The notes below the pieces were generated by a model, which made no database searches, was not told the origin of the DNA, and was given only the letters and a program-made list of their open reading frames with translations. A DNA stretch of 35,413 nucleotides, from contig JAAEOZ010000062.1 in NCBI GenBank assembly GCA_024222685.1, positions 1-35,413 on the forward strand. The letters are read 5' to 3'. This stretch comes from Gammaproteobacteria bacterium (GTDB lineage: Bacteria; Pseudomonadota; Gammaproteobacteria; GCA-001735895). Position numbers and translations under genes: made by a program. Positions within the stretch are counted from its first letter, which is position 1, and each line of letters starts with the position of its first letter. Positions 1 through 35,413 of the stretch are shown here, one piece after another.

Positions 1-322
1 AAAGCAGCTTGTCGAAGGTTTATTACAGCAGTCACTCTCAGCCCTGGAGCTGGATCCGAAGCTCGCCGACGGCAAAGTTGTTACCAATGGCGATTATGTC
101 GGCGATGGATACGGTATCTCAACCGCCGGCATGATCGAGGCGGTGAAACGCTGCGCACAACTCGAAGGCCTGTTACTCGACCCGGTTTACACCGGCAAGG
201 CAATGGCTGGTTTAATTGACCTGTGTTCGAAAGATATGATCAAGAAGGCGAGAAATACTTTGTTTTTACATACTGGTGGCAGCCCTGGACTTTATGGTTA
301 TCGCGAAGTTTTTTCGGGATGA
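1..322 (+). CDS. D-cysteine desulfhydrase / ACC deaminase family PLP enzyme, 3' part (truncated by window edge)
   Basis: Frame is open from position 2. It contains DYVGDGYG, EGLLLDPVYTGKAMAGL and FLHTGGSPGL, which are the conserved C-terminal motifs of this family. Confidence 0.85.
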   Translation, partial: KQLVEGLLQQSLSALELDPKLADGKVVTNGDYVGDGYGISTAGMIEAVKRCAQLEGLLLDPVYTGKAMAGLIDLCSKDMIKKARNTLFLHTGGSPGLYGYREVFSG

Positions 323-384
323 AACATCGATGATCAAGGGGTCAGATTAATTGATATTCAGGCACCTTAATATTATCCTGACTA

Positions 385-645
385 TTGTCGAAATGGATAA
401 AAGTGATGACCAATCACGTTCATTTACTAGTGGCAGCTTATACAGAAGAAGGTATTGGAAAAATAAAGCCGTTTAATCAACACAAAGCCTACCGGCAATT
501 ATTTCCAAGTTACTTAACGGAAACGGATTTGAGAGATATTCGCGAAAAAATCAATAAAGGCTGGGTCCTGGGTAGTGAGGAATTCAAGCGTAAGATATAT
601 CAATTTACAAGACATCCATACTCTTTTACGGTAACATTAATTTAA
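385..645 (+). pseudogene. Degenerate HUH/Y1 (IS200-like or REP-associated tyrosine) transposase remnant
   Basis: HUH motif MTNHVHLLV, followed soon after by a C-terminal-like segment (DIREKINKGWVLGSEEFK). At 86 aa it lacks the N-terminus and middle of a full enzyme. Confidence 0.65.
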
Positions 646-735
646 ATAATGATAATAGAAACGAGCTTTTAACTCTCGAGTTTACCCTAATATGTCTTGT
701 TGAGGCTTTAGATATTGTAATGAAGGGAAATAAAA

Positions 736-1200
736 TTGGAACTTTCTTTTAGACGTTATTACTTATTTTTTCAAGCATTCGTTGCATTATTGCAAGCTTG
801 GAATATTAAAACTCGCAGTAAAATTTCCTACGTTCAATTTACCCCCTCTAATCAATTAAATAAACTTTCCCAGACTGATATAGACTATCTGGCAAAATGT
901 GCCGATTTCCTGGTGCGCTATGGAGCTATCCGCACTGGCAGAAAGTGTTTTTTTCGCGCATACATACTCGGCTCTGTGTTACGTAAGTGGGGTATACCAG
1001 TCATTTTGAATGTGGGTTTATACAATTTAATTGGAGACTGTAAAAGACGCGGGCATTGTTGGCTTACCCTAAACGGTCATATATTTGCTGATTCTTCAAC
1101 CAAAGTGGATATTTATAAAACCCGGCTAGGGTCAGGTAGCAACGGCATTTGTTATTGGTATGGAGACTTGAAAACACCATCTTCTAATATCTATTGCTAG
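736..1200 (+). CDS. Lasso-peptide B2-type leader peptidase (transglutaminase-like cysteine protease)
   Basis: KCFFRAYILGSVLRKWGIPVILNVG...GHCWLTLNG matches the B2 pattern CLxRS...G(I/V)...HAW. TTG start with GAAGGG upstream. Adjacent to an RRE gene. Confidence 0.85.
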   Translation: MELSFRRYYLFFQAFVALLQAWNIKTRSKISYVQFTPSNQLNKLSQTDIDYLAKCADFLVRYGAIRTGRKCFFRAYILGSVLRKWGIPVILNVGLYNLIGDCKRRGHCWLTLNGHIFADSSTKVDIYKTRLGSGSNGICYWYGDLKTPSSNIYC

Positions 1201-1215
1201 TAGAACTACGGAAAT

Positions 1216-1506
1216 ATGAAAACCTTTGCTCTAAATCATACGCAATATGTTCCCAGCACAAAACTGACATGGCGCGAAGTTCATGGTGAATTAGTAGCGA
1301 TAGATGTTAATAGCGGTGAGTACCATGTTTTTAATGCGATAGGAAAACTTATTTGGTTGTCCATTGATGAAGGATGTACCGCTCCCGAAATTCTAACTCA
1401 AATTGAAATGGAATATATTGTTAATAAAGAAACTGCACTAGCCGATTTAAATGAATTTTTAGGTGATTTATGTGATCGAGGGTTATTAATAAATAACTCT
1501 CAATAA
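1216..1506 (+). CDS. PqqD-family RiPP recognition element (lasso B1-like)
   Basis: 96 aa with the pattern WREVHGELVAID..SGEYHVFNAIGKLIWLSID...EY.V....A..DL.EFL..L...GLL, typical of the PqqD/RRE fold. Confidence 0.9.
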   Translation: MKTFALNHTQYVPSTKLTWREVHGELVAIDVNSGEYHVFNAIGKLIWLSIDEGCTAPEILTQIEMEYIVNKETALADLNEFLGDLCDRGLLINNSQ

Positions 1507-1615
1507 ATATCAATCTTATAGAGGAATTAATTCCTGTTTATTATGTGTCGCTATCTAGTAATTCAATTAAACGGTTATTAACGGCCATGAATGACCCACT
1601 AATGAGGAAATAAAA

Positions 1616-1780
1616 ATGAAAGAAATTAAAAATGATAAGTTAGTAATCCTGGATTCACAAAAAATAGAGGAAAAATCTGAGGAATTACAAAAACCGTACG
1701 TTGCACCAAAATGCGATACCCATAATCCGTTAAAAATAATGAGTGCCTGGCAAGATAATTCTTCAGAATTAGAATTTTAA
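1616..1780 (+). CDS. RiPP precursor peptide, 54 aa: MKEIKNDKLVILDSQKIEEKSEELQKPYVAPKCDTHNPLKIMSA-WQDNSSELEF
   Basis: Translated by hand; too short for the ORF track. RBS GAGGA at 1604-1608, ATG at 1616, TAA at 1778-1780. Carries the YxxP RRE-binding motif (KPYVAPK) and lies between the RRE and kinase genes. Confidence 0.85.
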   Translation: MKEIKNDKLVILDSQKIEEKSEELQKPYVAPKCDTHNPLKIMSAWQDNSSELEF

Positions 1781-1840
1781 ATATTTTGTTAGGCTGTTTA
1801 ATGTCACGTATTTTTTCGAAGCGTCACTAGTAAGCTGCGA

Positions 1841-1859
1841 AGGCTAATTTTATTAGCCT
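1841..1859 (+). terminator. Stem-loop downstream of the precursor gene (partial terminator or mRNA stabiliser)
   Basis: AGGCTAAT-TTT-ATTAGCCT is a perfect 8-bp inverted repeat about 60 nt after the precursor stop. There is no long U-tract. Confidence 0.45.
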
Positions 1860-1970
1860 CGAAGTTTGCCTGGAAATACCAATAAGTGAATTTTTTCAGG
1901 GTTAACTTATTATTGTCTTATATAGATTTCTCCTGGTAAGTAACAGTTTGCCCAGGTCAGTTGCTTGCTA

Positions 1971-2966
1971 ATGACATCGTACAAACTTCCGGGTATTACT
2001 CTATCCATACAGGCTACCTCACCGAGAGTGGAAAAAGCTTTAAAAAGTATATTTAATGAGTGTCAAGAAACACACCAAGAAGCAGATATGATTTTGAGAG
2101 GGAATGGAATCCAAAATCATGAGATTATTGATTATTTACCTGACTGGATTATTAAACGACTGCCGCATTTAGACGTGCGGATGGATCCTATTATGCTTTA
2201 TAGCCCAGAAAATCAGGCAGCAGCTATTGGGAAAATTGGTGATTCATTATATTGTGCCTGGAATTCAATAGCCGGTACATCTGTTAATTTTGTCTGTACT
2301 ATCGATAATCAGAATAGCTCTTATGGCTTATTCCATCCAGTATTAATACCTGTTTTACGAGAAGCATTCTTAATGCACGGACTTTTGATGCTTCATAGCG
2401 CCGGAGTAAGTTGTCCCAACGGGGTTGGTGCTTTAATTATTGCAATCAGTGGTGGAGGTAAAACCACAACTGCTCTCTCTATGGTTCGCATTAATGCAAA
2501 GCTGATTGCAGATGATTTGATAGTATTAAATCCTTTAACGACATCACTTCAGGCAGAGGGCATTCCTAAGTTATTAAATTTAAAGATGGAGACAATCGGA
2601 TTTTTTGAAGAGTTAAAAGCATTGCCAAATTCTTCGTTTACCAAAAAACATAGATATAAAAAGTCAGTTTCTGCAATTAAAGTTTATGGCAATAATTGCA
2701 TGAAATCCTTAGCTAATATTCACGTCGTCTATTTTGTAAAGGTATCACCTGACGGCCCAGCAGTTACACGTTTAACAGTTGCTGATTCTTTAAATCGTTT
2801 AGCGCTAGCACATAGCTTTAGTCGCAACCAGAGACTCGATAGCAGATCTATTAGTGGTTTAACTGAAGCATTAAGCCTAGTGGAAGCTTATGAACTAACA
2901 ACCGGACCAAATCCCGACAGATTGGGAAAATGGTTAATGCAACATTGTTGCAACCATAAAATATGA
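1971..2966 (+). CDS. HPr-kinase-related Ser/Thr kinase (RiPP tailoring kinase)
   Basis: LHSAGV (conserved His), Walker A-like ISGGGKTT and LIADDLIVL (DD motif) are the HprK-family signature. Start is ATG 1971 or TTG 1965. Confidence 0.85.
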   Translation: MTSYKLPGITLSIQATSPRVEKALKSIFNECQETHQEADMILRGNGIQNHEIIDYLPDWIIKRLPHLDVRMDPIMLYSPENQAAAIGKIGDSLYCAWNSIAGTSVNFVCTIDNQNSSYGLFHPVLIPVLREAFLMHGLLMLHSAGVSCPNGVGALIIAISGGGKTTTALSMVRINAKLIADDLIVLNPLTTSLQAEGIPKLLNLKMETIGFFEELKALPNSSFTKKHRYKKSVSAIKVYGNNCMKSLANIHVVYFVKVSPDGPAVTRLTVADSLNRLALAHSFSRNQRLDSRSISGLTEALSLVEAYELTTGPNPDRLGKWLMQHCCNHKI

Positions 2967-4021
2967 AAAAAAACGTCACTGATAGTTGTGAAAGAAAATT
3001 TGTCTGCGACATGCTGCGTGCCTTTATCGATAAAGAAACGAATAAAGCGATCGTTTCAGAACTTACCTTACCTAAAAATATAAACTGGAATTTATTGGAA
3101 GCAGTAGCCGCTAGAAATGGTTTAATTGCGATTTTACAATCCATGATTGATCCCTCCTGTATCCCCATGCGACATAAGGAAAAATGGATGCGTTATTCTG
3201 TTCAGACTTTATTTAGTTACACACAGTCAGAAAAAGTAGCGGCAAATTTTTTTGGAATTTTGAATGAGGAGGGCATACCAGCCGTTGCAATGCGCGGTAT
3301 GGCGTTGTCACAATGGGTGTATTCCGACCCGATTTTTAGGCCCATGGTTGACATTGATATACTCGTTCCTTCCGATGTTAGATATGATTTTGTAGCTAAT
3401 CTTGAAAAACACGGACTAAGGTGTAAAAGAACTTTGCGTAGCCAGTTTGTATATGAAATAGACAATATAAAAATTGAAGTACACTGGTCTTTTCTTACCC
3501 CTAAACGCTATCGTGCTTCAGCTAATTTTGATAGATGGCTTGATACTCGCCAGGAATTTGTAACCAAATCAGGTGCCATTTATTGTTTTTCCCCGGAAAA
3601 TGAATTATTAGATTTAGTGTGCCATGCGTTTATTCATCATGAACTTGATACATTACTTAAATTAACGGATATTGCGTTGGTGGCGAGTTACAAAAATCTG
3701 GATTGGGGTTATATTAATCAATGGTGTGAAGAAGCTTCGATGACAAGACTCTTCGCTATCACATTGGGCCTTATTGATCATTTATTTGGTCTTTCTTTTT
3801 TGAATAATTTGACCCAAAAAAACACACGATCAAATTATTCGGTTAAGTTTTATAAAGCCTATTCTGCTCGGTTTTTCCAGACTGACACAGTTACTGATCT
3901 ATTTCGCCGTAAACGGGCACTGCTATATGCTGCTGAAACTATCGATATAAAAATAAAACAGCTAATACGCTTTTTAAGTATCGACCAATTTTCAGAGCTA
4001 ATCAAAATAACAAAAGCTTGA
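2963..4021 (+). CDS. Nucleotidyltransferase family protein (NTP_transf_5-like)
   Basis: MRGMALSQWVY...RPMVDIDILV, IEVHW and H..H...L.DI match this family. Overlaps the kinase stop by 4 nt. Confidence 0.85.
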   Translation: MKKNVTDSCERKFVCDMLRAFIDKETNKAIVSELTLPKNINWNLLEAVAARNGLIAILQSMIDPSCIPMRHKEKWMRYSVQTLFSYTQSEKVAANFFGILNEEGIPAVAMRGMALSQWVYSDPIFRPMVDIDILVPSDVRYDFVANLEKHGLRCKRTLRSQFVYEIDNIKIEVHWSFLTPKRYRASANFDRWLDTRQEFVTKSGAIYCFSPENELLDLVCHAFIHHELDTLLKLTDIALVASYKNLDWGYINQWCEEASMTRLFAITLGLIDHLFGLSFLNNLTQKNTRSNYSVKFYKAYSARFFQTDTVTDLFRRKRALLYAAETIDIKIKQLIRFLSIDQFSELIKITKA

Positions 4022-4064
4022 GTAAATAAAAGAATGCAGGGATCTAATCGCTCGCCGTCATCGG

Positions 4065-4296
4065 CAACAATCCAGCTTTCGGTTCTACAGTCTATATGAC
4101 AAGGTCTATCGGGATGACGTACTGCAACACGCCTACGATCTGGTCAGGAAAAATAGAGATAGTGGATGGCCCACTGTTGAGTCTACTGAGGCAATGGCTA
4201 AAAGTGCGGGTCGTCCAGGTAGAAAAAGGCAGGGAGATGTGTAGGTGGCGGCAAGAAGGCTCGAAAAGGTCCACCGCAAGTGGTATCAACGTCTAA
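4065..4296 (+). pseudogene. Degenerate group II intron reverse transcriptase/maturase fragment
   Basis: Frame from 4077 reads FRFYSLYDKVYRDDVLQHAYDLVRKNR (RT0 region). Another frame reads IVDGPLLSLLRQWLK, and a decayed KGPPQ resembles GTPQGG. Internally deleted and frameshifted. Confidence 0.75.
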
Positions 4297-4408
4297 TTAT
4301 CTCAGGTCGGACCTGAATAACTCATTGATTCCACATGTAGATCATCTCCGGAAACGATACTGTAACGTGCTGACTGTTCACGTTTCGTACGGACATCAGA
4401 GCAAAAAA

Positions 4409-5002
4409 TCAGGGGCTGTGTTGTGTTTCCGATTGATTTAGTGAACTAACCAGAACTGCGCTGGGACTGACAATACAGACTTCGCGGCACAGGCCGCAAC
4501 CGACGCAGATTTCCTGGTCGATAACAGGTCTGGTCATCTCCCACCTGAGCGCGCCCGGAACTGGGCAGGCATATTCACAGGCGCCGCATTCGGGTCCGCT
4601 ATAGGGCAGGCAGGTCTCGGTATCAATTGTTACCAGCGCCAGTCGTGGTAAATCGGATTCGGTATTCTTTTCGCTTTTGGCTATTTGCAGAGCTTCAGTT
4701 TCACAGGCATTAACGCAGGGCCAGTCTTCGCAGAGATGGCAACCGACATTGAGCAGGTCTAGCGCCGGAGTGCCCGCTGCCTGGACATCAAATTGGCCGG
4801 AAAGATTAAAGATAACATCGTGTGGGCAGGCCTCGATGCAGGCATCACAGCGCGTGCAGTTGAGCAGGAAATTCAGTTCATCCTGCGCGTAAGGCGGTCG
4901 AATCCAGTGGCGCGCTTTTTGTTTGACCTTATGATCGATGTGCTTGACGACTTCCTCGGCCGAGCGTCGAAAAGTATTTTTAAAGAAAGTTCGACGGTCC
5001 AT
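4409..5002 (-). CDS. NapF/NapG-like multi-[4Fe-4S] ferredoxin
   Basis: Start MDRRTFFK at 5002 overlaps the upstream stop (TAATG). Contains IRPPYA, CTRCDACIEACP, CHLCEDWPCVNAC, CGACEYACP and CVGCGLCREVC. Confidence 0.8.
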   Translation of the reverse strand: MDRRTFFKNTFRRSAEEVVKHIDHKVKQKARHWIRPPYAQDELNFLLNCTRCDACIEACPHDVIFNLSGQFDVQAAGTPALDLLNVGCHLCEDWPCVNACETEALQIAKSEKNTESDLPRLALVTIDTETCLPYSGPECGACEYACPVPGALRWEMTRPVIDQEICVGCGLCREVCIVSPSAVLVSSLNQSETQHSP

Positions 5003-6537
5003 TACATCCTCATGATCATAGGTTGCATCAACATCCACAGGTGGAATGACATGATCGTCACCACAAATAATAATATCGGTGATAAACGAAACCCCCACAG
5101 ATTTTGTGCTTCACCTGAGAGGAGTTTGTGGCCACGATTGCGGATGATTTGTAGAGAGACGATGAATCCGAAGATCATTAAAGCAGTTTGCACTAAATAC
5201 AGGAGATCCTGCGATAGCCACATTTGCATATGGCGTTGATGTTTCTCCATCATGGTAAGCGGTAGTGTTCCGTTGCCCAACGGATTGGTAATGACTGCCC
5301 ACAGGTTGCCCCCTTCGCGAATCAGATGATTCAGGTTGTGCGCCATGTGATAGGAGAATGCCAATGGCAGCGCGACGAATGCCATTTCGGCGAAGCAACG
5401 CCTAAACTCCAGTTGGGTTTTCGCCAGATAACGTGTCAGTGATATCAGCAGGCTATACAGGCCCGCGACGATTGCCAGGCATAGCAGCAGTCCGATGCTG
5501 AAGCTCCATAGCAAGCGGCCGGAATCACCAATCAAACGGGCAAGACTTTTCATCCAGTCTTCCCAGAACGGCATCATGGTAATGCCGTGAAACGCGGTCA
5601 ATGCCAGTAGGCCTAGCATGAACCAGGCTTCGTCCCAGTGCGGGCGGCCGCTGTGTATGGCTTCGACACTGGGTGAACGCAGGCGCCAGGCGATATTCTG
5701 CTGTGGACAACTGAGCGAACAATTGCCGCATGATGTGCAATAACTATTCTGATTCAGACGCCCCATCACCAGCCAGGTGGGGCAGGCATCGATCGTTTCG
5801 TTACCGTGGTAGCATTCCAGGGTTTTACAATCGGCACATATTTGCGGCTCAATCGGGCGCAGCTCAACCGTCGCCAGTTGTGAGTAAACGCCGACCGTGC
5901 GACCCACCGGGCAAAAGTTTCGACAAAATGCCTTGCGTTGAAACAGGGCCAGAGAAATCGTCGCCAGTACAACCATGAGCAATGCAACAACCGCGGTGGC
6001 GTAGGGGTTGATGGTAATACCCACGCCGAGCTCGAGCCAGGTCAGGCCGATGAATAAAATCAATGCGGGCCAGACATTATTGAGATAGCGCGGCACACGC
6101 CAGTTCAGACTGTTGTTGGGTTCGGCGCGTTTCCACAGGCGACGACGCACCAGCCAGTGCGCGATGGCGTCCCAGGGGCAAACTGAACACCAGGCGGAGC
6201 CGAACACGAAAATAGAAAATACCAGTGCCGACCACCACAGATTCCAGGTCACGACGGTGGCGAAATTCCGCTCGGCGACAGGCGTACCAGACAGGCCGGC
6301 AATAATCACGGTGAGGAAAAATAACACCATGAGCAATTTTAGCGACAACAATACCCAGACACTGGTGGCGATACGTTGAATTACCCCGCCGACGAGGGGT
6401 GTGCGGGTCAAATTGTAAACCAGGGTATGTCGTTTGCCGGGAACCGGAAACACACAGGCTAGCACGAGGAATACGATCATCGATGCGAAAATGAATATTG
6501 CCCACGACAGTGGTAAACCGGGGTGCGTCATCGTCAT
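5002..6537 (-). CDS. Polytopic membrane [4Fe-4S]-binding protein (NapH/FixG/FtrD-like)
   Basis: About ten hydrophobic segments with WCSVCPW, FCRNFCPVG, CADCKTLEC and CTSCGNCSLSCP. Confidence 0.75.
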   Translation of the reverse strand: MTMTHPGLPLSWAIFIFASMIVFLVLACVFPVPGKRHTLVYNLTRTPLVGGVIQRIATSVWVLLSLKLLMVLFFLTVIIAGLSGTPVAERNFATVVTWNLWWSALVFSIFVFGSAWCSVCPWDAIAHWLVRRRLWKRAEPNNSLNWRVPRYLNNVWPALILFIGLTWLELGVGITINPYATAVVALLMVVLATISLALFQRKAFCRNFCPVGRTVGVYSQLATVELRPIEPQICADCKTLECYHGNETIDACPTWLVMGRLNQNSYCTSCGNCSLSCPQQNIAWRLRSPSVEAIHSGRPHWDEAWFMLGLLALTAFHGITMMPFWEDWMKSLARLIGDSGRLLWSFSIGLLLCLAIVAGLYSLLISLTRYLAKTQLEFRRCFAEMAFVALPLAFSYHMAHNLNHLIREGGNLWAVITNPLGNGTLPLTMMEKHQRHMQMWLSQDLLYLVQTALMIFGFIVSLQIIRNRGHKLLSGEAQNLWGFRLSPILLFVVTIMSFHLWMLMQPMIMRM

Positions 6538-6540
6538 GGA

Positions 6541-7131
6541 TTATTCCGGCGCTATCGGTTTCGACGGCCTGTCGCTTTGTATCTTCGCGCGCGTTAAACG
6601 TTTGCGTTGCACTATGCTGACAGTAATCAGTACTAATACGATGATACCGACTGCAATACCCAGTGGCCCCACAGGCAACGGATTACCGACACTCATCGGG
6701 AAGTCAATGCTATAAGCTTGGTTATCGGCGACAAATTCAGCGGTGATAATATAGTTACCTTCTTGCTGAAAAACAAAACCCTGCCGATAAACGCTGTCAT
6801 CGAGCACCTGCGCACCGAGTTTTTCTTGCTGGTTGGAAAACCAGCTGTCGTCTTTAACCCTGAAAGTCACATCGGTATTGAGCGGCTCACCGTTATCCAG
6901 GTGGGCAGCGTAAAAATGGATACGACCCGCTTCGTTGGGTTTGGGAAATGCCGGGTAAACCATTGCGGTAACAAAATAGTTGCCGATCTGGGTTTCGATA
7001 TTCATGCTCGGCGGCGTGTTCGAATCTTCATTCAGGCTATAGGACGGACGGCCGAGCACGTGATGCGAAAATGCCTGCGCCGATAGCAGCGCAGTCACCA
7101 GAAATAAAAGAAATTGTCGTGAATGGTTCAT
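6541..7131 (-). CDS. Hypothetical exported, C-terminally membrane-anchored protein (~196 aa)
   Basis: ATG at 7131 overlaps the upstream TGA. Signal peptide ends AQAFS, mature part begins HHVLGRP, and there is a C-terminal TM helix with a basic tail. Confidence 0.7.
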   Translation of the reverse strand: MNHSRQFLLFLVTALLSAQAFSHHVLGRPSYSLNEDSNTPPSMNIETQIGNYFVTAMVYPAFPKPNEAGRIHFYAAHLDNGEPLNTDVTFRVKDDSWFSNQQEKLGAQVLDDSVYRQGFVFQQEGNYIITAEFVADNQAYSIDFPMSVGNPLPVGPLGIAVGIIVLVLITVSIVQRKRLTRAKIQSDRPSKPIAPE

Positions 7132-7745
7132 GCCTGGCTCGCCGAGTGTGCCGCAATCGTACCGCGAGATCGTTCGACTATCCAGATGGGTAAACTGGGA
7201 TGAGGGCAGACTTCGACACAAAGCCCGCAACCGACACAGCCTTTTTGTACCACCGGTTGATACTGATTCCACTGTTTGAAATTGATGCCGCGTTCACCGA
7301 GCGGACAAATACTGACACAGGCACCACAGATACCCCGGTCGACCCATGGGTAACAGGCGCTACGATCGATTTGTGCGATCCCCATATCGATTGCTTCACG
7401 AGCCACCAGGGTTAGTGCTTCGGTGGGGCAGACCTCCATGCACTTGTTACACAGAATGCAGGCTTTGTTTTCGGGGTCGATGTAGGGCGTGCTGACCTGC
7501 GCCCCGCCATCTCGCTGATGAAAGCGAATACAACGCGGTGGGCAGATTTCGCCACAAAGGCCACAACCGATACATGCAGCGACAAAAGCACTATCGTCCT
7601 TTAACGCGCCAGGAGGGCGTAAATGTTTTTTGTTGTCAATCTTAACCGCTGGCGTCATTACCCGGCTGATTACCATAGGCATCGATGCGGACGCCAACAT
7701 GCCGAATGTATAAACCAGCCACTGCGATACGCTACGACGGCGCAT
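7128..7745 (-). CDS. NapG/MauM-type ferredoxin (second copy)
   Basis: Probable start MRRRSVSQW at 7745. Contains LRPPGA, CIGCGLCGEICP, CILCNKCMEVCP, CGACVSICP and CVGCGLCVEVCP. Confidence 0.8.
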   Translation of the reverse strand: MRRRSVSQWLVYTFGMLASASMPMVISRVMTPAVKIDNKKHLRPPGALKDDSAFVAACIGCGLCGEICPPRCIRFHQRDGGAQVSTPYIDPENKACILCNKCMEVCPTEALTLVAREAIDMGIAQIDRSACYPWVDRGICGACVSICPLGERGINFKQWNQYQPVVQKGCVGCGLCVEVCPHPSLPIWIVERSRGTIAAHSASQA

Positions 7746-8745
7746 GACTGGTTTGTTCCTCCTGCGCCTGACGTCGATATAGCTGACCGAGTTGTCCGGG
7801 ACCCTGAAAAGCAATATCTTTTGGTGAGATGTAAAACGTCATCGCATCGGTTGGGCAGACCGCTATGCAGGCGCAGCAGTTATTGCATTCCTGGCCAAAG
7901 TCATCCCGTAATGGATCGAGGCCAAATTCGCATATGGCGGTACATTTGGCACAATCGTTACAGCTTTCGACGATACGTTTGATTCGAAACATGCGATAGC
8001 GCCCGATTAATGAATATAGCGCGCCGCCGGGGCAAAGATAGCGGCAAAACCCGCGCCGCGCGACGAGCAGGTCGAACAACAGGGTAATCAGAAAATAAAC
8101 TATCCCGGAACCGAAACCACCGAGCGCAATCGCGTAATAAATTTCTCGGCCGATCACCGCTGGCGGATAAATCGCCGCAAACACGACCGAACCCGAGGCC
8201 ATTGCAACCACCAGTCCGAGTATTAACACGATATATTTAAGTCGTAAGTCGAATTGTCTGCGCCCTGTACGAAATCCGGCCTTTTGTAATATCGCCGCGA
8301 GGTTGGTATTGAGTTCGTATAACAGTGTTGCCGGACAAATCCATCCACAAAAAAAGCGGCCAAAAATGGCGGTTAACAGCACGGGCAGGAGTGCGGTGAG
8401 CAGGAAGGGCCAGAAAATTTTCAGTCCGCTGGCAATCTGCCCAATTACCGCCAAAGGGTCGCTGAGTTGAAAACTCCAGAAAGTACCCGACCAGGTATTG
8501 CCTTTTACCGCATCGAGCTGCTTTTCAGGATCCGATACAAATGGCCTGGTGAGGTTTTCCATGGCATCGTAGAACTGCTTTTCTCCCGGTGCGAGCAGGT
8601 CATAGGCATGCGCCGCGATATAGGTTTGATAGAGATGGATAGTGGGAATCAGCAGCAGCATCAAAAAGACTACCGACAGGCTCAGCCAGCGCAGCTTGTT
8701 TAAGTGCTTCCACAGGGAAAACGGTTTCAGCGGGGAATTGGGCAT
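7732..8745 (-). CDS. napH: NapH/MauN-type ferredoxin membrane protein (quinol dehydrogenase subunit)
   Basis: LSDPLA, FGRFFCGWICP, RRGFCRYLCPGGALY, CNDCAKCTAIC and CNNCCACIAVCP. Start 8745 overlaps the upstream TAA. Confidence 0.8.
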   Translation of the reverse strand: MPNSPLKPFSLWKHLNKLRWLSLSVVFLMLLLIPTIHLYQTYIAAHAYDLLAPGEKQFYDAMENLTRPFVSDPEKQLDAVKGNTWSGTFWSFQLSDPLAVIGQIASGLKIFWPFLLTALLPVLLTAIFGRFFCGWICPATLLYELNTNLAAILQKAGFRTGRRQFDLRLKYIVLILGLVVAMASGSVVFAAIYPPAVIGREIYYAIALGGFGSGIVYFLITLLFDLLVARRGFCRYLCPGGALYSLIGRYRMFRIKRIVESCNDCAKCTAICEFGLDPLRDDFGQECNNCCACIAVCPTDAMTFYISPKDIAFQGPGQLGQLYRRQAQEEQTSHAPS

Positions 8746-9311
8746 TAAGTGTAATCCGGTATAATACGGATGGCATGTGGCAACTGGATGCAGGAGCGTT
8801 CGCATAGTCCACAACCCACGCAACCGTCCAGTACATGTGGCTGCTCAAGGCGGCCGACTCGAATCGCGATATCGGGTAATGGGCAGGCTCGATAGCACAC
8901 ACCGCAGGTTTTTCCCTGGTACGACAGGCAGAGGTTTTCATCGACCCGCGCTTTGCCCATTTTGACCTTTTGCAGAATGGGTTCCATATCGCGTTCGATG
9001 GGTTCAATCGCATCGGTCGGGCAAACCTCACCACACTTCATACATAATATGCAGGCCTGTTGGCGCGGGATAATGTAGGGTGTATCCAGCGAAGCGATGC
9101 CGTTTTCGACACCGAAGTATTGAATGCATCGATTAGGGCAGACTTCACCGCACTGGCCGCAGCGAATACAGCGACTTTCAAAATCCTGTTCGCTCAGCGC
9201 CCCGGGTGGACGTAGATATCGTAGACTTTTCGACTGACTGGCCGGTAGGCCGGCGGCGGGCAGCATCGCTGCGACCGCCGCCAGACTTTTTATGAAATGC
9301 CGGCGTCTCAT
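8745..9311 (-). CDS. napG: NapG/MauM-type periplasmic ferredoxin
   Basis: Tat signal MRRRHFIK, LRPPGA and four Cys-cluster motifs beginning CIRCGQCGEVCP. Confidence 0.8.
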   Translation of the reverse strand: MRRRHFIKSLAAVAAMLPAAGLPASQSKSLRYLRPPGALSEQDFESRCIRCGQCGEVCPNRCIQYFGVENGIASLDTPYIIPRQQACILCMKCGEVCPTDAIEPIERDMEPILQKVKMGKARVDENLCLSYQGKTCGVCYRACPLPDIAIRVGRLEQPHVLDGCVGCGLCERSCIQLPHAIRIIPDYT

Positions 9312-9334
9312 GGTGTTACAGATTTCAGGTCCGG

Positions 9335-12061
9335 CTAGCCGATCTTTTCAATACGCGCCGCCGATTTTTTGAAGTCCACCTGTCCCGAAACCGGGTCCCA
9401 GACGCGGCTGGTAACGCGGTTAGCGAGCCACTTGTTTTTCTCGGGTACTGCGCTGTCGGCGACGGACAGATTCCAGGGTCCGAACATATAACCGCGAGGC
9501 ACGTTATTACGTGCTGGTTTGACCAGACTATTGGTGCCCACCTGGGCGCGTGCTTCGAGTTGCCCGCGACGGGTAATCACGCGTACTTTATCGCCATCTT
9601 CGATACCCAGGTCTTTCGCATCGTCGGCGTGCATTTCGACGTACATTTCCGGCACCAGTCGACGCGTGGTTGGGCTGCGGTTCGATTTCGCGGTATGGAA
9701 ATGCTCGTAGACTACGCCAAGACCGAACCAGTAGGGAAATTTATCTTCTGGTACATCTTGCCATTTTTTACCGCGGTGGGCTTCGTCGGGTATATCGGGG
9801 GTGAGCCCCTTGTCGCGCGCCAGTTTTATCAGATCTATGTGGTCGATGGTGTAAAGATCGGCTCTGGTGCCAAATTCCATCAACTTCCTGGTAATTTCCT
9901 CACGGTCGCTATAGTCCTGGTGGCAAATCCGCATGTGTACCTTGCCATCCTTGGTACGGAAATAACCATAGGGTTTACTTTCCCAGTTACCTTCCTGCAG
10001 CATATAGCGGCGCTTCGTACCACCGGTCTTGGCAATACCGTAAGACGGTGACGGCCACTGGATGCCACGCAGATTTATGAGCTGCTGATAGGGCGAAATA
10101 CCGTCGACTTTTTCAACCTCGAGAATACCCGTCAAATCGGCATCGGTGCCCACCGAGGCGCGGCAAACATCGCGGAAAACCTCCTCGCTGTCGTAGAAAC
10201 CATTCGCGGTGCGCTTATAGGGTAATGCCTTGTCCATATCGAGCCCCAGCAATTTACCTATGCCCTTGGCTTTATCGATAACCATATCCATGTCAGGGCG
10301 GCAGCCTTCGGGAGGCATCGCGGCCTGTTGACAAATATTGATGCGACGTTCGGAGCTAATGTAGACGCCGTCGACCTCACCCCAGGTGGCCGCCGGAAAG
10401 ATTACATCGGCGTAGAGGTTGTTCGGCGCGTGACGATAAATTTCCTGTACCACGTTAAAGGTTTTCATCAGTGCCGGGCGCACCAGATTCTCCTGATCGG
10501 GTAAATCGATATGCGTGGCATACACCAGAAACATGGCCTTGACTTCGTCCTTCAGTGCACGCTCCATCATGCCCACCGCCATGCCCGGATTGGCCGAGTT
10601 CATCGCGTTGACCAGGTTTTGTTCGGGGACACGCCAGAATTTGGCGATCTGCGCGCGGTGTTTGTCATTCTTGAGTGATTCGTTGAACGGCAGGCGTCCG
10701 GTCAGGCCACCGGTAAAACGTTCGCCCATCGCATTCGGTTGACCGGTCATGGAAAAAGGTCCGCAGCCTGGCTTGGCCAGGTTACCTGTCAAGGTGAGCA
10801 GGTTGACGATGGAAATGACGTTATGCTGGCCGTGGATGTGCTGGTTATAACCGATTCCCCACATGATGATAACGCCACCGTAGGCTTCGCCACCGGGTAC
10901 TGCGCTGGCGACATCGGAAGCCTGTTTGCCCTTGCTGCGCGCCAGACGTTTACGCGTGGCGTCGGCAAACATTCCGGCGACTTTACGGATTAACTCGGGT
11001 GAAACGTCGTGGTTCGGCCCACCCATTCGGTCCTGCACCTGTTCCGGACTGTAATTGTTCGTCACTTCGTCTACATATTCCTGCCAACCCGTGGTGTGTT
11101 CCTTAACAAAATCCCAGTCGATGGTATCGGGGTGGTCTTTGAGTAACACATGGGCGATCGAATTGAGGAAACTGATATCACCGTTCAAGATCGGCACATG
11201 CACCGTGTTGTCGGGGTTGATATCCTGGTATCCCTTGGTGGTACCGGTATAACGCGGATCGACAATAACGGTGGGAATATCATTCTTCTTTTTATGATCG
11301 GCAGCGCGCCAGAAAACAATCGGATGCGACTCGCGGGCGTTATGGCCGAAGTGCATAATCATGTCACAGAGTTCGATGTCGTCGTAGGCCAGTGGCGGGG
11401 TATCGGAACCGAGTGTTGCAAAATATCCGGTGACCGCCGAGGTCATACACATGCGTGCATTTGCCTCGATGGTATTCGAACCCAGTACGCCTTTCATGAA
11501 CATATTTTCCAGATACTGACCTTCCATGGTGAGCTGGCCCGAGCCGTATAGCGAAATCGAGTTGCCGCCATATTTCTTCGCCAGATGCGCAATCTTGTGA
11601 TCGACCATTTCACTGACTTCTTTGTAAGACACGCGTAGGAAGTGCTCATCGTCAAATGATCCCTTGGTCTTGCTGATGTAATCGAGATCACCATGCCCGG
11701 GTTTGTTCCACTCTTCCCAGACGTCTTTGCGCACGTAAGAGTCGCCTTCCATGCGGTCGACATAAATCGGTTCGGCGGCGGTCAGACCCTTGATGCATTG
11801 CAGGCCGTAATTAGTAGGGTGGTCCTTGTCCGGGCGCATCGATACAATTTTGCCGTTTTCGGCCTGGATCACCGTGCCACAACCGACCCCGCAATACGGG
11901 CATTGCCCAAGCGCGGTAGTCCGCGTTGCGGTATCGCCTTCGCTGGTAGCAGCTTCGAGTTCCGGGTTAACGCCGACCATCAGGCTGGCACCCGCAGCGG
12001 AGCCGGAGATAAAGGCGCTGTTCTTGATAAAATCGCGCCGATTCATTTTAATTCTTTTCAT
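9335..12061 (-). CDS. Tat-exported molybdopterin (bis-MGD) oxidoreductase of the nitrate reductase NapA/NasA/NarB clade
   Basis: Tat signal NRRDFIK, [4Fe-4S] motif CPYCGVGCG...CIKG, Mo-ligand region NARMCMTSAV, FSMTGQPNAMG, and a C-terminal MGD-binding domain ending DPVSGQVDFKKSA. Confidence 0.85.
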   Translation of the reverse strand: MKRIKMNRRDFIKNSAFISGSAAGASLMVGVNPELEAATSEGDTATRTTALGQCPYCGVGCGTVIQAENGKIVSMRPDKDHPTNYGLQCIKGLTAAEPIYVDRMEGDSYVRKDVWEEWNKPGHGDLDYISKTKGSFDDEHFLRVSYKEVSEMVDHKIAHLAKKYGGNSISLYGSGQLTMEGQYLENMFMKGVLGSNTIEANARMCMTSAVTGYFATLGSDTPPLAYDDIELCDMIMHFGHNARESHPIVFWRAADHKKKNDIPTVIVDPRYTGTTKGYQDINPDNTVHVPILNGDISFLNSIAHVLLKDHPDTIDWDFVKEHTTGWQEYVDEVTNNYSPEQVQDRMGGPNHDVSPELIRKVAGMFADATRKRLARSKGKQASDVASAVPGGEAYGGVIIMWGIGYNQHIHGQHNVISIVNLLTLTGNLAKPGCGPFSMTGQPNAMGERFTGGLTGRLPFNESLKNDKHRAQIAKFWRVPEQNLVNAMNSANPGMAVGMMERALKDEVKAMFLVYATHIDLPDQENLVRPALMKTFNVVQEIYRHAPNNLYADVIFPAATWGEVDGVYISSERRINICQQAAMPPEGCRPDMDMVIDKAKGIGKLLGLDMDKALPYKRTANGFYDSEEVFRDVCRASVGTDADLTGILEVEKVDGISPYQQLINLRGIQWPSPSYGIAKTGGTKRRYMLQEGNWESKPYGYFRTKDGKVHMRICHQDYSDREEITRKLMEFGTRADLYTIDHIDLIKLARDKGLTPDIPDEAHRGKKWQDVPEDKFPYWFGLGVVYEHFHTAKSNRSPTTRRLVPEMYVEMHADDAKDLGIEDGDKVRVITRRGQLEARAQVGTNSLVKPARNNVPRGYMFGPWNLSVADSAVPEKNKWLANRVTSRVWDPVSGQVDFKKSAARIEKIG

Positions 12062-12074
12062 TTCTTGACTCCTG

Positions 12075-12719
12075 TTACTTGGTCAGTGTGCGTAGATATA
12101 CAATGATGTCGTCGATTTCCTGGTCACTCAGATTGGCTAGCCCAGCTGGCCCGGAAAACCCCAACATTCGAGTATTGGAGCGGCCCTCTTTGATCGTGAC
12201 GCGCAGGAAACCATCAGATACTTTGTTTAAAGTACCCACCTTGCCTATTGCAGTACCAGTACCGCCTGCTGCATAACCGTCGCCTTCAGGCCCGTGGCAG
12301 GTAGAGCAGATATATTCAAACCATTGTTGACCCAGTCGTGGGTCGCCATGCGCGTCCGGTTCTGCATCAACTTCTTTGGCACGATGCGGTAATTTTGAAA
12401 ATGAACGCAGGTAGGCAAGAATAGCGCGGCCCTGATCCCGCCCCAGGTGAGCAAAAGGCGGCATTCCGGTGCCCGGTCGCCCATCCCTGATGGTACCGAG
12501 GATAAATTTGTCCGAAGCGATACTGAGAAATTCCGGATTTGATAAGGAAGGAGCAAATCCGGGTTTACCAATCGCGTCGGCCTGATGGCAAAAAACACAG
12601 TTTTGTGCGTAAAGTTGGCTACCGAGTTCAATTTTTGCCGCATCCTGTGCCAGAGATACCCCTCCAGATAAAGAGCACAGCACAATGATTGGATATAGAT
12701 GTCGATGGAGTTTTTTCAT
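12075..12719 (-). CDS. Periplasmic diheme c-type cytochrome (not NapB-like)
   Basis: Signal peptide from MKKLHRH (12719). CVFCH...GMPPF and CSTCH...RMLGF indicate two class I cytochrome c domains. Confidence 0.85.
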   Translation of the reverse strand: MKKLHRHLYPIIVLCSLSGGVSLAQDAAKIELGSQLYAQNCVFCHQADAIGKPGFAPSLSNPEFLSIASDKFILGTIRDGRPGTGMPPFAHLGRDQGRAILAYLRSFSKLPHRAKEVDAEPDAHGDPRLGQQWFEYICSTCHGPEGDGYAAGGTGTAIGKVGTLNKVSDGFLRVTIKEGRSNTRMLGFSGPAGLANLSDQEIDDIIVYLRTLTK

Positions 12720-12769
12720 ATTTTTTCCTGTGGGCCGATTGTGTTTATTAATGACTTTTTCCTGCCATA

Positions 12770-13429
12770 TTACCATTCTTCATCCGTTGCCGGTTTTTGC
12801 AGGTTAGCATGGCATTCGTAACAGGGCACAGCTTCTTCTTCAAAGCGTATATGCATTTCGTCGATCAGAGCTTCCTTGTCAAATTCGTTGGGTAGTTCGT
12901 GCGCGACTCCCTGATGGCAATCGATACAGGTTTTACCCCAGTCGATATTCAATTGGTGGATATTACTGCCCATGCTGGACTGTTTATCAAAGGCCATGGA
13001 TTCGTCGTCATGGCAATTACGGCATTCTCTCGAATCAGTTTCGCGCATACTATTCCAGACATTGCTGGCCAGCTGGTAACGTTTTGCCTGAAATTTTTCC
13101 CGTGTATTTATACTACCTAGAATCCAGTGGTAGAGTTCGTTTGTGGCGCGTATTTTACGAATCATCTTATGTGCCCATTCCCGAGGTACGTGACAATCTG
13201 GACAGGTTGCGCGTACTCCGGTGCGATTTAAATAATGTTCGGTATTGCGGTATTCCTGGTAAACATTCTGCTTCATTTCATGACAGGAAATGCAAAATGC
13301 CTCTTTGTTAGTTAGTTCGATGCTCCAGTTAAGTCCGCCCCAAAGGACAATGCCGGCAGCAATGAAAAGCGGAATAGCAATCAGTGGAGACCTGTTTACA
13401 AACTGGGTAATAGCCTTTATTAGTAGCAA
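12770..13429 (-). CDS. napC: NapC/NirT-family membrane-anchored multiheme cytochrome c with a fifth CxxCH
   Basis: N-terminal TM, FCISCHEM, RATCPDCHVP, SRECRNCH, TCIDCHQGVAH, plus an extra CYECH near the C-terminus. Confidence 0.85.
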   Translation of the reverse strand: MLLIKAITQFVNRSPLIAIPLFIAAGIVLWGGLNWSIELTNKEAFCISCHEMKQNVYQEYRNTEHYLNRTGVRATCPDCHVPREWAHKMIRKIRATNELYHWILGSINTREKFQAKRYQLASNVWNSMRETDSRECRNCHDDESMAFDKQSSMGSNIHQLNIDWGKTCIDCHQGVAHELPNEFDKEALIDEMHIRFEEEAVPCYECHANLQKPATDEEW

Positions 13430-13503
13430 AAGTCCCTTACCCTCTCTGCAGATTGATACAAATGCTAGTTCCGTATTTTTTTATTGGTCCAATGCTTCTA
13501 TAT

Positions 13504-13545
13504 ATGATAACACCAATATCCTGGAATCGCATTGACACAGATCAA
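13504..13545 (-). promoter_or_regulatory. FNR/DNR-type box with -10 element (class II promoter) driving the napC-led operon
   Basis: TTGACACAGATCAA at 13532-13545 is one mismatch from TTGAT-N4-ATCAA. Minus-strand TATCAT at 13509-13504 sits where a -10 is expected for a box centred at -41.5. Confidence 0.75.
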
Positions 13546-13689
13546 ATACATGCCTGCGGTTGGAATTTATAAAGAGGCTAATTGAACAAACTAACTGGAA
13601 GCTGGCGATTGAATATTCATCATACGAAACTTTGTTTACATAGATAAAAATAGCTCAATCGCCAGGTTTTTGTTGGATTTACTACTCTG

Positions 13690-15054
13690 TTATTTGGTAA
13701 TAATCTCCGGCCCCATCATCATGGTTGGCAGCCAGGTTGAAACAAATGGCACGTAGGTGACGATGATCAAAAACAGAAACATGATCGCCAGCCAGGGCGC
13801 AGCAGCCCTGACGACGTTAAGCATCGACATACCGGCGACGCCAGCAGTGACAAAAAGATTGAGTCCAACTGGCGGCGTAATCATGCCGATTTCCATGTTA
13901 ACCACCATGATGATACCAAGATGAATCGGATCGATTCCCAGTGCAATGGCGATCGGGAATACCAGTGGTGCTACGATAATTAGTAAACCCGATGGTTCCA
14001 TAAATTGTCCGCCAATGAGCAACAACAGGTTCACCACGATTAGAAACATGATTGGTCCGAAACCAGCGGATAGCATTGCTTCGGTGATCATTTGCGGGAT
14101 ACGTTCTTCGGTTAGTACATGCTTTAATATCAAAGCATTGGCAATAATGAACAGCAACATGATAGTCAATTTTCCAGCCTCGAACAGGCTGTGTTTGGTA
14201 TCTTTATGCCAGAAAATAGAAAGGCCACGCCATATCAGCATTGCACCCCCCGCACCTGCTTGCTTGAATGGCCCCATGTCCTTATAAATAAAGTTAGCAA
14301 TCAGGAACGCATAAATTGCAGCAACAGCGGCAGCCTCCGTTGGGGTGAAAATTCCACCGTAGATGCCGCCCAGGATAATCACTATAAGCAACAGGCCCCA
14401 GCTCGCATCACGTGCTGCGTCTAATATTTCACCCCAGCCAGCCCAGGGCTGTGCAGGTAGATTTTTATAACGCGCTACTAGGTATATCGCCAGCATTAAC
14501 ATGCCACCGGCCATGAGTCCTGGAATGACGCCAGCGAGGAACATTCTACCGACCGAGACATCGGTGGCAGCCGCGTAAACTACCATGACAATTGATGGCG
14601 GAATGAGTATGCCGAGCGTGCCGGCATTACAGATAACACCCGCAGCAAACTCTTTGGTATATCCGACCTGCAGCATTCCGGCGATTACAATACTACCGAT
14701 CGCAACTACTGTAGCTGGCGATGAGCCTGATAAAGCGGCAAACATCATACAGGCAAAAACCGATGCCATCGCCAGTCCGCCGCGAAACGAACCAACTACA
14801 GCAATCGCAAATCGGATGATGCGATGTGCCACACCGCCGGTCGACATGAATACTGAGGCGAGTATGAAAAACGGAATCGCGAGTAGCGTATAGTGCCCTT
14901 CGAAGGCCGAGAACAGGGTTTGTGCGACCGATGCAAGTGAGGCATCCGAATGCATGAGCAAAAAGATAATGCTGGACAGGCCGAGTGAGACCGCTATCGG
15001 TACGCCGATTAGCATGAAACCGACGACCATAAGAAATAATATTACTATAGCCAT
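13690..15054 (-). CDS. dctM: TRAP transporter large permease
   Basis: LLAIPFFILA, ALSGSSPATVVAIG, GTLGILIPPSI, GIFTPTEAA and ITPPVGLNLFV. Confidence 0.95.
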   Translation of the reverse strand: MAIVILFLMVVGFMLIGVPIAVSLGLSSIIFLLMHSDASLASVAQTLFSAFEGHYTLLAIPFFILASVFMSTGGVAHRIIRFAIAVVGSFRGGLAMASVFACMMFAALSGSSPATVVAIGSIVIAGMLQVGYTKEFAAGVICNAGTLGILIPPSIVMVVYAAATDVSVGRMFLAGVIPGLMAGGMLMLAIYLVARYKNLPAQPWAGWGEILDAARDASWGLLLIVIILGGIYGGIFTPTEAAAVAAIYAFLIANFIYKDMGPFKQAGAGGAMLIWRGLSIFWHKDTKHSLFEAGKLTIMLLFIIANALILKHVLTEERIPQMITEAMLSAGFGPIMFLIVVNLLLLIGGQFMEPSGLLIIVAPLVFPIAIALGIDPIHLGIIMVVNMEIGMITPPVGLNLFVTAGVAGMSMLNVVRAAAPWLAIMFLFLIIVTYVPFVSTWLPTMMMGPEIITK

Positions 15055-15683
15055 TATGCATCTCCTTCTTTGTCACTGTGGGAGAGTTCTTCGAGTTCGT
15101 CTTCGACTTCATGACCGGCAATAATTTTATCGACATTGCCACTCAATACGTCCCAGCCCAGTTGCAAAAAACGGAATGTCAATAGTGCCATGCCCAGTGG
15201 TAGTGCCAGATAGGGTATGACGCGGGGAATTTTTTCATAACGCTCACCTTCGTTTATCCAGTCGGCGAGAAACATAAACATTTCCGGCATGGGTATATCT
15301 TCGGTTTCGAGCCACGCCCGTTCGGTGGCAAACGGGTACCAGTAATTCCACGAACCGACGAGTAACATGACTGAAAATGCCAGGCAGGCACACACCGAGA
15401 TAATCGCCATCAGTTTTCGCGCACCTGGTGATACCATGTTGATGACTACATCAACACCGATATGAATGTGTTTTTTTACTGCGTAGGATGCGCCCATGAG
15501 CACCAGCCAGGCGAACAGGAACACGGTCAGTTCCAGTGCCCATAATATATTTGAGTTGAACAGGTAACGGGCAATGACATTAGCGAAGGTGATGAGAGTC
15601 ATCAGCCCTAGACACAGAGCAATACTGGTTTCTTCTATTTCATCGATTATTTTTCCTGTTCTCGACGCGTGTTGATGTTGCAT
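15054..15683 (-). CDS. dctQ: TRAP transporter small permease
   Basis: Four TM segments with NVIARY, WALEL and HIGVD; lies between dctP and dctM. Confidence 0.92.
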   Translation of the reverse strand: MQHQHASRTGKIIDEIEETSIALCLGLMTLITFANVIARYLFNSNILWALELTVFLFAWLVLMGASYAVKKHIHIGVDVVINMVSPGARKLMAIISVCACLAFSVMLLVGSWNYWYPFATERAWLETEDIPMPEMFMFLADWINEGERYEKIPRVIPYLALPLGMALLTFRFLQLGWDVLSGNVDKIIAGHEVEDELEELSHSDKEGDA

Positions 15684-15740
15684 GGTCGAATCCTCCGGAG
15701 GATGCTTTATATTTAGTTAGTATTTTTGTTATTTGAAGTC

Positions 15741-15766
15741 CCGGCGGCCTGATAGTCAGCCGCCGG
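15741..15766 (-). terminator. GC-rich intercistronic hairpin after dctP
   Basis: CCGGCGG-C-CTGA-TAG-TCAG-CCGCCGG inverted repeat about 25 nt downstream of the dctP stop. Confidence 0.6.
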
Positions 15767-15790
15767 TTAGCTTTATTGCGTTGGCCGTAT

Positions 15791-16792
15791 TTACATATTT
15801 GCTTTTAGTGCGGCAGCCATTAAATCGTTGCCGATATCTTTTTCAAATTTTTTCCAGACCGGCTTCATCGCGTTAACCCATGCCTCACGCTGCTCAGCTG
15901 TTAAAGTACGAACTGTGCCGCCAGCCGTGATGATATTTTCCTTGTTGGTATTGTTGACGTTGGTGGATTCACCGTTACGAACTGCGGTGACTTCACGAAG
16001 AATACCAGCCAGTTGATCACGAACATCGTCGGGTAAGCCATCCCACCATTTAGTGGAGGTTACAACCAGGTAATCGATGATACCGTGATTGGTTTCGGTA
16101 ACGCCGTCCTGCACCTCGAAGAACTTTTTACCGTAGATATTCGACCATGTGTTTTCCTGTCCATCGATAACCTTGGTTTGCAGGCCGCCATAGACTTCTT
16201 TAAACGACATTTTCTGTGGACTGGCGCCGAGCTGTTCGAACTGAGCGACCAGGACATCGGATGCCTGCACACGAAACTTCAGACCTTTGGCATCAGCAGG
16301 TTTAATTAGTGGCTTACTTGCAGACATTTGTTTCATGCCGTTATGCCAGAATTCCAGGCCTTTTAAGCCACGACGCTTCATCGCGTTCTTGAGTTTTTCA
16401 CCGTCTTTCGAGTTTTGAAACCGATCAACCGCATTAACGTCCTGGAACACAAAAGGCAGGTCAAAGATACGGAATTTCTTGGTGAATTTTTCAAACTTGG
16501 ACAGTGATGGCGCAGCCATTTGCACATCGCCATTGAGCATGGCTTCGAGTACTTTCTTATCATTGTATAAAGTAGAGTTCGGGAAAACCTGCATGCAGGC
16601 CTTGCCGTTCATTTCTTCATTAACGCGCTTTTCCAGTAATGAGGCAGCAATGCCCTTTGGATGCTTGTCAGTGTTGGTTACGTGGCTGAACTTGATGACG
16701 AGTTCGCCGTCGTCACAGTTCGCCAGTGCAGCACTAGTGGCTACTGATCCCATAATTAACGCACAGCTGGCAGCCAGAATTCGGATTTTCAT
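15791..16792 (-). CDS. dctP: C4-dicarboxylate TRAP substrate-binding protein
   Basis: Signal peptide, IKFSHV...HPKG, VQMAAPSLSKF, GLKFRVQASDVL and DGQENTWSNIY. Confidence 0.95.
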   Translation of the reverse strand: MKIRILAASCALIMGSVATSAALANCDDGELVIKFSHVTNTDKHPKGIAASLLEKRVNEEMNGKACMQVFPNSTLYNDKKVLEAMLNGDVQMAAPSLSKFEKFTKKFRIFDLPFVFQDVNAVDRFQNSKDGEKLKNAMKRRGLKGLEFWHNGMKQMSASKPLIKPADAKGLKFRVQASDVLVAQFEQLGASPQKMSFKEVYGGLQTKVIDGQENTWSNIYGKKFFEVQDGVTETNHGIIDYLVVTSTKWWDGLPDDVRDQLAGILREVTAVRNGESTNVNNTNKENIITAGGTVRTLTAEQREAWVNAMKPVWKKFEKDIGNDLMAAALKANM

Positions 16793-16858
16793 TTGAACTA
16801 TCTCCTCGATTGGTTTGTAGTAAATAAAATCGATGTTTTTCGACTCAGCGATTTAAAT

Positions 16859-16874
16859 TGCAAGGAGCAGGCCA
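16859..16874 (-). promoter_or_regulatory. Sigma54 (-24/-12) promoter of dctPQM
   Basis: Minus strand reads TGGCCTGCTCCTTGCA (GG-N10-GC) about 67 nt upstream of the dctP start, consistent with the nearby DctD activator. Confidence 0.75.
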
Positions 16875-17085
16875 ATTACCTGAAAAAATGCAATTATTGT
16901 TTTAAATCAATTAGATAAATGAACTTCGAGATATTGATCAAATTCCATTTTGTTTCAGTATCCACCCGTAGACAGGAATTATATGGGTCAATTCCCGCCC
17001 ATTTTCCGGGGGCGAGATATTTTTATGTTTTGTCTATTGGAATTGCATAATTCAAAAGTATCAAGCGTTCCGCTGGCTTGTTGGG

Positions 17086-17120
17086 TTGCTATGTTCAAGG
17101 TGCAGGAAATCCCGTAGACT
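17086..17120 (+). repeat. Copy 1 of a 35-bp promoter-like direct repeat
   Basis: TTGCTATGTTCAAGGTGCAGGAAATCCCGTAGACT; 29/35 identical to 24059-24093. Confidence 0.7.
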
Positions 17121-17159
17121 GGAGTCAAAATTCTTAGATGTTATGTTTCCAGGATAATT

Positions 17160-17654
17160 ATGCCCTTTACCCCTGTTCACATGGGCCCAGGAATTCTCGT
17201 AAAGGCCATGTTACAAAGTAGCTTTAGCTTAATGGTTTTTGGCTGGACTCAAATCGTGATGGATATTCAGCCTTTAATTGTAATGATCACTGGCGAGGGG
17301 CATTTACACGGTTTTACTCACACTTATGCAGGCGCTGTTCTAATAGCTATTATTGCGGCACTTTCAGGCAAATATCTTTCAGAGTCAGGGCTAAAAATTT
17401 TAGGTATGAGAAAACAACAGCCTATTGTAATTCTGTGGTGGGTATCATTCTTAAGTGCTTTTATTGGTAGCTTCAGCCATGTATTGTTAGATAGTATTAT
17501 GCATACTGATGTAGAGCCATTTTATCCAGTTATTCTCGTCAACGACTTTCATGGCTTTGTTTCTATAGAGGCATTACACAAATTCTGTCTTTATAGTGGT
17601 TTAGTCGGTACTGCAATATATTACGGGGTTAGTTGGCGTGTTAGCAAAACTTGA
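17160..17654 (+). CDS. Membrane-bound metal-dependent hydrolase-like protein (YdjM/DUF4184-like)
   Basis: MPFTPVH, DIQP, LHGFTHT and SHVLLDSIMH His/Asp motifs set among hydrophobic helices. RBS AGGA upstream. Confidence 0.7.
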   Translation: MPFTPVHMGPGILVKAMLQSSFSLMVFGWTQIVMDIQPLIVMITGEGHLHGFTHTYAGAVLIAIIAALSGKYLSESGLKILGMRKQQPIVILWWVSFLSAFIGSFSHVLLDSIMHTDVEPFYPVILVNDFHGFVSIEALHKFCLYSGLVGTAIYYGVSWRVSKT

Positions 17655-17677
17655 CCAGGCCAGGCAGGTGTACAGCC

Positions 17678-18196
17678 CTAACTTATCCTGCTTTGTGAGG
17701 CCATGGCGATTCCATTGTTCTCGGGTTTATACTTCACCCAGACATCGCCGGTGGTAACGTCCATGACAATGCGCCTGTGGCCCTGTTCGCCGACCTGGAC
17801 AGCTTCAATCTGTACATTCCGATTCTTGAGTAACTGCCTGGCCCTTGCAGAGTTCCTTTCTCCTACCCGCGTGCCGCCCGGGTTGGCCCTGTCCCCAAAC
17901 ATGTTGGCGCCGCCGAATATCTTGGCGTGATACTGACTGTATTCGGTTTGATGTAGTCGTATTGCAAGATCGAAAAGTTGCATTGCTTCATCACCGTATC
18001 TGCCGTCGAGGTCTGCTGCCTGTTGATTCGAAGATCTTTGAGGTAAGACAAAATGACACATGCCGCCGATATGCAATAAGGGGTGCCACAGGCAGATAGC
18101 TATGCACGAACCAAGGACGGTATGGACGTGTGTACCGGGCTCGGCGAATACAAATTCACCGGGGTGAAGAAAAATTTTTCTAATTCCGTGTTCCAT
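17678..18196 (-). CDS. cheD: Chemoreceptor glutamine deamidase CheD
   Basis: TVLGSCIAICLW, GGMCHFVLP, RYGD, AKIFGGANMF and VGERN. Confidence 0.92.
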   Translation of the reverse strand: MEHGIRKIFLHPGEFVFAEPGTHVHTVLGSCIAICLWHPLLHIGGMCHFVLPQRSSNQQAADLDGRYGDEAMQLFDLAIRLHQTEYSQYHAKIFGGANMFGDRANPGGTRVGERNSARARQLLKNRNVQIEAVQVGEQGHRRIVMDVTTGDVWVKYKPENNGIAMASQSRIS

Positions 18197-18211
18197 ACCG
18201 TCTCATCATGC

Positions 18212-19048
18212 TTATTTCTTTTGATATGTTGTTGGCGCAATTAAACTTAGTGCTATATCCATGCCCTTGAGTGATTCTGAATGTCCAATGTATAGAATAC
18301 CGCCTGGGCGTAATTTTGATTCGAGGCTTTGAATAATCTTTTCCTTAGTGGGATTATCAAAATATATAAGGACATTACGAAGAAAAATTACATCGAATAA
18401 CCCAATTTCAGGCAGTGGTCTGGTGAGGTTGATTTCGGAAAATTTTGTCCTGTCGCGCAGTGAATTATTGACCAGTAAGAAGCCTTCGTACTGGCCTTTT
18501 CCCTTACGACAGTAGCGTTTTAAAAACGGCTTTGGAATCGCATCGATTCGATGTGCCTGATAAAGACCGCTGCTGGCTTTTTTGATAATTCGACTACTGA
18601 TATCCGAACCGAATATTTCCCACTTTACGCGATTACCAAAGTAATCATCGAGCACCATCGCAATACTATAGGCTTCTTCTCCGCTAGAACTGGCCGCGCT
18701 CCAGACTCGAAACAGGCGTTCTTTGGGGTGTTGCTGCAATACATTTGTTTTTAAGCTATCAAAATGAGCTGCTTCTCGAAAAAAGTAAGTTTCGTTTGTC
18801 GTCAGCAAGTCGATAGCCATTTGCTGCTCCTGACTATTTCTCGAATCCTGGATGAGATCGGCGTAATCGTCAAAACTGGTTAAATTATTGTTTTTTAAGC
18901 GTTTGGTTAAACGCGAACTGACTAGCTGCTGCTTGCTGTCCCCCAGATTAATACCAGCTTCTTTGTAGATGAATTCTCGAATAGCCTGGTAGGCTTTGTC
19001 GGAAACTGTAGTCTGCTGGAATTTGTGAACGACTGGTTGATTGTTCAA
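18212..19048 (-). CDS. cheR: Chemotaxis methyltransferase CheR
   Basis: TTNETYFFRE, RVWSAASSSGEEAYSIAM, FDVIFLRNVLIYF and IGHSESL. Confidence 0.95.
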   Translation of the reverse strand: MNNQPVVHKFQQTTVSDKAYQAIREFIYKEAGINLGDSKQQLVSSRLTKRLKNNNLTSFDDYADLIQDSRNSQEQQMAIDLLTTNETYFFREAAHFDSLKTNVLQQHPKERLFRVWSAASSSGEEAYSIAMVLDDYFGNRVKWEIFGSDISSRIIKKASSGLYQAHRIDAIPKPFLKRYCRKGKGQYEGFLLVNNSLRDRTKFSEINLTRPLPEIGLFDVIFLRNVLIYFDNPTKEKIIQSLESKLRPGGILYIGHSESLKGMDIALSLIAPTTYQKK

Positions 19049-19051
19049 TGG

Positions 19052-19669
19052 CTAATGCAATCTGCGGTTTGCTTCTGCTGCGTTTTGAATGATCTTCTGA
19101 CTCGATTCATTGGCACTGGTTGCCAGGAGTCTGACCTGGTCGGCAATAACTGCAAATCCTCTACCCTGTTCACCTGAGCGAGCTGCTTCTATAGCCGCAT
19201 TCAGAGCCAGCAATTCTGTCTGGCTTGCTATGCTGCTAATATCCCTGGCTACTTCGGTAAGCGATTCAGTGTGGTCAGGGGCTTCATTTTTGGACCCGGC
19301 TAATTTCTCGAAAGAATCAATTGATGCATTCCGCCTGGTATCGCTGAATAGAGATATAATCGTTGACAACCGCTGCATGATTCCTGAAATATTTTCCGCC
19401 AGTTGAGCAGCTTCGTGATTTTTGTCATTGCATACCTGATCGAGCTGTTTTTTCCAGACGCCGGCTGTTTTCTGGTGGTTCTGGTGCAGATTATCGAGCC
19501 GGCGGATCTGGTATTGACGATCGAGCTCAAGCTTGTTTAGCCGAATCTCGGTTTCTGAAGTATTCTTGTTGATAATTCTTTTGCGGCTCAGATATCCGCC
19601 GATTATACTTAATGCCAAAACACTGGCCACTGCGATTCCCACCGGGAGATAAATTGCTTCTCCAAACAT
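19052..19669 (-). CDS. Short/truncated methyl-accepting chemotaxis protein
   Basis: One N-terminal TM and the hairpin tip [37 protein letters not shown], which ends about 20 aa later. Confidence 0.75.
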
Positions 19670-19801
19670 ACTGAAAGATACCTGTTAGTTAGGGGTTAAT
19701 ATCTATAACAGTTATATATAGGACAACTTAAGCCATATTTCATAACTTTTAGGGGATAGCCAGGTAATAATATATATCTTTAGATATGAGTTGGCAGGAG
19801 A

Positions 19802-21169
19802 TCAGTCAGTGGATTTAAAATTACCTTTGTCTATACCGTATTTCTGCATTTTGTCGTAAAGCGTTTTTCTTGGGGTAGCCAGCATTGTCAGGGTTTCGGT
19901 TATCGAACCCTGGCATTTTTCAAGGGCCTGTTCTATAAGGCTTTTTTCAAACCATTCGACTCGATCGTGTAGGTTAACTGTATCCGAATTATCTCCTGAG
20001 TGAATCACTTCTCCGAGATTCTGTTCAGTAGTATCGCCGAGCAATACAAAACGTTCTGCCGCATTTTTCAGTTCGCGCACATTACCGGGCCATGGATAAA
20101 CAAGTAACTGTTGAAGTTGCTCAGGGTCGATTTCTGCGATATCGCACTCGTGTCGGGCAGCAGCAATCAGAGCATAGTGGTGGAACAATAATGGTATGTC
20201 TTCGACCCGGTTCCGCAGTGTCGGCAATGTTAGCGTAATGACATTAAGCCGATAGTAGAGATCTTCGCGGAATAGTCCCTGATCGGACGCCTGTTTAAGG
20301 TCGATTTTGGTCGCAGCGATAACGCGAATATCAATATCGATCTGTTTATTGGAGCCGAGGGGTTCGACTACTCTATCGTGCAGCACGCGTAGCAGTTTTA
20401 CCTGGAGGTCCAGCGGCATGCTTTCGATTTCATCGAGAAATACGGTCCCTCCATTGGCGTACTCGAATTTACCGATGCGCGTTTTCGAGGCGCCGGTAAA
20501 CGCACCTGCAGCGTGGCCGAACAGCTCACTCTCGATAATGTTTTCTGGTAACGCACCGCAGTTGATAGCCACAAACGGTGCTTTGCTACGCTTGCTCACT
20601 TCATGTAAGTTTCTTGCAACCAGGTCTTTACCCGTTCCGGTTTCACCCCACAGCAGGATATCGGTATCTGTATTTGCCAGGCGGCTGATTTGTGTACGAA
20701 GTTGCTGGATTGCCGGTGCCTTGCCTATGAGTCGCTGGCCTGGAATATTCTGTAATTCAAGTTCGGTTTTAAGGTGACGATTTTCCAGTATCAGCATACG
20801 CTTGTCGTATGCACGCCGGATTACTTCGATGAGATTTTCAGCTGAAAACGGCTTTTCAAGAAAATCATAGGCGCCGTCCCGCATTGCCTGTACCGCTGTT
20901 GCTATGTCCCCCTGCCCGGTGATTAATATTACCGGAATGCCGGTGTCGATATCCTTGACGCGTTGTAGTAATTCGAGCCCGGATAATCCTGGCATTTTAA
21001 TATCACTGACAATGACTTTGGCGCAGTCGTTGTCAATTTCTTTTAGTGCAGAGTCTGCTCTGGAATAACTGGTGACTTCGAAATCGGCCATTTCAAGGCT
21101 TTGAGTGGTTGATTTTCGGATAAATTTGTCGTCATCGATAAAAATGATCTGCGGCAGGTTTTCATTCAT
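19802..21169 (-). CDS. dctD: Sigma54-dependent response regulator DctD
   Basis: Start MNENLPQ at 21169. Receiver domain (IDDD, SDIKMP), GETGTGK, GAFTGA, WPGNVREL and a Fis-type HTH. Confidence 0.93.
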   Translation of the reverse strand: MNENLPQIIFIDDDKFIRKSTTQSLEMADFEVTSYSRADSALKEIDNDCAKVIVSDIKMPGLSGLELLQRVKDIDTGIPVILITGQGDIATAVQAMRDGAYDFLEKPFSAENLIEVIRRAYDKRMLILENRHLKTELELQNIPGQRLIGKAPAIQQLRTQISRLANTDTDILLWGETGTGKDLVARNLHEVSKRSKAPFVAINCGALPENIIESELFGHAAGAFTGASKTRIGKFEYANGGTVFLDEIESMPLDLQVKLLRVLHDRVVEPLGSNKQIDIDIRVIAATKIDLKQASDQGLFREDLYYRLNVITLTLPTLRNRVEDIPLLFHHYALIAAARHECDIAEIDPEQLQQLLVYPWPGNVRELKNAAERFVLLGDTTEQNLGEVIHSGDNSDTVNLHDRVEWFEKSLIEQALEKCQGSITETLTMLATPRKTLYDKMQKYGIDKGNFKSTD

Positions 21170-22952
21170 ATGGCAAATATAACTCAAAGCAGGCCCCACC
21201 CGAAGTAATGTTGGCAACCCCAATCCTGCCACCGAGGCTTTGCATAATGCGGTAACATATTGATAATCCCAGGCCGAGTCCGAGTCCGACTTCCTTTGTA
21301 GTGAAAAAAGGATCAAATATATTTTCTATAACCTTGTCTGAAATTCCCGTACCCGTATCGCTGAGGCGAATGCAAATATCACTGTCCGACTGTTTCATGT
21401 TGACATCGATGCGACGAGTATCGCATTGCTGCATTGCCTGAATTGAATTGCTTAATAAATTGACCAGCACCTGGTTAAGTAGCAACGGGTCTGTAGTAAC
21501 AGTTATTTCAGGGTCGATATCGAGATTTATCTGTATTTTGCTTTTATCAACCTCTGCCCGAAACAGGCTTATGGCCTGCTCTGCCGATTGTTTGATCGAA
21601 ACCAGACTTTGTTCCCCGGTTGATTTACGTGAAAAACCACGAAGCTGAGAAATGATGCCAGCCATGTATTTAGTCAGCGTTTCGATTTCTATCAGGTTGC
21701 TACAGGCAGCTTCAATTTGCTGACGCTCGAGCATGTGCTGGGTATTCTGTGAGTAGTTGCGTATTGCGGTTAAGGGCTGGTTGAGTTCGTGACTAATACC
21801 TGCCGACATTTGTCCCAATCCTGCCAGTTTGGCAGCCTGAATCAGTTCACTTTGAGTATCACGTAGTGTTTGTTCGGCCTTTTTACGCTCTTCAATTTCA
21901 TTACGCAGTTCTTCTGTGCGCTTGTGTACGCGTTTCTCCAGCAGTAATGTGGATTGTTGTAGCGCAAGTCGACGTTGACGATTAACCAGATAGAGAGAAA
22001 TCAGCAGCAATACGCTCAGAGCAGCAAAGCCTGCTAGCGTTAGCCGCAAAATCAGGGTTTCATGTATCGATGTGGTATCACTGAGCAAATGTACCGTCCA
22101 GCCGGCCTGTTTCATTTCTCTGGAAACCTGTAGATATTCACTTTCAGTATTGCCTGTCTTATCGATTAAGCCAAGTAGACGTAGATTGTTGCCAAGCGCA
22201 GTGATATTTCTTACTCGCAGGTGTTCAATTTTATGATCGCTATATCGACGTGATTTAACGATTTCAAGCGTTCGTTGCGGGGAAATTTCTGCTAGCGATT
22301 TATAAGTCCACTCAGGCTTTGTTGATAAAAAGATAATACCGTCTTCGTCTGTTACCAGAAAATGATAACCACGATCTGTCCAGGCAGCTTCGATTTCGGC
22401 GAGATTGATTTTTACAACAACAACTCCTGCAACTTCATTGTGCAGATTTACCGGATGAGAGAAATAGTAACCGCGTTGTAATGAGGTAGTACCCAGTGCA
22501 AAATAACGGGCTGGCTGGCCTTTTATAGCCATAGTAAAATACGGCCGAAAACTGAAATTCTTACCGACAAATGAATGCGCTTTCTGCCAGTTGCTTGCCG
22601 CCAGGGTCGATCCGTCAGCATCCATCAGGTAGGCATCGGAAGCACCTGTAGCGGTTACCACCGATTGCAGAAACTGATTGGCTACATTTACTCTCACTGG
22701 ATCTCTGTAGCTCAGTGTGTTCAACAGTTTCGAATTCAGAGAAATGAGTCGGGGTAAATATTCATGCCTGGCAAGTGATCCATTTAAATTCGAAACAAAC
22801 AGTGTCAGGCGATTTTTCGATTCGTCACCGAGTTCAAGCAAGGCCTGGTGGTTAATGGCATAGAATCCAAGAACTAGCCCCCCGATTAAAATTGCTGTAA
22901 CAATCGGTAGCAGGATGAGCTGAGTGATTCGAGAGGTGGGTTGCTCGGACAT
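21162..22952 (-). CDS. dctB: C4-dicarboxylate sensor histidine kinase DctB
   Basis: Periplasmic ASNW...[13 protein letters not shown]...[13 protein letters not shown]-box SHELNQPL, N-box and [15 protein letters not shown]. Confidence 0.92.
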
Positions 22953-23045
22953 CGATTTTTTATTCGCTGCAGAAGCCTGCATTCTAAGCCGGGGAAGCAA
23001 TGTCAACAAGTGAATGGCTTATCGTTGCTGATGTGTTGTGTTTAA

Positions 23046-23801
23046 ATGAAGTTTATGGCTAATTCGACCCTCGTCATTCAATCGCATAGAGAACCCTTAC
23101 CCGATCGATGGTTGCAGGTTTGTCTGGATTCGGTGAAGAAATGGGCCAATCAGAATTACTTTGACTACCAATTTGCAAATGACGACGAGATCTTCTCTGC
23201 TATTGCGCCGGAATTACTCGAAAAAACCACAACGCAAAAAGTTATTGCAACTGATCTCGGGAGATTACGACTGCTGCAGGAAGGGCTTAGGGCCGGATAC
23301 CACACCGTCATCTGGTGTGATGCAGATTTCCTCATATTTAACCCCGCAAGATTTAGTTTGCCTGATGCTGGTTATGCTCTGGGGCGCGAAGTCTGGATCC
23401 AGTTTGAGCGCTCAGGCACACTGAAGGCCTATAGCAAAGTACATAATGCTTTTTTGATGTTTCGTCAGGGTAATCATTTCCTTGATTTTTATGCTGATAG
23501 CGCCGAGCGATTACTGTGCCTCAATCAGGGCAGCATGCCTGCACAGTTTATCGGCCCCAAGCTGCTTACTGCATTACATAATATTGTGCAATGTCCGGTG
23601 ATGGAAAGCGCGGGTATGTTAAGTCCTCTGGTGATACGAGATCTGCTGGACGGCGGTGGCAAGGCGCTGAATTTATTCCACTTGAAATCACCGGCTGTGA
23701 TTTATGCTGCTAATTTGAGTGGATCCCTGGTTGCCGGAGAAGGTTTAGGCGAGACTGATATGATTCGGTTAAGCAGGGTTTTGATTGAATCAGGTTGTTA
23801 A
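23046..23801 (+). CDS. Hypothetical protein, possibly glycosyltransferase-like
   Basis: 251-aa ORF with TDLGRL, a DxD motif (IWCDADFLI) and FIGPKLLT, reminiscent of DxD sugar-transfer proteins. Confidence 0.55.
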   Translation: MKFMANSTLVIQSHREPLPDRWLQVCLDSVKKWANQNYFDYQFANDDEIFSAIAPELLEKTTTQKVIATDLGRLRLLQEGLRAGYHTVIWCDADFLIFNPARFSLPDAGYALGREVWIQFERSGTLKAYSKVHNAFLMFRQGNHFLDFYADSAERLLCLNQGSMPAQFIGPKLLTALHNIVQCPVMESAGMLSPLVIRDLLDGGGKALNLFHLKSPAVIYAANLSGSLVAGEGLGETDMIRLSRVLIESGC

Positions 23802-24058
23802 AGCTAGAAAACGCAGTAGAGTCACGATGGTCTACACAACCGATTGATTCATCTAGCTATATGAAAAAAGTGCTTATCACCAATAAACCCCTGATGCTTG
23901 TGTAACCTTCCAGCTCAGAAAACTTCGGTATTTCTTTCGGATCAGATTCCCGCAATTTAATCATCAGCACAGTCTTAATGCTGCAGCCGACTCAATTGGT
24001 TATGCGTTGCTTGAACAAACCCATTGAATGATATACAGGCAAAGCCCGGTTTGATGTA

Positions 24059-24093
24059 TTGCTATGTTCAAGGTTTTGAAAAACCCGTAAACT
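24059..24093 (+). repeat. Copy 2 of a 35-bp promoter-like direct repeat
   Basis: TTGCTATGTTCAAGGTTTTGAAAAACCCGTAAACT; the first 16 nt are identical to 17086-17101. Confidence 0.7.
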
Positions 24094-24102
24094 CAGGCTC
24101 CA

Positions 24103-24411
24103 ATGAAAGACTGGTTTTCAAAAAATCTAGGTGACGGTATGCTAGCCAGCGAGCCGTTACAGCAGCTTGAGAAGCTTCTCAAGCTAACATTTGCCAATGC
24201 TGACAACCCAGGTGAAATGGCGGCATTTGTGCGACATGAATCGGAAGGGCGCCTACATTGCGAGGTTAAAGTCTATTTCTCCCCGGCATCGGTTGCGGTA
24301 GCAAGGGAAATTAATGCCGAGCAGTGCGGCAGGCCGATCCCTGATGGTCTAAGTTTGTTGGCAGGTTCAGAGCAGTCCTGGGCTATACTTTTTCCAGAGC
24401 TAGATCATTAA
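24103..24411 (+). CDS. Hypothetical protein (102 aa)
   Basis: Stand-alone ORF downstream of a promoter-like repeat; no recognisable family. Confidence 0.65.
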   Translation: MKDWFSKNLGDGMLASEPLQQLEKLLKLTFANADNPGEMAAFVRHESEGRLHCEVKVYFSPASVAVAREINAEQCGRPIPDGLSLLAGSEQSWAILFPELDH

Positions 24412-24450
24412 CACCTGTTTTGCCTGACAGGATGCGAGGAGACTGATAAT

Positions 24451-24777
24451 TTGAATATTCGCGCTAAGAGAGATATCGAGGGGTATTTAGTCAATCCTGA
24501 CGAATGGAATGAGGACATTGCAAATAAGCTCGCCAGCGAAGAAGATATTGAACTTGATAATGGGTATTGGTCAATACTGAATTTTATTCGGGATTATTAT
24601 AACCAGCAAAATATCGCCCCGGATGTTCGTCATCTGATTAATTACCTGGCGAGTGAAAACAAGTGCGGGAAGAGAGAAGCCAAGCAGCTCATTTTTAAAT
24701 TGTTTCCATATGGATATGTGAAACAGGCCTGTAAAATTGCCGGCATGAAAAGACCGCGTGCGTGGAGCACGGGTTAA
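24451..24777 (+). CDS. TusE/DsrC/DsvC-family protein lacking the C-terminal cysteine
   Basis: D.EGYL.NP.EW.E..A, LFPYG...QACKIAG; ends RPRAWSTG. RBS GAGGAG precedes a TTG start. Confidence 0.85.
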   Translation: MNIRAKRDIEGYLVNPDEWNEDIANKLASEEDIELDNGYWSILNFIRDYYNQQNIAPDVRHLINYLASENKCGKREAKQLIFKLFPYGYVKQACKIAGMKRPRAWSTG

Positions 24778-24815
24778 GACAGGTTCAGAAATATCGGGTC
24801 GGGTCCAACCAGATT

Positions 24816-25739
24816 ATGGCTAGCTTACATATTAAAACCCCACTTTTCGAATCACGCCCTTTATCTCTTCAGTCCGGCAAACGGGTGTGGTTGAAATTCG
24901 AATCTATGCAACCGTCTGGTTCATTCAAAATTCGTGGTATTGGTCTGGCCTGCGAAGAATACTCTCGTCGGGGAGCCAGGCGTTTTATTTCTTCGTCTGG
25001 TGGAAATGCCGGTATAGCAGCAGCTTATGCTGGCCGACATCTTGGCGTGCCAGTAGTTGTCGTGGTTCCTGAGACAACATCAGACAGGGCTAAGGAACTG
25101 ATTGAAAATGAAGGTGCCGAAGTCGTAGTTAACGGTGCTTCATGGCAGGAAGCAAATAAACTGGCGCTTTCAATGCTAGAGGAAACAGACTTCTTCGTAC
25201 ACCCTTTTGACGACCCACTTATCTGGCGAGGTCATGCCAGCATGGTAGATGAGATCGTAGAATCAGGTGTTAGGCCTGATGTGATAGTGCTTTCTGTTGG
25301 AGGCGGCGGATTACTATGCGGTGTAATAGAAGGCCTGCGTCGCAATGACTGGGCAGATGTCCCGGTTATTGCTGTCGAAACGGAAGGTGCCGCCTGTTTC
25401 GCTCAGTCCGTCTACCAGGGATACCGAGTCGAGCTATCAGCAATAACCAGCCTGGCGACTTCGCTGGGGGCCAGGCAGGTTTGTGAGCAGGCATTTAAAT
25501 GGTCAAAGAAATATCCGATAACAAACCTTCTGGTGTCAGATAAATCAGCGATATCTGCCTGCGAAAGCTTTGCCTCGGATCATCGGGTGATTGTTGAGCC
25601 TGCCTGTGGCGCGGCACTTTCGGCTGTGTATGAAAGTGTTGCTGAACTTCGATCTTTCGATTCAATTCTAGTGATTGTGTGCGGTGGCGCGACCACAACT
25701 ATCGATCAAATGCAAAGCTGGTCCCGGGAATTTGTTTAA
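24816..25739 (+). CDS. PLP-dependent serine/threonine dehydratase-like enzyme (fold type II)
   Basis: KFESMQPSGSFKIRG, SSSGGNAG, VHPFDDP, SVGGGGL, VEPACGA and IVCGG. Confidence 0.85.
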   Translation: MASLHIKTPLFESRPLSLQSGKRVWLKFESMQPSGSFKIRGIGLACEEYSRRGARRFISSSGGNAGIAAAYAGRHLGVPVVVVVPETTSDRAKELIENEGAEVVVNGASWQEANKLALSMLEETDFFVHPFDDPLIWRGHASMVDEIVESGVRPDVIVLSVGGGGLLCGVIEGLRRNDWADVPVIAVETEGAACFAQSVYQGYRVELSAITSLATSLGARQVCEQAFKWSKKYPITNLLVSDKSAISACESFASDHRVIVEPACGAALSAVYESVAELRSFDSILVIVCGGATTTIDQMQSWSREFV

Positions 25740-25790
25740 CACGTATGAGTCGCTATCATGCTTTGTAAAATGAACGGAGCATAATTTACC

Positions 25791-27155
25791 TTAACCGATT
25801 TCCGGCAACGGCAGCTGCAATGCAAATTCCGTCTCAAGCATTTCCGCAGCACCCAGCAGAAACCCGTCTTCAAAATGACGCCCGATCAGTTGTGCAGCCA
25901 TCGGTAAACCTTTGCTGTGCATGCCGCAGGGAAAGCTAATCGCCGGGTGACCTGTCATATTAAAAAATGAAGTAAAGCGGGTAATTGCGTTTCCTGCGGG
26001 TTCCTTAAAGTCGCCAATGCTGATATCGATTACGCCCGTTTCGGGGGCAATGGTCGGGGTCGCCGGGGTCAGTAATAAATCAACATCGGCAAAAACGGCT
26101 TCGGTATCTCGCCGGTAAGTTTCGACGAAGCGTTTGGCGCGTACGTATTGTTCGGCGAGCAGGCATTGTCCGAGTGCAAGCCCTGCACGAAAGCCCTGGC
26201 TATACAGCTCGCCGCGAGACTCCAGATAGCGATTATGGTAGGACAGGGCTTCGGGCATTTGTATTGTCAATGAAACCGTGCGGGTGTATTGCATCGATGG
26301 CATTTTTACCGATTTGATTACTGCGCCGCTGTTTTTCAGGTTATCGATTAAGCGCTCCATAGCGATCAGAATTTCGCTGTCGACATTGTCATAGAAAAAA
26401 GAATCGGGGATACCGATGCGCAAGCCGCTAATGCCTTTGAAGGTTTTATTGCAGGTTAGGTTTTCCTGATCGAGAATACTGAACAAGCCGGCCGCGTCAT
26501 GGCAATTTCGAGTAATCGTTCCGACATGATCTAGAGTCCAGCTATAGGGTAGAACGCCTTCGGTACTGATGCGACCATAAGTCGGCTTAAATCCCACTAA
26601 ACCGCATAAAGCTGTCGGTGCACGTACCGAGCCGCCAGTATCGGTGCCGAGTGCGAAAGCACATAATCCGAAACCAACAGCCGCAACCGAACCGCTGCTT
26701 GAGCCGCCTGCCAGTCGACTGTGGTCGTATGGATTGGGTGCTGTGCCGTAAAGCAGGTTCTCACCGGTAGCGCCGTAGGCGAATTCGTGTAAATTATTTT
26801 TACCAAGAAAGACTGCTCCGGCGGTATTCATACGCGATATGCTGTCGGCATCTTGTTCGGCAATATTATCCGCTAAAACTCGAGAACCACCGGTGGTTGC
26901 AATGCCTTTTACATCGAACAGGTCCTTGCAGGAATAGGGAATACCGGAGAGGTGATTGCTATCTGTCGATTTATCGATTAAAGCTGCTTTAGCCATCGCA
27001 GCGTTTATATCCAGGCTGATAAATGCCTTACTTAGGTCGTTAAAGCGCTGGATACGATCGGCGAATAATTCGGTGAGCTGTAATGCGCTTATTTCCCCGG
27101 ACTGTAGATAACTCGATAATTCACTGATACTGGCATATGCGATTGATCCAGTCAT
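25791..27155 (-). CDS. Amidase-signature family enzyme (GatA/AtzE-like)
   Basis: CKDLFD, GKNNLHEFAYG, AGGSSSGS and GTDTGGSVR (Ser-cisSer-Lys triad). Confidence 0.92.
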   Translation of the reverse strand: MTGSIAYASISELSSYLQSGEISALQLTELFADRIQRFNDLSKAFISLDINAAMAKAALIDKSTDSNHLSGIPYSCKDLFDVKGIATTGGSRVLADNIAEQDADSISRMNTAGAVFLGKNNLHEFAYGATGENLLYGTAPNPYDHSRLAGGSSSGSVAAVGFGLCAFALGTDTGGSVRAPTALCGLVGFKPTYGRISTEGVLPYSWTLDHVGTITRNCHDAAGLFSILDQENLTCNKTFKGISGLRIGIPDSFFYDNVDSEILIAMERLIDNLKNSGAVIKSVKMPSMQYTRTVSLTIQMPEALSYHNRYLESRGELYSQGFRAGLALGQCLLAEQYVRAKRFVETYRRDTEAVFADVDLLLTPATPTIAPETGVIDISIGDFKEPAGNAITRFTSFFNMTGHPAISFPCGMHSKGLPMAAQLIGRHFEDGFLLGAAEMLETEFALQLPLPEIG

Positions 27156-27358
27156 TTCGGTGATTTGATATCAGCACAGGGCGGAATCTGACCAAGGTCG
27201 ACCCGCCGTAAAACTTCGAGCTGGTCGAGCAAGTCCTGAAATCCGGTAATAATGCCCAGTTTGGGGTCCACCAGTTCCCGGAGTTCGACGTCATCCCAGG
27301 CGTAACCGGCTAGCTGGTCGCGAATGCCCTTAAGTGTTTCAATCTGTAGTTTTTTCAC
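27152..27358 (-). CDS. Small protein translationally coupled to the amidase (possible GatC/AtzG-like subunit)
   Basis: 68 aa, GTG start, 4-nt overlap with the amidase start. C-terminal L..VDL...P pattern. Confidence 0.6.
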   Translation of the reverse strand: MKKLQIETLKGIRDQLAGYAWDDVELRELVDPKLGIITGFQDLLDQLEVLRRVDLGQIPPCADIKSPK

Positions 27359-27511
27359 TGCGATTCTCGAGTAGATTGTCTCTTGCCACAGCGCGAGTTT
27401 ACGCTAGTATGTCGAAATTCCAAGCGTGCTGGGTGGGTAAAAAGCCGAAAATACTCAGCCAGAATTGATGCACAGATTTTGCGTTTTGAAATTAATTGGA
27501 GAGGAAATAGT

Positions 27512-28507
27512 ATGAGTGTGGAACTATCCGATAGCGATAAATTAATGATGGAAAGCCTGTACTGGTGGGATATTCCCACGCTTTTCCGTTGCCCGATTGA
27601 ACGTGATCCGGGCAATGTCGATATTGCCCTGGTTGGTGTACCGCATTCGACCGGGAATGGTACTACTGAGCGGGATCAACACCTCGGCCCAAGAGCAGTC
27701 AGGGATATATCGGCGTTGGCGCACAGGGTCCATACTGAATTCCAGCTTGACCCCTGGAAAACCTGCCGGATTGCCGATATGGGTGATGTGCCATTGCCAG
27801 AAGCGAACGACAACGAGGCCTGTATCGAACGTATTACCGATTTTTATAAGGACCTGGATACGGCCGGCGTACGTCCGGTATCGATAGGTGGCGATCATTC
27901 GATTACCGGTGGCATTATGCAGGCGATAGCGGGTGAGCATGCCAATTTAACCGGGGGCCAAAAAGCTGCGTTTTTGCATTTCGATGCCCATACCGATGCT
28001 TTCGAACAAATCCCGCATTTCCTCGGTGCCAGAAAATCAGCTGCTCACTGGGCAGCATACCTGGTGCGCGCGGGATTAATCGATTCCTCCAGAAGCGTGC
28101 AAATCGGCATGCGAGGGAATCCACGGACACTGGACTGGTGGAAAACCAGCAGTGACCTCGGCTATGAAGTGGTACCGATTAAGCGCTACCGGGAGATGGG
28201 AGCGGAGAAAACCATGGCACTGATTAACCAGCGCATCGGTGATGCACCACTTTATATTACCTTCGATCTCGATTGTATGGATGCGACAGTCTGCCCGGGT
28301 GTGTCAAATCTGGAAGTTGGCATACAGGGTTTTCAGGTTGACGAGGCAATGGATTTACTGCGCTGCGTCAGGGGTAAAAATATCATCGGCGGTGATGTGG
28401 TGTGTCTAATGCCGACCAAGGATCACCCGAACAAGATGACATCGCATTTTGCTGCGGCGGTGATGTTTGAATTACTGAGTTTAATTGCCGACACCCATAG
28501 AAAGTGA
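27512..28507 (+). CDS. Ureohydrolase (agmatinase/arginase family)
   Basis: RBS GGAGAGG, ATG at 27512. GPRAVR, GGDHSIT, HFDAHTD and ITFDLDCMD metal-binding motifs. Confidence 0.9.
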   Translation: MSVELSDSDKLMMESLYWWDIPTLFRCPIERDPGNVDIALVGVPHSTGNGTTERDQHLGPRAVRDISALAHRVHTEFQLDPWKTCRIADMGDVPLPEANDNEACIERITDFYKDLDTAGVRPVSIGGDHSITGGIMQAIAGEHANLTGGQKAAFLHFDAHTDAFEQIPHFLGARKSAAHWAAYLVRAGLIDSSRSVQIGMRGNPRTLDWWKTSSDLGYEVVPIKRYREMGAEKTMALINQRIGDAPLYITFDLDCMDATVCPGVSNLEVGIQGFQVDEAMDLLRCVRGKNIIGGDVVCLMPTKDHPNKMTSHFAAAVMFELLSLIADTHRK

Positions 28508-28663
28508 GCGGGTTGAAATTGTGCAGTTTATCTGGCTAGGGGACTAATTTATATGTGTCCGATAATCCTCCTTTTGAGGGAAAATCCCATTCGAGTCTGA
28601 CCCCTTGGTACTTGCTAATCAGCCTCATCAAAAGGTATAATCGAAATACGAGGAAATCAAACA

Positions 28664-29629
28664 ATGCCGAATATCTCTGATTGTAGTGTTATGCTGTTCC
28701 CCTGGGATGCGAAGAAGCCAAGGGTGAGCGAAATTGTCGAAGCCGCGAAGCTGGCCGAGGATCTCGGCTTCTACTCGGTTACTCTGCCCACACATATGAC
28801 GATGCCACCGGGTTGGCTATTCACTGATTTTAAAACCCGTGAACTTCTCGATGCCAGGGTAATCGTACCCGCGATTGCTGCGGCAACCTCAAGGATTAAA
28901 ATCGGTTTCAATTCTCTGTTACCACCGCTACTTCCACCTTACGAATGGGCTAAGTACCTGTCCACCCTGGATGTAATGTCAGATGGGCGTGTCATTTTTG
29001 GGGCCGCGGAGGGTTGGTGGGAAGAAGATTTTGCTGCCGTTGGTGTGAACAGGAAATATCGGGCGAGCATGTTTAACGAGCAACTGGAAGTAATCACCAG
29101 TTTGTGGACCAGAGAAAAAACCACTTTCGAAGGCAGGCACTACCAGTTGAAGGATATAACCATGGAGCCCAAACCAGTGCAGAAACCTTATCCGCCAATC
29201 TGGATTGGGGGCAGCGCCAAGTCGATTTATCGAGCTGCTCGATACGGGGAATGCATTGTAGCCTTCTGGCCAGATGAGAACGCCGCTCAAAACGAGTGGA
29301 TACCGAAACTAAAAGAAGAGGGCGAGAAGTGGGGCACTGACCCGAAATTGTGCGCATTCTCGTTTGTTTATGTGGCCAAAGACGAAAAGGATTACAAATC
29401 CCAATTACCAAAGCTGCGCCTGGCGGTATCCTTTGAGGACGAGAGCATAGATCCGAGTGATGTTACCATCAGCGGATCACCTGAACGCTGTGCACAGCGG
29501 ATCAGGTCTCTGGCGGATGCCGGAGTATGGCATTTCGTACTTGAGTTTCAGTTCCATGGCCTGGAGCCGGTCAGTTTTGGTATGGCACAGATGGAAGCTT
29601 TCGCCAGGGACGTAGTACCGCTGTTGTAG
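28664..29629 (+). CDS. Luciferase-like (LLM) flavin-dependent oxidoreductase
   Basis: AKLAEDLGF, TLDVMSDGRVIFG, PKPVQKPYPPIWIGG and GSPERC. Confidence 0.88.
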   Translation: MPNISDCSVMLFPWDAKKPRVSEIVEAAKLAEDLGFYSVTLPTHMTMPPGWLFTDFKTRELLDARVIVPAIAAATSRIKIGFNSLLPPLLPPYEWAKYLSTLDVMSDGRVIFGAAEGWWEEDFAAVGVNRKYRASMFNEQLEVITSLWTREKTTFEGRHYQLKDITMEPKPVQKPYPPIWIGGSAKSIYRAARYGECIVAFWPDENAAQNEWIPKLKEEGEKWGTDPKLCAFSFVYVAKDEKDYKSQLPKLRLAVSFEDESIDPSDVTISGSPERCAQRIRSLADAGVWHFVLEFQFHGLEPVSFGMAQMEAFARDVVPLL

Positions 29630-29720
29630 TACCGTATGTCCTGTATCGGATGGTTTTATTGCGCAGTTTATGCTGGCGGGGAGTAATGGGTTTTTAATAA
29701 AAACAGGGAGACTACCTCAA

Positions 29721-30032
29721 ATGAAAGAAGAAGCTCTCAATATTGTAATTGGCACGATATATTCGATGGAAAAAGTAGAAAATACAGACAAACTCTTTCT
29801 ATTAAAAATTGATGCTGGAGGCAAGCATTATCAAATAGCAACAAGTCTTGCATCATTCTATAAAAAACAGGATTTAATTGGGCAGCAAGTTCCTGTTAAA
29901 ATAGATGTTAAGCCAAAAGAAATTAGAGGAGTTTTAAGTAATGCCAGATTTATTGCAGTAATGGGGAGCAATAAAGAACCTGTATTACTTATACCTCAAA
30001 GCAAAGTGACCGATGGTGCTATTGTTATGTGA
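29721..30032 (+). CDS. tRNA-binding OB-fold domain protein (CsaA/Trbp111-like)
   Basis: IGTI...EKV..TDKL..L.ID.G....QI...L...Y....L.G...KP..IRG..S pattern. AT-rich. Confidence 0.75.
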   Translation: MKEEALNIVIGTIYSMEKVENTDKLFLLKIDAGGKHYQIATSLASFYKKQDLIGQQVPVKIDVKPKEIRGVLSNARFIAVMGSNKEPVLLIPQSKVTDGAIVM

Positions 30033-30035
30033 GCT

Positions 30036-30092
30036 TGCCAACAGTCTGCTTCACAGGAATCGCTCGCTCTCATGAGAGCTGATGCGTTAGAG
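30036..30092 (+). repeat. attC-like (integron cassette) site, degenerate
   Basis: TGCCAAC lies 3 nt after the stop codon and GTTAGAG 57 bp later, with partly complementary inner boxes (GCTTCA ... TGAGAGC). Confidence 0.45.
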
Positions 30093-30197
30093 CGTCAAAT
30101 GAAACAGATCATTGGAAACTACGGAACCGAAGGGCACCCTGAATGAAAGGGCTGAAGGCAGAAAGCCGGAAAAGTATCTCGCTTTAATAACCTCAAA

Positions 30198-31577
30198 TTA
30201 AACGTCAAAAATCTTACCAGGATTTAGAATATTATTCGGATCCATCATATTTTTAAGCTGCCGCATCAGGTCTATTTCCGCCTGGCTTCGAGTGAAATTC
30301 AAATATTTTTTCTTTTCAATACCGACGCCATGTTCTGCGGATATCGAACCATTTAAATTCCTTAGGGGCTGGTATACGATTTCGTCGATGGCTGAATGAT
30401 CCCGGGCTGCACCCGGAGCAACAGTAAAGTGTAAATTACCGTCACCGATATGACCGTATGAAAACAGTTCAGCATCGGCGAATTTTGCTTTTAGATTACG
30501 GCTTACAGTATCAACATATTCTGGCATCGCCTCGATTGGCAGGCTGATATCGTAGCCGTAAACCAGCCCAAACTTCCGCTGTTCCGGTTCGAAAATTTCC
30601 CGTATTTGCCAGAACTTATGCCGTTCACTTTCTGAGCTGGCGAGAATGCCATTAACAGCAAGGCCGTCGTTAAGGCTTTGCATCAATATTGATTCGAGCT
30701 GCTCTTTATCGCTGTCACCATTTGAAATATTCACATCGAGTAGCACATAAAAACCTGCCGAATCTGATAGCGGTGCATCGACATCGGAATAAGCCCCGGT
30801 ATTCAGGGCATAGTAGTTTTGCCACAAGACCTCGAATGCGATCAGTCTACCGGTGAGCGCCGCATCGAAGCGGCGCAATAATGACATCACGGATTGCCAG
30901 CAGGGTATTGCGAGTAAAGCAGTCTCGATCGACTGGGGTGCTTCATGCAGTCGCAGCACGGCGCGGGTGACCACTCCCAGGGTACCTTCCGAGCCGACAA
31001 ACAACTGGCGTAAGTCGTAGCCGGTATTATTTTTCAGCACTTTAAACATCGAGGAAATAATTCGACCATCGGCCAGCACTGCTTCGACACCGAGTAGCAG
31101 ATCGCGCATCATGCCGTAGCGTAAAACACGTACACCGCCAGCGTTGGTGGCGATATTTCCACCGATAGTGCAGGATGCTCTGGCACCCAAATCGAGTGCG
31201 AACATCAAGCCCGCCTGTGCCGCCTTTTCCTGTACGTTTTGCAGGATGGCGCCAGCCTCAACTTCAAGGGTTCGGGTTTTGGTATCGACTTCGGAAATTG
31301 TGTTCATGCGCTGCATCGACATTACGATATCGGAATCGCCAGAGCGATGTCCGTCGACCAGGCCGGTCATGCCGCCAACCGTGATGACTGCTTGCCCTGC
31401 CTGATTACAGGCTCTTAGCACGGCGGATACCTGCTCGGTAGTTTTCGGCCTGATCAGTGCACGGGCTTTAAGCGGTCGATCGTCCCGTAATCCTGCACTG
31501 TGACCGGCAAGGTCTTCTGAATCAATAAATCCGGCATCATCGACGATGTTTTGCAGGGTTTCGATAAGGTCTGACAT
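30198..31577 (-). CDS. FAD-binding oxidoreductase (D-2-hydroxyacid dehydrogenase / GlcD family)
   Basis: GGMTGLV, IGGNIATNAGG, KNNTGYDL..LFVGSEGTLG, GHIGDGNLH, SISAEHGVG and DPNNILNPGK. Confidence 0.92.
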   Translation of the reverse strand: MSDLIETLQNIVDDAGFIDSEDLAGHSAGLRDDRPLKARALIRPKTTEQVSAVLRACNQAGQAVITVGGMTGLVDGHRSGDSDIVMSMQRMNTISEVDTKTRTLEVEAGAILQNVQEKAAQAGLMFALDLGARASCTIGGNIATNAGGVRVLRYGMMRDLLLGVEAVLADGRIISSMFKVLKNNTGYDLRQLFVGSEGTLGVVTRAVLRLHEAPQSIETALLAIPCWQSVMSLLRRFDAALTGRLIAFEVLWQNYYALNTGAYSDVDAPLSDSAGFYVLLDVNISNGDSDKEQLESILMQSLNDGLAVNGILASSESERHKFWQIREIFEPEQRKFGLVYGYDISLPIEAMPEYVDTVSRNLKAKFADAELFSYGHIGDGNLHFTVAPGAARDHSAIDEIVYQPLRNLNGSISAEHGVGIEKKKYLNFTRSQAEIDLMRQLKNMMDPNNILNPGKIFDV

Positions 31578-31640
31578 TACAGTAGCAAGTGGGATTGATC
31601 TGGCATTTTAAAACCACAGGTTAGCAATTATCATGTTGCT

Positions 31641-34049
31641 TCAGTTTGTCATCATCGGCAGGCGCAAAGCAACTTTTTCAGGCGGCAGGCAAATTCGGTC
31701 ATTACAGGCCTGGATGCCTAACTCGATGGGTATGACCAGTGATTCAGCATTCCTGTTATCGACCTCAAGATGGATTTGAACCTTACCCTGATATAGTGAA
31801 AGTGCTTCCTTTTGAAACCCAAGCGTGGTTGTGATCGATTCGGGGTAACTGACTTTATTCATTTGCCATCCAGTTTTGGCCGCATCAATCGATATCGTTG
31901 TTGGGATGAGACCTTTCTGTAGCGGCTGGTTGGAGTTAATATGCCAGCCCGGCGGTATTGATAAATCTATAACCACCTGTTGCGCTGTTAACTGACGAGC
32001 GATTGCCCGTACACCGCCTCTGGCCACATAGCGTTGCGCACTGAGTTCTCCATTACGGAGGTCGGTTACCCCGGTCAGCATATAGCCATAATTAGTAGGC
32101 CTTTGTTTAATGGCATTGGCCAGTACCGCTAGTATTGCATTTGCCTGTTCACCATATTTGAAATCAGCTAATCGGCTGTTTAACATTTGTAGCACTCGCA
32201 AAGCCACCGAGCTACCAGAAGGTACCGCGTTATCGGTGCCTCTGTCTCTGGGTCGGCCGATACTGGTAAGCTGTTCGTCACCACGATTCATGTAAAAGCC
32301 ACCGGCCTTGTCGTCCCAGAAAAGAGTGGACATATTGTCAGCTATTTCTTTAGCCCTGTTGAGCCAGTGTTTAGAGCCTGTGACATCATAGAGGTGTAAA
32401 AGGCCCTCAGCAAAATACGCATAATCCTCCTGCTGCGCCGCAATCGAGGAATTACCATCGAGGTGTACACGATATAATTCTCCATGGTTCAGGCGGTTAT
32501 GATCCCAGATGAATTCTGCGGCCTGTAGAGCGGCTTCGGTGTAGCGTGGTTCGCCGAGTATCATACCAGCCTGCGCTAAAGTACTTATCATCATGCCGTT
32601 CCAGGCGGTGAGGATTTTCTCGTCGCGAAGAGGATGTTCACGGGCTTCGCGGGCCTGATAAAGCTGGTTGCGAATACGGTCGATGCGTGAACCCAGCTTG
32701 TCCAGTGAGATATGATACTGATCGGCTACCTGTTCCAGAGCAGTCGGAAGATGAAGAATATTGCTACTTTCAAAGTTTCCATTTTCACTAATACCGAATA
32801 GTTCAATCGCAAATTCCGCATCCTGTTTTGACAGGCTGTGTCGAATTTGTTCGGTGGTCCAGAGGAAAAATACTCCTTCCTCACCTTCGCTGTCGGCATC
32901 GGTGGCTGAATAAAAGGCGCCTTCTGGCGAAGTCATGTCGCGTAATACATAGTCCAGAGTTTGTGTTGCGACGCGTTTATATGTCTGTTTACCAGTTAGC
33001 CGCCATGCCAACAGATAAACTCGCCCCAGATGTGCCTGGTTGTACAGCATTTTTTCGAAATGCGGAACGAGCCACTCGTTGTCGGTAGAGTAGCGGTGAA
33101 AGCCACCACCTATCTGGTCATAAATACCGCCCTGGCTCATTGCGTCCAGTGTTGTTTCTATTGTATTCAACGCTTCTCTGTCGGCATTGCGTTCGGATTC
33201 AGACAGCAGCAGGAAAAGTAAGGGCTCCTGTGGAAATTTTGGTGCCTGGCCGAAACCGCCCTGCAAGCTGTCGTGTGTTGCTATTGCCCGGCTGGTTGCA
33301 TATTTCACGGTATTGTTACTTAGCTGGCCTGCGCTAGCCTGCTGATTGTTTAGCCGCTTAAGCTCATCCGAAATTTGCTGTGCCTGCTTGAAAAGGCGAG
33401 GTTGCTGGTTTTTCCAGATATCGGTCACGCGTAGCAGTAAATCAGCAAATACTTCGGGTGGGAAATAGGTGCCACCATAAAACGGTTTGCCTTCGGCGGT
33501 CAGAAAGCTGGACATGGGCCAGCCACCATTGCCAGCAATCATGGTGACAGCCTGCATATAGGTTTTGTCGACGTCGGGTCGTCGCTCCCGATCGACTTTG
33601 ATAGCGATAAAATTCTGATTCAGAATACTGGCAATACGAGAACTTTCAAAACTCTCGCGCTCCATCACATGACACCAGTGACAGGTCGAATAGCCTATGG
33701 ATAGAAATATCGGTTTATTCTCACGTTTCGCAACGGCGAATGCTTCGGGCCCCCAGGGATACCAGTCCACAGGGTTGTGAGCATGCTGTATCAAATAAGG
33801 TGAGTCTTCCAGGATTAAGCGGTTTGTATAAATGGGGCTGCCATCTTTCTGTAAATGTTCGGTTCTGGGCTGGTAGGCAGACCCTTTTGAGTCCAGAGCC
33901 TGTTCTATTTGTCGTGTTAGCTTTTCAGACCTGGGTGCAAAGCTGATGGTTTTCGATTCAGCTTCGTTTTGCGATGATTCGACACTTTCGGTTGCGAGTA
34001 AATGCGAGCTAAACAATAGTGTAACTGAGATAAAGAGTGGTAATTTCAT
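31641..34049 (-). CDS. Exported YyaL/SSP411 (DUF255 thioredoxin + alpha/alpha barrel) protein with a C-terminal DsbD-N-like domain
   Basis: Signal peptide from MKLPLF (34049), [29 protein letters not shown] and PHFEKMLY. C-terminal GWHINSN...[11 protein letters not shown]. Confidence 0.9.
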
Positions 34050-34278
34050 GATTTTGACGGGAACCGAATTAGATAACACTGTTACTAACGATAATACTAA
34101 CTGTTTATTCATTAATAATGGAAAAATTATGTAACGGATTAGCCGAAGAATTTTTTTTAATAAAAATTGTCGAAAATACGAATAAAGTATCGACTGGTTC
34201 GTTTTTAACCTCAACTATGCGAAAACATGCGACTCAATTTCTATTCACTTGCTCTGTGACCAGGCAAGGCAGCCATTA

Positions 34279-34905
34279 ATGAATCAATTTGATTTCACAT
34301 TGGGGCTGGGTAAGCGAAGGCGGCGTCAGAAATTCGAGCAGCAAATCCAGTCACATTTGACCAGCTTATTCCAGATTGCCCGTGGTATTGTCGATCAACA
34401 TTCCGACGCTGAGGATCTGGTACACGATACCTGTGTAAAGGCTCTGATGTCATTTGAAAATGCCAGCTTTTCCAGTGAAGCATTGTTGCATGGCTGGCTA
34501 AATCGCATTCTAATTAATACTTACCGGGATCGTTATCGTCGTACAGTACGTTCGCCGATTCGTCCCTCCGCATACCACGCCACCTCCGATGACTGGCAGA
34601 ATGTCGTCGAACTGGTCCCCAGTACAGATCTAACCCCTCTGCAAAGCATTGAACATCGTGAATCCTCAGGCGCGATAGACAATGCAATCGCGGCTCTTCC
34701 GCCGGAGGTGCGCGTGGTGTCTGTATTATTCCTGATCAAGGGTTTTCCCTATAAAGATATCGCCAGTATTACCGACTGTCCAATTGGTACGGTTATGTCT
34801 CGCTTGTCGCGGGGTCGTCAATTGCTACGAGAATCTTTGATTGATGGCGAAGGACCGGAAGATATTCATTCAACGGATCTGGTCGACAACAAAGGTGAGA
34901 CATGA
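34279..34905 (+). CDS. ECF sigma-70 family RNA polymerase sigma factor
   Basis: DAEDLVHDT, WLNRILIN and YKDIA...CPIGTVMSRLSRGR. Confidence 0.92.
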   Translation: MNQFDFTLGLGKRRRRQKFEQQIQSHLTSLFQIARGIVDQHSDAEDLVHDTCVKALMSFENASFSSEALLHGWLNRILINTYRDRYRRTVRSPIRPSAYHATSDDWQNVVELVPSTDLTPLQSIEHRESSGAIDNAIAALPPEVRVVSVLFLIKGFPYKDIASITDCPIGTVMSRLSRGRQLLRESLIDGEGPEDIHSTDLVDNKGET

Positions 34906-35413
34906 GTGATTGCGATTTATTTCGTGCAGATCTAAATGCCTATCGGGATGATGCGCTTGATCAGGCACGCAAAGAACAGCTGAGGGGTCATCTCCAGCAC
35001 TGTCACGACTGCACTGAGGAAGTCAGGCAACTGGATTTGATGGAATCCGAAATTCGAATCAGGGCCGAGCAATGGGTGGCCCCGGTCGAATTATGGGAGC
35101 GGGTTCAAAGCAGCGTTAAATTGCGAAATATGCAAAAGCCAGTACTTCCTTCGATAACCCACAAACCGTTAGCCTGGATAGCCGCAGCAATGCTATTAGC
35201 GACAGTAGCGGTCGCTGTTTTGCAGCTACCTTCCTCTTCGAGTTCGGTGTCTGCGGTTCTGGTGAATGAATTCCATACTTTTGTTGTCAGTCAGCGACAA
35301 CTGGATTACAGCAATTCGCAGGCGACGGCTATCCGTCAATGGTTTGCTGACAAAGTGGAATTTCGTGCGCCCATGCCGATTCAACCGGTGGGTTTACAGC
35401 TTGCCGGTGGTCG
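34902..35413 (+). CDS. Zinc-binding (HxxxCxxC) transmembrane anti-sigma factor, truncated by window end
   Basis: Hand-translated from ATG 34902 (ATGA overlap with the sigma gene): MSDCDLFRADLNAYRDDALD...HLQHCHDC..., then TM segment LAWIAAAMLLATVAVAVL. Confidence 0.88.
   Translation, partial: MSDCDLFRADLNAYRDDALDQARKEQLRGHLQHCHDCTEEVRQLDLMESEIRIRAEQWVAPVELWERVQSSVKLRNMQKPVLPSITHKPLAWIAAAMLLATVAVAVLQLPSSSSSVSAVLVNEFHTFVVSQRQLDYSNSQATAIRQWFADKVEFRAPMPIQPVGLQLAGG

Follow-up and report, generated by a model that had tools for sequence, protein, structure and literature searches.

A cyclase-less gene cassette with lasso-type leader-processing proteins, an HprK-like kinase and a nucleotidyltransferase, probably specifying a short linear peptide in a gammaproteobacterium

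Linear Polyphosphorylated Peptides (LPPs) were described by Popov et al. (Nat Commun, May 2026; PMC13381572) as products of cyclase-less clusters that combine a RiPP recognition element (RRE), an HprK-like kinase and an NTP-transferase. The described cluster, lppA-K-B-S-D-N of Paenibacillus alginolyticus, encodes LppK, which polyphosphorylates Ser3 of the linear core, an SpI-like (SipW-type) leader peptidase (LppS) and an MsbA-like exporter (LppD); the report gives LPP precursors of 35–200 residues with the motif YxxPxVLxHQxIxFETxxS, a studied core of 45 residues and a distribution restricted to Bacillota (PMC13381572). Lasso clusters of the paeninodin/pseudomycoidin type are reported to contain split B1/B2 proteins and an HprK-like kinase whose metal site is a DD pair, together with a macrolactam synthetase (C), an ABC exporter and lasso-length cores with a C-terminal Ser as phospho-acceptor (PMC6993621). 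PsmK phosphorylates pseudomycoidin, and PsmN, an NTP-transferase that carries a DxD motif and folds like ANT(2''), is required for hexoses (+162 Da) to be added to the phosphopeptide, the order being phosphorylation followed by nucleotidyltransferase (NTase)-dependent addition (PMC6993621). The HPr-rel-A cassettes of NCBIfam (TIGR04352, TIGR04353 and TIGR04355) pair an HprK-related kinase with a PqqD-family chaperone and have been noted only bioinformatically. Phospeptin reportedly involves a lanthipeptide-synthetase-like kinase, an enzymology unrelated to that considered here, and we know of no RRE/B2/NTase set in that system. Paoli et al. (Nature 2022; PMC9259500) presented the compound itself as a poly-phosphorylated RiPP of non-canonical type.

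The window, which is the whole 35,413-nucleotide stretch of DNA that was analysed, belongs to a gammaproteobacterial genome assembled to 98% completeness in 812 contigs. At 736–4021 it holds five intact open reading frames in one orientation, as the preliminary description of this DNA had read them. These genes and the element at their left border are as follows.

385..645, + strand: degraded remnant of an IS200-like/Y1 (REP-associated type) transposase, at the left border of the low-GC island and outside the pathway
736–1200, + strand: B2-type leader peptidase (transglutaminase-like cysteine protease), 154 residues, TTG start, PF13471 Transglut_core3
1216–1506, + strand: discrete PqqD-family RRE, lasso B1-like, 96 residues, PF05402 (E = 1.3e-13)
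1616–1780, + strand: precursor peptide gene, 54 residues, no known family, with homologous small ORFs at the same position in related loci
1965–2966, + strand: HprK-like P-loop kinase, 333 residues, sub-threshold match to PF07475 Hpr_kinase_C (database copy starting at ATG 1971, 331 residues)
2963–4021, + strand: NTP_transf_5 nucleotidyltransferase, PsmN/LppN-like, 352 residues, PF14907 (E = 1.4e-35)

The precursor ATG has GAGGA 8 nt upstream, the B2 and precursor starts share the context AGGAAATAAAA(A/T)TG, and the kinase stop and NTase start overlap by 4 nt.

The absence of a cyclase, the discrete lasso-like RRE, the HprK-like kinase, the uncharacterised NTP-transferase, the YxxP leader and a patchy distribution are all shared with LPP clusters as described in PMC13381572. 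The preliminary description knew of no characterised product from kinase/PqqD/NTase cassettes and proposed a candidate new RiPP class; both points have been overtaken, since LPPs already define the cyclase-less set of RRE, HprK-like kinase and NTP-transferase, with Ser3 polyphosphorylation demonstrated (PMC13381572). What is new here is the combination of a B2 cysteine peptidase of the lasso type in place of the SpI-like LppS, a predicted very short acidic core of about ten residues, the lack of an exporter where LPP clusters have LppD, and hosts outside the Bacillota, namely the window genome and Gram-negative Desulfobacterales, Thermodesulfobacteriota and Verrucomicrobiota. A Pfam scan of the cassette's five genes and of 30 further ORFs in the window found no signal peptidase, and no ABC or MFS gene among those 30, as the preliminary description had held for exporters; the sole transporter among them is a TRAP DctPQM uptake system. 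In place of the extended LPP leader motif, the cassette precursors share only YxxPx(C/V)...PL. Compared with paeninodin and pseudomycoidin, the cassette has the split B1/B2 proteins and the DD-containing kinase, but no cyclase, a C-terminal Phe and a predicted core of ten residues.

The B2-type protein matches PF13471 above its cut-off of 26 (E = 3.3e-7, 30.7 bits) and scores 18.4 bits with the NCBIfam lasso_biosyn_B2 model, under the cut-off of 33. Cys71, Arg74, His107 and Trp109 are invariant in all six cassette B2 proteins, with an acidic residue at Asp120; at the family level, by the PF13471 match and the invariant Cys71 and His107, it is a B2 cysteine leader peptidase as in lasso clusters. 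In an atlas search by feature, 28 of 30 matches fell in one Pfam set, and those listed carry PF13471, which we take as a lead only. The RRE is conserved in seven loci. Its closest solved relatives are TbiB1 (5v1u; E = 1.6e-7), PbaB1 (9x90; 1.3e-4) and LppB (9x8z; 1.6e-3), which places it nearer to TbiB1 than to LppB, and its sequence is that of an RRE for [Y/W]xxPx[L/V/I/A/F/Y] leaders, the binding itself being a prediction.

The kinase scores below the thresholds of the HprK families in both Pfam and NCBIfam (PF07475: E = 6.5e-6, 26.2 bits, cut-off 33.3) and matches HprK 1ko7 with E = 1.4e-3. The P-loop SGGGKTTT and a DD pair are conserved: across 47 family members His144, Gly165, Lys166, Asp183 and Thr210 are invariant and Asp184 nearly so. 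Matched by motif and not by alignment with PsmK, Asp183-Asp184 is judged equivalent to the PsmK metal site, the DD pair mutated there as D158A/D159A (PMC6993621). The family comprises 51 representatives at E ≤ 1e-30, the nearest database relative of the kinase being full length and 70% identical, and all ten long homologues (631–712 residues) are fused to NTP_transf_5. Across 38 NTase sequences Gly112, Tyr120, Arg126, Asp130, Asp132, His221, Asp236 and Trp248 are invariant. The AF2 model of the NTase (pLDDT 92.9) has ANT(2'')-Ia (E = 1.7e-5, TM on target 0.61–0.68), MenT1 and LnuA as its best folds and matches the ANT(2'') structures 5cfs and 4xje, both of which are reported for PsmN; the DxD motif is likewise shared with PsmN (PMC6993621). 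Comparison of two related loci (L007 and L012) gives the kinase a dN/dS of 0.17 and the NTase one of 0.14, and both genes are under purifying selection.

The predicted leader comprises residues 1–44, with YVAPKC at residues 28–33 (nt 1697–1714), and the predicted core residues 45–54 (WQDNSSELEF; nt 1748–1777). Tyr28 and Pro31 are invariant in ten of ten aligned precursors, a pattern that agrees with the lasso RRE motif quoted in PMC13381572, and Pro38 and Leu39 are conserved in nine; beyond YxxPx(C/V/I/F/L) the family leader reads xx(H/L/K)xPLxx(V/M)(S/A)x. The spacing from YxxP places the probable leader/core junction at Ala44/Trp45, where the preliminary description had also put it. Leader position −2 is Ser (Arg in L006); Thr is reported as usual at −2 of lasso leaders (PMC10368454).

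A core pattern, [WY]xDxSS[DE]LxF, is common to six precursors from five loci (the window and four others), with Trp or Tyr at residue 1 and an acidic position 7 followed by three residues. Lasso rings close at an acidic residue, and core position 7 is such a place. The conserved Ser-Ser pair is a candidate phosphorylation site, and not a family-wide target, since the poly-Tyr cores of relatives contain no Ser. The same leader logic could serve other chemistry that leaves no stable phosphate adduct: the kinase and NTase would activate a side chain (of Ser, or of Asp/Glu) that is then eliminated or joined within the molecule through an ester or amide bond, with Asp3, Ser5, Ser6 and Asp/Glu7 as cross-link partners. 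Two conserved acidic and two conserved Ser positions, the acidic residue at the place of lasso ring closure and an NTase fold known from hydroxyl-adenylylating enzymes are consistent with such a product, and the final LPP product is described as still unknown (PMC13381572). The cassette, however, has no lyase, ATP-grasp or cyclase gene, the poly-Tyr cores of sister loci lack the partner residues, and the characterised homologous kinases leave stable phosphates in the accounts of PMC13381572 and PMC6993621; we regard such chemistry as unlikely.

No Asn_synthase-like macrolactam cyclase (C protein) accompanies the cassette. PF00733 (Asn_synthase) gave no match on the window contig, in line with the preliminary description, and a search of the whole genome confined its matches to three other contigs (C102, C158 and C459). 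The one full-length match in the genome is not a lasso cyclase: it is an N-acetylglutaminylglutamine (NAGGN) amidotransferase by TIGR03104 (901 bits, cut-off 570). None of nine genomes with a family cassette has a PF00733 match on the cassette contig, one of these contigs being 1.09 Mb long, and one genome (G042) has no full-length match anywhere. A phmmer search with an Asn-synthase query found nothing in 12 locus stretches, the same query detecting one near distant HprK-like kinases (L045) as a positive control. Lasso peptides are threaded lariats, with a ring of 7–9 residues closed on Asp/Glu and a tail long enough for threading, and the predicted core leaves too few residues to thread, having just three past position 7. 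That the product is nevertheless a lasso or branched-cyclic peptide, with a cyclase elsewhere or missed in an assembly of 812 fragments, would fit the lasso origin of B1, B2 and the YxxP leader; the genome's completeness, the identity of its one full-length Asn_synthase, the nine cyclase-free cassette contigs, the G042 genome and the shape of the core all speak against it, and we hold it to be highly improbable. As in the window genome, no related locus that was examined has a cyclase.

Related cassettes are found in metagenome-assembled genomes of Desulfobacterales, Thermodesulfobacteriota and Verrucomicrobiota and on one metagenome contig. L007 matches the window cassette in all five genes and in their order, and L008 has the same five with the precursor first, its contig ending after these. 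Partial loci with precursor, kinase and NTase are seen in L006 and L012, and L048, L050 and L052 combine B2, PqqD, precursor and kinase with different cores and additional enzymes. Radical-SAM enzymes occur in L046/L047 and L052, ABC exporters in L046 and L048 and a Kdo/WaaY-like kinase in L007, L012 and L046. The alternative cores are poly-Tyr (VTYYYYYY and TYYYYYYTYTYIW; three of four loci with radical-SAM enzymes) and a third type, IAASSPA. The window cassette is the smallest version seen and may be an incomplete one, because the exporter and the Kdo/WaaY-like kinase of its relatives are absent from it. Seven loci combine the cassette with a PqqD RRE and with a small ORF in which the motif for RRE binding is found; B2 is present in six of the seven, none being found near L046. 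This co-occurrence, together with the radical-SAM enzymes and ABC exporters, argues against a conflict module of the nucleotidyltransferase-toxin/kinase kind in which the small ORF is incidental and no natural product is made; the NTase model does also resemble MenT-type toxins, whose relatives are described as kinase-controlled, and the island is patchily distributed, yet we give such a module very little credence.

The cassette is an island of low GC content (0.365, compared with 0.463 genome-wide and 0.485 for the remainder of the window). The preliminary description placed mobile-element debris on both sides, and this holds for the left side only. There the remnant at 385–645 retains the motif MTNHVHLL and has tblastn matches elsewhere in the same genome (C10, E = 1e-5; C272, E = 3e-4); the remnant ORF itself has no Pfam match, and an intact 237-residue copy in L018 belongs to PF01797 (E = 2.7e-16). 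The right flank (4022–4408) gave no match when searched and has a host-like GC content of 0.473. A full-length family kinase was found neither in 24 genomes of the same genus nor in 400 of the same class. A second sample taken in the same study yielded contigs that cover 502–5376, and the cassette is present in both samples with few substitutions and no indels. Contig depth over 1–217 is several-fold above that of the cassette and the contigs split at position 328, which hints at an island present in just some of the strains. The cassette is best described as an imported gene island with intact catalytic residues and not as a relic, because related loci in other lineages retain the genes and a precursor with the invariant YxxP leader.

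It is conceivable that the family is real and the window copy a stranded or incomplete import, silent or decaying in its present host. Consistent with this are the missing exporter and accessory kinase, the adjoining dead transposase, the atypical GC content, the lack of a full-length family kinase in the 24 same-genus genomes and the hint of strain-level heterogeneity. Set against them are five open reading frames with intact catalytic residues, a nearest database relative of the kinase that is full length and 70% identical, the preservation of the cassette in both samples and the L008 locus, which likewise has just five genes before its contig ends; we judge this reading to be rather unlikely.

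On balance, we consider it probable that the cassette is a horizontally acquired, intact and minimal gene set for a linear, non-lasso ribosomal peptide. The reading of the preliminary description, that lasso leader recognition and cleavage are reused for a short linear peptide that is phosphorylated and modified by the NTase, remains the best one, its chemical steps being proposals. The PqqD/RRE protein would bind the YxxPx(C/V) motif of the 54-residue precursor in the manner of lasso B1 proteins. The HprK-like kinase would then phosphorylate a hydroxyl-bearing residue early in the core, possibly more than once, the likeliest acceptor being one of the conserved pair Ser5/Ser6 of the core. The NTP_transf_5 enzyme, tied to the kinase by translational coupling in the window and by fusion in relatives, would next add a hexose-type or nucleotide-type group to the phosphorylated residue, an order that matches pseudomycoidin (PMC6993621); deletion of the NTase in the one LPP system studied is reported to cause no change, which makes this step uncertain (PMC13381572). 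The B2 cysteine peptidase would cut off the leader near Ala44/Trp45 to give a decapeptide of the type [W/Y]xDxSS[D/E]LxF, and with no cyclase present no macrolactam would form. The sequence of reactions, the precise position of the cut and what becomes of the peptide, which has no exporter linked to it, are likewise proposals. As no ring-forming enzyme is encoded, the likeliest product is a short linear phosphopeptide, which would be a Gram-negative variant of the family described in 2026.

More tentatively, the loci taken together may represent a cross-phylum family of linear RiPPs outside the Bacillota, undescribed in the literature searched, that joins the complete set of lasso leader-handling parts (YxxP leader, B1 RRE and B2) to an HprK-like kinase and NTP_transf_5 with no cyclase, uses one leader type with interchangeable cores and evolved out of lasso clusters separately from the Bacillota LPPs. 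We offer this as a possibility that is less than even. If true, these would be the first B2-processed non-lasso peptides, and the product could carry a phosphodiester-linked nucleotide or sugar.

The narrower reading of a linear phosphorylated RiPP would extend these peptides past the Bacillota, their limit in the defining paper (PMC13381572). It would also mean that the B1 RRE and the B2 peptidase of lasso clusters can work in a cyclase-free pathway, so that such loci would be misassigned by mining rules equating B1 plus B2 with a lasso peptide. With its five genes, the cassette is a simple system in which to learn what group the widespread NTP_transf_5 enzymes attach to phosphopeptides, which neither the pseudomycoidin nor the LPP study settled (PMC6993621, PMC13381572). 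The window proteins fall outside the HPr-rel-A families, scoring 26.6 and 31.4 bits against 200 (26.6 for the TIGR04352 kinase model) and 18.8 against 35 (TIGR04353, PqqD). In a second locus of the kinase/PqqD type in the window genome, an NTP_transf_5 gene adjoins a PqqD-like ORF. Further chemistry on this leader type is suggested by the related loci in which poly-tyrosine cores occur with radical-SAM enzymes.

Five co-oriented open reading frames occupy positions 736–4021 of the window, carry the domains anticipated in the preliminary description and constitute an observation that is real and well above chance.

736–1200, + strand: B2-type peptidase, 154 aa (PF13471 Transglut_core3, E 3.3e-7, 30.7 bits against a cut-off of 26)
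1216–1506, + strand: PqqD-family protein, the RRE (E 1.3e-13)
1616–1780, + strand: precursor ORF, 54 aa, with no family assigned
1965–2966, + strand: HprK-like P-loop kinase (PF07475, E 6.5e-6, below cut-off)
2963–4021, + strand: NTP_transf_5 nucleotidyltransferase, NTase (E 1.4e-35)

Against the stricter NCBIfam lasso_biosyn_B2 model the peptidase scores only 18.4 bits (cut-off 33), and the top NCBIfam match of the kinase is HprK_rel_B, with 31 bits against a cut-off of 200. The last 4 nt of the kinase gene are shared with the NTase gene, and an identical AGGAAATAAAA(A/T)TG context precedes both the B2 and the precursor starts. A promoter scan gave the shuffled level (14 versus 14.7), and the terminator-like sites are not convincing.

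The genome is 98% complete in 812 contigs and matches PF00733 at three places, none of them on the contig of the window. Two matches are short and of the PP-loop type; the sole full-length match scores 901 bits on TIGR03104 (N-acetylglutaminylglutamine amidotransferase; cut-off 570). A lasso cyclase acting in trans, for which a genome-wide Asn_synthase search had been proposed, is very unlikely, as the genome offers no candidate. Across the nine genomes with a member of the kinase family (G000, the genome of the window, and G041–G043, G061, G203, G306, G327 and G375), PF00733 was found on the cassette contig in none, one such contig being 1.09 Mb long, and G042 has no full-length Asn_synthase at all. 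The lasso-cyclase model NF033535, which is narrow, gave nothing above cut-off in three genomes tested, and a phmmer search with an Asn-synthase query found no match in the 12 locus stretches examined. The approach can see cyclase neighbours, since in the Desulfobacterales locus L045 the same query picked up an Asn-synthase-like ORF that neighbours two distant HprK-like kinases. There the tandem kinases (L045:1–338 and L045:1036–3158; G241:C27) adjoin this ORF, and the locus may represent either a genuine lasso cluster with kinases or a cluster of the HprK_rel_B type.

The cassette recurs in other lineages. L007, from a Desulfobacterales MAG, has B2, PqqD, small ORF, kinase and NTase in the gene order of the window; L008, from a Thermodesulfobacteriota MAG of 68% GC, shares all five genes but starts with the small ORF. 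Two short contigs, L006 (Verrucomicrobiota MAG) and L012 (from a metagenome), bear small ORF(s) together with the kinase and NTase genes, and in L012 two precursor genes lie in tandem. In Desulfobacterales loci from six genomes, the same PqqD, precursor and kinase are joined by varying partners, namely B2 (L048, L050 and L052), the NTase, fusions of kinase and NTase, enzymes of the radical-SAM type, an ABC exporter and a Kdo/WaaP-like kinase. The scan of genome contigs, which used a narrow peptide pattern, gave at least three good loci, and the metagenome scan only one more. In the comparison of L007 with L012, the kinase has a dN/dS of 0.17, the NTase 0.14 and the WaaY-like kinase downstream 0.20; the precursor as a whole is looser (∼0.54). 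That the cassette is a deletion relic of a lasso cluster is ruled out, because all related loci keep it cyclase-free and it is under purifying selection.

An exhaustive profile-free search returned 51 kinase representatives at E <= 1e-30. All ten homologues of 631–712 aa carry NTP_transf_5 behind the kinase part (with a PF07475 match in seven), a fusion that links both enzymes to a single pathway. The natural fusions, of 631–714 aa, comprise the proteins P0043, P0045, P0059, P0061, P0062, P0066, P0070, P0072, P0073 and P0077 and further genes at L047:6325–8457, L049:5658–7796 and L050:1–2106; the split pair and the fusion are both present in G375 and G306, on a single contig in G375. A Kdo/WaaY-family kinase-like gene (L007:8507–9259, L012:2645–3379 and L046:17167–17988) is conserved, sitting immediately downstream of the NTase in L007 as well as L012 but upstream of it in G375; tblastn found none in the window or the rest of its genome, and no remnants of such a kinase or of an ABC exporter adjoin the window cassette.

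The closest solved structure to the RRE is the lasso B1 protein TbiB1 (E 1.6e-7), followed by PbaB1 (1.3e-4) and LppB (1.6e-3), the latter from the cyclase-less linear polyphosphorylated peptides (LPPs). The six aligned B2 proteins all have Cys71, Arg74, His107 and Trp109, with an acidic residue 13 positions past the His. Foldseek found nothing in the PDB at E <= 0.001 for the B2 model (pLDDT 80.3, from an alignment of six rows), the top non-significant rows being transglutaminases, and the VIA wide fold search gave only helical matches to residues 1–87 (Z ∼5). A PDB sequence search returned chance-level rows only for B2 and none for the NTase. The modelled complex of B2, PqqD and precursor scored 0.76, and 0.77 with an unrelated protein replacing B2, a result from which no conclusion is taken. 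The kinase retains the P-loop and a DD pair that, matched by motif rather than alignment, would correspond to D158/D159 of PsmK, the kinase of the pseudomycoidin lasso cluster, in which the D158A/D159A mutant is reported to be dead (PMC6993621). Similarly, D130xD132 is retained in the NTase and, by motif, is the putative counterpart of D134/D136 of PsmN, whose D134A/D136A mutant is reported to be inactive (PMC6993621). The nearest folds to the AF2 model of the NTase (pLDDT 92.9) are ANT(2'')-Ia (E 1.7e-5 to 4.9e-4), MenT1 and LnuA, and the matches include structures that Phyre2 gave for PsmN, as described in PMC6993621.

The same genome contains further PqqD-domain genes (G000:C506, L004:1405–3025; G000:C127:15751–16647; G000:C422:205–414; and G000:C797:8318–8491), which may be separate HPr-rel-A-type systems. 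At one of these places a second NTP_transf_5 gene (390 aa) is followed by a PqqD-like ORF running off the contig end, and at another HprK-related and PqqD matches lie inside one 421-aa frame.

A word-based homologue search with the precursor returned its self-match only, which says nothing on homologues because small ORFs are rarely called. The precursor alignment took in ten small ORFs; Tyr28 and Pro31 are invariant in all ten and Pro38-Leu39 is kept in nine. At the position that follows the motif, C, V, I, F or L occurs, and the pattern matches the lasso RRE-binding motif, quoted as [Y/W]xxPx[L/V/I/A/F/Y] in PMC13381572. Homology stops 17 residues past the Tyr, and beyond it there are three core types: [W/Y]xDxSS[D/E]LxF (window, L006, L007, L008 and two in L012), poly-Tyr (L046, L048 and L050 in the alignment and L051 outside it) and IAASSPA (L052). 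Lasso leaders have the Tyr at position −17. Since the homology break agrees with this spacing, cleavage is predicted at Ala44/Trp45, the site proposed originally. At leader position −2 most precursors have Ser and L006 has Arg, where lasso leaders usually have Thr. In the LPP precursor the Tyr is at −16, as derived from the published motif and core (PMC13381572).

The poly-Tyr precursors, all from Desulfobacterales (L046:12585–12674, L050:9752–9892, L048:11206–11367 and L051:∼40–135), have cores reading VTYYYYYY and TYYYYYYTYTYIW, with the leader YxxP unchanged; one precursor is just 29 aa long. Radical-SAM genes (up to three, one of them B12-binding), an ABC exporter and a Kdo/WaaP-like kinase occur at three of the four loci. 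We know of no RiPPs with poly-tyrosine cores of this kind.

We consider the following mechanism, taken as a whole, reasonably probable. The RRE would bind the YxxP leader and the kinase would phosphorylate a hydroxyl in the core, the conserved candidates being Ser49/Ser50 (core Ser5/Ser6); the NTase would then modify the phosphorylated residue, and B2 would cleave at about Ala44/Trp45 to release a modified decapeptide. LppK is reported to add several phosphates to Ser3 of a linear core, leader cleavage being poor without phosphorylation (PMC13381572), and pseudomycoidin is phosphorylated by PsmK, with hexose additions on the phosphate requiring PsmN (PMC6993621). The weak points of this mechanism are the LppN deletion in B. 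subtilis, reported to be without effect (PMC13381572), the Ser-free poly-Tyr cores and the exporter-free window.

The LPP family combines a SpI-like peptidase, an RRE, a kinase of HprK-like type, an NTP-transferase and a pump that is MsbA-like, is cyclase-free and has a demonstrated phosphorylated linear intermediate (PMC13381572, 20 May 2026). The view that such cassettes have no characterised product is outdated by this report; reuse of lasso leader machinery for a linear phosphorylated and NTase-modified peptide holds in outline, with its claim to novelty reduced by the same paper. The window cassette shares with LPPs the RRE, kinase and NTase set without a cyclase. It is not an LPP in the strict sense, because the peptidase type differs, there is no exporter, the extended leader motif is not matched and the phyla differ (LPPs and paeninodins are called 'restricted to the Bacillota' in PMC13381572); nor is it a new class. 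No paper on B2-containing cyclase-less clusters was found in the open-access literature; the co-occurrence tables of PMC13381572 (Supplementary Data 1–2) may include B2-only or non-Bacillota variants.

The cassette has a GC content of 36.5%, whereas the genome stands at 46.3% and the remainder of the window at 48.5%. Mobile-element debris had been proposed on both sides, and the left side bears this out:

385–645: decayed IS200-like/Y1 transposase, left of the cassette

Nothing mobile was detected in the right flank (4022–4408). The flanks have no direct repeats besides 14–23-mers at chance level and no DNA repeat copies elsewhere in the genome. The family kinase was not found at full length in 24 other genomes of the genus (one partial match, E 5.6e-13) or at E <= 1e-25 in 400 other genomes of the class; strong matches occur in six of 401 sampled Desulfobacterales genomes, and the L007 cassette has the same GC content as its contig. 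Its apparent absence from the genus and class samples, the L007 cassette at contig GC, the low GC here and the transposase remnant together point to horizontal acquisition.

Four DNA sequencing runs from two samples of one study contain the stretch, no RNA run being listed with it, and contigs from both samples take in the cassette together with its right junction (X2, 502–5376; X1, 853–5100); two runs presumed to be RNA yielded no contigs there, which does not bear on expression. Some public contigs diverge at position 328 and go on with unrelated sequence, a weak hint of strain variation, and depth over 1–328 in the public contigs is several-fold above that over the cassette. The sequence that other contigs bear beyond position 328 was not found in the window. 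Depth and divergence over 1–434 may reflect island-free strains or a conserved neighbour gene common to other organisms.

The 30 other window ORFs scanned include no peptide exporter, in agreement with the preliminary description, and no signal peptidase or Asn synthase. Among them are a molybdopterin oxidoreductase cluster that includes NapC/NirT and ferredoxins, and a TRAP uptake system; others encode chemotaxis proteins, a sensor kinase, an amidase, an enzyme of the arginase family and a sigma/anti-sigma pair, besides further products. Two PLP-dependent (PALP) genes lie at 2–322 and 24762–25739; the first, truncated at the window start, is closest to D-cysteate sulfo-lyase CuyA, yet below cut-off. 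The respiratory cluster (4409–13429, − strand) encodes a molybdopterin oxidoreductase of 908 aa together with several 4Fe-4S proteins, a dihaem cytochrome c and a tetrahaem cytochrome of the NapC/NirT type, and is followed by a TRAP DctPQM transporter at 13690–16792.

Follow-up and report, generated by a model that had tools for sequence, protein, structure and literature searches.

The 54-codon open reading frame (ORF) at positions 1616..1780 (forward strand) of the 35,413-nucleotide stretch of DNA that we analyzed, called the window below, is a genuine conserved coding gene. We consider it likely that this ORF encodes the precursor (A) of a RiPP whose pathway combines the lasso leader module B1+B2 with a tailoring pair of the paeninodin/pseudomycoidin type, an HprK-like kinase and an NTP_transf_5 protein, and that has no macrolactam cyclase. 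The product is probably a short peptide that is linear and phosphorylated.

The ORF starts with the ATG at 1616, ends with the stop codon at 1778-1780, and is preceded by GAGGA at 1604-1608 (forward strand), which, seven nucleotides 5' of the ATG and as read from the sequence, is a good candidate ribosome-binding site. The 54-aa product carries KPYVAPK, with Tyr28, Pro31, Cys33, Ser43, and Trp45, and has the C-terminus WQDNSSELEF. All of these features had been named in the original prediction and were found again on the sequence, as was its arithmetic: when Tyr28 is placed at -17 of a lasso leader, Pro31, Ser43, and Trp45 fall at -14, -2, and +1. The codons of Tyr28-Val-Ala-Pro31, which form the YxxP motif that is predicted by its conservation and fixed spacing to bind the recognition element, are located at 1697..1708, those of the putative core WQDNSSELEF (Trp45-Phe54), whose boundary follows the Y(-17) register, at 1748..1777, and those of Ser49 and Ser50, which are candidate phosphorylation sites on the basis of their conservation in the family, at 1760-1765, all on the forward strand.

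The peptide matched no Pfam and no NCBIfam model, and a single-sequence search with the 54 residues among 5.8 billion proteins returned only the self-match (P0001, an identical 54-aa entry). The family surfaced only via the DNA beside kinase homologues and a subsequent alignment-based search. With the kinase as an anchor, scans of genome and metagenome contigs gave four loci with full-length homologues (L009, L010, L011, and L015), and homologous small ORFs that all share the same C-terminal motif adjoin the kinase at all four: between B1 and the kinase in L010, 5' of B2 in L011, 5' of the kinase in L009, and as two tandem copies in L015. When the peptide profile was compared with 3702 six-frame segments from 21 loci and the window, it matched only the window and these four loci, and there was one match per genome in the own genome and in three others. 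Among 1.84 billion proteins, a profile of six peptides found 33 representatives at 50% identity (E <= 0.001), and the family comprised 22 clusters at 90% identity. In the last 27 codons, comparisons of the window with L009, L010, L011, and L015 gave pS values of 0.79-1.00 vs pN values of 0.29-0.36; the synonymous sites are thus saturated and the protein is conserved, which is purifying selection. The single population variant within the ORF, 1771 A>G in run X2, is synonymous. Since short ORFs abound in AT-rich DNA such as this (GC 0.29-0.33), a chance ORF in intergenic DNA was in principle conceivable, but this explanation has a negligible probability and is already refuted by the conservation, namely by the homologous ORFs at four of four loci, the 22 clusters and 33 representatives, the difference between pS and pN, and the locus-specific profile.

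In the alignment of the six peptides (A2), which is gapless from Tyr28 to the end, Y28, P31, P38, D47, S49, S50, L52, and F54 are invariant. A larger alignment (A5) was built from 42 sequences hand-picked from 53 peptides, with the window reference standing for P0001; here, P31, D47, S50, and L52 are invariant, and Y28 and S49 are at least 90% conserved. P0014, P0019, P0026, P0045, P0049, P0056, P0057, P0058, P0059, P0060, and P0062 were left out of A5 as N-terminally extended calls, sequences with truncated or odd C-termini, or a 281-aa fusion. In 48 of the 53 family members, [YF]xxP lies exactly 21 residues ahead of [ST]S..L, and the tail after Tyr in these 48 has 26 residues in 38 members, 27 in seven, and 25 in three, the 27-residue tails ending with -LPGI/F/V. 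The five members that miss the register are P0056 with a one-residue insertion, P0057 with A-S, P0058 with SSDI and an extension, and P0059 and P0062 with divergent ends. The check suggested in the original prediction, conservation of the ORF and its YxxP motif at homologous loci, came out positive beside each of the four full-length kinase homologues and in these 48 members.

Position-specific counts were made with the 47 distinct Tyr-to-end strings. The first position of the YxxP motif is Tyr in 46 and Phe in one, and the fourth position (Y+3) is Pro in all 47, which bears out the proposed lasso-type leader motif. The Cys at -12 (Y+5), which had been regarded as atypical, is not really so within the family, as this position is generally hydrophobic, with V as the commonest residue (20), followed by C (13), F and I (five each), M (two), and L and W (one each), and it resembles the published [L/V/I/A/F/Y] position. 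Further conserved residues are His at Y+8 (30 of 47), Pro at Y+10 (45), Leu at Y+11 (46), Ile at Y+13 (36), and Met at Y+14 (35). Y+15 is Ser in 38 strings, Arg in seven, and Thr and Gln in one each, Y+16 is variable, Y+17 is always aromatic (Trp in 35, Tyr in nine, Phe in three), and Y+19 is Asp in all 47. As the regular expression that selected the strings demands [ST]S..L, the counts of Ser at Y+21 (46) and Y+22 (47) and of Leu at Y+24 (47) are partly fixed by construction; the invariance of Ser-Ser-x-Leu is independently supported by A5. The residues ahead of Tyr differ among members in length (13 to about 30) and in sequence, and variable N-termini in combination with a conserved C-terminal half correspond to the usual leader/core layout.

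The precursor gene is the third of five same-strand genes, in the order B2, B1/PqqD, precursor, HprK-like kinase, and NTP_transf_5, and Pfam and NCBIfam matches confirmed the kinds of flanking genes that had been named beforehand. This cassette lies in a low-GC accessory island at 330..4100, which was delimited by its GC contrast (0.29-0.40 within the island vs 0.47-0.57 in the flanks) and by junction contigs. The right junction is bridged by contigs from four public runs (two samples of one study). At the left junction (328) the assembly branches: all four runs also contain contigs of higher depth that diverge from the window here, and the overlap of the bridging contigs with the left flank is no more than 30 nt. 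With such junction contigs at both ends, the cassette resembles an insertion that varies between strains. A search of 24 genomes of the same genus turned up no orthologue of the kinase. Positions 330-735 are not duplicated elsewhere in their own assembly, no Rfam family matched 1-4500 at E <= 0.1, and the 198-nt spacer 3' of the ORF folds no better than shuffled sequences (z -1.59) and contains no terminator-like or promoter-like site that stands out, its site counts being within the shuffle expectation.

The same cyclase-less gene set occurs together with the peptide in three other lineages that are labelled as separate phyla, with intact frames and conserved catalytic residues; the hosts of these relatives are labelled Verrucomicrobiota, Desulfobacterales, and Thermodesulfobacteriota. 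The gene content of only three loci with B2 and B1 was read; L010 has the same gene set in the order B2-B1-A-K-N, L011 in the order A-B2-B1-K-N. A conserved accessory gene 5' of the L010 and L011 cassettes was considered and dropped, as the two ORFs, although similar by eye, have no more than a stretch of 10 residues in common (E 0.012) and match no Pfam family. The second PqqD gene of the own genome (C422) is unrelated, and its neighbor looks radical-SAM-like by eye.

The first gene of the cassette (736..1200, forward strand) encodes a B2-type transglutaminase-like cysteine leader peptidase of 154 aa, which matches PF13471 (Transglut_core3) with 30.7 bits at a cut-off of 26 and NF033537 (lasso_biosyn_B2) with 18.4 bits, under the cut-off of 33. 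All three homologues compared keep Cys71 and His107 and have an acidic residue (D/E/E) 12 positions past this His, so that the protein has, as judged from these residues, the predicted features of a lasso B2 leader peptidase, i.e., the transglutaminase-core fold and a Cys-His-Asp triad. It is the only Transglut_core3 gene of its genome. The second gene (1216..1506, forward strand) encodes B1, a discrete PqqD-type RiPP recognition element of 96 aa that matches PF05402 (PqqD) with 51.5 bits and both lasso PqqD chaperone models below their cut-offs. Its best solved relative is TbiB1 (5v1u/5v1v; E 1.6e-7), a lasso B1 that was crystallized with leader, and it also matches 9x90 and 9x8z, the recognition elements of the LPP paper discussed below. 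In an ungapped alignment, Phe81 of B1 aligns with the pocket-dividing Phe, and Asp77, which would take the place of LppB D70, lies four residues ahead of it. In LppB, D70 hydrogen-bonds the leader Tyr and lies four residues ahead of F74 (PMC13381572), and the Asp77/Phe81 spacing of B1 is the same, as in Tyr-reading recognition elements. B1 has the features of PqqD-like recognition elements that are related to solved leader-binding B1 proteins, and leader binding is predicted. A [Y/W]xxPx[hydrophobic] leader together with a discrete B1 and a B2 peptidase, as in lasso peptide systems, is present.

The kinase gene (1971..2966, forward strand) encodes an HprK-like serine kinase of 331 aa from the ATG at 1971 (called form P0002, with eight relatives at 35-70% identity), which was recognized by its P-loop and by weak HPr-kinase matches (PF07475 with 26.2 bits, below cut-off, and weakly TIGR04355 and TIGR04352). 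Nine homologues all carry the P-loop SGGGKTT, and this region can be aligned with the HPr kinases 1ko7 and 1jb1. The weaker kinase matches L012-L014, L016-L018, and L021 were set aside as P-loop-only relatives without the peptide. The last gene (2963..4021, forward strand), whose start overlaps the kinase stop, encodes an NTP_transf_5 nucleotidyltransferase of 352 aa that matches PF14907 with 123.6 bits, the L010 homologue reaching 115.3 bits. With their conserved catalytic and P-loop residues, the island enzymes look active.

A linear, cyclase-less, phosphorylated lasso relative is as a general idea already published, as the LPP (Linear Polyphosphorylated Peptides) of Bacillota (Popov et al., Nat Commun 2026; PMC13381572). 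In the parts of that paper used here, LPP clusters are described as encoding a recognition element, an HprK kinase, an NTP transferase, a SpI-like peptidase, and an MsbA-like exporter, with no cyclase; the leader YxxPxVLxHQxIxFETxxS is cut after T(-1), the internal S3 is polyphosphorylated, and the systems are said to be restricted to Bacillota, with a patchy and horizontally spread distribution (PMC13381572). On that description, LPP is the closest known system, and the present family is its Gram-negative cousin. Neither has a cyclase, and in both a discrete recognition element is combined with an HprK-like kinase and an NTP transferase that is uncharacterised. The YxxP leaders agree in being hydrophobic at +5, in the His at Y+8, and in a hydroxyl side chain at Y+15, and both systems are patchily distributed. 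The phospho-Ser of LPP is internal and a few residues past the cut, and the putative targets here are Ser49 and Ser50. However, the present family falls outside the definition of LPP, because an SpI peptidase and an exporter are lacking and the core is short and conserved instead of long and variable. The leader is removed in LPP by the SpI/SipW-like serine peptidase LppS, whereas the island encodes the B2 cysteine peptidase (Transglut_core3), and the LPP cut after T(-1) places Tyr at -16, whereas the Y(-17) register is favored here. LPP clusters have the MsbA-like exporter, and there is none in the island. LPP precursors have 35-200 aa with highly variable cores, the characterised one having 45 aa, in contrast to the nearly invariant 10-11-residue tail of the present peptides, and the leader consensus differs beyond YxxP, +5, +8, and +15. 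Finally, the LPP hosts are Bacillota, and the hosts here carry the labels Verrucomicrobiota, Desulfobacterales, and Thermodesulfobacteriota.

Phosphorylated lasso peptides share the B1+B2 leader removal, the HprK-like kinase K, and the nucleotidyltransferase N with the cassette. In the paeninodin pathway, an HprK-like kinase phosphorylates the C-terminal Ser of the precursor before folding, and in the pseudomycoidin pathway the nucleotidyltransferase PsmN adds one or two hexoses to the phosphate, as summarized in a review (PMC8498205). In Bsf of Bradymonas sediminis, a Gram-negative lasso system with YxxPxL at -17 to -12, the target of the kinase BsfK is the internal Ser3, and BsfB1 both accelerates this phosphorylation and assists cleavage by BsfB2 (PMC10368454). 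The clusters described in these sources encode the macrolactam cyclase C and usually the ABC exporter D, whereas the cassette has no C gene, and their products are threaded with a small residue at position 1, whereas here an aromatic residue takes this position and the tail lacks the length for threading. The peptide is not a lasso peptide, because cyclase and threadable tail are both absent. The final product of another ribosomal pathway, the linear poly-phosphorylated phospeptin of 'Ca. Eudoremicrobium malaspinii', is an accepted natural product; according to the description used here, it is made with a single LanM-like dehydration-domain maturase and, unlike here, no recognition element, B2, or HprK-like kinase (PMC9259500). 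The HPr-rel-A and HprK-related kinase A and B systems (TIGR04352, TIGR04353, and TIGR04355) comprise a PqqD-family peptide chaperone and an HprK-related kinase with no cyclase named, but the island proteins score far under the cut-offs of these models (31.4 and 26.6 bits vs 200, and 18.8 vs 35), and L012, which is a member of such a system, has a fused PqqD-kinase and no homologous peptide. In the main texts of the literature searched, we found no description of a B2/B1/kinase/nucleotidyltransferase cluster without cyclase, nor of the peptide motif; RRE-Finder (PMC7470986) and PMC12710340 mention neither a kinase nor a nucleotidyltransferase.

From these comparisons, a pathway can be proposed in which B1 would bind the leader via Tyr28-x-x-Pro31 and the hydrophobic residue at +5. 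The B1-bound precursor would then be presented to the kinase, which would phosphorylate Ser49 and/or Ser50, possibly several times, and the nucleotidyltransferase may attach a sugar or a nucleotide-derived group to the phosphate. B2 would finally remove the leader, most likely after Ala44, to give a linear acidic peptide of about 10 residues, with 11 or 12 being possible. We infer the binding, the cleavage site, the modified residue, the transferase chemistry, and the biological role from the comparisons given here. The constant 21-residue spacing from Tyr to Ser is what a fixed geometry of B1 and kinase would demand; the phospho-Ser follows the Tyr by 19 residues in Bsf (PMC10368454) and by 18 in LPP (PMC13381572). 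The original prediction that the internal Ser-Ser is the likely kinase target gains support from its near-invariance in the family (S50 invariant and S49 at least 90% conserved, n=42). Its statement that this differs from paeninodin-type substrates stood in so far as the candidate serines here are internal, but precedents for internal targets exist, as BsfK acts on Ser3 (PMC10368454) and LppK on S3 (PMC13381572). Against the pathway, neither the kinase nor B2 reaches the cut-offs of the specific NCBIfam models (HprK-related and lasso), the homologous LPP transferase is reported to have done nothing in a heterologous host (PMC13381572), and the island is without an exporter.

As leader motif and B1/B2 pair are of the lasso type and Glu is present at core positions 7 and 9, it had to be considered whether the product is a lasso peptide after all, with a cyclase gene that is located elsewhere or missing only from the assembly, which consists of 812 contigs. 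This is very improbable. A Pfam scan revealed no lasso cyclase in the island or the 35-kb window, including ten large ORFs elsewhere in the window, and the 98% complete genome contains only two PF00733 (Asn_synthase) matches, neither of them near B1 or B2 and both unrelated by context. One is a 589-aa AsnB with glutamine amidotransferase domains, whose neighbors look, on reading their sequences, like glutaredoxin-type and aminotransferase-type genes, and the other is a 349-aa protein encoded between a heptosyltransferase and a sugar-kinase/cytidylyltransferase gene of the LPS-core type. In the three other genomes, none of 14 Asn_synthase matches is on the peptide contig, one such contig having 37 kb. 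The missing cyclase of the original prediction thus remained missing wherever it was sought: in the island, in the nearly complete genome, and on the peptide contigs of all three other genomes. In addition, ring closure at Glu7 or Glu9 leaves a tail of three or one residues, as had been calculated before and was confirmed from the sequence, which is too short to thread, and core position 1 is always a bulky aromatic residue. Only marginally more probable, and still very unlikely, is that the cassette is a decayed, non-functional remnant of a lasso cluster, or that the peptide stays uncleaved and is a small phospho-protein, not a RiPP precursor. Such readings would agree with a horizontally acquired, low-GC island that is absent from the relatives searched and with the lack of an exporter, for which neither the island nor the ten large ORFs scanned elsewhere in the window contained an ABC-type candidate; a signal-peptidase domain was likewise not detected in the five island proteins. 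Against them, the same cyclase-less set recurs in three other lineages, its frames uninterrupted and its catalytic residues retained, purifying selection acts on the peptide, and the variable N-terminus with the conserved C-terminal half is the usual leader/core layout.

Within the proposed RiPP pathway, the position of the cut has to be weighed separately. Cleavage after Ala44, which would give the 10-residue core WQDNSSELEF, is in our estimation only slightly favored over all other outcomes taken together. It is favored because the peptidase is of the B2 type, because Y+15 is a hydroxyl residue like T(-2), and because Y+16 is the lone variable position between two conserved ones; the series of mostly Ser at Y+15 (38 of 47), no fixed residue at Y+16, and always an aromatic one at Y+17 (47 of 47) mirrors T(-2), x(-1), and core position +1 of lasso precursors. 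An argument against this site is that Y+15 is Arg and not Ser/Thr in seven of 47 members. The original prediction took the Y(-17) register as generally valid for lasso leaders, and this stood for Bsf-type and most lasso leaders (PMC10368454) but not throughout, as the corresponding residue is W at -15 in the paeninodin-like PbaA and Y at -16 in LPP (PMC13381572). The ruler is therefore not universal, and since the published registers differ (Y-17, Y-16, and W-15), the core could have 10, 11, or 12 residues. The same pathway with a leader cut elsewhere appears rather unlikely, yet clearly less so than the two rivals above. The cut could be after Ser43 (LPP-like Y-16), giving 11 residues, after Met42 (paeninodin-like -15), giving 12 residues, or further toward the N-terminus, in which case the P-L-E-I-M-S block would be kept in the product. 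In line with this, registers -15 and -16 are documented, and conservation runs past the proposed boundary, with Y+10 (45 of 47), Y+11 (46), Y+13 (36), and Y+14 (35) being conserved as in the core. In contrast, the peptidase is of the B2 and not of the SpI type, the conserved-variable-conserved series at Y+15/Y+16/Y+17 fits T(-2)/x(-1)/+1, and YxxPxL is reported at -17 to -12 in the Gram-negative phosphorylated Bsf family (PMC10368454).

Only tentatively, and as a possibility that we would not yet call probable, do we interpret the peptides as an undescribed non-Bacillota, including Gram-negative, RiPP family in which B1 and B2 are kept, the cyclase is absent, and the product is a near-invariant linear 10-11-residue peptide [WYF]-x-D-x-S-S-[ED]-L-x-[FY] that carries phosphate at the Ser-Ser and, through the NTP_transf_5 enzyme, perhaps also a sugar or nucleotide. 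Cyclase-requiring genome-mining rules, as well as gene callers and annotation tracks that skip ORFs of about 50 codons, hide whole RiPP families. The five-gene cassette of less than 4 kb can be readily synthesized and expressed, and about 50 natural precursors with fixed spacing of motif, cut site, and serine form a clean test bed for the questions of how the B1-bound leader places the substrate for both kinase and peptidase, and of what the NTP_transf_5 enzymes, which are without a defined substrate, add. The family adds a second, enzymatically distinct route, with a B2 cysteine peptidase vs a SpI-like peptidase, to the linear phosphorylated lasso relatives and extends these beyond Bacillota, to which the only published family, LPP, is said to be restricted (PMC13381572). 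As the core is almost constant across phyla, unlike the cores of LPP and of antibiotic-type peptides, it would suggest a molecular target that is itself conserved, or a role like that of a signal or cofactor, and not an arms-race antibiotic.

At L015, another locus that codes for a homologue of the HprK-like kinase, two tandem precursor copies (1-138 and 272-445) lie upstream of a single kinase gene, and within the conserved half of the peptides they differ only in the residues flanking the proposed cut site, which read S-A-W in one copy and S-K-Y in the other. The same pair of peptides occurs in the protein collection as P0011 and P0012. A sub-family of seven of the 48 members that keep the motif-to-tail register (P0046, P0047, P0051, P0054, P0055, P0060, and P0061) has a tail that is longer by one residue and ends in -S-S-E/D/Q-L-P-G-[IFV] in place of -L-x-F. 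In P0060 (281 aa), one open frame spans a B2-like protein and the family peptide, and the C-terminus of its B2 part looks different from that of other B2 proteins. This joint frame may be a natural fusion, the result of a lost stop codon, or a gene-calling artefact.

As for the borders of the island in the window, contigs covering positions 1-328 ran on into different sequence beyond 328 in all four sequencing runs. The depth of these alternative contigs was about 28-100, compared to 7-20 within the island, and the contigs linking the island overlapped the left flank by only 30 nt. Either only some members of the population seem to carry the island, or the left join reflects a choice made in the assembly graph. 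At this left edge, we read an 86-aa ORF (385-645), for which a family search gave no significant match. In three runs, contigs matching 464-531 or 464-523 had different sequence on either side, as might be expected of a short element that is repeated or mobile; a search of the genome's own assembly found no second copy of this left-edge segment. On the right, the island is adjoined by minus-strand host genes (4409-12061) coding for several 4Fe-4S proteins of the Fer4_5 membrane and dicluster types and for a 908-aa molybdopterin oxidoreductase. This is a respiratory-type operon that has no relation to the precursor cassette.

At L010, another locus with kinase homologue and family peptide, a WaaY-like LPS-core kinase gene (8145-8897; PF06176, 22.7 bits) immediately follows the nucleotidyltransferase gene. 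Such a neighbor was seen at this one locus only, and it recalls the association with polysaccharide loci published for LPP clusters (Linear Polyphosphorylated Peptides of Bacillota; PMC13381572).

L012, from a MAG titled Candidatus Thiosymbion, codes for a 377-aa protein (5479-6612) in which a PqqD-like domain (TIGR04353, 27 bits) is fused to a domain of the HprK-related kinase A type (TIGR04352, 68 bits); the ORF that follows has no assignment. This is another, distinct cyclase-less HprK system that does not include the precursor-peptide family of the window. In the window's own genome, a second PqqD-type gene on contig C422 (133-426) is directly followed by a gene (423-1193) that, read by eye, resembles a radical-SAM enzyme, and this pair probably represents a further RiPP-type system of the organism.
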